Source: an uncultured Gemmatimonadales bacterium (lineage in GTDB: Bacteria > Gemmatimonadota > Gemmatimonadetes > Longimicrobiales > RSA9). From it: a stretch of 64,000 bases of DNA. Every line of letters starts with the position of its first letter. Position 1 is the first letter of the stretch. This document shows positions 1 through 64,000 of the stretch, piece by piece. Location of the stretch: NCBI GenBank assembly GCA_963798845.1, contig CAWCUS010000001.1, forward strand, positions 631,850 to 695,849, written 5' to 3'. The notes under the pieces were generated by a model. The model had not been told where the DNA came from. It worked only from the letters and a program-made list of their open reading frames with translations, and did no database searches. A program made the position numbers and the translations under genes.

Positions 1-271
1 CCATCGACCCGTCCGGTACCGGTCGGGCGTTGTTCGCAATTAGTGTGGGAACCCAACGGTCCCGTTCCGCCCCCATCGTCGGAAGGGGGCGTTCCCCGCA
101 CAGGGTGGCAGGAACGCCCGTTCGGACCGATGGCGCGCGCACGTATCGGGCGTTCTCCACGCCCCCGCGACGGCCCCGGGCGAACTCACGTCGCGCGCCC
201 GATCTTGCCGGCGCCCCGTTCACTCCCCAGCTTCCGGGCGACCGGATCCGACCCTCATCCCGAGCGCGACG

Positions 272-2200
272 ATGCCCCACTCGAGCCGCTTCGCCACCGC
301 TTCCACCCTCGCGCTGCTCGCCCTCGTGGGCGTGCTTTCCGCCGCCGCAGCAGCGCCGGCCTCCGCCCAGGCGGCCGAAGGCGTGGACACCGCGTACGTG
401 CGCGCCCACTACGACAAGCGCGAGGTCACCATCCCCATGCGCGATGGTGTGCGGCTGTTCACGGCCATCTACACGCCGAAGGACACGACGCGCGGGTACC
501 CGATCCTGCTCTTCCGCACGCCGTACAGCGTGCGGCCGTACGGGGCTGGGGCATACCCGGCCTCGCTGGGCCCGAACGCCGCGTTCACGCGCGACGGCTT
601 CATCTTCGCGTACCAGGACGTGCGCGGTCGCATGATGTCGGAAGGCGACTTCCTCAACATGACGCCGCACGTGGAGGACAAGCGCACCCCCTCGGACGTG
701 GACGAGAGCAGCGACACGTACGACACGATCGAGTGGCTCCTCGCGAACGTCGGGCACCACAACGGGCGCGTGGGCCAGTGGGGGATCAGCTATCCCGGCT
801 TCTACAGCGCCGCCGGTATGATCGATGCCCACCCGGCGCTGGTGGCAGTGTCGCCGCAGGCGCCCATCGCCGACTGGTGGAACGACGATTTCCACCACAA
901 CGGCGCGTTCTGGCTGCCCCACTTCTTCGGCTTCTTCTGGTTCTTCGGCCAGCCCCGGCCGGAGCCCACCGCGCAGTTCCCTGCACCGCTCGATTACGGG
1001 ACGGTGGACGGCTACGCGTTTTACCGTGACCTGGAGCCGCTGGCCGGCGTGAACGAGGACTGGTATCACGACCGCGTCGCGTTCTGGGATTCCATGGTCG
1101 CGCACCCGGACTACGACGCGTTCTGGCAGCGTCGCAACCTGCGGCCGCACCTGAAGCACGTGGCGCCGCACGTCCTCACCGTGGGCGGCTGGTTCGACGC
1201 CGAGGACCTGTTCGGCGCCCTGGCCACGTACCGTTCCGTGGAAGCGCAGAACCCGGGCATCGACAACCGCATCGTCGAGGGGCCCTGGTTCCACGGCGGC
1301 TGGGAGCGGAGCACGGGCCAGCAGCTGGGCGACGCCTGGTTCGACCAGCCCACGTCGGAGTTCTTCCAGGACAGCATCGAGCTGCCCTGGTTCAGGCACT
1401 GGCTCAAGGACGCGCCGGATCCGGGCCTGGCGGAGGCCACCATGTTCGACACGGGCGTCAACCGCTGGCGGCGGTTCGCCGAGTGGACGCCCCCCGCCGC
1501 GGCCGAGCGTGCGCTCTACTTCGCGCCGGACGGCGTGCTGGGGTGGTCGCCTCCCGGTGAGGCGGACGCCTTCGATGAGTGGGTCAGCGATCCGGCGCAC
1601 CCGGTGCCGTTCACCCGCGAGGTGGCGCTCGGGATGACGCGCGAGTACATGACGGAGGACCAGCGCTTCGCCGCGCGCCGCCCGGACGTCGTGGTTTACC
1701 GCACGCCGCCTCTGGAAGAGGACCTGACGCTGGCGGGCCCGCTCGTCGCCGAGCTGTGGGTCTCCACCTCCGGCACGGCCTCGGACTGGATCGTGAAGCT
1801 GGTGGACGAGTTCCCCGGCGACGCCCCCGATACTCCGGCCGCGCGCTCCCGACCCGGATTCCACACCGGCGGCTACCAGATGATGGTGCGCAGCGAAGCC
1901 ATCCGCGGACGCTACCGGAACGACCCGTCGCGACCGGAGCCGTTCCGGCCGAGCGAGCCCACGCGAGTGGCGCTCCCGCTGCAGGATGTGTTGCACACGT
2001 TCAGGCAGGGGCACCGGATCATGGTGCAGGTCCAGAGCACGTGGTTCCCGCTCGTGGACCTGAACCCGCATACCTACGTGCCGAACCTCTACGCCCTGGA
2101 CGCCACCGGCCCCTTCGTGAAGGCGACGCAGCGCGTCTACCGCTCGATCGAGCACCCTTCCCGGCTGGTCCTCCACGTCCTGCCGCCGCCTCAGGACTGA
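272..2200 (+). CDS. Secreted CocE/NonD-family (peptidase S15) Xaa-Pro dipeptidyl-peptidase-like hydrolase
   Basis: 642-aa ORF with an N-terminal signal peptide (LLALVGVLSAAAAAPASAQA). Family-typical N-terminus (VTIPMRDGVRLFTAIYTPKD), GISYPG nucleophile-serine motif and a long C-terminal beta-sandwich-like region. Third codon positions are strongly G/C. Confidence 0.85.
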   Translation: MPHSSRFATASTLALLALVGVLSAAAAAPASAQAAEGVDTAYVRAHYDKREVTIPMRDGVRLFTAIYTPKDTTRGYPILLFRTPYSVRPYGAGAYPASLGPNAAFTRDGFIFAYQDVRGRMMSEGDFLNMTPHVEDKRTPSDVDESSDTYDTIEWLLANVGHHNGRVGQWGISYPGFYSAAGMIDAHPALVAVSPQAPIADWWNDDFHHNGAFWLPHFFGFFWFFGQPRPEPTAQFPAPLDYGTVDGYAFYRDLEPLAGVNEDWYHDRVAFWDSMVAHPDYDAFWQRRNLRPHLKHVAPHVLTVGGWFDAEDLFGALATYRSVEAQNPGIDNRIVEGPWFHGGWERSTGQQLGDAWFDQPTSEFFQDSIELPWFRHWLKDAPDPGLAEATMFDTGVNRWRRFAEWTPPAAAERALYFAPDGVLGWSPPGEADAFDEWVSDPAHPVPFTREVALGMTREYMTEDQRFAARRPDVVVYRTPPLEEDLTLAGPLVAELWVSTSGTASDWIVKLVDEFPGDAPDTPAARSRPGFHTGGYQMMVRSEAIRGRYRNDPSRPEPFRPSEPTRVALPLQDVLHTFRQGHRIMVQVQSTWFPLVDLNPHTYVPNLYALDATGPFVKATQRVYRSIEHPSRLVLHVLPPPQD

Positions 2201-2919
2201 TGCCGAACCGCCTGATCGAAGGCCTGGCGCGCTTCCGGCGCGAAACATTCCCGAAGTACCGTGAGCATTACCGGCGCCTCGTGGAGGAGGGGCAGCGCCC
2301 CACCACGCTCTTCATCGGCTGCGCCGACTCCCGCGTGGTTCCCGACCTGCTCGTGAGCGTCGATCCGGGCGAGCTGTTCATCGTCCGGAACATCGGCGCG
2401 TTCGTCCCGCCTTATGGCGAAAACCCCTGCTTCGACGGAACGGCCGCGGCCATCGAGTTCGCGCTCTTCGAGCTGGACGTCACCGACATCGTGGTATGCG
2501 GCCACTCCCATTGCGGGGCGATACGCGCCCTCTACCAGCCGCCCGGGAAGGAGGCGCCGCACATCCGGAAATGGCTCGAGCTGGGCGCCCGCGCGCGCAT
2601 CGGCCGCGACCCGGTGGAGCGGGACCCCGACCTCGACCAGCCGGCCGGCCGCCAGCCCGACGCCGGCGGCCCGGGCGCCGGAGGCGCCGGCGGCGCCGGC
2701 ACGGCCCGGCCACCTTCGCCGCCCTCCCGCGAGCTGCTCTTCCGCACCGAGCAGCGCTCGGTAGCGGTGCAGCTGACGAGCCTGATGACCTACCCGGCGG
2801 TGCGCGAGCGGGTGGACGCGGGCCGCCTGTCGCTGCACGGCTGGATGTACGTCATCGAGGACGGTCAGGTGCTCGCGCTGGACATGGCGACGCGCAAGTT
2901 CGCACCGCTCGCCGACTGA
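2200..2919 (+). CDS. Beta-class carbonic anhydrase with an internal Gly/Pro/Ala-rich insertion
   Basis: ATG at 2200 overlaps the upstream TGA (TGATG). Shows the beta-CA zinc-ligand context: CADSRV..., VCGHSHCGA, and C-terminal LSLHGWMYVIEDG. The longer tool ORF (1579..) is an in-frame upstream artefact. Confidence 0.85.
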   Translation: MPNRLIEGLARFRRETFPKYREHYRRLVEEGQRPTTLFIGCADSRVVPDLLVSVDPGELFIVRNIGAFVPPYGENPCFDGTAAAIEFALFELDVTDIVVCGHSHCGAIRALYQPPGKEAPHIRKWLELGARARIGRDPVERDPDLDQPAGRQPDAGGPGAGGAGGAGTARPPSPPSRELLFRTEQRSVAVQLTSLMTYPAVRERVDAGRLSLHGWMYVIEDGQVLALDMATRKFAPLAD

Positions 2920-2932
2920 CGCCGGCGCGTGG

Positions 2933-5900
2933 CTAGCCTGCCACCACCCGCACCGCCCGCAGTGCGGCGCCGCCCCCCACGACCTCTCCGCTCCCCTGGA
3001 CGTAGGCGCCGTCAGGACTGAGCTCCCACACCGCCTCATCGTGAAGGACGCCATCCAGAATGGCGCGCAGCCGCTCGCACAGCTCCGCTCTCCGTACCGG
3101 CACGCCCACCTCGACGCGACGCGACAGGTTCCGCGGCCGCCAGTCGGCGGAGCCGATGAAGTATTCGGGCTCCCCCCCATTGGAGAACTCGAAAATGCGA
3201 GCGTGCTGGAGGAGCCGTCCCAGCAGGCTGACGATCCGGATGTTCTCCGAAAGCCCCGGCACACCGGGGCGCAGCGCGCAGATTTCGCGCACCGCGAGCT
3301 CCACCTGCACGCCGGCCTGGGAGGCCTCGTACAGCTTCGAGATCATGCGACGGTCGGCAAGGCCGTTCAGCTGGCCGCGCAGGCCGGCCGGACGCCCCGC
3401 CTTCGCGTGCTCGATCTCGCGGTCGATGAGCTGGAGGAACCGCTGGCGCATGTTGAAGGGCGAGACGAGCAGCTGGTCGAAGTCGCCCGTGGCGGAATAG
3501 CCGGTGAGGATGTTGAAGACCCCCTGCAGCTCCTCGCCGATGCCCTGGTCCGCCGTGAGGAGCGCCACGTCGGTGTACGTCCTCGCCGTGGCCGCGTTCA
3601 GGTTCCCCGTGCCGATGTAGCTGTAGCGGACCAGCCGCTCCCCTTCCCTGCGCACGACCAGCCCGGCCTTCGCGTGCACCTTGTACTTGAGCGGGCTGAA
3701 GACCACGTGGATCCCCGCCGCCGACAGCGACTTGGCCCACGCGATGTTCTGCTGCTCGTCGAAGCTGGCCTTGATCTCGATCAGGGCCACGGCGTCCTTG
3801 CCCAGCTCCCTCGCCCTGGACAGCGACTGCACGATCTCGGACGATGTGTCGGTGCGGTAGAGCGTAACCTTGAGCGCGACCACGTCCGGATCCTCCGCGG
3901 CCTCCCGGATGAAGCGCTCGGCGCTCGAGTTGAAGTCGTCGTGCGGGAAGTACACCAGCCGATCCGCCTCCGCGAGCAGGTCGAACACCGGCCGCCCCGG
4001 GTCGAGCGGCTTCGACCGCTTCAAGGGCGGGAAGCGGGCCTCGCCCTCCACGTCGAGGTCGGCGATCTCCTCCAGCGCCGCCAGGTCGATGAGCCCGTCC
4101 ACGACGTACACATCCTGAGGACCGAGCCACCACGATTCGGCGGGTGACTCGTAGCGCAGCTCGTTCACGATCATCTGGCGGAGTGGACGGGGCATGCGCG
4201 CGTCCACTTCCAGGCGCACGGGGGAGCGGAACGGGCGACGCGCCACGTCCTCCTCCACCGCCTGCAGCACGTCGCCTACCAGGGTCTCTTCGAGCTGGGT
4301 GCGGGCGCTGCGCGTCACGCGGAAGAGGTGTGCGCTCTGGATGGTGAGCCCCGAGTAGAGCTCAGGCAGGCGCGCCACCAGCAGATCCTCCAGCGGCACC
4401 AGGCGGCGTCCGTCTTCGAGCGGGAGGAAACGGGGAAGCTCTCCCGGTAGCTCGACGGCCGTGAAGTGGGCCCGGTCGGACGCAGGCAGCCGCACCACCG
4501 CGCCCACGGCCGGGCGCAGGTTCCGCATGTGCGGGAACGGGTGGCTGGCATCGGCGGCCATGGGCGTGAGCACGACCTCGGCGTCGGCGGCGTACCGCTC
4601 CAGCAGGTAGGCGCGCTCGCCGTCGTCCAGCTCGCGCCAGCGCAGGATCCGCACGCCGCGCTCCGCAAGCGCAGGAAGTAGCCTTCGGCGCAGCAGCCGC
4701 TGCGCGCGGGCGGCCACCTGTCGCGACCGGACCCCGATCAGGTCGAGCTGCTCCTGCGCCGTGAGCCCGTCCATGGTCCGGCGCTGGCCTGGCGCGGCCG
4801 CCTCTTCCTTGAACCCGGCCACCCGGGTCATGAAGAAGTCGTCCTGACGCGTGCCGAACATGGACAGGAAGCGGACCCTCTCCATGAGCGGGGGCTCCTC
4901 CGACTCGGCGAACACCAGGATCCGCTCGTCGAATCCGATCCGGCTCAGCTCCGCGTTGAGAAGGTGCTCCGGCGGAACGTCCTTCCCCGGCGCATACTCG
5001 GGCAAAGGCATCGGCGGCAGCGCCAGCTCGAGCGCTTCCGGCCCCGCGTCGGCCTCTCCGAGCTCCGCCGCCTCTTCGGCGCTCCCCAGGTCCGAGCGCG
5101 CGGCCACCTCGAACGCCGCCAGGGTGCGCGGCTCCCGCAGCGCGCCGCCACCCACCGCTTCCAGCGCTTCGGCAAGCGGCACCCAGACCATCCGCTCGTC
5201 CGTGTCGTCGGGCTGAACCTCGTCCGTGAGCCACACCTCGAGCGCCGGGCGCCCGGGGCCCCCGGGATTCGTGCCGAGCAGCCGCACGCGCGCCCCCGTC
5301 CGCCCCAGCTCCCGCGACACCAGCCGGCGCGCCCCCGCCTCGCCGCTCCCATCGCCGCACGGCACCCGCAGCCCATCCGGCACCCGGCGCAGCGCGACGC
5401 GCCCCATCGCGTACGCGATCACGGCCAGCTCTCTCGCGGCACGCACCTCCCGCTCCAGCGCCTCCACCTCCGCGTCCTCGAGCAGCTCCCGCGCCCTCGT
5501 GGCCGGGTCAGACAGGGTGATGCGGACGCCGGGCTCCTTCTCCAGCGACGCGACCAGCCCGTCCACCTCCGCGTCCTCTCCCGTTGTGAGGGCGAGCTCC
5601 CACAGCGTTCCCGCGAGCTCGTTCCGGCGGACCGTGAGCGTATCGTACGAGAGCACGAGCTCCCGCCCCTCTTCCCCTTCTTCGCCGGCGGTCAGCTCGA
5701 CGTGGCGGAGGCGGCAGAGCGTCTCCACCTCGAACGCCGGCTCGAGCCGCGCCGGGTCAATGAGGCCGCGCAGGAGCTCGGCGGCTGCCGAGTCGCCGTG
5801 GAAGACGCTCTCCGGCTCGCCCGGGCCGACTTCGGACTCCTCCACCCGCGCCGGACCCTCCCCCTCGCCGGTGCTCCGGATGTCGACGCGCAGCGCGCGC

Positions 5901-6100
5901 CCGCCGTCGGCGCGGTAGCGGAGCCGCACGGCGGCGGGCTTGAGGCCCAGCTCCCCGCCCGGCGTGTCGTAGTAGACGTCTCGGAAAACCTCGATGGACC
6001 GCCTCTCGCTGCGTGCGGCCATCGCGAGCGGCGCCCGGGCCAGGCGGTCGAGGAGATCGCCGCTCGGGACCTCCAGCCGGATCGTGCGCGTGCCGCCCAT
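2933..6100 (-). CDS. ppk: Polyphosphate kinase 1 with a ~375-aa N-terminal extension (CYTH-like domain plus degenerate Nudix-like segment)
   Basis: PPK1 core is recognisable from about aa 378 (LNAELSRIGFDERILVFAESEEPPLMERVRFLSMFGTRQDDFFMTRVAGFK ... HAKAGLVVRREGERLVRYSYIGTGNLN ... IGSADWRPRNLSRRVEV). The N-terminus has CYTH-like strands (FRDVYYDTPGGELGL..VRLRYR..LRVDIRS..VEESEV). I place the start at ATG 6100, which overlaps the upstream TGA (TGATG); the tool ORF extends to 6343. Confidence 0.9.
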   Translation of the reverse strand: MGGTRTIRLEVPSGDLLDRLARAPLAMAARSERRSIEVFRDVYYDTPGGELGLKPAAVRLRYRADGGRALRVDIRSTGEGEGPARVEESEVGPGEPESVFHGDSAAAELLRGLIDPARLEPAFEVETLCRLRHVELTAGEEGEEGRELVLSYDTLTVRRNELAGTLWELALTTGEDAEVDGLVASLEKEPGVRITLSDPATRARELLEDAEVEALEREVRAARELAVIAYAMGRVALRRVPDGLRVPCGDGSGEAGARRLVSRELGRTGARVRLLGTNPGGPGRPALEVWLTDEVQPDDTDERMVWVPLAEALEAVGGGALREPRTLAAFEVAARSDLGSAEEAAELGEADAGPEALELALPPMPLPEYAPGKDVPPEHLLNAELSRIGFDERILVFAESEEPPLMERVRFLSMFGTRQDDFFMTRVAGFKEEAAAPGQRRTMDGLTAQEQLDLIGVRSRQVAARAQRLLRRRLLPALAERGVRILRWRELDDGERAYLLERYAADAEVVLTPMAADASHPFPHMRNLRPAVGAVVRLPASDRAHFTAVELPGELPRFLPLEDGRRLVPLEDLLVARLPELYSGLTIQSAHLFRVTRSARTQLEETLVGDVLQAVEEDVARRPFRSPVRLEVDARMPRPLRQMIVNELRYESPAESWWLGPQDVYVVDGLIDLAALEEIADLDVEGEARFPPLKRSKPLDPGRPVFDLLAEADRLVYFPHDDFNSSAERFIREAAEDPDVVALKVTLYRTDTSSEIVQSLSRARELGKDAVALIEIKASFDEQQNIAWAKSLSAAGIHVVFSPLKYKVHAKAGLVVRREGERLVRYSYIGTGNLNAATARTYTDVALLTADQGIGEELQGVFNILTGYSATGDFDQLLVSPFNMRQRFLQLIDREIEHAKAGRPAGLRGQLNGLADRRMISKLYEASQAGVQVELAVREICALRPGVPGLSENIRIVSLLGRLLQHARIFEFSNGGEPEYFIGSADWRPRNLSRRVEVGVPVRRAELCERLRAILDGVLHDEAVWELSPDGAYVQGSGEVVGGGAALRAVRVVAG

Positions 6101-8694
6101 CAGAACGGCATCCCCAGTCCGAGGTAGACGCGGTCCTCTTCGCCCCTCGCCCACACGGCGCTCACCGCAGTGCCGAGCGTCTCGAAATAGACCCCCGCGC
6201 CGCGGCCCAGGTGCCACCCGCCCGGAGACGCACCATCCACGTATACGCGCCCCGCATCCGCCAGGCCGATCACGCCGAGACGCCCCTTCGTCAGCCACAG
6301 GTCGGCCCGGAACAGCGGGATCCGGAGCTCCGCGCCGGCCCACGTGGCCGCCTCCCCGGCGAAGCGCTCCCAGCGATAGCCCCGTACGGTGAGCCGCCCG
6401 CCCAGCCGAGCGGCCGCGTGGAACGGGAAGTCGCCCCAGGCCCGGCTCGCGCCGCCGCGCACCGCGAGCACCGGGCTGGCTCCATCATCCAGCGCGATGG
6501 GCAGAGGCAGGTACGCCGTCGCTGCCACGTCGGCGCTCGCGTGAGGCCCGAAGCGGGGAGCGGCGGCGGGATAGGCGTCCGCATCCACGGCCACGCTGAA
6601 GCCGTGGGTCGGCACGGCCGGGTTGTCCACCCGCCGGAACGACAACCGGCTCCGGACTCCCACCTCGGTGAGCGCGCGGGGCACCGGATCGAGCCTCACG
6701 GCCGGGGCCGCGGAGCCCCCGTCGGACAGCGTGTAGCGCGCGGTGGGGCCGATGTAGGCCTCGACGGAGGGCGTCTCCACCCCGAGCGTCGCCTGGATCT
6801 CCATGCGGTCCTGTCGAACGATCCCGGATCCCGCCGATGCCGGCGCTTCGGAGCTGTTGCCGTATCCGTAGAAGCGTGTGGCCTGGAGCTCGGTCGCCTC
6901 CGCCCTCAGACGCCCGAAGGCCGGGCTGTTCTCCAGGTGCCACACGGCGTCGGCGCGCGCGCCGAAATCCCCCGACCCCATGCCGTACAGCAACCGCAGC
7001 GTGAAGCGGGAAGCGAACGGGTCCCGCCGGAAGCCGTACGTCGTCCACGTCGGGCCGCCGCCCACGACCACGCCTTCCGCCGCGCGGTAGTCCGCCTCGG
7101 GGGTGAACCACGCGACACTGCTGCCCGAGTGCCGGACACGGTCGTTCCCGGTCTCTTTCGCGAACCAGGAGCTCGTGGAAGCCGCGGGCGGGCCGTAAGG
7201 CCTCCGGTCCACGCTCGTCCGCGGGCCCGCCACCACCACGTCCTGTCCACCGGCCGCGTACAGGTACGTGGGGCCGCCGCTCCCCGCATCGTAGAGCGTA
7301 TCGGCGCCGCCCCCCGCCACGACCCGGACCGCGATCCGCTCCGCTCCCGTGCCGCGGACCACCGCCACGTCATCGCCGCCGTGCAGGTCCAGCAGAACCT
7401 CGTGGGTCTCGGCCGGGACGAACACGCGGTGGTACCACGGCACGGCGCCATGGTAGAGCGTGACCTCGAGTGCGCCGCCGTCCCGCCGCAGCAGCTCCGC
7501 ATGCTCCGGCGCATCGGTCGCGTCGATCCTCGCGGCTCCGGCGAGGGCGCGGTAGAAGCGGGCCGAGACGTCCTGGAGGTGGTCGCGGCGCCAGGCCAGG
7601 ACGTGCAGAAGCGTGTCCGCCTGCTCCCGCGGCACTTCCGGCGGCAGCCCTTCGAGCGCCCCGCGGAGCACATCGTCGGTGAGCCCGGCCTGCACGGACG
7701 CCGTGACCGCTTCCCACGCCGCGCGATCCAGCCCCGCCAGGAGTCGCTGGCTGAGCTCCCGATCGTGCCAGAGCAGCCCCTCGATGGAGTGGAACTCGTT
7801 CTTCCACACGGCCAGCTTCGGGAAGAACTCCGCATCGACGAGGCGGGCGAGCACGCCGTCCGCGCTCATCAGCGCCCAGTCCCGGTCGCGGGCGATCGGG
7901 CGCCACCGCGCGCCCCACGCCGCCGGCTCCCTCGCCCACCGCCACTGGTCCCCGCCCCGGTCCGTGTCATTCACCAGGAAATCCACCAGCCGCGACGCCA
8001 GGTACTCCCTCGCGTCCACCCGGTCGTTCGGAGTCTCCTCCAGCAGCTCGAGCAGCCGCTCCGTTCCCACGATCCGGGAGTAGCCGCGCCAGCCGGGCGT
8101 ACCACCCTCCCCCTCGTTCGGCCGCTCCACCAGCAGCCCGAGCATCCCCGCGAACGCGTCCCGGAAACGGCCGAGCCGGGGATCGTCCGGCATCACCCGA
8201 AGCACGCCGGGGACCGCCAGCAGCCCGAGCGCGGCGTTGAGCCGGGGCACCACCAGCCCGGCGAACGGGTGGAAGATGCTGACGTGGTCCTTGAGCAGTG
8301 CCTGGAACGGCGTCCCCACCAGATCCTCGGGGAGGACCTGCACGGGGAACTTGTCCGTGCTCCGGAAGATGAACTCACGGCCGTCCGCCGACTCGAGGTG
8401 GAGCGTCCGGCTCTGGTTGCCTCCCTGCTCGACGGGCACCAGTCCGCCGGCGAAGGTGTCCAGCGCCAGGACCGGTACGCTCACCGAGCGCGTCCACTCC
8501 GCCCGCCGGTTGTCCCCGTTGAAGAAGCGACGGAACGGCCCGGCCGCGTAGCCCGGTTCCGGTGCCACCACTACCGTGTCCCGCTGCGGGGAGGAGCGCG
8601 GGTCGGGCTCGAGCGCTTGCGCGCCGGCGGCAGCGGCGGCCCCGAGCGCCGCGGCCCCCGCAGCGACGGGGACGAACGGGTTCCAGCCCGTCAC
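6100..8694 (-). CDS. Outer-membrane protein with a large unassigned N-terminal domain and a C-terminal Omp85/bacterial-surface-antigen-type beta-barrel
   Basis: GTG at 8694 overlaps the upstream stop (GTGA). Signal peptide (VPVAAGAAALGAAAAAGAQA). The C-terminal ~330 aa have an alternating beta-strand pattern and end in the OMP signature ...VYLGLGMPF (terminal Phe). The tool ORF (to 10038) runs on in frame through the DUF4956 gene region and is not believed. Confidence 0.7.
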   Translation of the reverse strand: MTGWNPFVPVAAGAAALGAAAAAGAQALEPDPRSSPQRDTVVVAPEPGYAAGPFRRFFNGDNRRAEWTRSVSVPVLALDTFAGGLVPVEQGGNQSRTLHLESADGREFIFRSTDKFPVQVLPEDLVGTPFQALLKDHVSIFHPFAGLVVPRLNAALGLLAVPGVLRVMPDDPRLGRFRDAFAGMLGLLVERPNEGEGGTPGWRGYSRIVGTERLLELLEETPNDRVDAREYLASRLVDFLVNDTDRGGDQWRWAREPAAWGARWRPIARDRDWALMSADGVLARLVDAEFFPKLAVWKNEFHSIEGLLWHDRELSQRLLAGLDRAAWEAVTASVQAGLTDDVLRGALEGLPPEVPREQADTLLHVLAWRRDHLQDVSARFYRALAGAARIDATDAPEHAELLRRDGGALEVTLYHGAVPWYHRVFVPAETHEVLLDLHGGDDVAVVRGTGAERIAVRVVAGGGADTLYDAGSGGPTYLYAAGGQDVVVAGPRTSVDRRPYGPPAASTSSWFAKETGNDRVRHSGSSVAWFTPEADYRAAEGVVVGGGPTWTTYGFRRDPFASRFTLRLLYGMGSGDFGARADAVWHLENSPAFGRLRAEATELQATRFYGYGNSSEAPASAGSGIVRQDRMEIQATLGVETPSVEAYIGPTARYTLSDGGSAAPAVRLDPVPRALTEVGVRSRLSFRRVDNPAVPTHGFSVAVDADAYPAAAPRFGPHASADVAATAYLPLPIALDDGASPVLAVRGGASRAWGDFPFHAAARLGGRLTVRGYRWERFAGEAATWAGAELRIPLFRADLWLTKGRLGVIGLADAGRVYVDGASPGGWHLGRGAGVYFETLGTAVSAVWARGEEDRVYLGLGMPF

Positions 8695-9770
8695 TCGTCG
8701 TCCTCCGCGGGGTGGTACGGCACGTACTCGGCCGCGGCGACGGTGGGCGACCACCGGTCCTCCAGCTCCCCGAGAATGTCCACCGGCGTCTTCTTCTTTC
8801 GCAACCGCACCGCCGCCTCGAGCGTGTAGACGCCGTTCCGCCCGCGCGGCGGCTCGCGGAAGAGCCACTCCTTGCCGATCTCGCTCAGCACCACCTCTGC
8901 GACCTGGCGGGCGGAGCGGGGCTCCGTGGTGTGGATCAGCAGGATACCGTCCGTCTTCATCTGCTCCGCGAGCTCCTCCAACCGATGCCGCACTCGCTCC
9001 TGCCCCTGCCGCGTCTGGGCGATCATCATGCTCGTGTCGCCCACGGACAGCAGCTCCGCGTCCTCGTCCACGTACAGCTCCAGGTCGTACTTCCAGAAGA
9101 CCAGCACCATCACGGCGAAAGTGAGCGAGAGCACGAACGCGATGTCCGCCGCCTGCACTCCGCACGACAGTCCGATCGCCATCACCAGAAACACGTGCAC
9201 CGCGTCCTTCGGGTCCTTCACGGTGGTCCGGAAGCGGACGGCCGCGACGATCCCGGCAAGCCCGAACGCCAGCGCCACGCTGTTCTTCACGATCATCACC
9301 GTGCCCGTCACGACCGGCGGCAGCATGATGAGCGTGTGCACGAGCGAGCGGTCGTAGCGGAGACGACGGGCGAACGTGTAGACCCACGCGATCGGCAGCA
9401 CCAGGAGCAGCGTGGCCACGATGGCCAGCGCAGTGGTGAGCACCCGCGCCGACTCCGTCGTGGCCGGGGTCACCAGCAGGCTTCTCGGACTCACCGCCCC
9501 CGCGTCCGCCACGTTCCCGCCCAGCGGAGAAACCAGCGCTTTCTGCACGCCGGGCACGAAGTAGACGCCCAGGAGCCCGATCCCCACCAGGACGGCGTAG
9601 TAGAACAGCAGCCGGAAGATCGGGATCCTGCGGGAATGCTCGGCGTAGCGACGACGATCCTTGTGCCGCCCCCCGCGCCGGCTCCCGGGCGGCGCCACCC
9701 CGGCGCCCTCGCCGCCGTTGCGTCGATTCTCCTCCCGCTCCGCCACGCGTTCCGCTCCTGTCCGGGCCAT
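8691..9770 (-). CDS. DUF4956-family inner-membrane protein with a cytoplasmic C-terminal domain
   Basis: Several TM helices and the DUF4956-typical core (GLAGIVAAVRFRTTVKDPKDAVHVFLVMAIGLSCG). ATG at 9770 is preceded by GAGG about 9 nt upstream. An alternative start lies at 9791. Confidence 0.75.
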   Translation of the reverse strand: MARTGAERVAEREENRRNGGEGAGVAPPGSRRGGRHKDRRRYAEHSRRIPIFRLLFYYAVLVGIGLLGVYFVPGVQKALVSPLGGNVADAGAVSPRSLLVTPATTESARVLTTALAIVATLLLVLPIAWVYTFARRLRYDRSLVHTLIMLPPVVTGTVMIVKNSVALAFGLAGIVAAVRFRTTVKDPKDAVHVFLVMAIGLSCGVQAADIAFVLSLTFAVMVLVFWKYDLELYVDEDAELLSVGDTSMMIAQTRQGQERVRHRLEELAEQMKTDGILLIHTTEPRSARQVAEVVLSEIGKEWLFREPPRGRNGVYTLEAAVRLRKKKTPVDILGELEDRWSPTVAAAEYVPYHPAEDDE

Positions 9771-9896
9771 TTTCGCACCTCGAAGGGGCAAGAACCGCGC
9801 CTCTCGCGGATGCGGAACGGCCCCGCCCCGCGAGCGCGGGACGGGGCCGTCCGTGCGTCCGTCCGCGGCGGGTGCCGCGGAGCGGAACGGTTGGGG

Positions 9897-11258
9897 TCAG
9901 CTCTCGTAGCCGGGGTTCTGCGTCAGGTTCGGCGCCACGTCCAGCTCCGACACCGGGATCGGCCAGAGCCCCTTGTAGGGCGCCCACCGGCTCCCGAACG
10001 CCGCAGCACCCTCGCCCAGCCGGACCAGGTCGAACCACCGGTCCCCTTCGAACGCCAGCTCCAGCCGGCGCTCCAGGTAGATGGCGTCCAGCACATCCTG
10101 CTGGCTGTTGTTCAGGTCCGCGGCCAGGTCGTACGTCGACACGCCCGCCCGCTCGCGGATCATGTTCAGGTACTCCACCGCCGTGTCCAGGTCGTTCTGC
10201 TGCGCGGCCGCTTCGGCCACGATCAGCAGGATCTCACCATAGCGGATCACGTTGAAGTCCTCGGTCCCCGTGGTGGTCGGGAACTTCACCACCTGGATGC
10301 CGTCGGGCCGCGTGCCGCTGAAGTCAGCCGCGAAGCGCTGGTCGTTGGCCTGGTCGAAGAGGTTGTAGATCTCCTCCGTCGCCCCGATCTCGAACCGGCC
10401 CGCGTACTGGTAGTAGAAGCCGTAGTTGTTGTAGTCGACCGCCGTGAAGACGATCTTGAAGATGTCCTCGGGCGAGCCCTGGTCGGCCCAGATCGAGCCG
10501 TAGTCCGACGCCAGTCCGTAGTCACCCGAGTTCACCACGCTCATGGCGGCGGCCTGCGCCTGCGACCACTTCTGCTCGTACAGGTACGTCTTCGCGAGCA
10601 GCGCATCCGTGAAGCCCGGGGTCATGAAGGTCCGGTCGGAGTTGTCGATCCCGGCCGACATCATGAGCGATTTGGCCTGCGTCAGGTCGGACTCGACCTG
10701 GGCGTACACCTCGGCCGCCGTGGCGCGCGTCACCTGCGACGCCTCCTCCAGTGACGCGGGCGGCGTCAGCACCAGCGGCACCCCGCCGTACGCCCGCACC
10801 AGCGAGAAGTAGTTGAGCGCACGGAGCGCGTACGCCTGGCCCAGCAGCCAGTCCTGGTCGGACTGACCGATGTTGTCCAGCTCCGGCACTTTCTGAATGA
10901 GCTGGTTCACCCGGTCGATCCCGCGGTAGGCCGCGTTCCAGACCCCCTCGATGGAGTAGTTGGCCGCCGTCGTGTTCAGCAGGTCGGCCTCGCCGAAGTT
11001 GCCGAACGTGCCGGTGTGCTCGGCGTTGTCCGACATGTTCTCCGACCACAGGACGTAGTCGCCGCCGTAGTAGTCGCCGCTCTGGAGCGCGCTGTACCCG
11101 CCCATGAGCGCCGCCGTGGCGGACTCCATGTCCTTGATCGCCACTTCGGACGCGATGGCGTCCTGGGGCAGCACGTCCAGTGGCCCCTGGTCACACGCCG
11201 CGACGCCTGCCAGGATCAGCAGCGCGGGCGCCATTCGGAATAGTCTCTTCATGGTCAT
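9897..11258 (-). CDS. SusD/RagB-family nutrient-binding outer-membrane lipoprotein
   Basis: Lipobox (LILAGVAAC). SusD-like helical/TPR pattern, a C-terminal ...RRLELAFEGDRWFDLVR motif, and a position immediately downstream of a SusC gene. Confidence 0.9.
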   Translation of the reverse strand: MTMKRLFRMAPALLILAGVAACDQGPLDVLPQDAIASEVAIKDMESATAALMGGYSALQSGDYYGGDYVLWSENMSDNAEHTGTFGNFGEADLLNTTAANYSIEGVWNAAYRGIDRVNQLIQKVPELDNIGQSDQDWLLGQAYALRALNYFSLVRAYGGVPLVLTPPASLEEASQVTRATAAEVYAQVESDLTQAKSLMMSAGIDNSDRTFMTPGFTDALLAKTYLYEQKWSQAQAAAMSVVNSGDYGLASDYGSIWADQGSPEDIFKIVFTAVDYNNYGFYYQYAGRFEIGATEEIYNLFDQANDQRFAADFSGTRPDGIQVVKFPTTTGTEDFNVIRYGEILLIVAEAAAQQNDLDTAVEYLNMIRERAGVSTYDLAADLNNSQQDVLDAIYLERRLELAFEGDRWFDLVRLGEGAAAFGSRWAPYKGLWPIPVSELDVAPNLTQNPGYES

Positions 11259-11270
11259 TTCCTTTCCGCG

Positions 11271-14200
11271 CTACCAGTTCCCCTGGAACCCGATCGTGAA
11301 CGTCCGGGCCAGCGGGTAGGCGTAGAAGTCCGTGCCCAGCGCGCCGGCGCCGGCGCCCGAGCCTGCGAAGTTGTTTTCCGGAGCGTAGCCCGAGTAGTCG
11401 GTCCACGTCTTCAGGTTCTTGCCCGAGACGTAGAACCGGCCGTTGCTCGCCCGGATCAGGTTGTTGATGGCGTCGGGCACCTTCAAACCCACCGTGACCT
11501 CGCCCAGGCGCACGTACGACGCGTCCTCGAGATACCGGCTGGACTCCACCCACGCGCCCGTGGAGCCGAACCAGCTCGGGCTCGGCGCCGTGCCGTTCGG
11601 GTTGTCCGGCGTCCAGTAGTTCTCCACGTGGACCTTGAACTTGTTGTCCAGGAAGTAGCCGCCGTCGTCGGAGTACTCGCGCATGGCGTTGAAGATCTTG
11701 GCGCCCTGGCTGAAGTCGACGAACGCCATGAGATCGAACGCGCCGAACGAGAACGTGTTCCGGATCCCGCCGTAGTAGTCCGGGTGCGGGCTGCCCACGA
11801 TCATGCGGTCGTCGGAGCCCGGGAACGTGGTCCAGACGATGTCGCCGTTCGAGTCGTACTGGATGTTCCCGTCGGCGTCCAGGTCCACGTACTTCGCCAC
11901 GCCCGTGGCCGCGTCGACGCCGATGTACTTGGGCGTGAAGAACACGCCCAGGGGCTGCCCCTCTTCCACCCAGTTGACGAACCCGCCCGGCGCGTAGAAC
12001 GGCTCGTGGTCGTACAGCGCCTTCACCTTGTTCCGGTTGCGCGTGATGTTGAACTCGGTGGTCCACTCGAACCCGTTGGCGTGGGACCGGCGGATGTTCA
12101 CCGTGTTCACGCTCAGCTCCACGCCCTTGTTCTGGATGCCGCCCACGTTGGCCAGCACGGAAGTGAAGCCGCTGGTGGCGGTCACCGGCCGGTTGAGGAG
12201 CAGATCGTTCGTGTCCTTCTGGTAGAGCTCCACGACGAAGCCGAGGCGGTCACTGAAGAGGCTCAGATCCAGGCCGAGGTTCTTCTCGGTCGTGGTCTCC
12301 CACTTCAGGTCCGGGTTGGCCAGGTTGGTCGGCGCCGTGCCGGGGATCGAGCCGTAGTTGGCCGAACCGTAGAGGCCGAGGTACTGGAAGTTGCCGATGG
12401 CCTCGTTCCCGGTCTCGCCCCAGCTGGCACGCAGCTTCATGTCGCTGATGAAGCCCAGGCCCTGCATGAAGGGCTCGCTGCTCACCACCCACGCCGCCGA
12501 CGCGGCGCGGAACACGCCGAACTTGTTGTTCTCGCCGAACCGCGACGAGCCGTCCGCGCGGATGCTGGCGTTGAGCACGTAACGGTCGTTGAACACGTAG
12601 TTCGCGCGCCCGAAGAACGACATCAGGTTGTGCGACCAGCCCGTGCCATCGTAGCCGGCCACGTCCGCACCGTTCCCGGGCCAGTTCAGGTCGGGGCTGG
12701 TGAAGCCCTCCGTCCGGACGAAGCTCTCCTCGCGCTTGTCCCGCTCCGTGGAGGCGCCCGCCGTCACCGACAGCTCGTTCACGCCGAAGTACTTGCTGCC
12801 CGTCAGGTAGCCCTCGAGCAGGTACTTGTTGCCCGACGAGTTCGCCACGCGCGACACGCCGCCCACGCCCGCCCCGTACGTCAGCGGGGTCAGCGGCGAG
12901 TTCCAGCGGTGCTCGCGCAGGTTCAGGATGTCGAACCCGGCCCGCCCCGTGGCGGTCAGCCACGGCAAGAAGGCGTAGTTGGCCGTGATGTTCCCGAAGG
13001 TCCGGTTCGTCAGGGCGTTGGTGAAGTCCTCCGTGCCCACGGCCACCGGGTTGGCGTACGACGCCGCGTCCGACCACGATCCGTCCGGGTTCTTCACCGG
13101 CACCCACGGCTCGTTGGCGATGGCGTTGGTCACCGGGCTGTCGATCGAGTTGTCCGACTCGATCCGGTCGTTGCTCTCGCGGGAAAGCGACAGCGACGTG
13201 CTGAAGCTGAGCTTGTCCGACGCCTGGAAGTCCAGGTTCGCCCGACCGGATGCGCGGTTGTACCCCGATCCGATGATGATCCCCGTCTGGTCGAAGTACG
13301 TTCCGGAGATGTAGTACTTGAACGCCTCGGTCCCGCCGCTCACCGCCAGCTGCGTGTTGCTGATGGGGGCGGTCCGCATCACGGCGTCCTGCCAGTCCGT
13401 GTTGATGCTCGGGTCCACCCCGAACGAGTCCAGCTCATCCTGGACGTCCTGCTCGGTGTAGCCGTCGTAGCGCATCCCGTCCGAGAAGTACTGGATCCAC
13501 TCTGCCGTGTTGAGCATCGGGATCTTCTTCTGCGCCTTCTGCCAGCCACCCGACAGGTTCACCGTCACCTGGGGACGGCCCGCCGTCTGGACGCCCCGCT
13601 TGGTCGTGATCATGATCACGCCGTTCGAGCCGCGGGAGCCGTAGATCGCTGCCGCGGCCGCGTCCTTCAGGATGTCGATGGAATCGATGTCATCCGGGTT
13701 CAGCCCCGTGATGGACGACAGGTCCTGGCCGCCCAGCCCCAGCTGGCCGAAGTCCTCGCGGAAGATCGGCACCCCGTCCACCACGTACAGCGGCTGGTTG
13801 CCCGCCGAGATCGAAGAGCTGCCCCGCACGCGCACCGTGATGCCGTTGCCGGGATTGCCGGCGTTCTGGATCACCTGCACGCCCGCGGCCTTCCCCTGCA
13901 GCGCCGCGTCCAGGCTCGCCACCACCCGGTTCTGGACGTCCTGCGTCTGGACCGTGCTGATGGCGCTGCTCACCTCCCGGCGCGTCTGCTGTGCGTAGCC
14001 GGTGGCGACCAGCTCCTCCAGCTCGATCGCGGTCACCCCCAGCTGGAAGTCCTCGGTGGCCGTCCCGCCCGCGGGAACGGTGATCGTGCGCGCCTGGGCG
14101 GAGTACCCGATGTACTCCACGCGCACTTCCGCCCGCCCGCTCGGCACCCTCGTCAGAAGGTACCGTCCGTCGTTGTTCGTGATCGTCCCGATTCCTGTGC

Positions 14201-14366
14201 CTCGGATCATCACCTGCGCGCCGGAGATCGCCTCTCCGGTCTGCGCATCGGTGACGATGCCACGGATCGACCCGGGCTCCTGCGCCGCAAGGCTCCGTGG
14301 AGCGCCGAACGCGGTCAGCAGAAATGCTGCCGCCAGCGACGCGAAGGCTGCGCACGATGTTTTCAT
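11271..14366 (-). CDS. SusC/RagA-type TonB-dependent outer-membrane receptor
   Basis: Signal peptide, then a CarboxypepD_reg-like N-terminal domain (IRGIVTDAQTGEAISGAQVMIRGTGIGTITNNDGRYLL). Plug motifs (IDSIDILKDAAAAAIYGSRGSNGVIMITTKRG) and a long barrel ending ...FTIGFQGNW. ATG at 14366 is preceded by AGGAGG. Confidence 0.93.
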   Translation of the reverse strand: MKTSCAAFASLAAAFLLTAFGAPRSLAAQEPGSIRGIVTDAQTGEAISGAQVMIRGTGIGTITNNDGRYLLTRVPSGRAEVRVEYIGYSAQARTITVPAGGTATEDFQLGVTAIELEELVATGYAQQTRREVSSAISTVQTQDVQNRVVASLDAALQGKAAGVQVIQNAGNPGNGITVRVRGSSSISAGNQPLYVVDGVPIFREDFGQLGLGGQDLSSITGLNPDDIDSIDILKDAAAAAIYGSRGSNGVIMITTKRGVQTAGRPQVTVNLSGGWQKAQKKIPMLNTAEWIQYFSDGMRYDGYTEQDVQDELDSFGVDPSINTDWQDAVMRTAPISNTQLAVSGGTEAFKYYISGTYFDQTGIIIGSGYNRASGRANLDFQASDKLSFSTSLSLSRESNDRIESDNSIDSPVTNAIANEPWVPVKNPDGSWSDAASYANPVAVGTEDFTNALTNRTFGNITANYAFLPWLTATGRAGFDILNLREHRWNSPLTPLTYGAGVGGVSRVANSSGNKYLLEGYLTGSKYFGVNELSVTAGASTERDKREESFVRTEGFTSPDLNWPGNGADVAGYDGTGWSHNLMSFFGRANYVFNDRYVLNASIRADGSSRFGENNKFGVFRAASAAWVVSSEPFMQGLGFISDMKLRASWGETGNEAIGNFQYLGLYGSANYGSIPGTAPTNLANPDLKWETTTEKNLGLDLSLFSDRLGFVVELYQKDTNDLLLNRPVTATSGFTSVLANVGGIQNKGVELSVNTVNIRRSHANGFEWTTEFNITRNRNKVKALYDHEPFYAPGGFVNWVEEGQPLGVFFTPKYIGVDAATGVAKYVDLDADGNIQYDSNGDIVWTTFPGSDDRMIVGSPHPDYYGGIRNTFSFGAFDLMAFVDFSQGAKIFNAMREYSDDGGYFLDNKFKVHVENYWTPDNPNGTAPSPSWFGSTGAWVESSRYLEDASYVRLGEVTVGLKVPDAINNLIRASNGRFYVSGKNLKTWTDYSGYAPENNFAGSGAGAGALGTDFYAYPLARTFTIGFQGNW

Positions 14367-14429
14367 GCGGAGTGCCTCCTGGGTGGTTTTGTGGAAGATA
14401 GGGTGCGATGCGGATAGGGCATCGTCCGC

Positions 14430-14459
14430 AAGGTACTTGTACATGAGGAACGCTGTCAA
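14430..14459 (-). promoter_or_regulatory. Candidate sigma70-type promoter for SusC/SusD locus 1 (TTGACA-N18-TACCTT)
   Basis: On the minus strand, TTGACA (14459..14454), an 18-nt spacer, then TACCTT (14435..14430), about 65 nt upstream of the SusC ATG. SusC locus 2 shows the same architecture. Confidence 0.45.
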
Positions 14460-14604
14460 ATACCGACTTGTGACGCTTCCGCGCGCCACCGCGACAGGGC
14501 TGCCGGCCGGAGCCCGTCACACGATCCGCGCCGACCGCCTTGCCCCGCGGGCTCCGGCCGCCCAGCTTCCTCCCCTCCTGCGACCCTGACTCCGGTACCC
14601 CTCG

Positions 14605-15759
14605 TTGACGGTGCTCCTCTTCCTCCTCGGCCTCGTCCTCCTCGTGGCCGGCGCCGAGCTGCTGGTCCGCGGCGCTTCCGGCCTCGCCGCCGTGGCCGGC
14701 GTCGCCCCGCTCGTGGTGGGGCTCACCGTCGTCGCCTTCGGCACGAGCGCACCCGAGCTCGCCGTCACCCTCGCCGCCACCTTCCGCGGCGAGCCGGACC
14801 TCGCCCTCGGGAACGTGGTCGGGAGCAACATCGCCAACATCCTGCTGATCCTGGGGCTGTCCGCGCTGGTGGCCCCGCTGGTGGTTCAGCGCAGCCTGGT
14901 GCGGGTGGAGGTTCCGCTCATGGTCGGCGTGTCGCTGGCCACCTTCCTCATGGGTGCGAACGGCCACGTCGGCCGCATCGAAGGGCTGCTGCTCCTGCTC
15001 GCGGGCGTGACGTACACGACCGTCCTCATCCGGCAGGCCGTGGGCGCGGCGGAGCGGCCCTCGGCGAGCCGGAGCCCGGCCCGGGTAGTGGCGGGGAGTG
15101 CCATCCCCGGGTCCGGATCGGCACCCGTGGCGTCTCGCGACCCCGGCCATCCGCGCGGCATCGGACGCGGAGGGAGGCCGCCCGTCCGCCGTATGATGGC
15201 CGCGAACGTGGCCCTGGTGGTGGGCGGTCTCGGACTGCTGGTCCTCGGCTCGCACTGGCTGGTGGACAGCGCGCGCGCGTTCGCGGCGGCGCTCGGGGTC
15301 TCGGAGCTCGTCATCGGGCTCACCATCGTCGCCGTGGGCACGTCGCTCCCCGAGCTGGCGACCTCGCTGGTGGCCGCCCTCCGCGGCGCCCGCGACATCG
15401 CGGTCGGCAACATCGTGGGCAGCAACCTCTTCAACCTCCTCTTCATCCTGGGAGCGGCGGCGGCGCTGTCGCCAGCGGGGGTGCCCGTGCCGCGGGCGGC
15501 GCGCGGGTTCGACCTGCCCGTGATGGTCGTGGTGGCGCTGGCCTGCCTCCCCATCTTCTTCACGGGCCACCGGATCGGGCGACGGGAAGGGGCGCTCTTC
15601 CTCGGCTATTTCGTGGCGTACGTGGCTTACGTGCTGCTGGCCGCGCGCAGCCATGAAGCGCTGGCGCCGCTGCGCATGGCCATGATCTTCTTCGCGCTCC
15701 CGCTGACCGCGGTCACGCTCGCGCTGGTGGTGCTGCGGGAGCTGCGGTTCAGGGACTGA
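14605..15759 (+). CDS. CaCA-family cation/Ca2+ exchanger (YrbG-like)
   Basis: Two alpha-repeat motifs (GTSAPELAV.. and GTSLPELATS..) in a polytopic membrane protein, with an unusually long Pro/Arg/Gly-rich central loop. Non-ATG (TTG) start according to the track. Confidence 0.85.
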   Translation: MTVLLFLLGLVLLVAGAELLVRGASGLAAVAGVAPLVVGLTVVAFGTSAPELAVTLAATFRGEPDLALGNVVGSNIANILLILGLSALVAPLVVQRSLVRVEVPLMVGVSLATFLMGANGHVGRIEGLLLLLAGVTYTTVLIRQAVGAAERPSASRSPARVVAGSAIPGSGSAPVASRDPGHPRGIGRGGRPPVRRMMAANVALVVGGLGLLVLGSHWLVDSARAFAAALGVSELVIGLTIVAVGTSLPELATSLVAALRGARDIAVGNIVGSNLFNLLFILGAAAALSPAGVPVPRAARGFDLPVMVVVALACLPIFFTGHRIGRREGALFLGYFVAYVAYVLLAARSHEALAPLRMAMIFFALPLTAVTLALVVLRELRFRD

Positions 15760-15763
15760 TGCG

Positions 15764-16099
15764 TTATTCGGGGACCACGCGGATATGGCGGGCGAGCTCC
15801 CGGTCCAGCGCCAGCTCCGTCCGCCCGAGCCGCACCACGTAGGCGGGAAACCTCTGCACCAGGTGCAGCCGGACGCCGGGAAGGATGCCCAGCCCGGCCA
15901 GCTTCCCCGCGGCCGACGTCCACGGCTCCTCGAGGCAGCTCACGGCGCCCACGGCCCCGGGGCGCAGCGTGTCGAGGCGCACCGAGTGGCAGTCCACTCC
16001 GTGGCACCCCCCGGTCTCCGGCACCGGAGCGCCGGCGCGGCAGGCGTCCTTCCAGGGGGTGCCGCCCAGCAGCGACGTCAGGCGCTCCACGAATGTCAT
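15764..16099 (-). CDS. feoA: FeoA-domain protein with a Cys/His-containing N-terminal extension
   Basis: C-terminal FeoA/SH3-like pattern (LAGLGILPGVRLHLVQRFPAYVVRLGRTELALDRELARHIRVV). ATG at 16099 overlaps the upstream stop (ATGA). The tool ORF extends further in frame. Confidence 0.75.
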   Translation of the reverse strand: MTFVERLTSLLGGTPWKDACRAGAPVPETGGCHGVDCHSVRLDTLRPGAVGAVSCLEEPWTSAAGKLAGLGILPGVRLHLVQRFPAYVVRLGRTELALDRELARHIRVVPE

Positions 16100-16311
16100 C
16101 GATCCATCCACTTCCTGAGGGCCGCGATCCACTTCGGAGGCCGCGGGTTCTCGTATCCGCACGCCGGGCACCGCATCAGCCCGCACGCCTGCTTGATCGG
16201 GCACGCCTGGCACGTGGCCTGGCTCGGATCTTCCACGAACTCGTGGCCGCAGAAGCCGCACTTCACCACGACCGGCTCGTGCTCCTTCACGCCCGACGCC
16301 GGCGCTACCAT
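16096..16311 (-). CDS. Small Cys-rich (zinc-ribbon-like) protein encoded between feoB and feoA
   Basis: 71 aa with CxxC pairs (CGFCGH, CQAC, CPAC) plus additional Cys. Codon position 3 is coding-like G/C. The start overlaps the feoB stop (ATGGTAG) and the stop overlaps the feoA start. Confidence 0.6.
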   Translation of the reverse strand: MVAPASGVKEHEPVVVKCGFCGHEFVEDPSQATCQACPIKQACGLMRCPACGYENPRPPKWIAALRKWMDR

Positions 16312-18395
16312 CCCAGCCCCCGCAGCACCACGTTCAGCGCCGCCCCGACGCCGAACGCGAATGGGACGGTGAACGCCAGGATCGCCAGCGCCGTCTTCAC
16401 TCCGCGCTCCTTCAGCATCATGAGGAACTGCGCCACGCAGGGCACGAACAGTGTCAGCGTCACGGCCGACACCGTGAGCTGGACGGGCGAGAGCAGACCT
16501 TCCTGGTTCAGGTCGAACAGCCCCGCCGCTCCGTAGTCACGCCGGAAGAAGCCGAACAGGAACGCCTGCGCGGCCTCGTCCGGCAGCCCCAGCCACCCCA
16601 TGACCGGCCGGAGCCCGTGGACCGCCGCCTGGAGACCCCCCGTCAGGTCCCCCACCCACAGGATCACGCTGGCGAAGAGGAAGAGCGGCAGCACCTCCAT
16701 GAAGTACCACTGCATCCGGGACGCCGTCTTCGTCAGCACGTTCGAAACGGTGGGCATGCGTAGAGGGGGCAGCTCCATGTGAAACGTGGGCTGCTCCCCC
16801 GGCAGCACCTTCGACGCCAGCCAGCCCACCAGCAGGAACACGCCTCCGAGCACCAGGATCAGCACCGCGAGCGATGCGCCGTTGCCTGCGAGAATCGCGA
16901 TCAGCACGCCGAGCTGCGCGGAGCACGGGATGGCCACCGCCAGGAGGAGCGTCGCCAGCAGGCGCTCGCGGCGGGTCTCCAGCGTGCGCGTGACCATGGT
17001 CGCCATGGTGTCGCATGCGAACCCCAGCACCATCGGGATCACCGCGCGGCCGCTCAGCCCGATCTTCTTGAACAGCCGGTCCACCAGCAGCGCCAGACGC
17101 GGAAAATACCCGCTGTCCTCCAGCACGCTGAAAAAGAGGAAGAACGTGCCCACGATCGGCAGGATGATCGCGACCGCGTAGCGCACGCCGAGGGTGAGGA
17201 CGCCGTAGTCGCCGACGAACAGGTGGCGCAGCCACAGCCACGGGACCAGCACCGCGAACACCCGCTCGAGCACCGGGTTCAGACCGTGCTCGAACACCGT
17301 GGTCTCCAGCCAGTCCACGACGGTTCCCGCCCCGAACACGCCCACGAACTCGTACAGGCCGAAGTACAGCACCAGGAAGAGCACGGGCACGCCCACCAGC
17401 GGCCGGGTCAGTGCCGATCCGAGCCACTTCCGAACGCCGCCCCGGCCATCCCCGTCCGCAGGGCCGCGCACCACCCCTTCCAGAACCCGCTCCGCCGCAC
17501 GGTGACGCTCGTACGCCAGCCGGTAGACCGCCGTGTCGGCGAAGTCCGCGGTCGCCTCCTCCAGCTCCGCCACCGCCGCCTCGCCCCCATCCGGCTCCAG
17601 CGCGGCAACCCGCTCCGCCGCCTCCGCGTCCCCCTGGATCAACAGAGCCGCGAACGCCGCCGCGTCCACCGGATACACGTCGCTCAGTCGGCCCCGCACC
17701 CGCTCCAGAGCCGCGCCAACCCCGTTCTCGTACGACGGACGACCCGGGCACGGCGACGCCGGAGCCCGCAGCACCGCCGCCTCCAGGTCCTTCATCCCCC
17801 GACCCTTCACCGCCGCGATCGGCACCACCTCCACCCCCAGCCGCGCCGCCAGCAACCGGTGGTCGACTGTGAGCCCCAGCGAGTCCGCCTCGTCCATCAT
17901 GTTCACGGCCAGCACCAGCGGTCGCTCCAGCTCCAGCAGCTGCAGCGTCAGCGGCAGTGCACGCTCCAGCGTCTTCGCGTCCGCCACGTGCACCAGCACG
18001 TCCGCTTCCCCGTCCAGCACCACCCAGCGCGCCACTCGCTCCTCTTCCGTCGTCGGCATGAGCGAGTACAGACCGGGCGTGTCCACCACCTCCACCACCC
18101 GACCGCCGAACCGGCCGTGCCCCCGGTCCACCCCCACCGATGTACCGGGGTAGTTCGAAACCGTCACGTACGCGCCCGTCAGCCGGTTGAACAGCGAGCT
18201 CTTCCCGACGTTCGGCGCTCCCACCAGCGCGACCTTCAGCTCCGCTTCCCCGGCTTCCCCCCGCGAGCCGCCACCGTGGCAGCCACACCCCTCGCCGCCC
18301 GGCACCACGCCGGAGGCCGCGCCGGTGGCCGCGCCGCCCGCACCACCGGCTCGCCCGCCCCGCTTCCGATCCGTCGTGTCCGTCGGCATCAACAT
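16305..18395 (-). CDS. feoB: Ferrous iron transporter FeoB (G-domain plus polytopic membrane domain)
   Basis: G1 motif (LVGAPNVGKSSLFNRLTG), DTPG, and the membrane gate region. The N-terminus is Gly-rich and contains GCGCH. The start is ambiguous: GTG 18401, ATG 18395 or ATG 18389. Confidence 0.92.
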   Translation of the reverse strand: MLMPTDTTDRKRGGRAGGAGGAATGAASGVVPGGEGCGCHGGGSRGEAGEAELKVALVGAPNVGKSSLFNRLTGAYVTVSNYPGTSVGVDRGHGRFGGRVVEVVDTPGLYSLMPTTEEERVARWVVLDGEADVLVHVADAKTLERALPLTLQLLELERPLVLAVNMMDEADSLGLTVDHRLLAARLGVEVVPIAAVKGRGMKDLEAAVLRAPASPCPGRPSYENGVGAALERVRGRLSDVYPVDAAAFAALLIQGDAEAAERVAALEPDGGEAAVAELEEATADFADTAVYRLAYERHRAAERVLEGVVRGPADGDGRGGVRKWLGSALTRPLVGVPVLFLVLYFGLYEFVGVFGAGTVVDWLETTVFEHGLNPVLERVFAVLVPWLWLRHLFVGDYGVLTLGVRYAVAIILPIVGTFFLFFSVLEDSGYFPRLALLVDRLFKKIGLSGRAVIPMVLGFACDTMATMVTRTLETRRERLLATLLLAVAIPCSAQLGVLIAILAGNGASLAVLILVLGGVFLLVGWLASKVLPGEQPTFHMELPPLRMPTVSNVLTKTASRMQWYFMEVLPLFLFASVILWVGDLTGGLQAAVHGLRPVMGWLGLPDEAAQAFLFGFFRRDYGAAGLFDLNQEGLLSPVQLTVSAVTLTLFVPCVAQFLMMLKERGVKTALAILAFTVPFAFGVGAALNVVLRGLGW

Positions 18396-18422
18396 CCGCA
18401 CCCCGTGGCCGCACCGCTCATT

Positions 18423-18437
18423 TGAGAATCGTTCTCA
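18423..18437 (-). promoter_or_regulatory. Fur-box-like 7-1-7 palindrome upstream of feoB
   Basis: TGAGAATcGTTCTCA lies within a longer inverted repeat (tttgagaa-tcg-ttctcaaa). It matches 12 of 14 arm positions of the 7-1-7 Fur consensus TGATAATnATTATCA, about 25-30 nt upstream of the feoB start, in a locally AT-richer patch. Confidence 0.55.
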
Positions 18438-18626
18438 AAGTGCGTCCGCGGCGACCGAGCCACAATCGGGAAAGGCTTGGGCCGGGTTGTGGGGGAAAGC
18501 CCGACAGCGGACGCGACGGCCCCCCCGGCGCAGGGCCCGCGGGCGGACTGGACCCCCCGCCCGGGGCGCACGCCTGCGTCGTGCGGGGCATGCCGTTGCG
18601 CGGCGCGAGCGGGCTCGCCCGCCGTT

Positions 18627-20201
18627 TCACCACCTGTACTCCTGGAAGGAACGCATCGGCTGCTCACACTGCGGCCATGTCATCGTCTCGCCGGTGCGGG
18701 GGTTGGCGGGCATGAGGGTGCGCCGCTCCCGTCGGATGAAGTCGGGGTCGTCGGCAGCCATGTAGGCGAGCATGGCGACGAGGATCGCGTTGTCGCGGAC
18801 ATGGTCGAAGGAGAGCTTGTCGAGCGTGTCCAGGTTCGTGTGCCAGGTGTAGCGGAAGTAGTCCCAGGAGTCGGAGCCGAGGCCGAAGCTGGGTGCGCCG
18901 GAGCAGGTGAAGGCGGCGTAGTCGCTCCCGCCGCCGCCGGGGGTGCCCGGGAAGTCGATGCGGAGGTCGGCGCGGAGCTCGCGCGGCAGGGGCGTGATCC
19001 AGCGGACGAAGTGGGGCCCCGCATCGGTGAGCCCCTGCATGCTGACGCGGGTGATGCGGCCCGTGCCGTTGTCCTGGTTGAATGCGGCCTGGAGCCCGGC
19101 CACGATGTCGGGGTGGTCGGCGGCGAAGGCGCGGGAGCCGTTGAGCCCCTGCTCCTCGCTGGCCCAGTGGCCGACGATGATGGTGCGCCTCGGGCTCGGG
19201 TACGCCTTCTTCAGGAGGCGCATGGCCTCGGCCATGATGATGGTCCCGGTGCCGTTGTCGGTGGCGCCCTGTCCGCCGTCCCAGGAGTCGAGGTGGGCGG
19301 AAAGGAGCACGTACTGGTCCGGGTGCTCGGTCCCGGGGATCGTCGCGACGGTGTTGAAGACCGGGACGGTCCCCAGGTCCTTGGAGCGGGCGTCCACGCG
19401 CACGCGCGGTCGCTGCCCGTTCTCCGCCAGCCGGTAGAGCAGGCCGTAGTCCTCGCAGCCGAGGGAGATGACGGGCATGGCACCGTCGGTGTCACCGAAG
19501 ATGCGACGGGCGCCGTATCCCTCGGACCAGAGCGACGCGAACGCCCCCGCGGCCCCGGCGTCCTTCAGCCAGGCGCCGATATGGCGTTCGTTGATCCCCA
19601 GCGCCTCCATCCTCGCCCGCCACTGCGAGCGGGCCGTGTCCCTCGCCGCGACGAACGCGTCGTAGCCGTCCGGGTCGGCGAAGCCCTGCCACTCGCCCAG
19701 CGGCCGGCAGGTGGGCTCCGGCAGCGACGCCAGCACCCACTTCCCCTTCGCCTGCTTCTTCCACGCCGCCACTGCCGCCGGGTCAGCCGACGCCGGCAGC
19801 GCGATCACGTCCCCCTCCACCGGCTTCGCCGTCCCGCGGCTCCACGCCAGCATGGTGGCGTCGAGCGTGCGGACCCACGGCGCGACGAGGTCCACGTGCG
19901 TGATCCCCCGCTCCCACCCCTTCCACGTCCCGTACTGCTCGTTTTCGGCCTGGATCCCCCACTGTCGGTAGAGACCCACCAGCCAGTCGTTCGCCGCCGC
20001 GAGCTGCGGCGACCCGGTGAGGCGAGGGCCGATGGAGTCGAGGAGCGCCTGCGCGAGCGGGTAGACCTGCGAATGCTCCCGTCCCTCCTGCCAGATGGCC
20101 CGGAGCACGGGATCCTCGTTCGGGAGATCCTGCGCCCGCACGGGTGCGGCGATCAGGGGCAGCGCCAGCAGCGCCGGCGCACAACGCTTCAGCAGCGACA
20201 C
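18627..20201 (-). CDS. Secreted M28-family aminopeptidase
   Basis: M28 metal-site context (LLSAHLDSWDGGQGATDNGTGTIIMAEAMRLL, ...GHWASEEQGLNGS...). A signal peptide follows the GTG start at 20201, which is preceded by AGGAG. The tool start at 20264 (TTG) is an alternative. Confidence 0.85.
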   Translation of the reverse strand: MSLLKRCAPALLALPLIAAPVRAQDLPNEDPVLRAIWQEGREHSQVYPLAQALLDSIGPRLTGSPQLAAANDWLVGLYRQWGIQAENEQYGTWKGWERGITHVDLVAPWVRTLDATMLAWSRGTAKPVEGDVIALPASADPAAVAAWKKQAKGKWVLASLPEPTCRPLGEWQGFADPDGYDAFVAARDTARSQWRARMEALGINERHIGAWLKDAGAAGAFASLWSEGYGARRIFGDTDGAMPVISLGCEDYGLLYRLAENGQRPRVRVDARSKDLGTVPVFNTVATIPGTEHPDQYVLLSAHLDSWDGGQGATDNGTGTIIMAEAMRLLKKAYPSPRRTIIVGHWASEEQGLNGSRAFAADHPDIVAGLQAAFNQDNGTGRITRVSMQGLTDAGPHFVRWITPLPRELRADLRIDFPGTPGGGGSDYAAFTCSGAPSFGLGSDSWDYFRYTWHTNLDTLDKLSFDHVRDNAILVAMLAYMAADDPDFIRRERRTLMPANPRTGETMTWPQCEQPMRSFQEYRW

Positions 20202-20373
20202 GTGAGTCTCCTGTTGGGGTCGGTCGGAGGTCTTATCGTGCGACGGAACATCGCCGCGGTGCAATCGGGGAAGCCTCGCATCGCGGGAGGGGAAAACTCC
20301 GACCGATCGACGCGGGCCGGCGCGCCGCTGGACGCCGGGGGGCTGACGCCCGGCGCGTGCCCGAACGCCGCGC

Positions 20374-21171
20374 CTACCGGCCGCCGCTCACCCGCACCAC
20401 CTCGCCTGTGATCCAGCCAGCGAAGTCGGATGCCAGAAACAGCACGGCGTTCGCGACATCCGCGGGGGTGCCGAGGCGGCGCAGCGGGATTCCCTCGACG
20501 AGGCGGCGCTGCCCCTCGTCGCCGTAGGACTCCCATTGCCTCTCGGTGGTGGGGTTGGATCGCACGAAGCCCGGAGCGACGTTGTTCACCGTGATGCCGA
20601 AGGGGCCGAGCTCGTGGGCGAGCTGGCGCGTGAGTCCGATCTGCGCGGCCTTTGCGGCCGCGTAGCCCTGGATCCCTGTCAGGCTGACGCCGAGCCCCGC
20701 GCCGCTCGAGATGTTGACGATGCGGCCGGCGCCCGCGCGCTTCATCCCCGGGACCACCGCCTGCGAGCAGAGGAACGCGCCGGTGACGTTGACGGCGAAG
20801 AGCGCCTGCCAGTCCTCGAGCGGGACCTCCTCGATCGGGAGCCCCACCTGGCCCAGCACCCCGCCCGCGTTGTTGACCAGGATGTCGACGTGCCCGCCCA
20901 TTTCCGCATCCACGTCGCCGGCGGTACCGGCCGCTCCGGCCGCTTCCGCCTCGCCGACGAAGCGCCGCACCTGGTCGGCGCGGCTCACGTCCACCACGCG
21001 CACCCGCGCGGTGCCGCCGCACAGCCGGCGCGTCTCCTCGAGCTCGTCGACCAGGACGTCGCACGCCCAGACTGCGGCCCCGAGCTCGGCGAAGCGGCGG
21101 GCGATCTCGCGGCCGAAGCCGTGGGCCGCCCCCGTCACCATGACGGTCTTGCCGTCGAAGCGGATGTTCAC
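20374..21171 (-). CDS. Short-chain dehydrogenase/reductase (FabG-like)
   Basis: TGAAHGFG cofactor motif, NNAG, catalytic YAAAKAA (YxxxK). The GTG start overlaps the upstream stop (GTGA). Confidence 0.88.
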   Translation of the reverse strand: MNIRFDGKTVMVTGAAHGFGREIARRFAELGAAVWACDVLVDELEETRRLCGGTARVRVVDVSRADQVRRFVGEAEAAGAAGTAGDVDAEMGGHVDILVNNAGGVLGQVGLPIEEVPLEDWQALFAVNVTGAFLCSQAVVPGMKRAGAGRIVNISSGAGLGVSLTGIQGYAAAKAAQIGLTRQLAHELGPFGITVNNVAPGFVRSNPTTERQWESYGDEGQRRLVEGIPLRRLGTPADVANAVLFLASDFAGWITGEVVRVSGGR

Positions 21172-22275
21172 GACGCCTCTTCTCCGGGAGGCCGGTGCGG
21201 ACCCCCGGCGCTCGCGGCGCCCCCGGCGGAGGTCTGCTTCCCCGCCGCGCGCAGGGCCGCGAGGTTCTCCGGGGTGAGGTCGCGGCTTCCTTCTTCGATC
21301 TCGTGGATCATGGTGACCAGCGCCGCGTTCAGTGGGGTGGGGACGTCGTGGGCGCGACCGTGGCCGACCACGGCACCGAGCTGCGCGTCCACTTCGGTGC
21401 GCCGCTTCCGCACCGCCAGGTCGCGCCAGATGCCGCTGTGCTTCTTGGCCGAGCGGCGGTTGTGCGCGACGAGGCCGTCCAGCGATCGCGTCGCCTGCTC
21501 CGGCCCGGCGTCGGGCCCGAACGCCGACGGGTCGAAGCCGTCAAACGGCTCCGGCCGCACGTTGGCCGCGCGCGCCACCGCCATGACCTCGCGCGCGAGG
21601 TCGGCGTAGACGTCCCGGTGGGCGGGGCGGGCGAGGGCGTCGGCGATGGGGTCCCCCGTGGCGGCCGTGGCGAAGAGCATGGCCGCGTACGCCAGCTTCG
21701 CCCACAGGTAGCCCCACACGTTGCCGCTCAGGATCGCCTGGTCGTCGAAGTCCCGGAACATGCCGTGGACGCGCTCGATCCTCGCCGTGCGGCGCCCGTC
21801 CAGCTCCCCCACCACCACTGAGCCGCGGCCGCCGTAGTGGACCACGCCCGGCTCCATGTAGTCGGCGCCGAAGTTGACGAAGCAGCCAATGGTGCGCTCG
21901 GGCCCCACGAACCTCCGCGATCGCTTCTTCGTTCAGCCCGTTCTGCACCGAGACGATGGCGCCGTCCGGCGCGAGCAGCGGCGCGATCTGGCGCAGCGCG
22001 TCCGCCGTGTGGTGCGCCTTCACGCACAGGAGGACGGTGACGAGGGGACCGCGTGCTTTCGCCACTGCGGCCGCCTCGTCCGGCGTGGCCGCGTCCACGG
22101 CCACCCGCAGCGGCGAAACGGGGCCGGTGATCTCCAGCCCGGCCGACCGCATGGCCGCCACGTGATCCTCCGCGGCGTCCACCAGCAGCACCTCGTGCCC
22201 CGCCCACACCAGGTGCGCGCCGATCGTCCCGCCTATGGCGCCGGCGCCCCAGATGACCACCGTCGGTTCACTCAT
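21168..22275 (-). pseudogene. Ketopantoate-reductase (ApbA/PanE)-like oxidoreductase interrupted by a 1-nt frameshift near 21909
   Basis: The N-terminal Rossmann half (MSEPTVVIWGAGAIGGTIGAHL ... VSVQNGLNEEAIAEV) is in one frame. The C-terminal half (GPERTIGCFVNFGADYMEPGVVHYGGRGSVVVGE ... PTPLNAALVTMIHEIE) is in the -1 neighbouring frame. Deleting one base at about 21909 restores ..AEVVGPERTIG... This could be a true pseudogene or an assembly error. Confidence 0.7.
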
Positions 22276-22331
22276 CCCAGGGTCATGGGCAACAGGTGCA
22301 GAAGCGCCTCCATTCCGCGCAATGCCGGGGC

Positions 22332-23033
22332 TCACTCCCACGGCCCTTCCAGCACGGCCCGCGTCTCGGCCACCGCCACTTCCCACAGCGCCAGCATCTC
22401 CGCGTCCGGCCGTTCATAGCGCCCGGCGAAGTTGCCGTCGCCCAGGTACTGCCGGACCTCGGACGGCGTCATGAGCGACATCCGGGCGTGGTCGATCGGC
22501 TCCTTGCCGCCCCCGGGCATGGCCACGCCGTCCAGGCGCGTCCACGGGAAGTTCTCCATCCACGACGCGTGCGACGCCACCGGGTCGATCTCCCGGACCT
22601 TCGCCCATGTCTCCGGCGCGTTCCACCAGTTGTGGACTTTCACGCGCACGCCCGGGTGCGCCGCCATCCATTCCACCGCCCGGCTCGCCGCCGGCGCGTT
22701 CCCCCCGTGCCCGTTCACCACCAGGATGCGACGGAACCCGGCGCCCGCCAGGCTGTCCAGGATGTCGGTGACCACGGCCAGGTACGTCTCCACCCGCAGC
22801 GCGACCGTGCCCGGATAGCCGAGGAAGTAGGGCGAGATGCCGTAGGGCAGCGCGGGGAACACCGGCACCCCCAGCGGCTCCGCCGCCTCCGCCGCCACCC
22901 GCTCGGGGAGGATGGAGTCCACCATGAGGCTGAGATAGCCGTGCTGCTCGGTGCTCCCGAGCGGCACCACGCACCGGTCGTCGTGCTCCAGGTACGCCTC
23001 GACCTGCATCCAGCCGCTATCCCGGATCCGCAT
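22332..23033 (-). CDS. Creatininase-family amidohydrolase
   Basis: GSTEQHG and NGHGGN motifs. ATG at 23033 (MRIRDSGWMQVEAYLEHDD...). The long upstream extension in the tool ORF is not believed. Confidence 0.85.
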   Translation of the reverse strand: MRIRDSGWMQVEAYLEHDDRCVVPLGSTEQHGYLSLMVDSILPERVAAEAAEPLGVPVFPALPYGISPYFLGYPGTVALRVETYLAVVTDILDSLAGAGFRRILVVNGHGGNAPAASRAVEWMAAHPGVRVKVHNWWNAPETWAKVREIDPVASHASWMENFPWTRLDGVAMPGGGKEPIDHARMSLMTPSEVRQYLGDGNFAGRYERPDAEMLALWEVAVAETRAVLEGPWE

Positions 23034-23056
23034 GTCACCCCCGCGCAGATTGCCGT

Positions 23057-24538
23057 TCACCCCGATCGCCCGGGCGCCCGTGTGGGCCCGCTGGGCGTGC
23101 TCCCCTGTTGAAACGCGTCGTCGGCCAGCTCCCGGTAAAGCCGCACTACGGTCTCCGCGCCCAGCGCCAGGTGCGCCTCCGGGAACCACTCGTTCGGCGC
23201 GTGCATGTTCGCACCCGGTAGCGCGAAGCCCATGATGCATACCGGCGCGTCCAGCGCGGTGCGAAGGACCGGGGCGATGGGGAGCGTGCCGCCGTGATTG
23301 ACCAGCACGGGCGGAGTTCCGAACGCCCCCTCCAGGGCCCGGGCGGCCGACCGGTAGAGGGGAGCCTCGGGGTCGTCCCGCCACGGCGGGCTGCCCTGCA
23401 CCGCCCTGACCTCGAAGCGAACGCCCCGGGGGGCCTCGCGCCGTACGTGCGCACGCAGCAGCTCGCCCACGCGGTTTGGGTCCTGGTCGGGGACCAGGCG
23501 CGCGCTCAACTTCGCCAGCGCCCGCGACGGCAGCACCGTCTTCTTCCCCGGACCCGTGTAACCGCTCACCAGACCATTCACGTCCAGCGTCGGGCGGATC
23601 CACAGCCGCTCGATGGTGGTGTACCCCGGCTCTCCGGCCAGCGCCGCACTGCCTGCTCCGGCACGGAACGCTTCCTCGTCGAAGCGGAGCCTCGCCCAAC
23701 CCTCGCGCAGGTCGGCCGGAGCTTCTGCCACATCGTCGTAGAACCCCTCGATGGCGATGCGGCCGTTCGAGTGCATCGACGCGATCACCGCAGCCAGCGC
23801 GTTCGCCGGGTTCGGCACCGCTCCGCCGTACTGGCCGGAGTGGAGGTCGGTGGAGCCGATGGTCGCCTCGACCTCGAAGTACGCGATCCCCCGCGTCCCG
23901 AAGATCAGCGACGGCCACCCGGGCGCGAACATCATGGAGTCGGCGATGACGACGTGGTCCGTCGAGAGCTCCGCCGCGCGCTCGAGGACGAAGCGCACCA
24001 GCCCCGGCGACCCGATCTCTTCCTCGCCTTCGAACAACAGCACCAGGTTGACCGGCAGCTCGCCCGTGGCCAGCGCCGCTTCCGCCGCGATCACCTGGAG
24101 AAGAACCTGCGACTTGTCGTCGGCTGCGCCCCTTGCCCAGATGCGGCCGCCCCTCACTTCCGGCTCGAATGGCGCCGACGTCCAGGCCGCCAGCGGATCC
24201 GGGGGCTGCACGTCGTAGTGGCCGTAGACCAGGAGCGTCGGCGCGTCGTCGCCCGCGTGGTGGCGCCCCACCACCACCGGGTGCCCGGCGACATCGTTCC
24301 CGCCTCCATCGCCGCCGCCGCCGCCCGAGCGCACCGCCGGACTGCGGACGGTCTCCTCCACAGTCGCTGCAAGCCCGGCCCGGCGCACGCGGTCCGCCAG
24401 CCACCCTGCTGCGCGCCGCACATCTCCATCGTGCTCCCGCGCGGTGCTGACGCTGGGGATGCGGAGAAAATCGAAGAGCTCCGAGCGGAAACGGTCCTGC
24501 TCGCGCCGGATGTATGCGATCGTGGTGTCGATGCTCAT
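23057..24538 (-). CDS. M20-family dipeptidase/deacylase
   Basis: GHYDVQP, GAADDK and EGEEEIGS motifs. Contains a Gly-rich insertion (SGGGGGDGGGND). ATG at 24538 is preceded by GGGAG. Confidence 0.88.
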   Translation of the reverse strand: MSIDTTIAYIRREQDRFRSELFDFLRIPSVSTAREHDGDVRRAAGWLADRVRRAGLAATVEETVRSPAVRSGGGGGDGGGNDVAGHPVVVGRHHAGDDAPTLLVYGHYDVQPPDPLAAWTSAPFEPEVRGGRIWARGAADDKSQVLLQVIAAEAALATGELPVNLVLLFEGEEEIGSPGLVRFVLERAAELSTDHVVIADSMMFAPGWPSLIFGTRGIAYFEVEATIGSTDLHSGQYGGAVPNPANALAAVIASMHSNGRIAIEGFYDDVAEAPADLREGWARLRFDEEAFRAGAGSAALAGEPGYTTIERLWIRPTLDVNGLVSGYTGPGKKTVLPSRALAKLSARLVPDQDPNRVGELLRAHVRREAPRGVRFEVRAVQGSPPWRDDPEAPLYRSAARALEGAFGTPPVLVNHGGTLPIAPVLRTALDAPVCIMGFALPGANMHAPNEWFPEAHLALGAETVVRLYRELADDAFQQGSTPSGPTRAPGRSG

Positions 24539-24649
24539 GCGGCTCCCGGATGTACTTCCAAAGCGCGCTGACACGACGCGGTCAGGAAGCGCTCCGAGGG
24601 CGCAAGGTCGGAATGCGCGCGGTCGCCGGCAAGCGGTTACCTTTTGAGC

Positions 24650-25258
24650 ATGCTTCCCGCCCGAGCCCCCCTGACCACACCGCCGGCGCCGTCGGCCGCG
24701 CGCCTGACGTCGGGGCTCGCGCTCGCCGCCCTTCTGCTATCGGCCGCGCCTGGCTCCCTCGCTGCCCAGGATGAGGGGCTCGCTCCAGGCGACGTCCCCG
24801 GCGCGGCCGTGGTCCAGACCCTGGATGGCGACGCCGTGCCACTGTCCTCTCTCACGGACGGGCGTCCCGCGCTCGTGGAGTTCTGGGCGACGTGGTGCCC
24901 CATCTGTCGCGCGCTCCAGCCGCGCATGGACGCCGCGCACGCCAGGTTCGGCGACCGTGTCGCCTTCGTGGTGGTGGCCGTCGGCGTCGCCCAGACGCGC
25001 GACCAGGTCCGCGCGTTCGTCCAGCGGCGACCGCTGCCCGGCACCGTGGTGTGGGATGGCGCCGGCGAGGCAGTCCGGGCGTTCGAGGCGCCCGGGACCG
25101 GCTACATCGCCATCCTCGCGCTGGACGGCCGCGTCGCCTACGCCGGCACCGGCGCGGACCAGGACCTGAGCGCGGCCCTGGATGCTGCGCTGGCCGAGCG
25201 TGCTCCCGGGTCGGCACCGTCGGCGGGCGGAGCCGTGTCCGCCGCAACCTGCCGCTGA
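24650..25258 (+). CDS. Secreted TlpA/ResA-like thiol:disulfide oxidoreductase (thioredoxin fold)
   Basis: Signal-like N-terminus and the active site (FWATWCPICR). The tool start (TTG 24644) lies 2 codons upstream. Confidence 0.85.
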   Translation: MLPARAPLTTPPAPSAARLTSGLALAALLLSAAPGSLAAQDEGLAPGDVPGAAVVQTLDGDAVPLSSLTDGRPALVEFWATWCPICRALQPRMDAAHARFGDRVAFVVVAVGVAQTRDQVRAFVQRRPLPGTVVWDGAGEAVRAFEAPGTGYIAILALDGRVAYAGTGADQDLSAALDAALAERAPGSAPSAGGAVSAATCR

Positions 25259-25262
25259 CCGC

Positions 25263-25856
25263 CTACTGCGGCGGCGCGGCGATCCGGTCGACCGCCTCTC
25301 CCAGCGCGGTGTACGCCGCCGGATCGATCTCCCGGAACGGCGCCGACACGTAGGCGATCTTCCCGTCCGGACCGATCACGAACACGTCGCGTGCGCTTAC
25401 GTGTGTCCCGGGGCGGTCGAAGACGGCCCCGAACTCGGCCGCGGCGACGAGGCCCGTGTCGCTGGCCATGAGGAACGGGAACTCGTCGTCCCGGGCCCAT
25501 GCCGCCAGCGTGTCGACGGGGTCGACGCTGATGGCCATGAGGACCACGTTCCGGCCACCGTTGAAGAGCTGCGCGTACTGATCACGGTACGCGTGCATTT
25601 GCACAGTTCAGCCCTTGCTCCTGGCCCTGAAGAAGAAGGCCAGGACCACCGTCTTGCCGGCGTAGTCGCTCAGCGACACGGGCTCGGCCAGGACGCCATA
25701 GCGGCTCGCGCCGGGAAGGCTGAAGTCGGGGGCGGCGTCGCCTGCTTCGAGCGGCGTGGTGCCCTGGGCGGCGGCCGGGGTCGGTGTCGTGGCCGCGGTG
25801 ATGCCCAGCGCCGCTGCGAAGGCGAAACCGAAGGCGCTGGCGTGGGGTCGTCGCAT
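25263..25856 (-). CDS. Secreted AhpC/TSA (BCP-like) peroxiredoxin with an in-frame TGA (25608..25610) at the peroxidatic Cys position; candidate selenoprotein
   Basis: Two tool ORFs (25608..26087 and 25263..25604) are in the same frame, separated only by TGA. The joined sequence reads ..GKTVVLAFFFRARSKG-[TGA]-TVQMHAYRDQYAQLF..VVLMAISVD.., so the stop replaces the Cys of the Prx G-C-T motif. ATG at 25856 is preceded by AGGAG, followed by a signal peptide. Confidence 0.6.
25572..25593 (-). other. Candidate bacterial SECIS-like hairpin downstream of the in-frame UGA
   Basis: On the mRNA strand: CGCGUAC-CGUGAUCA-GUACGCG, a perfect 7-bp stem with an 8-nt loop that has G at loop position 2. The stem begins 15 nt after the UGA. 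Confidence 0.4.
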
Positions 25857-25950
25857 GAGGTGTCTCCTGTGGCGGTACGGAGACAACGTACGGGGCACGC
25901 CGCGGCTGCGCACGACGGCGGCGACCGACGGCGGCGACCGACGCCTGCCG

Positions 25951-26583
25951 CTAGCCATCCCCCGTCGCCGGGCGCTCCACGAGGGCCCGGCCGGCGGTGG
26001 CCTCGGCCACGGCACGCGCGAACGCGTCGATGCTGTCTGCCGGGACCGCGACATCCAGGCGCACGTCCACGCCGAACTCCTCGGCATCCACCTCGCCGTC
26101 CATCTCCTCGATGACGCGTCGGACCGCGTCGAGGCCGCCGTACTCGACCACCACGACGAGCGGCGTGCGCGCCACCCTTTCCATCCGGGCCAGGCCCTCC
26201 AGGGCGAGCTGGACCCCCCCGGAGTACGCCCGCTGGAGCCCGCCCGTCCCCAGCTTCACCCCGCCGTAGTAGCGGGTGACCACGGCCACGATCTCGCCCA
26301 CGCCGGAGTGCAGCAGCGCTTCCAGCATCGGGCGACCCGCGGTGCCGTGCGGCTCCCCGGCGTCGCTCATGCCGATGTCCGCCGTGGTGCCCGGCGGCCC
26401 GGCGACCCACGCCCAGCAGTTGTGGGTGGCATCGGCGAACTCGGCGCGCATCGCGCCGATGAACGCGCGGGCGGCGTCGCCATCCTCCGCGCGCGACACG
26501 GTGGTGATGAACCGGCTGCGCCGGATGGTCTGCTCCACCCGGTGCCGACCGGCGGGCACGGGATAGCGCGTCGCTTCGCTCAC
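25951..26583 (-). CDS. YigZ/IMPACT-family protein
   Basis: Family motifs (RSRFITTV, ATHNCWAW, SDAGEPHGTAGRPML, VVTRYYGGVKLGTGGL) plus the C-terminal DUF1949-like half. Confidence 0.85.
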   Translation of the reverse strand: MSEATRYPVPAGRHRVEQTIRRSRFITTVSRAEDGDAARAFIGAMRAEFADATHNCWAWVAGPPGTTADIGMSDAGEPHGTAGRPMLEALLHSGVGEIVAVVTRYYGGVKLGTGGLQRAYSGGVQLALEGLARMERVARTPLVVVVEYGGLDAVRRVIEEMDGEVDAEEFGVDVRLDVAVPADSIDAFARAVAEATAGRALVERPATGDG

Positions 26584-26644
26584 GTCCTCGTGGTCCTGGC
26601 CGTGCTCTCCGGCGCGCCCGTCGGCCGCCGGAGCGCCGCGTCCG

Positions 26645-27619
26645 CTATTCGATCCCCTCCGGCGTCGCGCCGCCGATCTCGATCCGGTCCTCGGTGAGCT
26701 CGTCGATGTCCGCGAGCTCGTCCTCCGTCAGCTGGAGGTCGCCGGCGTAGGCGGTGCCCTCGATCTGCTCCGGCGTGCGCGCCCCGACGATGGCCACGTC
26801 CACGGCGGGGTGGGCGAGGACCCAGGCGATGGCCATCTGGGCGACAGTGATCTCGCGCTCGTCCGCGTACTCCTTCAGCCGCTCCACGATGCCCAGGTTG
26901 TGTGCGAACACCTCGCCCGTGAACGCCGAGCTTTCGCTCCGCCAGTCGTCGTCGGGGAAGGTCGTGTCCTCGTCGTATTTCCCTCCCAGGAGACCATGGG
27001 CGAGGGGGCCGTAGACGAGCGTGCCGACACCGTGCGCCTCGCAGTAGGGGAGGATGTGCTTCTCGATGTCGCGGCGGAACAGGTGGTATGGCGGCTGGAG
27101 CGTGTCCAGGTCGTGGAAGCGCTCGAACGCAAGCATCTGCTTGGCGCTGAAGTTGGACACGCCCACGTACCTCGCCTTCCCCTCGGCGACGAGCTCCGCC
27201 AGCGCGTCCGCGGTCTCCTCCGGCGCCGTGTCCTCGTCCGGCCAGTGGACCTGGTAGAGGTCGACGTATTCCGTCCCCAGGTGGCGCAGGCTCTCCTCGA
27301 TCCCCTGCCGCAGCCAGTCCCGCCCCGCATCTCGCACCACGCCGGGGCCCGGTCGCAGCCCGCCCTTCGTCGCGATCACCACCTCCTCGCGACGGTTCCG
27401 GATCTCCGGCCGGAGCGCGTCCGCCAGCACCGACTCCGACTTCCCGAAGCCGTACGCCTGCGCCGTGTCGAAGAAGTTGATCCCCAGGTCGAGCGCCCGC
27501 CGGACCGCCGCCTTCGCGTCGTCCATGTCCAGGGCGCCCCACTCGCCGCCCAGCTGCCACGTGCCGAAGCAGATCCGCGACACCTCCAGCTCCGTCTCAC
27601 CCAGCCGGGTGTATTCCAT
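26645..27619 (-). CDS. Aldo/keto reductase
   Basis: MEYTRLG..LEVSRICFGTWQLGG, FFDTAQAYGFGKSE, YVDLYQVHWPD, GVSNFS. ATG at 27619 is preceded by GGAGG. The 868-aa tool ORF is an in-frame upstream artefact. Confidence 0.9.
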   Translation of the reverse strand: MEYTRLGETELEVSRICFGTWQLGGEWGALDMDDAKAAVRRALDLGINFFDTAQAYGFGKSESVLADALRPEIRNRREEVVIATKGGLRPGPGVVRDAGRDWLRQGIEESLRHLGTEYVDLYQVHWPDEDTAPEETADALAELVAEGKARYVGVSNFSAKQMLAFERFHDLDTLQPPYHLFRRDIEKHILPYCEAHGVGTLVYGPLAHGLLGGKYDEDTTFPDDDWRSESSAFTGEVFAHNLGIVERLKEYADEREITVAQMAIAWVLAHPAVDVAIVGARTPEQIEGTAYAGDLQLTEDELADIDELTEDRIEIGGATPEGIE

Positions 27620-27937
27620 CACATCCTCCCTTTCCGTTTCCGGGACCCGGAATCCGGTGAACCATCGAGCCGTCAAGCCGCTGCGCCGTGACCGCCTTCC
27701 CGCCTTCCCGCCTCTCTCGCCTCCCCGCCTCCGCGCCGCCGGCCCACGCACGCGCTGGACTGCGCCGGAGAGTGGGCTGGCGGGTCGGGCCGGGCGTTCA
27801 CGGTGCGCCGCCATGATCCTGCGTCGCGCGGGGGCTTTCCACAACCGGCACCGCAGCGGACCTGCGCCCCGTGCGCTGGCGGCGGGCGCGGCCGTAGATT
27901 CCGCCCCGACCTGACCCTGCACCCCAGGAGCGCCCCG

Positions 27938-29206
27938 ATGCGCGCACGACGCCGCCTCGCCGACCGGACCCGGCTCGCCTTGACCTGCCCCGTCGCACTC
28001 ACCTTGGCCCTCGCCGTGGCCGCCGGAGCGAAGACCGCGGCCGCGCAGGCGCCCTACACTCCGCCGCCGGGCCAGTGGGAGCACCGGGCGCCCGCGGACG
28101 TGGGGCTGGACCCGGCGCTGCTCGACTCCGCGGTCGCCTTCGCGCAGTCGCACGGGACGAGCGCGCCGGCCGACCTGCTGGAAGCCCACTACCGCACGTT
28201 CGCCCGGGAGCCTTTCGGGGAGGCCGTGGGGCCGTTCCGCGAGCGCGGGCCGCAGACGGGGCTGGTGATCCGTCACGGCTACATCGTCGCCGAGTGGGGC
28301 GATCCCCAGCGTGTCGACATGACGTTCAGCGTGAGCAAGAGCTTCCTGTCGACCACGGTGGGGCTGGCCGTGGCCGATGGCGTCATCCGCGACGTGGAAG
28401 ACCTTGTCGCGCCGTACCTCCCGCCGATCCTCCTGCCGCCCGGCGACGGCGAGCCGGGCGAGGAGGCCGGGAGCGGCTTCGGCGCGCGTCGCCCGGTGCT
28501 GCTGTTCACCTCTCCGCACAACCGGCAGATCACGTGGAGCCACCTGCTGCGCCAGACCAGTGACTGGGAGGGGACGCTGTGGGGCAAGCCCGACTGGTCG
28601 GACCGCCCGGCGAGGGACCCGGAGGAGTGGCACCGGCGGGACCGGCCGTCGCCCGGGACGCGCTGGGAGTACAACGACACGCGCGTGAACCTGCTCGCGC
28701 TGGCGCTCACGGAAGTGCTCCGCGAACCGCCGCAGGTGCTGCTGCGGGAGCGGATCATGGACCCGATCGGCGCGTCCTCCACCTGGCGCTGGCACGGCTA
28801 CGACAACTCGTGGGTGCTCGTGGACGGCCTGAACGTCCAGGTCCCCAGCGGCGGCGGCCACTGGGGCGGCGGCATGTTCATCAGCGCGTTCGACCAGGCC
28901 CGCTTCGGCCTCCTCACCCTGCGCCACTACCGCTGGGGCGACCGCCAGCTCCTGCCCGAGTCCTGGTGGAAACAGGCGACGACGCCCACGGCCTCCCAGC
29001 CGGACTACGGCTTCATGAACTTCTTCCTCAACACCGGCCGCGAGCGCTTCCCGAGCGCGCCCGGGACCGCGTGGGCGCACCTGGGAAACGGTACCAACAT
29101 GATCTACTGCGACCCCGAGAACGACCTGGTCGTCGTGGCCCGGTGGATCGACAACGGCTCGCTGGACGGATTCATCGGGCGGGTGCTGCAGGCGGTGCGG
29201 AAGTAG
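27938..29206 (+). CDS. Secreted beta-lactamase-related serine hydrolase
   Basis: Signal peptide. SxxK motif (FSVSKSF) in the family-typical context. ATG at 27938 is preceded by CAGGAG. Confidence 0.8.
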   Translation: MRARRRLADRTRLALTCPVALTLALAVAAGAKTAAAQAPYTPPPGQWEHRAPADVGLDPALLDSAVAFAQSHGTSAPADLLEAHYRTFAREPFGEAVGPFRERGPQTGLVIRHGYIVAEWGDPQRVDMTFSVSKSFLSTTVGLAVADGVIRDVEDLVAPYLPPILLPPGDGEPGEEAGSGFGARRPVLLFTSPHNRQITWSHLLRQTSDWEGTLWGKPDWSDRPARDPEEWHRRDRPSPGTRWEYNDTRVNLLALALTEVLREPPQVLLRERIMDPIGASSTWRWHGYDNSWVLVDGLNVQVPSGGGHWGGGMFISAFDQARFGLLTLRHYRWGDRQLLPESWWKQATTPTASQPDYGFMNFFLNTGRERFPSAPGTAWAHLGNGTNMIYCDPENDLVVVARWIDNGSLDGFIGRVLQAVRK

Positions 29207-29210
29207 GGGC

Positions 29211-29225
29211 GGGCGACCGTCGCCC
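29211..29225. terminator. Short GC hairpin between convergent genes (possible bidirectional terminator)
   Basis: The inverted repeat GGGCGACcGTCGCCC lies between the stop at 29206 (+) and the stop at 29265 (-). There is no U-tract. Confidence 0.3.
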
Positions 29226-29264
29226 GCGCCCAGACGCCTCGCCAGGATCACCCGCGGGCCTCCT

Positions 29265-30587
29265 TCACCGCCTCCCGCCGGCGCGCAGGTCCGCGCCCAG
29301 GTAGCTCACGCCCGCTATCCGCCCCCCCAGGAACGCCGTGAACGCGGCCGTCACGCCCACCCAGCCGACGCCCCAGCCGAGAATCACGAACAGCATGGCC
29401 ACGCCGGCCACCTCGATCGCCGTGGCGAGCGTGATCGGGCGAGTGCGTCGCTCCTGCACCAGCAGCGCGCGCTGGAAGGCGAGCAGGACCGTGAGCGCCG
29501 GCAGAGGCACGAGGACCCGCGTGGGGACCAGGGCGAACGTCGCCAGCTCGCGGGTGAGCCCGGATACGGTGACGAACCACACCTGGGCGAGGGGCGTGAA
29601 CGCGACGATCGCCATCCCGCCGGTGGCTGCGATGCCGAGGACCGTGGCGAAGCGCGCCAGCTCCGGCAAGTGCTCGTTCCGCCGCCCCAGTAGCGCGATC
29701 GCGGCTTCCTGGAAGCTGAGCCCGAGAGCCCGGAACAGGAACGACAGGGAGTAAACCACCGGGAACACCGCCAGCGACTCGATGGGCGAGGGTGCGCGGC
29801 CCATGAAGAACGTGAGCATCGGCTGGACGGTCAGCCCGATGAGGGAAGTGAGCGCCAGAGGGTAGTAAAAGCGCGCGATGTCGCCGTAAGCGAGCTCCGG
29901 CGCCGCAGGGTCCAGCCGCTCGGGGCCCGCCAGCAGCTCGACGACGGTCTTCCGGGCATAGAGGAACGCCGCCGCCGCCTCGCACGTCACCCCCGCCGAG
30001 AGCGCGCCGGCGCCCACCCAGGCACCCGGGAAATCCGTGAGGAGCGCCAGGACCACGGCCGTGCTCGCCATGGCGACGACCCGGACCACCGTCCCGTACG
30101 CCACCAGCCGCGTCCGCCCCGCCCGGATCAGCAGCCCGTGCCGGAAGCGACGCAAGCCGATGGCCGCCGGCCACGGGAGGAGAAGCCAGAGCGCGCCGTA
30201 CGTGAGGGTGCTGATCTCCGGCGGCAGCCCCAGGAGCGTGCTCATGAGGGTGTCGTAAACGGGCCGGATCAGCACGAGCACGAGCAGCGCCGTCGAGCCC
30301 ACGTTCAGCGCGTTGGCGAAGTTGCGCAGCCGGAAGTAGCTGTGCCGGTCCTCCACCAGCGCCGTGGACGCGCTCATCAGCATGATGATCGGCGACTCCG
30401 TCAGCATCGCGAACGCGAACGCCACGCCGTACGCCGCCAGGTTGAACTTCGCCTCCGCGTGACGCGCGATCACGGCGGCGAGGAACGGCCCCTCCACGCC
30501 CATCATGAGCCACGTGGCGGCCAGGGGCAGCCAGAAGAGGAGGATCGAGCGACCGGAGCGCCGCCGGACGTCCGGCGGCGTCAACAA
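29265..30587 (-). CDS. MATE/MOP-superfamily-like polytopic membrane transporter
   Basis: 440 aa with about 12 hydrophobic helices. The N-terminal region resembles MATE (LFWLPLAATWLMMGVEGPFLAAVIARHAEAKFNLAAYGVAF). The family call is by eye only. Confidence 0.55.
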   Translation of the reverse strand: MLTPPDVRRRSGRSILLFWLPLAATWLMMGVEGPFLAAVIARHAEAKFNLAAYGVAFAFAMLTESPIIMLMSASTALVEDRHSYFRLRNFANALNVGSTALLVLVLIRPVYDTLMSTLLGLPPEISTLTYGALWLLLPWPAAIGLRRFRHGLLIRAGRTRLVAYGTVVRVVAMASTAVVLALLTDFPGAWVGAGALSAGVTCEAAAAFLYARKTVVELLAGPERLDPAAPELAYGDIARFYYPLALTSLIGLTVQPMLTFFMGRAPSPIESLAVFPVVYSLSFLFRALGLSFQEAAIALLGRRNEHLPELARFATVLGIAATGGMAIVAFTPLAQVWFVTVSGLTRELATFALVPTRVLVPLPALTVLLAFQRALLVQERRTRPITLATAIEVAGVAMLFVILGWGVGWVGVTAAFTAFLGGRIAGVSYLGADLRAGGRR

Positions 30588-30839
30588 TTTTGCGGACCTG
30601 GTACCAGAATCAACATTTCGTCCGAATCCGCTATCTTACGCCCTCCGACGCACCGGCGACGCACGCAGCGCAGCTCGCTTTCGGGCGCGGGACTCACGTC
30701 CAGCCCCGCGTTCGTCGGGCCCGATATGGTGGGGTCACGGCGGAGCGTCGTGAAGATAGCAGCGTGGTCCGACGACGCACGTCTGCAGCGCGAAATGTGG
30801 AACGTGGATCCAGGTCCGGAAGCGGCCGGAAGAGGTGAT

Positions 30840-31616
30840 ATGGCCAACGCGGAGCTCTTGCCTCGCGAGCACGGTGCTTACGCGCAGCTCGCTTTCCCCC
30901 TCCTCACCGGGCTCGCGCTCGCCCGCTTCCATCCGGGCGCGATCGCATTCGCCGTCGGCGCCACGTCCGTCTTCCTGGCGCACGAGCCGGTGACGATCCT
31001 GGCGGGCGGGCGCGGCCCACGGCTGCGCGACAAGCTCGCCGGGGCGGCGCGGCGCAGGCTCCTGTTTCTCGGCGGGGCCGGACTTCTCGCCCTGGTGGCG
31101 GCGGTCGGCCTGGCGCCGGCGCGCGCCTGGCTCTTCGCGCTCGTGCCGGCGGCCATCGGCGCGCCGCTGGCGCCGTTCTTCGGCCGCCGCGAGATCAAGT
31201 CCGTGGCGGGGGAGGCCCTGGTGGCGTCGGCGCTGTCGGCGCTCGTCCTCCCCCTCGCCCTCACCGCCCCCGTCACCGTGGCGCGCGCGGTCGTCGCCGC
31301 GCTGGTGTGGCTCGCCGCCTACTTCCCGGCGGTGCTGGCCGTTCACGCGGTGAAGGCGAAGCACCTGCGGCGCGCCGAGCGTCGCTGGACGCTCCTGGCG
31401 ACGCCGGTCTCGGCCGCCCTCGTGGTCGTGGCCGCCGTCGTCGCCGCGGCCTCCCTACCGGGCCCGGCCACCCTTTCCGCGCTCGCCGTCCTGCCGCCCG
31501 CCCTGGCCGTCCTCGTCCTCGGCCTCTTCCCGCCCCACCCCCGGCACCTCAAGCGGATCGGCTGGGCCATGGTCACCGTCGACGCCCTGGCCCTCGTCCT
31601 TCTCCTCCTCCTCTGA
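30840..31616 (+). CDS. YwiC-like membrane protein
   Basis: ATG at 30840 is preceded by GAGG. N-terminal PREHGAYAQLAFPL motif typical of the YwiC-like family, with multiple TM helices. Confidence 0.65.
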   Translation: MANAELLPREHGAYAQLAFPLLTGLALARFHPGAIAFAVGATSVFLAHEPVTILAGGRGPRLRDKLAGAARRRLLFLGGAGLLALVAAVGLAPARAWLFALVPAAIGAPLAPFFGRREIKSVAGEALVASALSALVLPLALTAPVTVARAVVAALVWLAAYFPAVLAVHAVKAKHLRRAERRWTLLATPVSAALVVVAAVVAAASLPGPATLSALAVLPPALAVLVLGLFPPHPRHLKRIGWAMVTVDALALVLLLLL

Positions 31617-31657
31617 TCCTGCCGTTTCGGCTATTCGGCCGTTCGGCTGGTCAGCTG

Positions 31658-32428
31658 TCAGTGCAGACCCAGCGCGTAGATCCCGGTTTCGAAGTTGTAG
31701 TAGCTGGACACCTCCACGCGATAGCAGCCGGGATCGAGCGTGGCGGTGATCTCGGCATCGGTGGTGTTGGTCGTCGCGTCGTCATTCGAGGCCAGGAGGT
31801 TGCCGGCTTCGTCATAGAGCGCGAGGTAGGCGTCGAACTGGGACGAGGCGAGCGTCAGGTCGATGGCCTGGGACCCGGTCAGGGTGAAGTGGTAGGGGTC
31901 GAAGAAGCCGTACCCGAGCCACTCGTCGGAGGAGGTGAGTGTGCCGTTCACGTCGCTCCCGACCTGGATTTCCGGCAGGTCGGCGCACGTGTACCGCTCG
32001 TCGCCCGCGCCGGCCGGGCAGATCTCGAGCTGAGTGAGATCCGCATCCGTGCGGGTGAGGCTGACGGTGCTGCCGCTCTCTCCTATGGTCAGCTGGTCGC
32101 CGCTGGCCGTGAGCGTCACGACGAACGTGTCCGCAGCCGTCCCATCCTGGGAGCGGAGGGTGTACGTGTCCCCGTTCTGATGGACGATGTCGTAGGCGAA
32201 CCGGCCGAAGCAATACGCGGAGTCACCCTGGTACGTGACGACGGCGTCTTCCGAGATGTCGAAGTAGAGCGTGAGTCCGGCGCTCGAGCCGACCCAGGTC
32301 CCTACGATCGAGTCGCCGTCGGTGGAGGGGGACGTGCCATTGTCGCAAGCCCCCAGAGCGAGCGCGGGGAGGAGAAGGGCAGTCAGCAACAACAGGTGTC
32401 GGGGGGGCGCGGCGATCGAGGTTCTCAC
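31658..32428 (-). CDS. Lipoprotein with a C-terminal pre-peptidase (PPC)-like beta-sandwich domain
   Basis: GTG at 32428 is preceded by GGAGG. Lipobox (LPALALGAC). C-terminal pattern (GTLTSSDE..DPYHFTLTGSQAIDLTLASSQFDAYLALYDEAGNLLASNDD...LDPGCYRVEV). Confidence 0.6.
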   Translation of the reverse strand: MRTSIAAPPRHLLLLTALLLPALALGACDNGTSPSTDGDSIVGTWVGSSAGLTLYFDISEDAVVTYQGDSAYCFGRFAYDIVHQNGDTYTLRSQDGTAADTFVVTLTASGDQLTIGESGSTVSLTRTDADLTQLEICPAGAGDERYTCADLPEIQVGSDVNGTLTSSDEWLGYGFFDPYHFTLTGSQAIDLTLASSQFDAYLALYDEAGNLLASNDDATTNTTDAEITATLDPGCYRVEVSSYYNFETGIYALGLH

Positions 32429-32614
32429 GGGTCCTCCGGTGGCAGGGAGTAGAGCTCGGCTGTGGCCGGGCGGACGCAAGGTCCGGTCCCCGGCCTGAAG
32501 GCACTCGGCCGTCCTGTCAACGGTTGATGCGCCGGCCCCGTGACGCCACCTTCATGCGGAACCGCCGCACTCCGGTGGTTCCATGCCGCAGAAATCGAAG
32601 CACGAGAAGCAGAT

Positions 32615-34924
32615 ATGAAGCAGCCCATCTCCGCCCGCGTGGCGTCCGAGCTCGGTCTTTCCGCCGCGCAGGTCACGGCCACCCTCCGCCTCTTCGACGA
32701 AGGGAGCACGCTCCCCTTCATCGCCCGTTACCGCAAAGAGGCCACGGGCGGTCTCGACGAGGTGCAGCTGCGCGACGTGCGCGACCGGGCGGCGTACCTG
32801 GCGGAGCTGGAAGACCGTCGCGAGGCGATCCTCGCCTCCATCGACGAGCAGGGGAAGCTGGACGACGCGCTGCGCTCGCGCATCGATGCGGCGGAGACCA
32901 AGCAGGAGCTCGAGGACCTCTACCTGCCGTACAGGCCGAAACGCCGCACGCGCGCCACGATCGCGAGGGAGAAGGGGCTCGAGCCGCTGGCGGACGCGCT
33001 CTGGAACGGCGAGCTGGACGACGACGCTGCCGAAGCCGCCGCCGCGGGATACGTCGACCCGGAGAAGGGCGTCGAGACCGTGGCCGACGCGCTCCAGGGG
33101 GCCCGTGACATCCTGGCCGAGCGGGTGGCGGAGGACGCGGACGTGCGCGGCTGGCTGCGGGACGAGACGCGGGCGAGGGGTGTCGTCGCCAGCAAGGTGA
33201 TTCCGGGACGGGAATCCAGCACCGAGGCGGCGCGCTTCCGCGACTACTTCGACTTCAGCCAGAAGGCGACGGACATCCCGAGCCATCGCATGCTGGCGAT
33301 CCGGCGAGGCGAGGCGGAGGAGGTGCTGACGTGGTCGATCGAGGCGCCCGTGGAGGAGCTGCTGGCGGGCATCGTCGGCCGGGTGGTGCGTGACCGCCCG
33401 GCGCGCGCCCAGATGGCGCAGGTGGCGGCGGACGCGTTCAGGCGCCTGCTGACGACGTCGATCCAGACGGAGCTCCGCCTGGAGCTCAAGGACCGGGCGG
33501 ACGTCGGCGCCATCGACATCTTCGGCCGCAACCTCGAGCAGCTCCTGCTCGCGCCGCCCGCGGGCGAGCGTGCCGTCATCGGCCTCGACCCGGGCTTCCG
33601 CACCGGCGTGAAGGTGGCCGTGGTCTCCCGCACGGGCGCGCTCCTGGACACGGACACGCTGTACCTGCACCAGTCCGACCGCTTCGCCGCCGGGCTGAGG
33701 GCGCTCGTGGACAAGCACCGCCCGGATCTCATCGCCATCGGCAACGGCACGGCTTCCCGGGAGACCGACCAGGCGGTGAGAGGAGCGCTCGACGCCGTGG
33801 AACCGCGCCCGGGAATCGTGGTCGTGAACGAGTCCGGCGCCAGCGTCTATTCCGCCTCCGACATCGCCCGCGACGAGCTCCCGGACCTGGACGTCTCGCT
33901 GCGCGGCGCCGTCTCCATCGCGCGCCGCCTCCAGGACCCGCTCGCGGAGCTGGTGAAGATCGATCCGAAGTCCATTGGCGTGGGCCAGTACCAGCACGAC
34001 GTGGACCAGCCGCACCTCAGGCGTCGCCTGGACGAGGTGGTCCAGGTCTGCGTGAACCGCGTGGGCGTCGAGGTCAACACGGCGTCCCCCTCGCTGCTTT
34101 CCTACATCGCCGGCCTCGGCCCCACGCTCGCCCGCAACATCGTCGGGTTCCGCGACGCGAAGGGGGGCCTTGCCTCCCGCGAGGAGCTGCTCCAGGTCAC
34201 GCGTCTCGGGCCCAAGGCGTTCGAGCAGGCCGCCGGCTTCCTCCGCGTCCGCGGCGCCGCGAACCCCCTCGACCGCACCGCCGTCCATCCCGAGCGCTAC
34301 GACCTGGTCCAGCGCATGGCCGCGGATGTCGGCGTCGCGCTTGAAGAGCTGGTGGAAAACGAGGAGGCGGTGTCGCGCATCCGGCTCGACGACTACGTCT
34401 CCGACGACGTGGGACGCCCCACCCTCGAGGACATCCTCGACGAGCTCCGTCGTCCCGGCCGCGACCCGCGCGCGACCTTTGAAGCGCCCTCCTTCCGCGA
34501 GGACGTGAAGGAGGTGAAGCACCTGCAGAAGGGGATGAAGCTCGAAGGCGTGGTCACCAACGTGGTCGCGTTCGGCGCGTTCGTGGACGTCGGCGTACAC
34601 CAGGACGGCCTCGTCCACGTCTCACAGCTCGCCGACCGCTTCATCAACGACCCCGCCGACGTCGTCCAGGTGGGCGACCGCGTCAGGGTCGCCGTCATTT
34701 CCGTCGACCTGGAGCGGAACCGGATCGGGCTCTCCATGAAGTCCGATCCTTTCGCCGAGCCGGGCCAGCGGAAACCCCCGCGCAGCGGCCGCGGCGGGCG
34801 CAGCGGCAGCAGCGGCAGCAGCGGCGGCTCCGGCCGTGGCAGCAGCGGCGCCAGGAGCCGCGATGGAAAACCTCCCATCCCGAAACCGGGCACGGTGGCG
34901 CCGAACGGAATCCGCTTCACCTGA
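32615..34924 (+). CDS. tex: Tex-like transcription accessory protein (YqgF/HhH/S1 domains) with a Gly/Ser/Arg-rich tail
   Basis: N-terminal signature (LSAAQVTATLRLFDEGSTLPFIARYRKEATGGLDEVQLR), a YqgF-like core and a C-terminal S1 domain (GMKLEGVVTNVVAFGAFVDVGVHQDGLVHVSQL). Confidence 0.93.
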   Translation: MKQPISARVASELGLSAAQVTATLRLFDEGSTLPFIARYRKEATGGLDEVQLRDVRDRAAYLAELEDRREAILASIDEQGKLDDALRSRIDAAETKQELEDLYLPYRPKRRTRATIAREKGLEPLADALWNGELDDDAAEAAAAGYVDPEKGVETVADALQGARDILAERVAEDADVRGWLRDETRARGVVASKVIPGRESSTEAARFRDYFDFSQKATDIPSHRMLAIRRGEAEEVLTWSIEAPVEELLAGIVGRVVRDRPARAQMAQVAADAFRRLLTTSIQTELRLELKDRADVGAIDIFGRNLEQLLLAPPAGERAVIGLDPGFRTGVKVAVVSRTGALLDTDTLYLHQSDRFAAGLRALVDKHRPDLIAIGNGTASRETDQAVRGALDAVEPRPGIVVVNESGASVYSASDIARDELPDLDVSLRGAVSIARRLQDPLAELVKIDPKSIGVGQYQHDVDQPHLRRRLDEVVQVCVNRVGVEVNTASPSLLSYIAGLGPTLARNIVGFRDAKGGLASREELLQVTRLGPKAFEQAAGFLRVRGAANPLDRTAVHPERYDLVQRMAADVGVALEELVENEEAVSRIRLDDYVSDDVGRPTLEDILDELRRPGRDPRATFEAPSFREDVKEVKHLQKGMKLEGVVTNVVAFGAFVDVGVHQDGLVHVSQLADRFINDPADVVQVGDRVRVAVISVDLERNRIGLSMKSDPFAEPGQRKPPRSGRGGRSGSSGSSGGSGRGSSGARSRDGKPPIPKPGTVAPNGIRFT

Positions 34925-35021
34925 GACCATCCTCCCTCCGACCGGAGGACGCGGGATTGACCGGGTGCGCGGCCGCGCGTAGCGTGAGGGAGGCGTCCGC
35001 TCCCTCGATCCGGCTGCAACC

Positions 35022-35435
35022 ATGAACGTGCTCCGACTCACCCGCCGCCTCGGGTCTGTGGGCGTGGCCATCGCCGCGCTCCTCCTTCCCGCATGCAATC
35101 CGCTGGACCTGGGTCACGATACCGTCACCCTCGAAGTCGACAGCGAGGACGGCTCGGCCGTCCGCCTCATCACTTCGTACGACTTCACAGTCTACTTCGA
35201 GCAGGCCGGGCAGGAGCAGTTTCTCCTGCACGAGGCGGATACCACCTGGGTCGACACGCCGTTCACCGGCGACTACGACCTCTCGGACACCGGCCGCTTC
35301 TACGCCCGCGCCATCGAGGCCGAGAACCCGGAGACGAGCGTGTCGATGCGCGCGCTCGTGGACGGAGATGAGGTCTTCTTCCGGGACGTGGTGCTCACGG
35401 GTGACGGCACTCAGTTCTACTACCGGCAGCGCTGA
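35022..35435 (+). CDS. Hypothetical small lipoprotein
   Basis: 137 aa with a lipobox (ALLLPAC). Codon position 3 is coding-like. No family recognised. Confidence 0.55.
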   Translation: MNVLRLTRRLGSVGVAIAALLLPACNPLDLGHDTVTLEVDSEDGSAVRLITSYDFTVYFEQAGQEQFLLHEADTTWVDTPFTGDYDLSDTGRFYARAIEAENPETSVSMRALVDGDEVFFRDVVLTGDGTQFYYRQR

Positions 35436-35472
35436 CCGTACGCCCCATCGGACCGGGGGCGCGCCGCCTTGC

Positions 35473-35502
35473 TTGACACCCTCTCCGTGTCACTCCTATC
35501 TT
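35473..35502 (+). promoter_or_regulatory. Candidate sigma70-type promoter for SusC/SusD locus 2 (TTGACA-N18-TATCTT)
   Basis: TTGACA at 35473..35478, an 18-nt spacer, then TATCTT at 35497..35502, in the least GC-rich part of the intergenic region. This implies a leader of about 245 nt before the SusC ATG. Confidence 0.45.
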
Positions 35503-35639
35503 GGCGTTAGCCTGCCGAAATCGATAACAAAAGGGCCGGTTCACCTTCCCCGCCGACGGGCGCGAGCCAGCGGCGTGGGTGGCCCGCCCTCTTAACAGTC
35601 TCACATAGGCGCGTTCCGTTCCCTGCCAAGGAGGTCACA

Positions 35640-35666
35640 ATGCGTGGCGTACTCGTCCCGCCGTAG
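35640..35666 (+). CDS. Candidate 8-codon leader peptide (MRGVLVPP-stop) in the SusC leader
   Basis: ATG is preceded by a canonical AAGGAGG at 5-nt spacing, the strongest SD seen in the window. The ORF ends Pro-Pro-TAG. Short inverted repeats follow (CCTGC..GCAGG). Confidence 0.3.
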   Translation: MRGVLVPP

Positions 35667-35751
35667 CCGGTGTGCATCGTCACCAGACACGGATGTCCCC
35701 TGCCCGGCCCCTAGGCAGGTCCGGTACATCATCCCCCGATTGGAGGCGTTT

Positions 35752-38700
35752 ATGATCAGGAGATTTGGTTCGGTTGTGCTCCTGCTTGCGGCGCTGTTCC
35801 TGCCAGCAGGGCTTGCCGCGCAGGGTGCAGTCATCACCGGCACGGTCCACAACCAGTCGCTGGAGCCCGTGCGCGGCGCGGTGGTTTCCGTGCAGGGCAT
35901 GCGCCTGTCGACGGTGAGCAATGAGCAGGGCTTCTACCGCCTGCAGCTTCCGGAGGGCGCCCGCGGGCAGATCACGCTGGGCGTGGAAATCATCGGATAC
36001 CGCCCGGCCACCGTGGAAGTCACGGTCACGGGTGGCACGATGCGCCAGGACATCTCCCTCGTGGAGCAGGCCATCGCCCTCAATGAGATCGTGGTCACCG
36101 GGACGGCGGGAACGCAGTCCCGGCGAGCCCAGGCAGCCGTGGTCTCCACGGTGGACGCGGCCCAGGTTACGGAAGTGGCGCCCGTCTCGTCGATCACCCA
36201 GCTGCTTCAGTCCCGCGTCCCGGGCATGGACGTGCAGGTCTCGGGCGGGAATCTGGGCAGCACGCAGGTGATCCGCATGCGCGGCCAGGCTTCGCTCACG
36301 CTGTCCAACGAGCCGCTGATCTTCATCGACGGCGTGCGCGCGGACCAGCGGAACGACGCCCTCTACTACGCGGTCGGGGGTCAGCAGACCAGCCGTCTGA
36401 ACGACCTCCGTCCCGAGGACATCGCGGACATCGAAGTGATCAAGGGCCCCGCGGCAGCCGCGCTCTACGGTGCGGACGCGTCGGCGGGCGTGATCCAGAT
36501 CATCACCAAGCAGGGTCAGCAGAATTCGACGTTCACACAGACGCTCTCGGCGGAATACCAGGCGCTCGACTGGGGTTACTGGACTCCGCCGGACAACTGG
36601 GCCGCCTGCACCTCGTCCGCGGTGGCGAACGCGGACAACCCGCTGTGCTACGGCAACGCGGTGGGCACCCTGGTTCACGACAACCCGCTGCTGCGGACGG
36701 ACGCGATCCAGCAGGGGTACCGGCAGTCCCTGAACTGGTCCGGCACGGGCGGTGGCTCGAATTACGGCTACTACGTCTCGCTGGGCGGGGACAAGGGCGA
36801 GGGCGCGTTCGTGAACAACAAGCAGAACAACGTCTCGGCCCGAGGCAACTTCAACTTCCAGCCCACACCGAAGCTGCGCATCGAGATGGGGATGGGCCTG
36901 GTGCGGGCGGAGACGCAGCTGCCGCGCAACGACAACGACATCTACGGCTGGCTCGGTGGCGCCATGCTCGGCAGCCCGACCAGCCTGGGCACGACGCGCG
37001 ACGGCTGGTACGCCCCGAACCGGCAGAACGCCGCCATCGCGGCGTACGAGAACATCAACACGAACATGCGGACCACTCCGCGGCTTCAGGTCAACTACAG
37101 CCCGTTCCAGTGGATGACCAACCGGCTGACAATGGGCGGAGACCTGAGCCGCATGGAAGCGCACTACTTCTACCCCAAGAACGACAACGGGTGGTACTCG
37201 GGCGTCTACAACACCGGACAGATCGCCCAGGCGCGTCAGAACTATGACCGCTACACGGTCGACTACCTGGGCAACATCGCGAACGCGCTCACGAGCACGG
37301 TGAGCTCGGACCTGTCGCTCGGCACGCAGATCCTGTACACCCGCTACGACCGGACGAGCGCCACGGGGATCGGGCTGACCACGAACGCGGCCAACGCGAT
37401 CGACCAGGCGGCGCAGACCACGGGCGGCCAGACCTTCAACGAGGAAGCGCAGGTGGGCTTCTTCGGGCAGTGGCAGGTCGGCTTCTCGGAGCGGCTGTAC
37501 CTCCAAATGGCCGGGCGGCTGGACCAGCACTCGGCGTTCGGCGTGAACGCGGACTGGTTCTTCAGCCCGAAGATCGGCGCCTCGTGGGTGGTGTCCGACG
37601 AGCCGTTCTGGCAGGGGCACATGCCCGCGATGATCAGCACGCTGCGCGTCCGCGCCGCGTACGGGACCACGGGCCGCTCGCCCACGCAGGGCGCGCTGGC
37701 CACGTACACCGCCTCCCCGTTCGCCTTCGTCGACCGGACCGTGGGTTCGGGCGTACAGGCAGAGGATCTGGGCAACCCCGATCTCAAGCCGGAGCGCGGG
37801 ACGGAGATCGAGGCGGGATTCGAGGCCGGTCTCTTCGATGAGCGCCTGGGCCTCGAGCTGACCTACTTCAACAAGGTCGGCACGGACGTGATCCTGCGGC
37901 GGCCGCTGCCGCCCTCGGCAGGGTTCACGCAGAACCAGCTGGTCAACATCGGCGAGGTTCTGAACAGCGGCTTCGAGATCTCGGCCAATGCCCGCATGCT
38001 CACCGCGAGCAACCTGTCCTGGGATGTCCGCGTGGGAATGAACACCCTCCACAGCGAGATCAAGGACCTGGGCGGAGTCGAGCCGTACTGGACGGGCTGG
38101 GCGCAGCAGAACAAGGAAGGGTACGAGGCGCACGCGTTCTTCACCCGCCAGGTGGAGCACTTCGTCCTCGACTCGAGCGATCCGCAGGCTTCCATCTGCG
38201 GCACGGACGCCGACGGGCAGTTCGCGCAGTGCGCGATCGTGACCTCGGAGGAGACGTACAAGGGGCACTACATGCCCACGTTCGAGGGCAACCTGTCGTC
38301 CACCCTCACGTTCCTGCGCAACTTCCGCGTCTACGCGCTGCTGGACTGGAAGAACAACTTCATGATCTACAACAACACGGACCAGTTCCGTGAGCGGCAG
38401 TTCGGGCAGGGCGAGCGCTGGGTCCGTCGCAACGACCCGACGTTCAACCAGAGCGACGAGGAACGCCTCCGTCGCTTCGGGCCGTTCTACTACATGGACG
38501 AGAACGGCGCGTACCAGCCCCTGTCGGCGGGCAACGTGGACGACGCGTACGTGGAGCCGGGTGACTTCACCCGTCTGCGCGAGGTCTCGCTCCACTACAG
38601 CATTCCGGACCAGATCGCGGCCCTGGCCCACGTCTCAGGCGCCACCCTGTCGGTGGGCGGACGCAACCTGGCGCTGTGGACCAAGTACTCGGGCCCGGAC

Positions 38701-38799
38701 CCGGAGGTGTCGCTGTATCTCACCAGCGACGAGCGCTCCGACTTCCTGACGCTGCCGTCAGCGCGGAGCGGGTTCGTCAAGCTCACCTTCCGGTTCTGA
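35752..38799 (+). CDS. SusC/RagA-type TonB-dependent outer-membrane receptor
   Basis: Signal peptide, CarboxypepD_reg-like domain (ITGTVHNQSLEPVRGAVVSVQGMRLSTVSNEQGFYRL), plug (IADIEVIKGPAAAALYGADASAGVIQIITKQG), and a barrel ending ..GFVKLTFRF. ATG is preceded by GGAGG. Confidence 0.93.
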   Translation: MIRRFGSVVLLLAALFLPAGLAAQGAVITGTVHNQSLEPVRGAVVSVQGMRLSTVSNEQGFYRLQLPEGARGQITLGVEIIGYRPATVEVTVTGGTMRQDISLVEQAIALNEIVVTGTAGTQSRRAQAAVVSTVDAAQVTEVAPVSSITQLLQSRVPGMDVQVSGGNLGSTQVIRMRGQASLTLSNEPLIFIDGVRADQRNDALYYAVGGQQTSRLNDLRPEDIADIEVIKGPAAAALYGADASAGVIQIITKQGQQNSTFTQTLSAEYQALDWGYWTPPDNWAACTSSAVANADNPLCYGNAVGTLVHDNPLLRTDAIQQGYRQSLNWSGTGGGSNYGYYVSLGGDKGEGAFVNNKQNNVSARGNFNFQPTPKLRIEMGMGLVRAETQLPRNDNDIYGWLGGAMLGSPTSLGTTRDGWYAPNRQNAAIAAYENINTNMRTTPRLQVNYSPFQWMTNRLTMGGDLSRMEAHYFYPKNDNGWYSGVYNTGQIAQARQNYDRYTVDYLGNIANALTSTVSSDLSLGTQILYTRYDRTSATGIGLTTNAANAIDQAAQTTGGQTFNEEAQVGFFGQWQVGFSERLYLQMAGRLDQHSAFGVNADWFFSPKIGASWVVSDEPFWQGHMPAMISTLRVRAAYGTTGRSPTQGALATYTASPFAFVDRTVGSGVQAEDLGNPDLKPERGTEIEAGFEAGLFDERLGLELTYFNKVGTDVILRRPLPPSAGFTQNQLVNIGEVLNSGFEISANARMLTASNLSWDVRVGMNTLHSEIKDLGGVEPYWTGWAQQNKEGYEAHAFFTRQVEHFVLDSSDPQASICGTDADGQFAQCAIVTSEETYKGHYMPTFEGNLSSTLTFLRNFRVYALLDWKNNFMIYNNTDQFRERQFGQGERWVRRNDPTFNQSDEERLRRFGPFYYMDENGAYQPLSAGNVDDAYVEPGDFTRLREVSLHYSIPDQIAALAHVSGATLSVGGRNLALWTKYSGPDPEVSLYLTSDERSDFLTLPSARSGFVKLTFRF

Positions 38800-38808
38800 G
38801 GAGGAGCC

Positions 38809-40155
38809 ATGAACACGACGATCCGTAGCGGTTTCGCCGTCGCGCTCCTCGCCGCCGCCAGTCTGGCGGCCACGGCGTGCGACAACTTCCTGGATGTGAA
38901 GACGCCGTACACGATTGCGGCGAACAGCGTCGATCCGGTCAACGACGCGGTGGCGTTCTCCAACTCCTCCTGGCAGAACTACGTGGAGGCGCTGGGCGAT
39001 TTCGCGGTCTACGAGGCGTGGTTCACCAACTCGCTGCGCGTCGGGGACACGTTCCCCACGCGGAACGAGTTCGGCCGACGGTTCCTCGACGACCGGACCA
39101 ACGGCACGCTCAACACAGAGCTGTGGACCCCCATCTCCAGGGCGGTGGCATCGGCCGAGGACGGCCTCGTGCTGCTCGCGGAGCTGGATGACAGCGACAT
39201 CAACCGGACCCGCCTGTATCTGACAACGGGCTTCGCGTCGCTGACCATGGCCGAGTCGTTCTGCACGGGCGTGATCCGCGAGGGGCCGGACGCGCCATCG
39301 CCGGAGCTGACGAGGGCGCAGATGCTGGAGCACGCCATCGAGCGGTTCCAGCAGACCATCTCCTCCGGCACGGCCAACGGCACGGCCAACGGCGTCGCAA
39401 TGGCCAATGCGGCGCGCGTGGGCCTGGCCCGGGCGCACCTGTTCCACGGTGACCTGGCGTCGGTGGCGGGCAATGTGAGCGGGCTGCCCGCCGGCTTCGA
39501 GTTCAATGCCGTGTACGTGGATGACGCGGGCAACCGCGGCCGTCTGGGCAACACGGTGTTCGCGTTCTCCGGCCGCACCGCCAACCGCGAGAGCGGGGTG
39601 GTGGGACCGGAGTGGCGGGCGCTCGGTCAGGGAGTGGACGTTTCCCCCACGCAGCCGTTCGCCGGCGAGGTCGACGGCGATGCGCGCGTGAGCTGGCGTT
39701 TCGAGGGTCGCACGGCGCAGGACGGCGTGCACGCCTTCGTGTTCCAGACCACGCATGACGGCTGGGATGCCCCGCTCGTGGTGGCCAGCGAGCTCGAGGC
39801 GAAGTACCTCGTGCAGCAGGCCAGTGGCACGGACGCGACCCGGATCGATTTCATCAACGAGCGCCGGACGGCCAATGGCCTCGCCGCGCTTTCGGCCGGT
39901 GACTTCGCCGGTCCGGACGCCATCCTGGAGGAGCTGCTCTTCCAGAAGAGCCTCGACTTCTGGCTCACGGCCCGCCGCATGGCGGACTGGCGCTGGTACA
40001 CGGGTGATGGCGCCACGGCGCGCAGCACGCACTTCCGCTACGTCCTCGAGCCCACCGACGAGTACTACAAGCCGGAAGTGGGCGGGATGGGCAACCAGGT
40101 GTGCTGGCCGCTGCCCTACAACGAGTACTCGCGGAACACGGACATCAACCGGTAG
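38809..40155 (+). CDS. SusD/RagB-family outer-membrane lipoprotein
   Basis: Lipobox (AASLAATAC). Lies 9 nt downstream of SusC. SusD-like C-terminal motif (EELLFQKSLDFWLTARRMADWRW). Confidence 0.85.
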   Translation: MNTTIRSGFAVALLAAASLAATACDNFLDVKTPYTIAANSVDPVNDAVAFSNSSWQNYVEALGDFAVYEAWFTNSLRVGDTFPTRNEFGRRFLDDRTNGTLNTELWTPISRAVASAEDGLVLLAELDDSDINRTRLYLTTGFASLTMAESFCTGVIREGPDAPSPELTRAQMLEHAIERFQQTISSGTANGTANGVAMANAARVGLARAHLFHGDLASVAGNVSGLPAGFEFNAVYVDDAGNRGRLGNTVFAFSGRTANRESGVVGPEWRALGQGVDVSPTQPFAGEVDGDARVSWRFEGRTAQDGVHAFVFQTTHDGWDAPLVVASELEAKYLVQQASGTDATRIDFINERRTANGLAALSAGDFAGPDAILEELLFQKSLDFWLTARRMADWRWYTGDGATARSTHFRYVLEPTDEYYKPEVGGMGNQVCWPLPYNEYSRNTDINR

Positions 40156-40167
40156 TCACGACGACCA

Positions 40168-40193
40168 GGCGGGGCGGCGCACGCCGCCCCGCC
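40168..40193 (+). terminator. Strong GC hairpin after SusD (putative intrinsic terminator or attenuator, no U-tract)
   Basis: GGCGGGGCGGC-gcac-GCCGCCCCGCC, a perfect 11-bp stem with a 4-nt loop, 13 nt after the TAG. Confidence 0.5.
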
Positions 40194-40330
40194 GCTGCCC
40201 GTGTGCCCGGCGCGAGCATCGGCTTGTGCCGGGCACGCTGTCTTTCCAGGGCGGTTTGCGGCTGGTATCTCGTCTCACGGCCGCCGGCCGTCCAACCCGA
40301 GCTCACGTCTGCAGCGTCATGGAGGCGCCC

Positions 40331-42379
40331 ATGCACCGCGCTCCGTTGTTCGCCCTGGCCGCCGCGCTGGCGGCCACCGCCTTTCCCCGCCCCGCTGCCG
40401 CGCAGCAGCAAGACGGGCGGCTCCAGCTGGCATCCTTTCTCGAGTGGGAGACCGTTTCGGGCCCCCGGCTCTCGCCCGATGGCCGGCAGGTCCTCTTCAC
40501 CCGCCGGCACGTGGACAAGATGAACGATCGTTGGACCGGAGCGCTCTGGCTCATCAACACGGACGGTTCGAAGCTCCGGTTCCTCACCAATGGCGGCGAC
40601 GCCGAGTGGTCGCCGGACGGCACGCGCACGGCATACACCGCCAGCGGGGCACCGGACGGGACCCAGGTCTTCGTACGCTGGATGGACGCGGAGGGGGCGA
40701 CCACGCAGGTGACCCACGTCACCGAGGCTCCCTCCAACCTCGCCTGGAGCCCGGACGGGACGTGGATCGCCTTCTCGATGCTGGTGCCGAAGGCGGACAG
40801 CTGGAAGATCGCAATGCCGGCGAAGCCCGAGGGGGCGAAGTGGACGGAGACGCCCCGCATCGTCCAGAGCGTGGACTACCGCCAGGACCGCCGCGGCTTC
40901 AATGAGGAAGGGCACAGGCATATCTTCGTGGTCCCCGCCACGGGCGGGACACCGAGGCAGATCACGAGTGGCGACTGGGACCATACGAGCCCGGAATGGA
41001 CGCCCGACGGCCGCGCCATCCTCTTCTCCACCCTTCGCACCGAGGACTCCGAATACGCCTGGCGCGAGTCGGAGGTCTACCGCGTGGACGTGGAGACAGG
41101 TGAAATCTCGCAGCTCACGCACCGCCGCGGGCCCGACTACGCTCCGCGCGTCTCCCCGGACGGCCGTCGCATCGCCTACGTGGGCTACGACTGGAGCAAT
41201 GACACGTTCCAGGAGTCCATGCTTTACGTCATGGACGCCGACGGCTCCAACCCGCGGGCGCTGACCGCTTCGCTGGACCGCTCGCCGAGCGGCCACATGT
41301 GGGCGCCGGACGGGAGCGGCGTCTATTTCAACGTGAGCCGGGAAGGCGTGCGCGATCTCTACTTCGTCTCACTGGACGGGAGCGTCCGCCGGGTCACGGA
41401 GGGGAGCCACGTGCTGGACGTGGCGGACATACGAGGGCGGACAGCGGTGGGCGTGCGGGCGGAACCGCAGGCGCCGGGCGACATCGTCGCCTTCGACCTC
41501 CGTCGCCCGGCGGAGATGCGCCAGCTGACCGCAGTCAACGCCAATGTGCTACACGGCGTGGAGCTGGGCGAAGTGGAGGAGATCTGGTACCCGTCGCTGG
41601 ACGGGTTCCGGATCCAGGGCTGGGTCATCAAGCCCCCGGATTTCGACCCGACGCGCAAGTACCCGCTCATGCTCACCATCCACGGCGGTCCGCACGCCAT
41701 GTACGACGCGGGCTTCAACTTCGCCTGGCAGGAACACGCGGCCCACGGGTACGTGGTGCTCTACCTCAACCCTCGGGGCAGCTCCGGCTATGGCAGCGCG
41801 TTCGGGAACGCCATCAAGAACGACTACCCGAACAAGGACTACAACGACCTGATGACCGGCGTGGACACGGTCATCAACCGCGGCTACATCGACAGCGACA
41901 ACATGTTCGTGTACGGGTGCAGCGGCGGCGGCGTGCTCACGGCCTGGACGGTGGGTCATACCGACCGCTTCCGCGCGGCGTCGGCCAACTGCGCGGTCAT
42001 CGACTGGATCAGCTTCGTGGGGAATACGGACTCGCCCAACTGGTACCGCAACTTCGCGCACTATCCCTGGGAGGACCCGAGCGAGCATCTGCGCCGCTCG
42101 CCGCTGATGTACGCGGGCAACGTGAAGACGCCCACCATGCTCATGACGGGCGTCCTGGACCTGCGCACGCCCATCCCCCAGACCGAGGAGTTCTACGAGG
42201 CGCTCAAGGTGCTGAAGGTCCCCACGGCCATGGTCCGTTTCAACAACGAGTGGCACGGGACCAGCTCCACACCGTCGAACTTCCTGCGCACGCAGCTCTA
42301 CCTGCGCTACTGGTTCGAGAAATGGGGCACGCACGACGAGCACGCGTCCGGCCCGGTGGCCGGTCATGCCAACCATTGA
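40331..42379 (+). CDS. Secreted S9-family serine peptidase (beta-propeller plus alpha/beta-hydrolase; acylaminoacyl/prolyl oligopeptidase-like)
   Basis: Signal peptide. Repeated WSPDG propeller motifs. Catalytic domain has the GCSGGG nucleophile elbow plus downstream Asp/His regions. ATG at 40331 is preceded by GGAGG; an alternative ATG lies at 40319. Confidence 0.88.
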   Translation: MHRAPLFALAAALAATAFPRPAAAQQQDGRLQLASFLEWETVSGPRLSPDGRQVLFTRRHVDKMNDRWTGALWLINTDGSKLRFLTNGGDAEWSPDGTRTAYTASGAPDGTQVFVRWMDAEGATTQVTHVTEAPSNLAWSPDGTWIAFSMLVPKADSWKIAMPAKPEGAKWTETPRIVQSVDYRQDRRGFNEEGHRHIFVVPATGGTPRQITSGDWDHTSPEWTPDGRAILFSTLRTEDSEYAWRESEVYRVDVETGEISQLTHRRGPDYAPRVSPDGRRIAYVGYDWSNDTFQESMLYVMDADGSNPRALTASLDRSPSGHMWAPDGSGVYFNVSREGVRDLYFVSLDGSVRRVTEGSHVLDVADIRGRTAVGVRAEPQAPGDIVAFDLRRPAEMRQLTAVNANVLHGVELGEVEEIWYPSLDGFRIQGWVIKPPDFDPTRKYPLMLTIHGGPHAMYDAGFNFAWQEHAAHGYVVLYLNPRGSSGYGSAFGNAIKNDYPNKDYNDLMTGVDTVINRGYIDSDNMFVYGCSGGGVLTAWTVGHTDRFRAASANCAVIDWISFVGNTDSPNWYRNFAHYPWEDPSEHLRRSPLMYAGNVKTPTMLMTGVLDLRTPIPQTEEFYEALKVLKVPTAMVRFNNEWHGTSSTPSNFLRTQLYLRYWFEKWGTHDEHASGPVAGHANH

Positions 42380-42416
42380 GCCCGGCGCCGCACACCGGAT
42401 TCCACGAGGAGGTTCG

Positions 42417-42821
42417 ATGAAGAAGATGATGCTGGGGCTGGCCCTCGCGCTCGCGTTCACCGGCGCCTGCGCCACGGCCGGCACCTCCGGCGGACCGGCC
42501 GGGTCCTCGCGCGACACGCTGGAGCGCGACGAGATCGCGGCGGAAGGCGGGCAGATCCGCACGGCCTACGACGCAGTGGAGCAGCTCCGGCCGCAGTTCC
42601 TCCGCAACCGCCCGAACGCGACGGTGGGCGTCGGCGCGGCCACGGTGGAGCCCGTGGTGGTCTATGTGGACGGGATCCAGCGGGGCGGCGTGGCCGAGCT
42701 CAGGAACATCCCGATCGAGCGCGTGCTGCGGATCCACTACGTGCGCCCGACGGACGCCCAGACCCGCTACGGGATCGGCCACGGCAGCGGGGTCATCGAG
42801 GTGACAACCATCACCGGCTGA
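42417..42821 (+). CDS. Small lipoprotein with a TonB-receptor-plug-like segment
   Basis: Strong SD (GAGGAGG). Lipobox (LAFTGAC). The C-terminal VVYVDGIQRGGVAELRNIPIERVLRIHYV...GSGVIEVTT resembles the plug core motif. Confidence 0.6.
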   Translation: MKKMMLGLALALAFTGACATAGTSGGPAGSSRDTLERDEIAAEGGQIRTAYDAVEQLRPQFLRNRPNATVGVGAATVEPVVVYVDGIQRGGVAELRNIPIERVLRIHYVRPTDAQTRYGIGHGSGVIEVTTITG

Positions 42822-42825
42822 CCCA

Positions 42826-44442
42826 TCACGGGCCACCGCCCCGCTTCGAGTCGAGGTAGGGGCCGCGGCCACGGCTCCAGATCACGAGCGCGCCGTTCAG
42901 CGCGGCGCGCTCGCCCCACCGGAACGCGCTCATCGGCGGCAGGAACTCGATGCTCTCGATCTGCCACACCCCCATCGTGTTCAACATCTCGGCCCCGCGC
43001 ACCGTGGCCACGCCGTCGATCACGATCGCGAGCATCTCGCACCAGGGGAGCGTGGTCTCCTGCTCGGGCACGACGAACCGCTGGAGGGCACGGCTGCTCT
43101 GCACGCAGACGCCATACTCCACTCCGTCCGAAGTCTCGAACCGCCCCTCCTGCACGCGCAAGCTCGGGATCTGGCTCAGCAGCTCCGTGACCGACGCCGC
43201 CCTCAGGTCGGCGAGGCGCATGTCCGCACCCGCGACCACGTGCGGCGCCTGCGTGGCGGCGCGCGCGGACCGGGTCTCGGCTGTCGTCGCCCGCACCACG
43301 AGGGCGTCGAGGGTGATGGCGCGTGGCGCCGTCCGGAGCTCCACCACCACGCTGGCCCCGGCCGGCACGCCCACCGGTTGCGACGCGCGGTCGTAGCCCA
43401 GCCGCTCCACCTGGAACACGTACGACCCTTTCTGAAGGTCGTCGAAGCGGAAATTCCCCGCGTCGTCGGTCAGCGTTTCCCGCCCCCGCACCCGCACCAC
43501 GGCGCCCGGGACCGGTGCGTCCGTGTCGGCGTCCAGGAGCCGCCCCAGCACCGTGGAGAGCGAATCGGGTCGCATCAGCGGCGAGGACTCCACCACCCGG
43601 ACCGACGACGGCCTTCCCACCTCCAGCCCGAGGTCCATGCGCGCCAGCGCGCCGGGATGCACGCGCACGTCCGATTGCCGCGGCCCGATCCGGCCGAGCG
43701 CCGTCAGCCATACCGTCAGCGGGACATCCGCGGCAACATCGCACAGCACGAACCGGCCTGCCGCGTCGGTCCTCGCCTCCGCCTGTGTGCGCCGCCCCCC
43801 CGCCACCTCCCACTCCGCCACCACCGTGGCCGCCGGAAGACGCACCGACGTGGCCGGGTCGAACGCCACGCCCGCCAGCACTCCGCGCGACCCTGCCGCC
43901 GCGCTCCCCGGATCCTGCGTCGGCGAACCGTCCGCCCGCGGCAGCGCGCACGCGCGTGCGCGGTCGTACAGCTCCGACGGGATGGTCAGGATGAGCGGAT
44001 CCGGGGGAGCATCGGCCCCGATCACGATCGGCCCCGCCACTGAGCTGCTCGCCCCTCCGAGCCTCGCCTGCACGTGGTAGCGACCCGGCTTCAGCTGCGA
44101 AAAGGCGAAGCCCCCGTCCTCGCCCAATGCCGTCGCACCCACGACCGCCATTGCCTCGCTGAGCAGCTCGACGCTCGCCCCCGCCACCGGCTCCTGCCAT
44201 CCCGCCATGACCACCCGCCCGTGCACTGCCACCTGCCCGGCGCACCGGGAAGCGGCGACCGGGAGTGGCCCGAACAGCGCCACCAGAGCCAGCACCGTGG
44301 CCGCGGCTCCGGGGCCAGTCCGCCCTGGCCTGCCGCAGGCAATGCCGTGCCGCCAGCGAACCCGCGGAGGAAGTGGCGCACTCCAGGCGTGCGTCACACG
44401 TGGGGCGTCCGGGACGTGGGGCGGAATGGCGGGATCGGACAT
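42826..44442 (-). CDS. CarboxypepD_reg-repeat protein ending in a TonB-receptor-plug-like domain, with no beta-barrel
   Basis: Three CarboxypepD_reg-like repeats (..VHGRVVMAGWQEPVAGASVELL..GGFAFSQLKPGRYHV; ..LAGVAFDPATSVRLPAATVVAEW..GRFVLCDV; ..VLGRLLDADTDAPVPGAVVRVRGRETLTDDAGNFRFDDLQKGSYVF). A plug-like C-terminus follows (VTELLSQIPSLRV ... AIVIDGV ... IESIEFL). The start is uncertain (44442 or 44490). Confidence 0.7.
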   Translation of the reverse strand: MSDPAIPPHVPDAPRVTHAWSAPLPPRVRWRHGIACGRPGRTGPGAAATVLALVALFGPLPVAASRCAGQVAVHGRVVMAGWQEPVAGASVELLSEAMAVVGATALGEDGGFAFSQLKPGRYHVQARLGGASSSVAGPIVIGADAPPDPLILTIPSELYDRARACALPRADGSPTQDPGSAAAGSRGVLAGVAFDPATSVRLPAATVVAEWEVAGGRRTQAEARTDAAGRFVLCDVAADVPLTVWLTALGRIGPRQSDVRVHPGALARMDLGLEVGRPSSVRVVESSPLMRPDSLSTVLGRLLDADTDAPVPGAVVRVRGRETLTDDAGNFRFDDLQKGSYVFQVERLGYDRASQPVGVPAGASVVVELRTAPRAITLDALVVRATTAETRSARAATQAPHVVAGADMRLADLRAASVTELLSQIPSLRVQEGRFETSDGVEYGVCVQSSRALQRFVVPEQETTLPWCEMLAIVIDGVATVRGAEMLNTMGVWQIESIEFLPPMSAFRWGERAALNGALVIWSRGRGPYLDSKRGGGP

Positions 44443-44558
44443 GGTACCTCCGCGGGGCGTGCCGTGGCCCCGGCACGAGTCTCCTGCCAATGTACATCCG
44501 GAAGCCGCCGTGCGGCAAGGACCTCGGCGTCACGGCTTCAACGTTTTCCCCGCCGGGA

Positions 44559-47162
44559 TCAGGACGGCGGGGGGGAGCCGGCCCGCTCGGGCACCGGAAC
44601 GGAGTCCTGGAACGGCGTCGAGTCCGGCACCGAATCCGGGCCCACTGCCGAATCCGGCACCGGGGTCGAATCCGGCCCCGGGGTCGGGGCCGGCATGAGC
44701 CGGGAGTCCGGCAGTCGCACGGAATCCGGGAGAGGCAGCGAGTCGGGAGCCGGGATCGAATCCGTGACCAGCACGGTGTCGGGCTCCGGCAGCGAATCCG
44801 GGAAGGGGAAGGAGTCCACGGGGATGCCCAGCGGTGCGGTGTCGGGCGGGCTCACCCCCTGTCCCTCGCGCGGGAGACGCGGCCGTCCGAGGTAGCGCTC
44901 CTGCTGCCGCTCCCGTTCCTCCTCGCCCTGGCCGAAGAGCCCTGCGACGAAGTGCCCCAGGCGGGCGAACGCGTGACGGATCCCCTGGATGAGGCGCCCG
45001 AAGAAGCCGCGCTCGGCCTCGCCGGCGGGACAAATGGTGGCCGGCACATCGGACTTGAGGAAGAGTTCGGTGCGCGCCTTCCCCTTCTCGGGGCGACACC
45101 CGTCCGCCAGGACGAGACCGCTGCCGGGGTCGATCCGCCGTTCCACCACGGACGAGGGCCGTTCCCAGGCGTCGGGTCTGTCCCGCCTCCGGTAGGCGGC
45201 GCGGACGATCCGCCCCCAGACCGGCGCGGCCAGCTCGCCCCCGGTCGCGCCGGCGGCGATCGGCTGCGGCCTGTCGAGGCCGATCCACACGCCCCCCGCC
45301 AGGTCCGGCGTGTACCCCACGAACCACGCGTCGAAGCCCTCGTTGGTGGTCCCCGTCTTCCCCGCGGCCGGTGCGCGCACGCCGGCCTCCCGGACGGCGT
45401 GACCGGTGCCCCGGTCCACGACGTCGCGCAGCAGGCTCGTCACCAGGTAGGCGACGCCGGGCGAGAACGCCCGGTGCCGCTTCGGCCGTGCCCGCCAGAC
45501 CACCTTTCCGGTGGTGTCCTCCACGCTCGTCACCAGGCGCGGCCGCACGGCCCGGCCCTCCGCGGAGAACGCGGTGTAGGCCGCGGTCAGATCAATGAGC
45601 GGAATGCCAATGGCGCCCAGGGCCAGCGACGGCAGGATCACCATCTGCTCCTGGACCCCGGCGTCCTTCGCCGCCCGCACCACGTCGTCCAGACCCACCG
45701 CGAGGGCGAGCCGAGCGGTAGCGATGTTGACGGAGTGGACTGCCGCTTCCCGCATGGTCACGTCCCCGCCGGAGCGGCCGCTGAAGTTCTGCGGCTCCCA
45801 CACCTCGCCACCCGGGAGCTTCACCACCAGCGGCTCGTCACTCAGCCGCTGGCTGGGCGCGTAGCCGTTGCGCAGCGCGGCGGCGAAGACGAACGGCTTG
45901 AACGCGCTGCCCACCTGACGCCTCGCCTGGGTGGCGCGGTCGTACGGGGAGTCGTCGAAGTCGCGGCCACCCACCAGCGCCAGCACATCCCCGCTGTCCG
46001 ACCGCATGACCACGGCCGCCCCCTGCAGGTAGCGCGTCCCGGCCGAGTCCACCGCGTCCGCTTCCCCGTAGCGCTTCTCCCCGCGATAGCGGCCGTACGC
46101 CCCTCTCTCGATCGACGCCAGCTGCCGCCTGACCTCCCGCTCGGCCGCGCGCTGGAGCGCCGGGTCCAGCGTGGTGTGGATGCGGAGCGGGCCGGCGTAC
46201 AGCCCGTCGCCCAGCTGCCGCTCCAGCAGGCGGCGCACCGCCCGAATGAAGTAGGGAGCCGGCCCTGGCTTCTCGTCCGGCAGCGGTCGCTCACGGACGA
46301 CGCGGAGCCGCGTCGATTTCGCCTCGTCCGCCGAGTCCCCCGACACCCGCCCCTGTGCCGCCATGAGCGAAAGCACCAGGTCACGCCGCTCCTTCGCGCG
46401 ATCGGGATGCTCGCGCGGATCGTAGCTGTTGGGCGCTTTCGGCATGGCCGCCAGCGTGGCCGCCTGCGCCAGCGTCAGCTCCTCGGCCGGGCGGCCGAAG
46501 TAGGCCCTCGCTGCCCTCTCGATGCCGTAGACCGCCCCGCCGAAGTAGATGTGGTTGAGATACAGCTCCAGGATGTCGTGCTTGCTGAAGCGGTCCTCGA
46601 TCTCCCCGGCCACGCGCATCTCCAGCAGCTTTCGCGTCAGCGTCTGCTCCTGCCCCGGCAGCCGGCCCGGAAAGACGTTCCTCGCCAGCTGCATCGTGAT
46701 CGTGCTGCCGCCCTGTGCCGCGCCGCCCGCGCGCACGTCCGCCAGAAACGATCCCGCCATGCGACGCCAGTCCACCCCGCCGTGCTCGTAATATCGGCGG
46801 TCCTCCACCGCCACGAACGCTGCCGGGACGTAGCCCGGGAGCGAGTCCAGCGCCACCAGCGCGCGAGACACGGGGGCCAGTCGCGCCACCTCGTCTCCGT
46901 TGCGGTCCAGGACCACGGGCGCTCCGCCGGGCTGCAGCGCCGCCAGCCGCTCCACTGCCGGGCAGCCGCGCAGCCCGCACGTCTGCCACGTCAGCCAGGC
47001 GAACAGCACTGACACGCCCGCGGCCACCAGCACCCAGCGCAGCGGTGGCGGCCAGTGCAGACCGCCGCCGCGCCAAATGGTAGGGTCGCGCCGCCACAGC
47101 GCGCCCAGCATCCGACGCAGCCGCCCGGGAATGGTTCGTGCACTCGTTTGCATTCGACTCAT
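44559..47162 (-). CDS. Class A penicillin-binding protein (PBP1A family: GT51 transglycosylase plus transpeptidase) with a PDS-repeat C-terminal tail
   Basis: GT51 motifs (EDRRYYEHGGVD, GGSTITMQLARN). Transpeptidase motifs SAFKPF (SxxK), HSVN (SxN) and KTGTT. The start is uncertain (47162, 47189 or 47111). Confidence 0.9.
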   Translation of the reverse strand: MSRMQTSARTIPGRLRRMLGALWRRDPTIWRGGGLHWPPPLRWVLVAAGVSVLFAWLTWQTCGLRGCPAVERLAALQPGGAPVVLDRNGDEVARLAPVSRALVALDSLPGYVPAAFVAVEDRRYYEHGGVDWRRMAGSFLADVRAGGAAQGGSTITMQLARNVFPGRLPGQEQTLTRKLLEMRVAGEIEDRFSKHDILELYLNHIYFGGAVYGIERAARAYFGRPAEELTLAQAATLAAMPKAPNSYDPREHPDRAKERRDLVLSLMAAQGRVSGDSADEAKSTRLRVVRERPLPDEKPGPAPYFIRAVRRLLERQLGDGLYAGPLRIHTTLDPALQRAAEREVRRQLASIERGAYGRYRGEKRYGEADAVDSAGTRYLQGAAVVMRSDSGDVLALVGGRDFDDSPYDRATQARRQVGSAFKPFVFAAALRNGYAPSQRLSDEPLVVKLPGGEVWEPQNFSGRSGGDVTMREAAVHSVNIATARLALAVGLDDVVRAAKDAGVQEQMVILPSLALGAIGIPLIDLTAAYTAFSAEGRAVRPRLVTSVEDTTGKVVWRARPKRHRAFSPGVAYLVTSLLRDVVDRGTGHAVREAGVRAPAAGKTGTTNEGFDAWFVGYTPDLAGGVWIGLDRPQPIAAGATGGELAAPVWGRIVRAAYRRRDRPDAWERPSSVVERRIDPGSGLVLADGCRPEKGKARTELFLKSDVPATICPAGEAERGFFGRLIQGIRHAFARLGHFVAGLFGQGEEERERQQERYLGRPRLPREGQGVSPPDTAPLGIPVDSFPFPDSLPEPDTVLVTDSIPAPDSLPLPDSVRLPDSRLMPAPTPGPDSTPVPDSAVGPDSVPDSTPFQDSVPVPERAGSPPPS
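44577..44849 (-). repeat. Degenerate in-frame tandem repeat encoding the x-P-D-S tail of PBP1A
   Basis: The last ~96 codons contain 8 exact PDS tripeptides plus PDT, VDS, TDS and QDS variants. At DNA level the plus strand shows recurring GAATCCGG/GAGTCCGG units. Confidence 0.8.
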
Positions 47163-47183
47163 GCCAAACAGGGAGTCGGAAAT

Positions 47184-47555
47184 ATGCACAAACTATGCAG
47201 CGTTCGCGCCGGCACGCTCGTCGCCCTCCTCGCCGCCGTCGCCCTGAGCGCCTGCGGCATGTTCGGCGGCAGCAATCAGCCCGAGCCCGCCTTCGCCACC
47301 GTCACGATCAACAACGACAGTCCCACGACCGTCACCGCCTATGCCGTCCGCTCCAGCGGCGTGCGGTATCGCCTCGGCACCGTGCCGGGCCTGACGGAAA
47401 AGGACTTCGACCTGCGCTCCGACATGGTCGGCCCCACGGGCGAGATGCAGCTGGTTGTGGACGTTCTCGGAACTTCCCGCATCTACTCGTCCGATCAGGT
47501 CTTCATCGAGCAGGGCGACAGCGTCGAGTTCACGGTCAGCCACATGGTGCGGTAG
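47184..47555 (+). CDS. Hypothetical small lipoprotein
   Basis: MHKLCSVRAGTLVALLAAVALSAC lipobox. 123 aa. Codon position 3 is coding-like. Divergent from PBP1A. Confidence 0.6.
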   Translation: MHKLCSVRAGTLVALLAAVALSACGMFGGSNQPEPAFATVTINNDSPTTVTAYAVRSSGVRYRLGTVPGLTEKDFDLRSDMVGPTGEMQLVVDVLGTSRIYSSDQVFIEQGDSVEFTVSHMVR

Positions 47556-47916
47556 AGCCGGCCTGCCTGTCCGGCTTCCCGGCCTGCCGCTTCCATCGCT
47601 TTATTACCCCCCGTAACATATCTTCAGCGAACCGGGGGCATCCGTCTCCCGGCTCGGCCGCGGGACGCGGCAGGAGAGGCATCGTGGCTACGCAGGGAGG
47701 CCGTTTCACGCGGTCGCTTCCTGGCAAGCGGTCGCCGTGCGGCGTTGCACACCACGAGCCGGGGCATGCCCCGACCTACGGGGCGCCCCAGTTCCCTGCC
47801 CTATCCCACAGACGCGGCCGACGCGCGTTCCCAGTCCTTCGAGACCGACCTGATCCGTCTCCGGCTCGCAACCGGGGAACGCGCGCGTACCCATTCCATC
47901 CCGGGGAGAGATCGTA

Positions 47917-48534
47917 ATGCCGACGCAGACAAAGGAGCGGGATTCCACGCTGATGAAGATCCCACAGGACCTCATCGAGCGGGGCCGCGGACTCGCGGGC
48001 ATGGGGCACGACGTATGGCTTGCCGGCCTCGGCGCCTTCGCGGCGGTCGAGGAGGAGGGAAGCGCGCTGTACGACAGACTGGTGAAGCGGGGTCGGACCG
48101 TGGAGAAGAGCGGGCGCAAGCGCGTCGAGGAGATGCGCGAGGAGATGGAGGACCGGCAGCAGAAGGTGACGCACGGGCTCGAGGAGAGGGTGTACGACCC
48201 GATCATGAACGCGCTCCGCTCGTTCGGTGTGCCGACCCGTCGCGAGATCCGGGAGCTGACGGGGAAGGTGGACGCGTTGACCCGTCAGGTGCAGGTGCTG
48301 GTCAGCCAGATGCCGGGCGCCGCGCCGGGAGAGTACGAAACGTACTACGTCATGGCGCGCGAGGACACGTGGATCGTGGGGCGGGAGGGCGCCGACGAGC
48401 CGCTGTTCGTCGAGCCGACCAAGGAGCTGGCGCTGGAGCGGGCCAGGCAGGTGGTGCACAGCCAGGCGCCGAGCCGCCTGCACGTGTACCGCCGTGACGG
48501 CAGCATCCAGGACACGTTCACGTACGAAGAGTGA
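47917..48534 (+). CDS. Phasin-like (PHA-granule-associated protein family) N-terminal domain fused to a C-terminal DUF2188-like domain
   Basis: The N-terminus (HDVWLAGLGAFAAVEEEGSALYDRLVKRGRTVEKSGRKRVEEM + coiled coil) matches the PhaF/PhaI-type phasin pattern. The C-terminus (YYVMAREDTWIVGREGADEPLFVEPTKELALERARQVVHSQAPSRLHVYRRDGSIQDTFTY) matches the DUF2188 pattern. ATG is preceded by GGGGAGAG. Confidence 0.7.
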   Translation: MPTQTKERDSTLMKIPQDLIERGRGLAGMGHDVWLAGLGAFAAVEEEGSALYDRLVKRGRTVEKSGRKRVEEMREEMEDRQQKVTHGLEERVYDPIMNALRSFGVPTRREIRELTGKVDALTRQVQVLVSQMPGAAPGEYETYYVMAREDTWIVGREGADEPLFVEPTKELALERARQVVHSQAPSRLHVYRRDGSIQDTFTYEE

Positions 48535-48537
48535 CCC

Positions 48538-49785
48538 GTGGCCGCCAGCCGCGTCGGCTTGGCGTGCGCGGGCGGCGTCGTCGAGGGGGCGTTCTACGAG
48601 ATCGGGGTCCTGTGCGCCCTCGATGAGGCCGTCGAGGGGCTCGATCTGACCGCGCTCGACGTCTACGTGGGCGTCAGCGCGGGCGCCATCCTCACGGCGT
48701 GCCTGGCCAACGGGATCCCACCCCGGGACGTGGCCCGGGCGATGCTCTCGGTGGAGGCATCCCCGGACGCCCTCGCTCCCGAGGCGGTGTTCCGCCCGGC
48801 GCTGGCCACCTACGCCGCCCGCGCGGCGGGAGTGCCCGTGCGCGTCCTGGGCGCCATCGCCCGCTACGCTGCGGACCCCCGCGACATCTCGCTCTTCGGC
48901 TCGCTCCTGGAGCTGGCCACGGCGCTGCCGGTGGGGCTGTTCGACAACCGGCCGCTGGAGCAGCACCTCGCACGCGTGTTCTCCGCCGAGGGCCGCACCA
49001 ACGACTTCCGGGAGCTCCCCGCCACGCTGCGCATCGTGGCGGTCAATCTGGACACGGCGGAGCTGGTGGCCTTCGGCGACGACGCCACCGCCCACGTCCC
49101 CATCTCCCGGGCTGTCCAGGCCAGCTCCGCGCTCCCGCTGATGTATCTCCCCGTTGAAATCGACGGGGAGTATTACATCGACGGAGTGGCGAGGCGGACG
49201 CTGAACGCGAGCCAGGCGCTCCAGGCGGGCGTGGACCTGCTTCTGTGCGTGAACCCCATCGTCCCTCTGGACCTGCGCATTCCGGGCGACGACGGCGTGC
49301 GCCATCCCAGCCTCGTCCACAGCGGGCTCCCTGCCGTGCTCTCGCAGACGTTTCGGACCATGATCCATTCGCGGATGGTGACGGGGTTCCGGAACTACGC
49401 GTTTCTGTACCCCGACGCCGACGTCGTGCTGCTGGAGCCCGAGGCCGGCGACCGGACGATGTTCTTCACGAACATCTTCAGCTTCTCCCACCGCCACGAG
49501 GTGATGCACCACGGCTACGCGACGGCGCGCGGCTGGCTGCTGCGCAACGCCGGCCGTCTGGAGCCCGTGTTCCGCCGCCACGGCATGCGCCTGCGGGAGA
49601 GCGTGCTGACGGAGGACCGGCGCCTGGCGGTGGAGCGGCGACCGCTGCCCGGCGCGCGCGAGCTCGTGGGCCGCGCCAGCGCTGCGCTGGACGAGCTCTC
49701 GAGTGCCCTCGATCGGCTCCGCGCGAGGGGGGGCGGCACGAGCCGGAGGGGCGGTGCGGTCGGCTCCCCGCGGCGGCGCGGGTGA
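48538..49785 (+). CDS. Patatin-like phospholipase/lipase
   Basis: Oxyanion region (LACAGGVVEGAFYEIGVL), nucleophile elbow GVSAG, catalytic Asp in YIDGV. The GTG start lies 3 nt after the upstream stop. Confidence 0.85.
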   Translation: MAASRVGLACAGGVVEGAFYEIGVLCALDEAVEGLDLTALDVYVGVSAGAILTACLANGIPPRDVARAMLSVEASPDALAPEAVFRPALATYAARAAGVPVRVLGAIARYAADPRDISLFGSLLELATALPVGLFDNRPLEQHLARVFSAEGRTNDFRELPATLRIVAVNLDTAELVAFGDDATAHVPISRAVQASSALPLMYLPVEIDGEYYIDGVARRTLNASQALQAGVDLLLCVNPIVPLDLRIPGDDGVRHPSLVHSGLPAVLSQTFRTMIHSRMVTGFRNYAFLYPDADVVLLEPEAGDRTMFFTNIFSFSHRHEVMHHGYATARGWLLRNAGRLEPVFRRHGMRLRESVLTEDRRLAVERRPLPGARELVGRASAALDELSSALDRLRARGGGTSRRGGAVGSPRRRG

Positions 49786-49796
49786 GGAGGCGAGGC

Positions 49797-50993
49797 ATGG
49801 CATCGCGCACGCGGATCCTCCTGTTCACCGGCAAGGGCGGTGTGGGAAAGACCACGTGCGCGGCGGCCACGGCCGTTCGCGCCGCGGAGCTGGGGCACCG
49901 GACGCTGGTGCTTTCGTCGGACCCGGCGCACTCGCTGGCGGACGCGCTGGACCTGCCGCTCGGCCCGGAGCCCACGGAAGTGTTCCCGGGTCTGCACGCG
50001 CAGGAGCTCGACCTCTACTACTCCATGAACAAGCACTGGGGCAACATCCGGGAGCTGCTGCTGGTGATGTTCAAGTGGCAGGGCGTCGAGCGGGTGGCGG
50101 CCGAGGAGATGGCGGCGCTGCCCGGGATGAGCGAGGGGGCCGCGCTCCTCTGGATCGACCAGCTGCACGGCTCGGGCGACTATGACCTCATCGTCGTGGA
50201 CAGCGCGCCGACGGGCGAGACGCTCACCCTCCTCACCCTGCCCCAGGTCACGGAGTGGTGGGTGAAGCGGGCGCTCCCATTCCAGCGCTTCGCCGTGAAG
50301 ACGGCCGGCTTCGCCATGCGAAAGGCGGCGGGGATCCCGCTGGACCGTGCGTACGCGGAGCTGGAGTCGCTGGTGACCCACCTGGAAGCGGTACGGGACC
50401 TCCTGACGGACCCCGACACATCGTCGATCCGGCTGGTGCTCAACCCGGAACGGATGGTGATCCAGGAAGGGCGGCGCGCCTTCGCATACCTCCAGCTGTA
50501 CGGCTACAACATCGACGCCGCGCTGGTGAATCGGATCCTGCCGGAGGAGGGAGTCGGCGACGCGCTCCAGGGCTACCTGGACGCCCAGCGCGGCTACCTG
50601 ACCGAGATCCAGGAGGCGTTCGCGCCACTCCCGATCCTGCACGCCCCGCACCGCGGCCGGGAGGTGTTCGGGGTGGACATGCTCCGCCGCCTGGGGACGG
50701 AGCTCTACGGTGACCGCGATCCGACGTACGTCTTCTACCGCGGCGAGCCGTACCGTCTGGTGAGCGAGGACGGCGGCTACCGGCTCGACCTTCGGCTCCC
50801 CGAGAGCGCGGCCGGGCAGGTCACGGCCCGGCACGCGGGCGACGAAGTGGTCCTCCAGCTCGGAAACCAGCGCCGCAACTATTCGCTCCCCCGATTCCTC
50901 GCCTACTACACCCTGACCGGCACCCGCTTCGAGCAGGGATGGTTCCGCATCCGGTTCGAGCCCGTGGCGGGCCGCGCGAAGGAGGCAGAATGA
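49797..50993 (+). CDS. ArsA/Get3(TRC40)-family ATPase with a C-terminal HSP20-like (ArsA_HSP20) domain
   Basis: Deviant Walker A (FTGKGGVGKTT), SSDPAHSL, DSAPTGETL switch region. C-terminal alpha-crystallin-like strands (YRLDLRLPESAAGQVTARHAGDEVVLQLGNQRRNYSLPRFL...GWFRIRF). SD is GAGGAGG. Confidence 0.85.
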   Translation: MASRTRILLFTGKGGVGKTTCAAATAVRAAELGHRTLVLSSDPAHSLADALDLPLGPEPTEVFPGLHAQELDLYYSMNKHWGNIRELLLVMFKWQGVERVAAEEMAALPGMSEGAALLWIDQLHGSGDYDLIVVDSAPTGETLTLLTLPQVTEWWVKRALPFQRFAVKTAGFAMRKAAGIPLDRAYAELESLVTHLEAVRDLLTDPDTSSIRLVLNPERMVIQEGRRAFAYLQLYGYNIDAALVNRILPEEGVGDALQGYLDAQRGYLTEIQEAFAPLPILHAPHRGREVFGVDMLRRLGTELYGDRDPTYVFYRGEPYRLVSEDGGYRLDLRLPESAAGQVTARHAGDEVVLQLGNQRRNYSLPRFLAYYTLTGTRFEQGWFRIRFEPVAGRAKEAE

Positions 50994-52285
50994 CCGCGCC
51001 CACGACCACCGCCCAATCCCCAGGGACGACGCCGTCCGCCGCCGCAGCGCTGGACTCGCCGACGAGATCCCGTGCGGTGCGCCGTCCGGCCCAGGTCCCG
51101 CTGCCCCCGCCGTCGCGGCCCACGCGCATCCCGCGCGAGAACGACGACTACGGCCCCAATGCCATCGCCCGGAGGCGTGCCTTCATCGAAGCGTCGAGCG
51201 GGGTGAGGCTCGAGCACGTCTCCGCCTGCTCCTTCGACCCGCGGCTGGCGGCGGGCAACTGCGAACACTTCACCGGCGTGGCCCAGGTGCCGCTCGGGTT
51301 CGCCGGACCGCTCCTGGTGCGCGGGGAGCACGCGGACGGCGAGTACCTGATCCCGCTCGCCACGTCGGAAGGGACGCTCGTCGCCTCGTACAACCGCGGC
51401 ATCCATACCCTCAACGCCGCCGGCGGCGTGCGGACCACGATCCTCGACGACGGCATGCAGCGCGCGCCTGCGTTCGTCCTGGCCGACGCCCGGGAAGGGC
51501 GCGACTTCGCTGCCTGGGTGGCCGACAACATCCCCGGCATCCGCACGGCCGCGGAAGCCACCTCGCGGGTGGCCAGGCTGCTTCACGTGGAGCCGTTCCT
51601 GGCCAGCCGGTTCGTGTTTCTTCGATTCAGCTTCGAGACGGGCGACGCGGCGGGGCAGAACATGGTCACGCGGGCTACAGCGGCCGCGTGCCAGTGGATC
51701 GTCCAGCAGTGCGGCGGGGTGGAGCGCTTCTTCCTGGAATCGAACCTCGCCTCCGACAAGAAGACGTCGCACGTGAACATGCTGCGTGGACGGGGGAAGC
51801 GGGTGACGGCCGAGGCGGTGGTGCCGCGGACGGTGCTGGAGGAGCGGATGCGGGCGTCGCCCGACACGCTGGTCGCGCACTACCACGCCAGCTCGGTGGG
51901 CGCATTCCTGGCCGGTCCCAGCAACAACGGCCTTCACACGGCCAACGCGCTCGCGGCCATGTTCATCGCGACAGGCCAGGACGCAGCCAGCGTGGGCGAG
52001 TGCTCCGCGGGGATCATCCACGTGGAGCTCGCCGGTCCCGACCGCGAGGACCTGTATGTGTCCATCACGCTCCCCTCCCTCATCGTGGCCACCCATGGGG
52101 GCGGGACGGGGCTGCCCACCCAGCGCGAGTGCCTGGAGGTCATGGGGTGCTATGGCCGGGGGAAGGTTCGGATGCTGGCGGAGATCGTGGCCGCCGTGGT
52201 GCTGGCGGGCGAGCTGTCGCTGGCCTGCGCGATCGCCTCCAACGAGTGGGTGGAAGCCCACGAACGCATGGGGAGGAACCGATGA
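50990..52285 (+). CDS. Soluble class-I-like HMG-CoA reductase
   Basis: NCEHFTGVAQVPLGFAGPL, PLATSEGTLVASYNRG, DAAGQNM, ATHGGGTGLPTQ, and a C-terminal catalytic His region. ATG overlaps the upstream stop (ATGA) and is preceded by GGAGG. The N-terminal ~45 aa are Pro/Ala/Thr-rich. Confidence 0.88.
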   Translation: MTAPTTTAQSPGTTPSAAAALDSPTRSRAVRRPAQVPLPPPSRPTRIPRENDDYGPNAIARRRAFIEASSGVRLEHVSACSFDPRLAAGNCEHFTGVAQVPLGFAGPLLVRGEHADGEYLIPLATSEGTLVASYNRGIHTLNAAGGVRTTILDDGMQRAPAFVLADAREGRDFAAWVADNIPGIRTAAEATSRVARLLHVEPFLASRFVFLRFSFETGDAAGQNMVTRATAAACQWIVQQCGGVERFFLESNLASDKKTSHVNMLRGRGKRVTAEAVVPRTVLEERMRASPDTLVAHYHASSVGAFLAGPSNNGLHTANALAAMFIATGQDAASVGECSAGIIHVELAGPDREDLYVSITLPSLIVATHGGGTGLPTQRECLEVMGCYGRGKVRMLAEIVAAVVLAGELSLACAIASNEWVEAHERMGRNR

Positions 52286-53652
52286 CGTGGACCTCGCCGC
52301 CGCCGGGCGGCCGCCGGTTCTCCGGCGCGGACAGCTCCTGGTGGCACATGGAGGAGCCCACCAATCAGATGGCCATCACCGTGGTCCTGACGTTCGATGG
52401 CCCGATCGACGAGGACCGTCTCCACGCCGTGCTCCGCGATCGGCTCCTGCGCCACGACCGCTTCCGGCAAATGGTGGTGGAGTCTCCGCTCGGGTTCGGC
52501 CGCCCTCAATGGGTGGAGGACCCGGGGTTCTCCCTGGAGCGGCACCTGAGCCGGATCCGCCTGCACGACGGCGGCGGGAAGGCGGAGCTCCAGCGGGTCG
52601 CAGGGCTGGAGATGAGCCGCCCTCTCCACCCGGACCGCCCCCTGTGGCGCATGGTCTACGTCGACGGCTTCGAAGGCGGCTCCGCCCTCGTGATCCGCAT
52701 CCACCACTGCATCGCCGATGGCCTCGCCCTCGTACGGGTCCTCATGACCCTCGGCGATCCTACGGACGGTGCGTGCGGCGAGCGGGCGAGCCCGGCCGTC
52801 CTCGACCCCGCCACGTACGCCTCGCCTTCGGTCACGATGACGGCGGGAGAGGCGGCGGAGCGCGACTTCGTCCGAGCCCTGGCGCTGGGCACCCGCGCTG
52901 CGGGGTCGCTCGGCCGCCTCGTGGGGCTGCGCCCGGACCCGCGGACCGCGCTGCGCGGGCCGCTGTGCCGGGAGAAGCGCGCGGCGTGGTCGCGTCCAAT
53001 GTCGCTGCGGCGGCTCCGGGCCGCCTCTCGCGCCGCCGGCGCCACGCTCAACGACGTGGTGGTCGCCGCCGTGGCGGGCGGACTGGGGCGCTTCCTGGCG
53101 GAGAAGGGAGAGCAGCTCACGCGTGAAGTCCGCGCGGTGGTCCCCGTGAACCTGCGCCGCAACGGCGACGAAGAAGCGCTGGGCAACCGCTTCGGGCTGA
53201 TCTTCGCTCCGTTGCCGCTGGGCATCCCGAATCCTCTCGAGCGTCTCGGCGCGGTGCACGCTACCCTGAGCCGGCTCAAGCGCTCGCCCCAGCCGATGGT
53301 GATCTACGGCCTGCTGGAGCTCCTCGGCCGTACGCCGCGCGCCGCCCTCGACCTGGCCGTCTGGCTCCTCGGCAGCAAGGGCTCGCTGGTTCTCACGAAC
53401 GTGCCGGGTCCCCGTCGCAGGATTCGCATCTGCGACCGTGAGCTCCTGTCTGTCGTCGGCTGGGTTCCCCAGTCCGGCCGATTGGGGCTCGGTGTCAGCA
53501 TCCTCAGCTACGCGGACGAGATCCGGCTGGGCGTCGCCACGGATGCCGCGATCCTCCCGTGCCCGGACCACCTGGTGGGCGCCATCCAGGATGCTGCCGA
53601 CCAGATCCTCGACACCGTTCGCCCGCCCCGGGTGGCGGAGGTGGTGGCATGA
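52282..53652 (+). CDS. Wax ester synthase/acyl-CoA:diacylglycerol acyltransferase (WS/DGAT)
   Basis: Catalytic HHCIADG (HHxxxDG) motif, N-terminal WHMEEPTNQMAI pattern and the C-terminal WS/DGAT domain (NVPGP..). ATGA overlap with the HMGR stop. Confidence 0.88.
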   Translation: MTWTSPPPGGRRFSGADSSWWHMEEPTNQMAITVVLTFDGPIDEDRLHAVLRDRLLRHDRFRQMVVESPLGFGRPQWVEDPGFSLERHLSRIRLHDGGGKAELQRVAGLEMSRPLHPDRPLWRMVYVDGFEGGSALVIRIHHCIADGLALVRVLMTLGDPTDGACGERASPAVLDPATYASPSVTMTAGEAAERDFVRALALGTRAAGSLGRLVGLRPDPRTALRGPLCREKRAAWSRPMSLRRLRAASRAAGATLNDVVVAAVAGGLGRFLAEKGEQLTREVRAVVPVNLRRNGDEEALGNRFGLIFAPLPLGIPNPLERLGAVHATLSRLKRSPQPMVIYGLLELLGRTPRAALDLAVWLLGSKGSLVLTNVPGPRRRIRICDRELLSVVGWVPQSGRLGLGVSILSYADEIRLGVATDAAILPCPDHLVGAIQDAADQILDTVRPPRVAEVVA

Positions 53653-55553
53653 GCACCGCAGCTCGGGATCCGGACGCCCGTCCGCTCGCCCTGGTCCGCG
53701 GCGAAACGGGCAGCGACGCGCCCCCGGCACCCCCCGCGCCTCCGGCGGAGGAAGCGGCGCTGGAGGGGGCGCCAGCGGAGTCGGCGCTGGCCGGGCTCGT
53801 CCCGCGCACCGCGCCGCACCTCCACGCCACCTATCGGAGCGTCATCGGTCGCTTCTTCGGCGTGCACCGGCACGTCCTGGGTCTGCTGGTGGGGGCGAGG
53901 GTCGCGAGGGCGGACGGGCTGCCGCCGGACCAGCGCCGCCGCTTCCGGTCGCTTCCACTGCGCGCGTCCGCCGCGGTGCTGCGCCCGCTCCTGCTCCGAG
54001 AGCTGCGCCACGCTCCCTTCCCGGAGCAGCTGCGCCGTCGCCTGGAGCTGCTCGGTCCCACGTACGTGAAGCTCGGCCAGATCATGGCCATCCGTGAGGA
54101 CCTGCTCCCCGCCCCCGTCTGCCGGGCGCTCCAGGTGCTCTTCGACCACGTGCCGCCGGTGCCGTTCGAGACCGTGCGCCTGACCCTCGAGCGGGAGCTG
54201 GGCCGCCCGATACACCAGGCGTTCCGCTGGGTAGACGAGGAACCGCTCGGCTCGGCGTCCATCGCGCAGGTGCACCAGGCCGAGACCGTCACCGGCGACG
54301 CCGTGGTCGTGAAGGTCATGAAGCCCGGAATCCGCCGCTCGATCGAGACCGACCTGCGCCTGCTCCGCTGGCTCGGCGCGCTTCTCCAGCACGTGCTGCC
54401 GCGCTACCAGCCGCGCCGGATCATCGACGAGTTCGGCACCTACACGCTTCGAGAGCTCGACTTCACCGCCGAGGCGGACAACGCCGAGACGTTCGCCGCC
54501 AACTTCCACGACACCCCGGAAGTGTGCTTCCCGCGCATCTACCGCGAGCTCACCACGCCCTCGCTCCTCACCATGGAGCTGCTGCGGGGGTTCAAGCCAT
54601 CCGATCCCCGGGCACGCGCCCTCTCCGCCGACGACCGCGAGCGCCTCACCGACCTCGGCGCCGGCGCCATCATCCGCATGCTGTACCGCGACGGCTTCTT
54701 CCACGCCGATCTCCATCCGGCCAACCTCCTCATCCTCGGCCGTGAGACGGTTCGCGCCGCGGGGGCTGGAGTCGGCGGGGGGGGCGCGTGGGGCGCCGCG
54801 GGCAGCGCGGCGGCAGCCTCGAAGGCCGCCCATGCAGCCGACCACAGCGATCGCGACACGCTCCGTGTGGGCTTCGTGGACCTCGGGATGGTGGGACGCT
54901 TCGAGGACCGGATGCGCCGTCGCATGCTCTACTACTACCACGCGCTGGTCACCCGCGACGTGGAAGGGGCGGCCAAGTTCCTCGGCCAGATGGCCGAGCT
55001 CGGCCGTGGCGCCGACCCCGTCGCCTTCCGGCGCGCCGTCGTGGACCTCTCGCGTCGCTTCGTCACCCGCGCCGAGCGCGGCGAGTTCAGCATCGCCCAG
55101 CTCATCCTCGAGTCCATCGGCCTCGGCGCCCGCTACCGCGTCTACTTCCCCGTGGAGATGACGCTCATGGTCAAGGCGCTGGTCACGTTCGAGGGCGTCG
55201 GTCGCATGCTCGACCCCCACCTCGACGTCACGGCGATCTCACGCCGTCACGTCAGCCGCATCCTCCAGCGACAGTTCACGCTCGAGCGGGTCAGCCGCGA
55301 GGTGCTGCGCGAAGCCCCCGAGCTGATCGAGCTCGCCGTCGGTCTCCCCCAGCTGCTGGTCAGCGGCAGCCGCTTCCTCGAGGAGAGCTTCGACCGACGC
55401 CCTCCCCGCGACCCCGCCACGGGCCTCCGCTCCGCGGTGCTCGCCGGCGCATGCCTCATCGGCGGCGTTCTCACCCTCACCGCGGCCGGACCGCCCGCGC
55501 TCTGGATCCCCCTCTTCGGCCTCGCCGCCGTCATGGCGGTGTGGCGGGGCTAG
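53649..55553 (+). CDS. ABC1/UbiB(ADCK)-family atypical protein kinase with C-terminal TM helices
   Basis: LGPTYVKLGQ, GSASIAQVH, VVVKVMKPG, FHADLHPANLLI, VDLGMVG, and two C-terminal hydrophobic helices. ATGA overlap with the WS/DGAT stop. Contains a Gly/Ala-rich insertion between the catalytic loop and the DLG motif. Confidence 0.88.
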   Translation: MSTAARDPDARPLALVRGETGSDAPPAPPAPPAEEAALEGAPAESALAGLVPRTAPHLHATYRSVIGRFFGVHRHVLGLLVGARVARADGLPPDQRRRFRSLPLRASAAVLRPLLLRELRHAPFPEQLRRRLELLGPTYVKLGQIMAIREDLLPAPVCRALQVLFDHVPPVPFETVRLTLERELGRPIHQAFRWVDEEPLGSASIAQVHQAETVTGDAVVVKVMKPGIRRSIETDLRLLRWLGALLQHVLPRYQPRRIIDEFGTYTLRELDFTAEADNAETFAANFHDTPEVCFPRIYRELTTPSLLTMELLRGFKPSDPRARALSADDRERLTDLGAGAIIRMLYRDGFFHADLHPANLLILGRETVRAAGAGVGGGGAWGAAGSAAAASKAAHAADHSDRDTLRVGFVDLGMVGRFEDRMRRRMLYYYHALVTRDVEGAAKFLGQMAELGRGADPVAFRRAVVDLSRRFVTRAERGEFSIAQLILESIGLGARYRVYFPVEMTLMVKALVTFEGVGRMLDPHLDVTAISRRHVSRILQRQFTLERVSREVLREAPELIELAVGLPQLLVSGSRFLEESFDRRPPRDPATGLRSAVLAGACLIGGVLTLTAAGPPALWIPLFGLAAVMAVWRG

Positions 55554-55638
55554 CGACGCCCTTGCCCTGGTTGCCGGACGCGACGGGACGGCCGACACTA
55601 CGGGTAGACGCCTGCACCCTACCACCCCGACACCCGCG

Positions 55639-56190
55639 ATGATGAGTGAAATCGAGAACGACGCCTCGACCCCGCCCACGACGCCCGCCGGGCCGCCGGC
55701 GCCGCCTCCGCCCCTGGACCTTCGCGTGGCGGAGGTGACGGAAGCGGACGAGCATCCGAACGCGGACCGGCTGCTGATCCTCCGGGTCGACCTGGGAGAC
55801 GAGCGCCGCCAGCTGGTAGCGGGGCTGGCGGGGATCTACGACCCGGCGGAGCTGGTGGGGAAGCGGATCGTCGTCGTGGCGAACCTGAAGCCGGCACGTC
55901 TGCGCGGGGAGGCGAGCCAGGGAATGCTGCTCGCCGCCCACGGCGACGGGAAGGTCGGCGTGCTCCTCGCTCCGGACGCGGTGCCGGGCACGCCGCTCGA
56001 GACCGGGGCCCGCGCGGACACCGGAACCTCGCAAGCAGCCCCGCCCGCCGAAACGCCGCCGCAGATCACGATCGACGACTTCGGCCGCCACACGATCATC
56101 GCCTCGGCCGAAGGTGTGAGCCTGGACGGAACGCGGGTCGAGCGGCCCCGGCTGGTGGTCGACCGAGAAGCCTGGGGTCCGGTGAAGTAG
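55639..56190 (+). CDS. tRNA-binding-domain (CsaA/Trbp111-like) protein with Pro-rich N-terminal and extra C-terminal segments
   Basis: LDLRVAEVTEADEHPNADRLLILRVDLGDERRQLVAGLAGIYDPAELVGKRIVVVANLKPARLRGEASQGMLLAA matches the OB-fold tRNA_bind pattern. Confidence 0.8.
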   Translation: MMSEIENDASTPPTTPAGPPAPPPPLDLRVAEVTEADEHPNADRLLILRVDLGDERRQLVAGLAGIYDPAELVGKRIVVVANLKPARLRGEASQGMLLAAHGDGKVGVLLAPDAVPGTPLETGARADTGTSQAAPPAETPPQITIDDFGRHTIIASAEGVSLDGTRVERPRLVVDREAWGPVK

Positions 56191-56321
56191 GTGGGCGGGA
56201 AGGGGGCTGGCGTACCCCCCGGGCGAGCCCACCGCGCGACCCTTGCCGGCGGCGCCGTTCGTCGCCATTGAAGAGGAGCGGCGTACACACGCACGACGGG
56301 CGGCGCGCCCGGGAGGTCGGC

Positions 56322-56636
56322 ATGGCAGCAGCGACAATGGACCGGATGATCGCCTTCTGCGGGTCGGACTGCGACGCCTGCCCGATCTATCTGGCCACGC
56401 CCGATACGGGGGACACCGGCTCGGTCGCGCGGGCGATCACGGACTGCGACGGCTGCCGCGCGGGCGCTCGTCTGTTCGCGGAGTGCGAGGAGTGCGAGAT
56501 CCGGAAGTGCGCCCTGGCACGGGGGCTCGAAGGCTGCGCCCGCTGCGACGACTTCCCGTGCGACGTCCTCCGCCCCCACCTCGCCTACGATCCCTGCGCG
56601 AGAACGCAGCTGGAGTCGCTGCGCGCGCGGTCGTAG
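56322..56636 (+). CDS. DUF3795-like Cys-rich protein
   Basis: IAFCGSDCDACPIY... plus further C..C pairs (CDGC, CEECEIRKC, CARCDDFPC), typical of DUF3795. The start is uncertain (56268, 56322 or 56337). Confidence 0.6.
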   Translation: MAAATMDRMIAFCGSDCDACPIYLATPDTGDTGSVARAITDCDGCRAGARLFAECEECEIRKCALARGLEGCARCDDFPCDVLRPHLAYDPCARTQLESLRARS

Positions 56637-56649
56637 GCCAGGCGGCGGA

Positions 56650-57048
56650 TCAGGGGCCGAAGAGCGCGACCAGGGCGAAGCAGGCGGCGAGGACCAGCGT
56701 CGCCGGCGACATGACGAGCCGCTCGACCCGCGATTTCGACGCCAGGTTCCCGAAGAAGTTGACAGCGAAGAACGCCGCCGACACCCACGTGGCCGCGTGC
56801 ACCGAGGCCGGCTCCGGTCCGGGCGGCGCCAGCCCCGCGCGCGCCAGCACCACCCACCCCGCCACGGCGAGGATGAGCGCGGCCAGTGCGCTGCCGAGCC
56901 GGAGCCGGGGCGGTAGCACCGGGTAGGCGCCTCCCCACGCGGCTCGCCCGAGCGGCAACCCTGCGGCGAGCAGGAGCTGGAGGACGGCCACGGCGGCGAG
57001 CACCGACGCGGCCACGAGGGCGGCGATCCGGGAGAGCGTCATCGGCAT
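56650..57048 (-). CDS. Hypothetical small polytopic membrane protein
   Basis: The C-terminal 132 aa of a long tool ORF form about 4 hydrophobic helices with coding-like codon bias. The upstream ~375 codons of the tool ORF are Arg/Pro/Ala-rich and not believed. Confidence 0.5.
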   Translation of the reverse strand: MPMTLSRIAALVAASVLAAVAVLQLLLAAGLPLGRAAWGGAYPVLPPRLRLGSALAALILAVAGWVVLARAGLAPPGPEPASVHAATWVSAAFFAVNFFGNLASKSRVERLVMSPATLVLAACFALVALFGP

Positions 57049-57427
57049 CTGGGTTCCGGCCGGAACATAGGCTGCTCGCGGCTCCGCTGCACCCGGGCGA
57101 GCGGACGCCGCTGACCGGAGTGTACCAGGAGCGCCGACACCAAGCCGCTCCATTCGCCGGCCCGGCCGATTCGCTTGCCTTCGCCGGCTCCCCGGGGCAT
57201 TTTGTGATGGACGTGGCGGCTCTCGCCCTGCCGAACCCCCTCTGCGATTCGCCGTTCGCGTAACGGGTGCCCCCACCCGGACACAGTGACCTCCCAACAC
57301 AGCACGGACCCGACGTCGGGACGGGCCACCGCGCGCGCCGCCTGACCATGGCGTCGGGCGTCGCCGTTGGTGCGATGGCGGGTCGGTCGTGAGGAACGGG
57401 CCCAGGTCCAGGCTGAATCCTGAGGGG

Positions 57428-58075
57428 ATGAGCATGAAGGATGGCACCGGCCGACGGAGGTACCCCGGGGTCCCGGGACGGCGCCCCCGCGCGCTCCCCA
57501 TCGCCCACGCGCTGGCGTCACAGGCGGTCGGCACCGAGCGGCTGAGGGTCCGCGTCCCGTGGAGCGTTCCCGAGCTCGTCCGGTCGACGCTGGCCCTCGC
57601 CTGGCACGGTGGCGCCCCGCGCCCCGCCGCCATCGTCAGTCTCCTCTTGGTGGTATGCGCTGCGGCGGTCGCAGCGATGGTCCAGTGGGCGCGCGGAGGC
57701 TGGGACGCGGTGGATGCGCTGGCACTCGCCGTCATCGTGGTGCCGCCGCTCCTGGTGGTCTTCCTCGGCATGCCCGCGTCCGCGTTCTGGCACACGTGGC
57801 CCGTCCTGCGCCACGCCTCGGTCGCCGGCCACTGGGAAGTTCGCCTCGGCGACGGCGGATTCGCCCTCCTCGCCGCCGCCAGCGCCGCCGGGACACCCTG
57901 GCAGCGAGTGGAGCGCGTGGTGGAGACGGATGGGTTCTTCCTCTTCTTCGTGGATCGCGCCGCGCTGGCGCTCCCCCGTCCCGCGCTCACGCCGGGGGAT
58001 ACGCGCGTCCTCCGGGCGTTGCTGTGGGCGAAGCTCGGCGAACGGTTCATCCTTCGACACGGCCAGGCGGCCTGA
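57428..58075 (+). CDS. YcxB-like membrane protein
   Basis: Two TM helices followed by the YcxB-like C-terminal pattern (WQRVERVVETDGFFLFFVDRAALALPRPAL..). The start is uncertain (57389 or 57428). Confidence 0.55.
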   Translation: MSMKDGTGRRRYPGVPGRRPRALPIAHALASQAVGTERLRVRVPWSVPELVRSTLALAWHGGAPRPAAIVSLLLVVCAAAVAAMVQWARGGWDAVDALALAVIVVPPLLVVFLGMPASAFWHTWPVLRHASVAGHWEVRLGDGGFALLAAASAAGTPWQRVERVVETDGFFLFFVDRAALALPRPALTPGDTRVLRALLWAKLGERFILRHGQAA

Positions 58076-58224
58076 GGATCCTGGACGACACGCCGGCGGT
58101 GGATCCGGCCCGGCACGTTCCTTCCTCCCGGGGCCCGACCGTTCGGCAGGGCACCCCGGGCAGCGCCGGCAGGCAGCACGAGCGCGCCTTAGATTCGGCA
58201 GCGGACCCGATTCACGGAGCGGTG

Positions 58225-60414
58225 ATGTTCATGCACGCAACGTCTCCCCTTTTTCCCTGGCTGCTCGCGGCCACGGCGTTCGCCGCGGCGTCTGGAGGGT
58301 GCTCGGACGCCTCCGTGACGGCCCCGCCCGACAATGGGGGCGAGCCGCTTCCCTCGCAGGATGGGCATCGCTTCACCTACTCGCCGCCACCGCAGGCGCC
58401 TCCGATCGCCGACATCAGCGTCCGGGGGAGCTTCAACGGGTGGGAAGAGAAGCCGATGGCGAAGGGCACGAGTGGGGTCTGGCAGGTCGTCGTCGACCTC
58501 CCGGACGGGACGCATCAGTACAAGTTCTACGTGAACGGTGCGTGGGTGAACGACATGTGCTACGACCCCACGTGGGGCGATCCGGACAACGGGTATGTCG
58601 TGGACCCGGCAGCGACCGGATGCGTGTCGGACGGAAACAGCGGCGCGAACGCGGTGCTGGCGCTGGGCGCGCTGCAGCTGGACTTCCGCCACCAGCCCGG
58701 CGGGGCCGCGTACGTGTCGGAGGCCGGGGGTCGCCTGTCGGTGCGGTTCAGGGCGCGCGCCGGGGTGGTGACGACGGCCGCCGTGGCCGCCGGGGACTCG
58801 ACCTTCCCGATGCACCTGCAGCTGGTGGACGGGATCACGGAGGTGTGGCGAGCGTCGTTGCCGGACGCGACGACCGGCTACGCGATTGACGTCGCCACGG
58901 TGGACAGCACGGCGCACTTCGGGCCGTACCAGGTGCCGGCGAGCCTGTTCCGCTCGATTCGGTGGGTGGAGGACGCCGTCGGCTACCAGATCTTTCCGGA
59001 GCGCTTCTGGAACGGAGACCGTGGCAACGACCACTGGACAATGGACACGGACGAGATCCACTTCCGGGACCCGTCGCTCCCGCCGTGGGACACGGTGTTC
59101 ACCGACGACTGGAGCGGTCCGGCCACCGGATGGCTCCCCTCGCACCAGTACTTCGGCGGGGACCTCCAGGGCATCATCGACCGTCTGGGACACCTGGATT
59201 CCCTCGGGGTGAGCGCGGTCTACCTCAACCCGGTCTTCCTGGCCGGCTCCGCACACGGGTACGACACGTACGACTACCTGAAGGTGGCGCCGAACCTCGG
59301 GGACAGCACGCTGCTCCGATCGTTCCTCGACGCCGCGCACGCGCGGGGAATCCGCGTGATCTGGGATTTCGTTCCGAACCACGTGGGTATCGGCCACTGG
59401 GCGTTCCAGGATGCCCTGGCGAAGGGAGAGGCGAGCGAGTACTGGGACTGGTTCACCTTCAAGGTGCCCGCGGACTCCGTCCAGGCCGGGGACGACGATG
59501 ACTACGAGAGCTGGGGAGGTAGCGGTTCGCTTCCGGAGCTCCGGACGGACAACCCGGAGGTGATGGACCACCTCCTGGACGTCACCCGCCACTGGACGAC
59601 CTTCGGCTTTGACGGCATCCGCGTGGACGTCCCGTTCGACATCGGCAACCGCAGCACGTTCTTCCCGGCGTTCCGCGCCGCGGCGAAGGCGATCGACCCC
59701 GAGGCGTATCTCGTGGGCGAGATCTGGAACCAGGTGCCAAGCTGGCTGCGGGGGGGCGAGTTCGACGCACTCATGAACTACGCCCTCGGCCAGCGCATGG
59801 TGGAAGCGTTCGCCGACGGCGACATCAGCGGTGTAGCGGCGGCCCGACGGATGGCGTCCATGTACACCGAGTACCCGGAGGCGGCCGTGGCCATGATGTT
59901 CAACGTCATCGCGTCCCACGATACCGACCGGCTGCTCACCATGCTCGGCGGTGGCCACTACGGGGCGACCCCCGGCCCCGAACCGCTCGCCCGACAGCGG
60001 CTCGCCTCCGCGCTGCTCTATGCGCTCCCCGGCATGCCCGTCACGTTTCAGGGCGACGAGTGCGCCCAGCTCGGCGCCAAGTCGAGGAGCGACATGGAGC
60101 GTTACCCGGTGCAATGGAGCCAGTGCGACCGGGAGATGGTGGGGCACTACGTCCGGCTGGCCGGGCTGAAGCACGGGCTGGCGGCCCTCGGGTCTCCCGT
60201 GGTTCGGGCGGGTGAGGCTTCGCCGACCCTGCTCTCGTTCCACCGGGGCGAGCCGGGCCCGGGTGAGGTGCTGGCCGTGTTCAACAACGGCTCCGGTGAG
60301 GCAACGCTCGCGCTCCCGCCCGGCATCTGGAGCGACGCGGAGACCGGCGAGGCGGTGAATGGGAGCGTGGCCATGGAGGGACTCGGCTGGCGCTACCTGG
60401 TCCGGGGCGACTGA
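58225..60414 (+). CDS. GH13 alpha-amylase-family lipoprotein with an N-terminal CBM48/E-set-like domain
   Basis: Lipobox (AAASGGCS). CBM48-like segment (ISVRGSFNGWEEKPMAKGTSGVWQVVVDLPDGTHQYKFYVNGAW). GH13 regions (YQIFPERF, DFVPNHVG, GFDGIRVDV, GEIW, ASHDTDR). Confidence 0.9.
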   Translation: MFMHATSPLFPWLLAATAFAAASGGCSDASVTAPPDNGGEPLPSQDGHRFTYSPPPQAPPIADISVRGSFNGWEEKPMAKGTSGVWQVVVDLPDGTHQYKFYVNGAWVNDMCYDPTWGDPDNGYVVDPAATGCVSDGNSGANAVLALGALQLDFRHQPGGAAYVSEAGGRLSVRFRARAGVVTTAAVAAGDSTFPMHLQLVDGITEVWRASLPDATTGYAIDVATVDSTAHFGPYQVPASLFRSIRWVEDAVGYQIFPERFWNGDRGNDHWTMDTDEIHFRDPSLPPWDTVFTDDWSGPATGWLPSHQYFGGDLQGIIDRLGHLDSLGVSAVYLNPVFLAGSAHGYDTYDYLKVAPNLGDSTLLRSFLDAAHARGIRVIWDFVPNHVGIGHWAFQDALAKGEASEYWDWFTFKVPADSVQAGDDDDYESWGGSGSLPELRTDNPEVMDHLLDVTRHWTTFGFDGIRVDVPFDIGNRSTFFPAFRAAAKAIDPEAYLVGEIWNQVPSWLRGGEFDALMNYALGQRMVEAFADGDISGVAAARRMASMYTEYPEAAVAMMFNVIASHDTDRLLTMLGGGHYGATPGPEPLARQRLASALLYALPGMPVTFQGDECAQLGAKSRSDMERYPVQWSQCDREMVGHYVRLAGLKHGLAALGSPVVRAGEASPTLLSFHRGEPGPGEVLAVFNNGSGEATLALPPGIWSDAETGEAVNGSVAMEGLGWRYLVRGD

Positions 60415-60494
60415 GCCGTGGCGCGCCAGCCCATGCGCCGATCGGGCGGAGTCCGGATGCGGGCGGCGTCGGCGGCGGCCGCCGGGGCGGTCGC

Positions 60495-60926
60495 GTGGTG
60501 ATCCGGTTCGTCGTCTACGGTCTGCTCGGCTGGGCGGTGGAGATCGTGTTCACCGCGGCCAAGCGGCTGCGGGACCCCGGCCGATGGCGGCTCGAGGGGA
60601 GAACCTACGTCTGGATGTTCTTCATCTATGGCCTCATCGCCCCGCTGTACGAGCCGCTCCACGACGCCATCCGTGTCTGGCCGCTGCCGGCCCGCGCGCT
60701 GCTGTACGGCGCCGGGTTCCTGCTGGTGGAGTACCTCTCCGGTTGGGTGCTGCGGCGGCTCACGGGCGCGTGCCCATGGGACTACACGAAGCGGGCGCGC
60801 TGGCACCTGCACGGGCTCATCCGCTGGGACTACGCCCCGCTGTGGATGCTGCTCGGTCTGGCACTCGAGCCGGTTCACGATTTCCTGGTGAGGCTCACGC
60901 CCGCCATCCGCGACGCCCTCGGGTAG
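60495..60926 (+). CDS. Small membrane protein of the putative ABC-transporter type IV (CmpB-like) family
   Basis: FVVYGLLGWAVEIVFT.. and ..CPWDYT..H..GLIRWDYAPLW motifs with 4 TM helices. GTG start. Confidence 0.6.
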   Translation: MVIRFVVYGLLGWAVEIVFTAAKRLRDPGRWRLEGRTYVWMFFIYGLIAPLYEPLHDAIRVWPLPARALLYGAGFLLVEYLSGWVLRRLTGACPWDYTKRARWHLHGLIRWDYAPLWMLLGLALEPVHDFLVRLTPAIRDALG

Positions 60927-61058
60927 GCCGTCCCGCCGTCCCCGCGCGCATCGCGCACCCGCCTTGCGCGACGGGGGACGCTCGGCTTGCTCGCCGCACC
61001 GCCGAACCGCTAGCGTGCTGGGCTCACCCACGACCACAGGGGGACGGCGGGAGATGTA

Positions 61059-61676
61059 GTGGACGCGCTCACCGTACGCGGATTGACCCGGAGCTTCGGC
61101 CCGCTCCGGGTGCTGGATGCCATCGATTTCACGGTCCCGCGCGGCCGGGTGGCCGTGCTGCTGGGGCCGAACGGCGCGGGCAAGACGACGCTGCTGCGCT
61201 GCGTGGTGGGCGCGGAGCGCCCGGACGCGGGGGAGGTGGTGCTCGAGGGGCACCGCATGGACGAAACCGACCCGTGGGTCCGGGCGGCGGTCGCGGCAGT
61301 CCTGGATGACATGGATTTCTTCCCGGACCTCTCGGTCCTCGAGCACCTCCAGCTGCTCGCGCTGGCACACGGCGGGGACCCGGCAAACGTCCCGGAGGTG
61401 GTGACGGAGCTGGGGCTCGATCCCGCCCGCGACCAGCTACCGGCGACGCTTTCGAGTGGCCAGCGACGCCGGCTGGCGCTGGCTTCCTGCTTCGTCCGTC
61501 CGCGTCGTCTGCTCGTGCTGGACGAGCCCGAGCAGCGGCTGGACGTGCGAGGCCGCGCGTGGCTCGCCCGGCGGCTGAAGCGTGAGAAGGCGGACGGCAC
61601 CACCGTGCTCATGGCGTCCCACGATTCCGAGCTGGTCGACGCCGTGGCCGACCTCCGGATCGAGCTGGGCGCGTGA
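61059..61676 (+). CDS. ABC transporter ATP-binding protein (short, single NBD)
   Basis: Walker A (GPNGAGKTT), signature (LSSGQRRR), Walker B (LLVLDEP), H-loop (ASHD). GTG start. Confidence 0.88.
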   Translation: MDALTVRGLTRSFGPLRVLDAIDFTVPRGRVAVLLGPNGAGKTTLLRCVVGAERPDAGEVVLEGHRMDETDPWVRAAVAAVLDDMDFFPDLSVLEHLQLLALAHGGDPANVPEVVTELGLDPARDQLPATLSSGQRRRLALASCFVRPRRLLVLDEPEQRLDVRGRAWLARRLKREKADGTTVLMASHDSELVDAVADLRIELGA

Positions 61677-61764
61677 GCCGACGCGCCACACCCGCCACCA
61701 CCCCGTGCTGCGGCGACGCCCACCGGGTCGGGCGGGCGCACGCGGAAGGCGGGGGCGGGGCCAC

Positions 61765-63204
61765 GTGAGTGCGACGCTCGCTGCCGCGCCCCACCGCATC
61801 CCGCGCCCGTCGACGTGGCGGGGCGCGCTGAAGCGCGCGCGCCGCAGACACCACGCGCGCTCCACGGGCGATGTCCTCACCGACCTGTACATGCTGCTCT
61901 GGGTGCTGGTGGTATACGGCGGCGCACTGGTGTCCACGGTACGGGAGCACCTGCGCACGCCGCCGGGAGTGGCGGGCCTGGCGGCGGAGCGGGTTTGGAT
62001 CGCCGCCGCCGTCATCCTGGCGGGGTCGGGGCTGCTGTGGCAGGGGGTCCGGGCCGTGGGCCCCCTCGTGGCGTCGCCCGCGGAGCAGTCGTGGGGCGTC
62101 TCCTCGCCCATGGACCGGCGACGCTGGCTCCTCCCCCGCTTCGTCGCCCTCCTCCTCGCCGGACTCGTGGGCGGGGCGGCGTCCGCCGGCATGGTGGTGA
62201 TCCTCGGCCTCCGGGGGCATGGCTTCGGCGCGGCGCTGGCGGCGGGCGGGGTGTGGGGCCTTGGCGCCATGGCCGCCGCGGTGGCAGCCCAGGGCGCGCG
62301 CACGCGGCGCGGGCGGATCACCCTCCTTCCGGCCCGCATCGCCGGGCCAGCGCTCACGGCCGCCGGGACGCTCGCCGCCGCGGCGGTCGTGGCCGCCCAC
62401 TATGGCGGCCGAGGCCTCCCCCTCCCCGACGCCCCGGTTGCGAAGTGGCTGGTGGCCGGCGGCGGCGCGCTGGCGCTCGGGGCCTGCGTCCTCGCGACGC
62501 GCGCGCTGCGCCAGGTGGACCGGGCAGCGCTGGGTGCCGGAGCGGAGATCGCTGCGGCCGCGCTGAGCGCGACCGTGTGGACGGATCCCTCGCTCCTGTC
62601 CCGCGTCCTGGAAGTGCGCCGCTGGCGACGCGTCGGCCGGGTTCGGAGCCGACACTTCTTCGGCGCGGTGCCGGGCGTGTCGCCCCGGGCGTGGTCGCTC
62701 CTGCAGGGAGAGGTGCGGCGGGTGGCGCGTCGCCCGATGTCCCTGGTGGTCTGGGCTGCGCTCGGTCTGGCGCAGTACGCCATAGCCGTCGTGGCGCCCT
62801 CGGTGGCCGGCGTGGCCCACGTCATCGGCGCGTACATGGCGGCAGGGCGCCTCACGGGCGGGCTGCGCGCGATCGCCGGATCGGCGGGGCTGAGGCGCGC
62901 GGTGGGCGGCGGGGAGCTGGAGCTGCGCCTCATCCACGTCGTGGTCCCCGCCGTCGGGACCGCGCTCTGGTGGGTCCTGACGGCGCCGGCCGGGGGGCCA
63001 CCGCTGGGCTCGGGCGAGGTGTTCCTGGTGCTGGGCGTGGTGGCGGCGGCGTACCGCTCCGCCACCCGCCCACCCATGACCTACGGCGGCTCCGCCATGG
63101 ACAGTCCGGTCGGCCTATTCCCTACGGACCTCCTGCTCCAGCTGGCGCGCGGCCCGGACCTGCTGGGCGTGGTGCTGATCGTTCGCCTGATCCTGGGCCA
63201 CTGA
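61765..63204 (+). CDS. Large polytopic Ala/Gly/Leu-rich membrane protein downstream of the ABC ATPase (putative permease partner)
   Basis: Roughly 10 hydrophobic helices with coding-like codon bias, on the same strand as the ATPase. No classical permease motif was recognised by eye. The start is uncertain (GTG 61765). Confidence 0.5.
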   Translation: MSATLAAAPHRIPRPSTWRGALKRARRRHHARSTGDVLTDLYMLLWVLVVYGGALVSTVREHLRTPPGVAGLAAERVWIAAAVILAGSGLLWQGVRAVGPLVASPAEQSWGVSSPMDRRRWLLPRFVALLLAGLVGGAASAGMVVILGLRGHGFGAALAAGGVWGLGAMAAAVAAQGARTRRGRITLLPARIAGPALTAAGTLAAAAVVAAHYGGRGLPLPDAPVAKWLVAGGGALALGACVLATRALRQVDRAALGAGAEIAAAALSATVWTDPSLLSRVLEVRRWRRVGRVRSRHFFGAVPGVSPRAWSLLQGEVRRVARRPMSLVVWAALGLAQYAIAVVAPSVAGVAHVIGAYMAAGRLTGGLRAIAGSAGLRRAVGGGELELRLIHVVVPAVGTALWWVLTAPAGGPPLGSGEVFLVLGVVAAAYRSATRPPMTYGGSAMDSPVGLFPTDLLLQLARGPDLLGVVLIVRLILGH

Positions 63205-63222
63205 GGCGGTGCGGCGACGTCT

Positions 63223-63999
63223 TCAGCCGCCTCCCAGCGCCTCCAGCCGCTCCTTCGCCCGCCGGTTCTCCGGGTCCCGCTGCAGCACGGTCCGGTACGA
63301 CGCGATGGCGTCCGAGGTCCGCCCCATCCGCTCGTACACCTGCCCCAGCTCGAACGGGATGGAGGCCGACTCCGGGTGGTACTCCCCGTTCAGCTTCAGG
63401 AAGGCGACGGCCGCGTCGGTCCGCCCTTCCCCCGCCAGCCCCATCGCCGCATCCGTGAGGGCCCCCTCCCGGAAGTCGTAGGCCCCCGCCTCCATCATCG
63501 TCGTGCGCAGCTCCCGGTAGCGCGCGAGGGCAGCGTCGAGCCCGTCCTTCTCGAGAACGCGGTGCAACTCCTGGTCGAGGAGGTACGGCTTCTCCAGACC
63601 GCGGTGGCACGTCTTGCAGCGAACGGGGAGCGTCGGGCCTTCCTGGTGCGGGAGGTCGGGAAGGATCTCCGTGTTGAGCCGGTGGACCATGTGCATCATG
63701 AAGCGCGCCCGGTCCTTGGTCGGCTTGTCGTCCAGGTCGAAGCGGGCTCCGCGGAACGAGTCGTCCGGGCCCATCACGTGGCAGAACTCGCAATGGACGC
63801 CGAGGGCGTTGGCGAACCCGCGCATGGCGGCGAGAAGCTGATCGTGCGGGATGTCCGGGGGGAACACCTCGAGGTTGGTGAACGAATCCGGCACCTGCGC
63901 CGAGGCCGGTCGAGCACCAGCCGTCGCGGCGAGGATGGCGGAAACGACCAGAGCGGTCAGGACCGTGGGGGCGGTGCTGCGGATCACTCGCGTTCTCAT
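63223..63999 (-). CDS. Secreted di-haem c-type cytochrome (reaction-centre cytochrome-c-subunit-like fold) fused to C-terminal TPR repeats
   Basis: Signal peptide and two CxxCH motifs (CEFCH, CKTCH) in a context resembling the CytoC_RC family (..FMMHMVHRLN..). The C-terminal TPR-like helices end ..YRTVLQRDPENRRAKERLEAL. Confidence 0.7.
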   Translation of the reverse strand: MRTRVIRSTAPTVLTALVVSAILAATAGARPASAQVPDSFTNLEVFPPDIPHDQLLAAMRGFANALGVHCEFCHVMGPDDSFRGARFDLDDKPTKDRARFMMHMVHRLNTEILPDLPHQEGPTLPVRCKTCHRGLEKPYLLDQELHRVLEKDGLDAALARYRELRTTMMEAGAYDFREGALTDAAMGLAGEGRTDAAVAFLKLNGEYHPESASIPFELGQVYERMGRTSDAIASYRTVLQRDPENRRAKERLEALGGG

Positions 64000-64000
64000 G

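Follow-up and report, generated by a model that had tools for sequence, protein, structure and literature searches.

Six consecutive genes on the forward strand of a Gemmatimonadota genome (positions 47917–55553 of the 64,000-nucleotide stretch analyzed, hereafter the window) form a tightly packed operon that, with a probability of about 0.6, encodes a module for the synthesis, packaging, and turnover of wax esters, i.e., of neutral lipids. Two of its coupled genes, encoding a fatty acyl-CoA reductase of the FcrA type and a WS/DGAT acyltransferase, make up a predicted complete wax-ester pathway. The remaining four encode a phasin-like protein, a patatin-like hydrolase, a Get3-fold ATPase, and an ABC1-family protein, and their recurrence beside FcrA in other genomes strongly supports, at the level of sequence, the idea of a lipid body.

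Organization of the operon and its upstream region

The features of the operon are listed in Table 1. On the recomputed coordinates, the successive junctions measured +3, +11, −4, −4, and −4 nt, the last three being ATGA overlaps, which reproduced the layout described in the original prediction; the family motifs that it had assigned to all six products likewise held in Pfam and NCBIfam profile searches. Five of the six start codons have a purine-rich, Shine-Dalgarno-like motif in front of them; the patatin gene begins with GTG and is preceded by a weak motif only (GAAGAG). Exact-sequence matches to the proteins of genes 1, 3, 4, and 6 were found in a public protein collection.

Table 1. Features of the predicted wax-ester operon (positions within the window).
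Feature	Position	Strand	Size	Assignment or proposed role
Upstream intergenic region	47190..47916	.	727 bp	Presumed promoter and leader
Gene 1	47917..48534	+	205 aa	Phasin-like::DUF2188 fusion; proposed lipid-body coat
Gene 2	48538..49785	+	415 aa	Patatin-like serine hydrolase; proposed ester/phospholipid hydrolase (turnover)
Gene 3	49797..50993	+	398 aa	Get3/ArsA-fold ATPase with C-terminal alpha-crystallin (HSP20-like) domain, the Get3d architecture
Gene 4	50990..52285	+	431 aa	FcrA-type fatty acyl-CoA reductase; HMGR class-I homologue without the N-terminal Lad domain
Gene 5	52282..53652	+	456 aa	WS/DGAT
Gene 6	53649..55553	+	634 aa	ABC1/UbiB-family atypical kinase/ATPase with C-terminal hydrophobic hairpin

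The upstream region, bordered on its far side by a divergent PBP1A gene, contains a perfect palindrome, CGGGGCATGCCCCG, at 47760–47773. A block near −160 is conserved in L001, a metagenome contig with the same six-gene order, in which the palindrome arms show a compensating change (CGGGAC..GTCCCG). No sigma-70-type promoter match was found for the operon, and no terminator-like site was found on the + strand inside it or just after it.

Gene 4 is an FcrA-type reductase

Gene 4 had been described as an orphan class-I-like HMG-CoA reductase, a reading in which mevalonate-derived isoprenoids would be esterified by the WS/DGAT and stored in a plastoglobule-like body. The strong match to PF00368 (HMG-CoA_red, 414 bits) and the intact catalytic tetrad (E127, K257, D331, and H424 in the alignment with human HMGR) speak for it, as do the ability of some wax ester synthases to accept isoprenoid alcohols and the link of ABC1 kinases to plastid and mitochondrial prenyl-lipid metabolism. 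We nevertheless consider it very improbable, since three residues of the human enzyme that bind HMG are replaced in gene 4 (S684 by E250, K735 by A300, and L862 by W420), as they are in FcrA, and since the score against TIGR00533 (344 bits) falls below the equivalog cut-off of 441.8. Moreover, mevalonate-pathway genes are absent from the window and from the surroundings of every homologue examined, and bacteria that possess only the FcrA clade have no mevalonate pathway (PMC11948995).

FcrA is an NADPH-dependent fatty acyl-CoA reductase derived from HMGR that does not reduce HMG-CoA (Grossi et al. 2025; PMC11948995), and substitutions at the three pocket positions are diagnostic for it (PMC11948995). 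Because gene 4 keeps the tetrad and carries the three substitutions, in agreement with those published criteria, its assignment to FcrA, predicted to form fatty alcohols from long-chain acyl-CoA at the expense of NADPH, is supported. The same substitutions were common to all 88 homologous loci collected (89/89 aligned homologues). Gene 4 shares 60–61% identity with homologues from MAGs of the Promineifilaceae, the family of the characterized FcrA. The latter has a Lad domain, which the enzyme of the window lacks.

The WS/DGAT and the wax-ester pathway

The product of gene 5, whose start overlaps the fcrA stop, contains both WS_DGAT_cat and WS_DGAT_C in Pfam, scores above the TIGR02946 cut-off (363 versus 310 bits), and bears an intact HHxxxDG motif (HHCIADG at residue 141). 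Its relatives in the PDB include the Marinobacter (6chj, E 4e-26) and Acinetobacter (7nxg, E 7e-21) enzymes. These features support the prediction that it would esterify the alcohol made by FcrA, and possibly diacylglycerol, with acyl-CoA to yield wax esters and/or triacylglycerol. A wax-ester pathway made up of adjoining FcrA and WS/DGAT has already been published (PMC11948995); the pair is therefore not the novel part of the operon, and it bears no relation to mevalonate. With an FcrA-type pocket in gene 4 and a wax-ester pathway in the FcrA–WS/DGAT pair, the isoprenoid-ester reading is not supported. No acyl-CoA synthetase was identified in the operon of the window.

The phasin-like fusion and the patatin

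Residues 27–128 of gene 1 match the phasin family PF05597 above its cut-off (83 bits), and residues 143–203 match DUF2188 (44 bits), for whose fold no informative match was obtained. In the AlphaFold model (pLDDT 72), long helices at 17–102 and 108–131 are followed by an alpha/beta domain at 141–205. The helical part is amphipathic, with a mean hydrophobic moment of 0.38 compared to 0.25 ± 0.04 in shuffled sequences, a value reached by 1 of 1000 shuffles. The fusion occurs in about 40 cluster representatives, each of roughly 205 aa, and DUF2188 is confined to loci with the six-gene order.

Since PF05597 and PHB_acc_N are named after proteins of polyhydroxyalkanoate granules, and the JGI annotation of the fusion protein is PHA granule-associated protein, the phasin, together with PhaR in relatives, could represent an ordinary PHA granule system merely lying beside unrelated lipid genes. 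This is very improbable: the phasin-like protein scores below the TIGR01837 cut-off (75 versus 94.7 bits), no PhaC-size family recurs among the 168 related loci, and the phasin and PhaR genes are consistently contiguous with those for patatin, FcrA, ABC1, and the acyltransferase. The window itself has no PHA synthase, as had been noted originally, along with the lack of any further mevalonate-pathway gene; Pfam and tblastn scans of its other coding-like ORFs detected neither of these, nor a PhaR.

Gene 2 matches Pfam Patatin (93 bits); its GVSAG motif lies at residue 45, and residue 215 is the Asp of IDGVA. Its orthologues (40–57% identity) adjoin the phasin gene in 31 of 80 loci collected around ABC1 and in 14 of 88 collected around FcrA. 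Weak PADLOC and NCBIfam matches of the patatin to defense phospholipase effectors, i.e., to defense-system lipase models, and of the DUF2188 part to the candidate system PDC-S16, could point to an anti-phage defense island composed of a phospholipase effector and an ATPase, which we regard as hardly credible. The scores lie far under the thresholds (for the CBASS lipase, 23 bits where the cut-off is 200; in PADLOC, about 30 bits), the neighboring genes encode lipid-metabolic enzymes, and the cluster is vertically conserved across phyla, whereas defense islands are patchy.

The Get3d-like ATPase and the ABC1 protein

Gene 3 matches ArsA_ATPase (267 bits) and ArsA_HSP20 (55 bits) in Pfam, exceeds the cut-off of TIGR00345 (232 versus 135 bits), and falls below that of the NosAFP equivalog (131 versus 325 bits). 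It resembles Nostoc All4481 (3igf/8egk), a full-length PDB match over residues 7–387, while the best PDB match of its ATPase domain is archaeal Get3 (3zq6). GKGGVGKT and DPAHS are located at residues 12 and 42; the protein has a single Cys and no CxxC motif. Get3d possesses a hydrophobic chamber, copurifies with a molecule of ~750 Da, and binds tail-anchored proteins (PMC10248533). The ATGA overlap between the gene 3 stop and the fcrA start is kept in 4/4 full six-gene copies.

Gene 6 matches ABC1 (PF03109, 207 bits), remains below both UbiB equivalog cut-offs (314 versus 487.55 and 245 versus 667), and carries the motifs KLGQ (141), ASIAQVH (203), HADLHPAN (352), and DLG (411). Its hydrophobic segments at 592–631, which form the hairpin, are the only C-terminal anchor encoded in the operon. 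Cyanobacterial lipid droplets carry ABC1K together with a DGAT-like enzyme (PMC12223511).

Conservation across genomes and the ether-lipid alternative

The six genes proved to be co-conserved neighbors: their order is identical in the metagenome contigs L001, L003, and L087, and in L089, which is truncated at the patatin gene, the rest of the order is kept. FcrA, ABC1, an acyltransferase, patatin, and phasin also occur together in other arrangements in Gemmatimonadota, Acidobacteriota, Balneolales, and KSB1, where a Get3-fold ATPase and a PhaR-like regulator are often present as well. Among the 88 FcrA-anchored loci, ABC1 was the commonest partner (30), followed by WS/DGAT (20), PhaR (16), patatin (14), phasin (13), a PlsC-type acyltransferase (12), and ArsA (9); none of these occurred in the 21 Chloroflexota loci of this set. 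The 80 ABC1-anchored metagenome loci contained FcrA (44), patatin (31), phasin (30), PlsC-type acyltransferase (26), PhaR (25), and WS/DGAT (18), with FcrA present in 33 of the 42 that had upstream sequence. Where the flank was long enough (20 ABC1-anchored loci), FcrA, acyltransferase, patatin, and phasin occurred together in 14, 12 of which also had the Get3-fold ATPase; in many ABC1–FcrA loci, no Get3-fold gene lay within the available sequence. Relatives additionally carry an acyl-CoA synthetase, a GMC oxidoreductase, and a PhaR-type granule regulator, the PhaR-like and BagAB-like identities having been derived from Pfam and NCBIfam.

The acyltransferase of most relatives is PlsC-like instead of WS/DGAT, which would fit the synthesis of ether or membrane lipids as well as storage. 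FcrA alcohols would then enter alkyl-glycerol lipids of the ether or plasmalogen type or else other constituents of the membrane, the patatin would act as a remodeling phospholipase, and ABC1 and the Get3-fold ATPase would serve membrane lipid/protein homeostasis under stress. In most related loci, the PlsC-like gene follows ABC1, often with a FadD-like AMP-binding enzyme, and the FadD-like/FcrA/PlsC-like set corresponds to the domains FadD, FAR, and PlsC that are combined in myxobacterial ElbD. Ether-lipid roles are also suggested in the publication on FcrA, which reports a co-occurrence of fcrA with WS/DGAT less strict than that of acrB (PMC11948995). We regard this alternative as unlikely, though less so than the others, because the window and its closest relatives have a bona fide, FcrA-coupled WS/DGAT that scores above the family cut-off, neither AGPS nor any further ether-lipid gene was observed, and phasin-like proteins and PhaR-type regulators mark cytoplasmic hydrophobic inclusions, not membrane-lipid synthesis.

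Proposed function of the module

The recurring partners (acyltransferase, phasin-like coat, patatin, and ABC1) match the needs of a neutral-lipid body, so that the neutral-lipid part of the storage-body proposal is supported by their co-conservation, while its isoprenoid-ester part is not supported, given the reassignment of gene 4. The original prediction had also taken the gene combination as undescribed. This no longer applies to the FcrA–WS/DGAT pair; for the surrounding four genes it is still plausible, our literature search having found no description of FcrA together with ABC1, a Get3d-like or BagAB-like ATPase, phasin::DUF2188, and patatin.

In the proposed wax-ester module, FcrA would make the fatty alcohol that the coupled WS/DGAT turns into wax ester. 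Judging from domain properties and the conserved neighborhood, the amphipathic phasin-like::DUF2188 protein would coat hydrophobic bodies, the patatin hydrolase may mobilize their esters or remodel surface phospholipid, and the hairpin-anchored ABC1 protein may regulate or handle lipid at the surface of the body or membrane, a role modeled on the ABC1K proteins of plastoglobules and cyanoglobules. The Get3d-like ATPase, ATGA-coupled to the Lad-less FcrA, may shield hydrophobic cargo in its chamber, candidates being the tail anchor of ABC1 and the alkyl chains; for this ATPase and ABC1, we infer the roles from neighborhood and analogy. The operon of the window would be a streamlined variant, with all genes in one direction, of a widespread module in which FcrA, ABC1, and an acyltransferase of the WS/DGAT or PlsC-like kind face patatin, phasin, PhaR, and the Get3-fold ATPase.

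Organization of the operon and its genomic surroundings

The six genes follow one another on the plus strand, with gaps of 3 and 11 nt at the first two junctions and 4-nt ATGA overlaps at the remaining three. The same-strand layout and tight junctions of the original prediction were reproduced, and its six family assignments were all upheld by the Pfam and NCBIfam profiles. A purine-rich, Shine-Dalgarno-like motif lies in front of every start but one; the exception is the patatin gene, whose GTG start is preceded by a weak motif only. The proteins of genes 1, 3, 4, and 6 are present with identical boundaries in a public protein collection. The window has a G+C content of about 71%, and the Rfam search returned zero matches for it. 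In the promoter/terminator scan, no sigma-70-type promoter was found, and terminator-like sites occurred at background level only, both on the minus strand. The operon is flanked by unrelated genes, namely a divergent gene encoding a class A penicillin-binding protein upstream and genes encoding a tRNA_bind-domain protein and an alpha-amylase-family protein downstream. The remaining content of the window includes peptidases, two SusC/SusD-like pairs, FeoB, Tex, and a CYTH-fused polyphosphate kinase. As originally claimed, neither a PHA synthase nor a further mevalonate-pathway gene was found in the rest of the window, and the same holds for PhaR, a PlsC-like acyltransferase, a FadD-like enzyme, a GMC oxidoreductase, and a BagAB homologue.

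Coordinates of the operon genes and of other features discussed in the text
Feature	Position (nt)	Strand	Remarks
Gene 1, phasin::DUF2188	47917-48534	+	
DUF2188 part of gene 1	48340-48534		
Gene 2, patatin	48538-49785	+	
Gene 3, ArsA_ATPase + ArsA_HSP20	49797-50993	+	
Gene 4, HMG-CoA_red family	50990-52285	+	
Residues 1-57 of gene 4	50990-51160		variable, low-complexity, Pro/Ala/Ser-rich
Gene 5, WS/DGAT	52282-53652	+	
Gene 6, ABC1	53649-55553	+	
Palindrome	47760-47773		perfect; about 160 nt 5' of gene 1
Conserved block around palindrome	47656-47800		shared with L001
ORF	47055-47555	+	GC3 0.83, coding-like; overlaps the annotated PBP1A 5' end
tRNA_bind-domain protein (CsaA/EMAP-like)	55639-56190	+	85 nt 3' of ABC1
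Polyphosphate kinase 1	2933-6484	-	about 1180 aa; CYTH (triphosphate tunnel) domain at the N-terminus
TonB-dependent receptor with CarboxypepD_reg, first pair	9897-14516	-	next gene about 450 aa, with a clear SusD match
TonB-dependent receptor with CarboxypepD_reg, second pair	35596-40155	+	next gene about 450 aa, without a Pfam match

Several features lie close to the operon. The palindrome CGGGGCATGCCCCG belongs to a block conserved with L001, a related locus on a metagenome contig, whose arms show a compensating change (CGGGAC..GTCCCG); judging from these two sequences, the palindrome might act as an operator or form a hairpin in the leader. It is short and was missed by the inverted-repeat finder. 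The tRNA_bind gene has no counterpart at that position in L001, L003, and L087, three related loci with gene tables, and is therefore probably outside the module. The ORF that overlaps the PBP1A gene has no Pfam match and no homologue among 88 related loci, and either it is spurious or the start of PBP1A is mis-set, probably. Regarding the polyphosphate kinase, such a gene is also located within a few kb of the ArsA-FcrA cluster in the Longimicrobium locus L004. The presence of SusC/SusD-like pairs at a G+C content of 71% is in keeping with Gemmatimonadota.

Identity of the reductase encoded by gene 4

Grossi et al. (2025, ISME J; PMC11948995) reported that a large clade of bacterial and haloarchaeal proteins bearing the annotation class-I HMG-CoA reductase (HMGR) corresponds to FcrA, an alcohol-forming, NADPH-dependent fatty acyl-CoA reductase that does not reduce HMG-CoA, is not inhibited by simvastatin, and supplies the fatty alcohols for WS/DGAT. 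According to the same work, FcrA retains the HMGR catalytic tetrad, and three HMG-binding residues of human HMGR are replaced, S684 by Glu, L862 by Trp, and a Lys printed as '795' by a small residue; a beta-rich alkyl-carrier domain termed 'Lad' is found at the N-terminus of many FcrA proteins, and the mevalonate pathway is absent from bacteria having this clade alone (PMC11948995). Since the offsets of the neighbouring equivalent residues identify 'Lys795' as K735 of human HMGR, K735 was used for the residue test.

Gene 4 matched the class-I HMGR catalytic domain (Pfam PF00368, 414 bits). When the protein was aligned to human and archaeal HMGR, its residues E127, K257, D331, and H424 fell on the human tetrad E559, K691, D767, and H866, and the diagnostic positions were occupied by E250 (S684), A300 (K735), and W420 (L862). 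The FcrA substitutions Glu, Trp, and Ala/Val/Ile were common to all 89 of the 89 aligned homologues. In NCBIfam, gene 4 scored 344 bits against TIGR00533, below the HMGR equivalog cut-off of 441.8; against archaeal and human HMGR, it scored 274 and 220 bits, respectively. Identity to homologues from Promineifilaceae reached 60-61%, and the characterised FcrA is the enzyme of 'Ca. Promineifilum breve', a member of that family (PMC11948995). The nearest named homologues of the reductase, like those of the ArsA-like protein, belong to Gemmatimonadota, which points to that phylum for the window. The reductase tree is a rough neighbour-joining tree without a canonical HMGR outgroup.

By its residues, gene 4 is best read as a fatty-alcohol-forming FcrA, and its annotation as HMG-CoA reductase, the name that JGI gives to its homologues, appears to be wrong. 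A canonical class-I HMGR, as in the 'orphan HMGR' of the original prediction, was rejected on account of the three replaced residues and the missed equivalog cut-off. The idea that the Chloroflexota and Bacteroidota homologues are mevalonate HMGRs and that the cluster is isoprenoid-linked was dropped in view of the FcrA paper and the uniform substitutions. No mevalonate-pathway gene was detected within 10 kb in the six related loci with gene tables. Because FcrA and the coupled WS/DGAT would together form a full route from acyl-CoA to wax ester by way of a fatty alcohol, the puzzle of an orphan HMGR and the proposed isoprenoid ester both fall away. With gene 4 as FcrA, the organism is predicted to be a wax-ester maker; we found no demonstration of wax esters in Gemmatimonadota in the literature.

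The Lad domain (PF25653) is absent from gene 4, in which the Pfam match is limited to residues 59-429, and is present in FcrA homologues of about 513 aa. The lineage of FcrA proteins that lack Lad is the six-gene lineage, which is also the one with the ATGA overlap between the Get3d-like gene and fcrA. This overlap is kept in 4/4 full six-gene copies, and because of this conserved coupling, the Get3d-like ATPase may replace the alkyl-carrier function in the Lad-less lineage.

Features of the other operon proteins

The product of gene 5 matched both PF03007 and PF06974 and scored 363 bits against TIGR02946 (cut-off 310), and its HHxxxDG motif is intact (HHCIADG at residue 141). In its domains, motif, and score, it is a predicted WS/DGAT. 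Gene 1 scored 83 bits against the phasin family PF05597 (Pfam cut-off 28.8) and 75 bits against TIGR01837, below the NCBIfam cut-off of 94.7. Its structural model, of moderate confidence, consists of long helices followed by a small alpha/beta domain, with a hydrophobic moment of 0.38 in the helical part versus 0.25 +/- 0.04 in shuffles; a Foldseek search of the model against the PDB gave no match at E <= 0.001, the DUF2188 fold included. The phasin::DUF2188 fusion is carried by about 40 cluster representatives. The DUF2188 part also showed weak matches of 26-29 bits to the PADLOC candidate defence family PDC-S16, which probably reflect merely the presence of DUF2188 in PDC-S16 proteins. An anti-phage defence reading was rejected, since PADLOC and defence-system models match weakly.

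Gene 2 encodes a patatin-family protein (PF01734, 93 bits) in which the Ser-Asp dyad is represented by the GVSAG nucleophile motif (residue 45) and the Asp of IDGVA (residue 215). Gene 3 combines an ATPase domain (PF02374, residues 5-304) with a C-terminal alpha-crystallin/HSP20-like domain (PF17886, residues 325-387), and it matched Nostoc All4481 (3igf/8egk) over its full length. Its nearest named relatives are from Gemmatimonadota and Longimicrobium, with identities of 79-83% to ArsA-like homologues of Gemmatimonadota. Gene 6 belongs to the ABC1 family (PF03109, 207 bits) and scored below the cut-offs of both UbiB equivalogs (TIGR01982, 314 versus 487.55 bits; NF003404, 245 versus 667), so it is not a UbiB orthologue. 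It is the sole operon protein with a C-terminal hydrophobic hairpin, which makes it a candidate Get3 client.

Conservation of the module in related genomes

The reductase-anchored set comprised 88 loci, of which 80 were taken from GTDB species genomes and the other 8 came from look-ups. The reciprocal set was obtained by scanning metagenome contigs with the ABC1 protein of the window and comprised 80 loci at 44-71% identity. Partner counts were taken from tblastn against the DNA because the greedy ORF caller had mis-called several genes in high-GC loci, and partners missing from the window were named by Pfam.

Partners found by tblastn in reductase-anchored and ABC1-anchored loci; the loci are mutually related, so the counts are not independent events, and taxon labels follow the titles of the records
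Partner	Reductase-anchored loci	ABC1-anchored loci
FcrA		44/80; 33/42 with at least 3.5 kb upstream
ABC1	30/88	
WS/DGAT	20/88	18/80
PhaR-like regulator	16/88	25/80
Patatin	14/88	31/80
Phasin-like protein	13/88	30/80
AMP-binding acyl-CoA synthetase	13/88	
PlsC-type acyltransferase	12/88	26/80
GMC oxidoreductase	10/88	
ArsA-like ATPase	9/88	

According to tblastn, all nine partners sought with the reductase were absent from the 21 Chloroflexota loci of that set. The identical six-gene order was found in L001, L003, and L087, so the neighbourhood recurs beyond the window, and L089, a truncated contig, has otherwise the same gene order; the six-gene metagenome contigs were grouped as Gemmatimonadota-like by sequence similarity. 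Longimicrobium-type genomes show a second layout with, in this order, ArsA_HSP20, FcrA with Lad, a FadD-like enzyme, ABC1, and a PlsC-like acyltransferase. A gene encoding a GMC-family oxidoreductase of about 550 aa is situated directly 5' of the six-gene cluster in L003 (4842-6476) and L087 (1480-3168) and occurs near the module in other loci as well; it could be a fatty-alcohol oxidase in wax-ester catabolism. In five loci from Pyrinomonadaceae/Blastocatellia (L033, L045, L047, L058, and L075), the neighbourhood of FcrA differs and contains neither ABC1 nor patatin. In these loci, a PhaR-like regulator and two small helical proteins without a Pfam match, possibly phasin-like, are accompanied by WS/DGAT, an alpha/beta hydrolase of about 256 aa that resembles lipases, and an acyl-CoA synthetase.

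Among the ABC1-anchored loci, the layout met most often places FcrA and ABC1 on one strand, followed there by an acyltransferase of the PlsC-like or WS/DGAT type, with patatin, phasin, and PhaR converging on them from the opposite strand. FcrA, acyltransferase, patatin, and phasin occurred together in 14 of the 20 loci with enough flank on both sides, and 12 of these 14 also had a Get3-fold ATPase. Specifically, an ArsA/Get3-type match to gene 3 of the window was obtained with tblastn in 11 ABC1-anchored loci, mostly in the Get3d-like form, and a BagB-like ArsA/Get3-fold ATPase was located 5' of PhaR in 16 loci, 13 of which had a BagA-like one too. Pairs of BagA-like and BagB-like genes 5' of PhaR, phasin, and patatin were found in L123 (15492-17506), L034, L074, L107, L111, L115, and L130, and further pairs in L139, L140, L143, L145-L147, L149-L151, L165, and L167. 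Thus, two distinct forms of the Get3-fold ATPase are associated with the module, and since the BagA-like/BagB-like pair replaces the Get3d-like gene in related loci, a Get3-fold ATPase can be regarded as a recurrent member. Given the ABC1-anchored counts, the operon of the window is a streamlined version, with all genes in one direction, of a module that is widespread; PhaR is missing from this version, and DUF2188 is fused to its phasin.

Comparison with known systems and proposed function

When compared to the published FcrA and WS/DGAT pathway (PMC11948995), gene 4 shares the class-I HMGR fold, the tetrad, and the three pocket substitutions; fcrA directly adjoins the WS/DGAT gene, as in Halovenus and a Holophagaceae contig, and mevalonate-pathway genes are absent nearby. 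In contrast, the FcrA of the window lacks Lad, the operon has no fadD, and the pair is embedded with phasin::DUF2188, patatin, the Get3d-like ATPase, and ABC1, none of which PMC11948995 mentions. The reductase and its adjacency to WS/DGAT are accordingly already known since 2025 (PMC11948995), and bacterial wax-ester inclusions, phasins, Get3d, and ABC1K on lipid droplets are known one by one. The claim of a combination not previously described is still plausible for the wider set, as a literature search that covered a minority of subscription journals gave no description of FcrA in the company of ABC1, phasin, PhaR, patatin, and a Get3-fold ATPase; for the FcrA and WS/DGAT pair, it had to be given up. 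Gemmatimonadota and Acidobacteria were unmentioned in two isoprenoid-pathway reviews.

Get3d, from the Arabidopsis chloroplast and Nostoc (All4481), forms a closed hydrophobic chamber, binds tail-anchored proteins, copurifies with a lipid-sized molecule of about 750 Da, has no known partners, and is tied to photosynthetic organisms (PMC10248533). Gene 3 resembles it in the two-domain architecture and the full-length alignment to All4481. The differences from Get3d are its score against the NosAFP equivalog (NF050088, 131 bits versus a cut-off of 325), an ATPase domain nearer to archaeal Get3, intact P-loop and DPAH motifs, the operon coupling to a lipid enzyme, and closest named relatives in Gemmatimonadota; no photosynthesis genes are present in the window. 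Regarding the M. tuberculosis proteins BagA/BagB (Rv3679/Rv3680), related loci hold a similar Get3-like ATPase pair, although with scores below the equivalog cut-offs (207 versus 521; 87 versus 400), whereas the window has a single Get3d-type gene and no pair.

The lipid droplets of cyanobacteria contain ABC1K proteins and a DGAT-like enzyme (PMC12223511), and the operon recalls plastoglobules and cyanoglobules, here at the level of genes, in combining an ABC1-family kinase with an acyltransferase for neutral lipids and a putative structural coat protein. Unlike them, it has no fibrillin/PAP, tocopherol cyclase, or prenylquinone enzymes according to Pfam, its acyltransferase is of the WS/DGAT and not the DGAT2/PES-like type, and the predicted alcohol donor is the fatty alcohol of FcrA rather than phytol. 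The PhaR/PhaP system of PHA granules shares the amphipathic phasin-family protein and, in related loci, a PHB_acc_N (PhaR-type) regulator adjoining the phasin, which suggests by analogy that these loci follow a PHA-type logic with a regulator titrated by the granule surface. In contrast to that system, the partners are wax-ester or acyl-lipid enzymes and there is no PHA synthase (no PhaC in the window and no recurrent PhaC-like family among related loci), and in the window the phasin bears DUF2188 and PhaR is missing. Finally, the wax-ester/TAG inclusions of Acinetobacter, Marinobacter, and Rhodococcus (AtfA) follow the same route from acyl-CoA to fatty alcohol to ester with the same WS/DGAT family, but their reductases are Acr1/FarA/AcrB instead of FcrA, and they differ in coat, regulatory, and accessory proteins, all functions being gathered here in one coupled operon.

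Everything beyond the sequence in the following scheme is what we infer from these comparisons. By homology to the characterised enzyme and by its diagnostic residues, FcrA would reduce acyl-CoA to fatty alcohol; WS/DGAT, also by homology to a characterised enzyme, would convert this alcohol to wax ester and possibly also make triacylglycerol. The phasin-like protein would coat the hydrophobic body, the patatin enzyme would hydrolyse esters or surface lipid, ABC1 may work at the surface through its hairpin anchor, and the Get3d-like ATPase may shield hydrophobic cargo. In relatives, PhaR would link expression to the granule surface, and the GMC oxidoreductase could oxidise released fatty alcohol. 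The main rival explanation is a possible role of the module in the synthesis of ether lipids or membrane lipids, as the PlsC-like acyltransferase in most relatives would allow; the window's own WS/DGAT favours wax esters. A further-reaching reading is that of a dedicated organelle-like system for a wax-ester or fatty-alcohol lipid body, encoded by numerous bacteria from soils and sediments (Gemmatimonadota, Acidobacteriota, Balneolales, KSB1, and others), in which a Get3d-like or BagAB-like ATPase would bring the tail-anchored ABC1 or lipid to a monolayer-bounded body and a PhaR/phasin circuit would sense its surface. As a whole, this further-reaching reading is rather improbable, with roughly one chance in four of being right.

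Implications

The residue-based correction of the pipeline name 'HMG-CoA reductase' to FcrA leads to a prediction of wax esters. Gemmatimonadota are abundant in dry soils, and neutral lipids could help survival there. A compact operon for synthesis, coating, and mobilisation could also serve wax-ester production engineering. The neighbourhood links non-UbiB bacterial ABC1 proteins, Get3d-like/BagAB-like ATPases, and DUF2188 with neutral-lipid metabolism and provides a testable set of partners. If the organelle-like reading were true, it would give Get3d, BagAB, and non-UbiB bacterial ABC1 their first concrete cellular role and would indicate an ancestry of function shared with plastoglobules and cyanoglobules.
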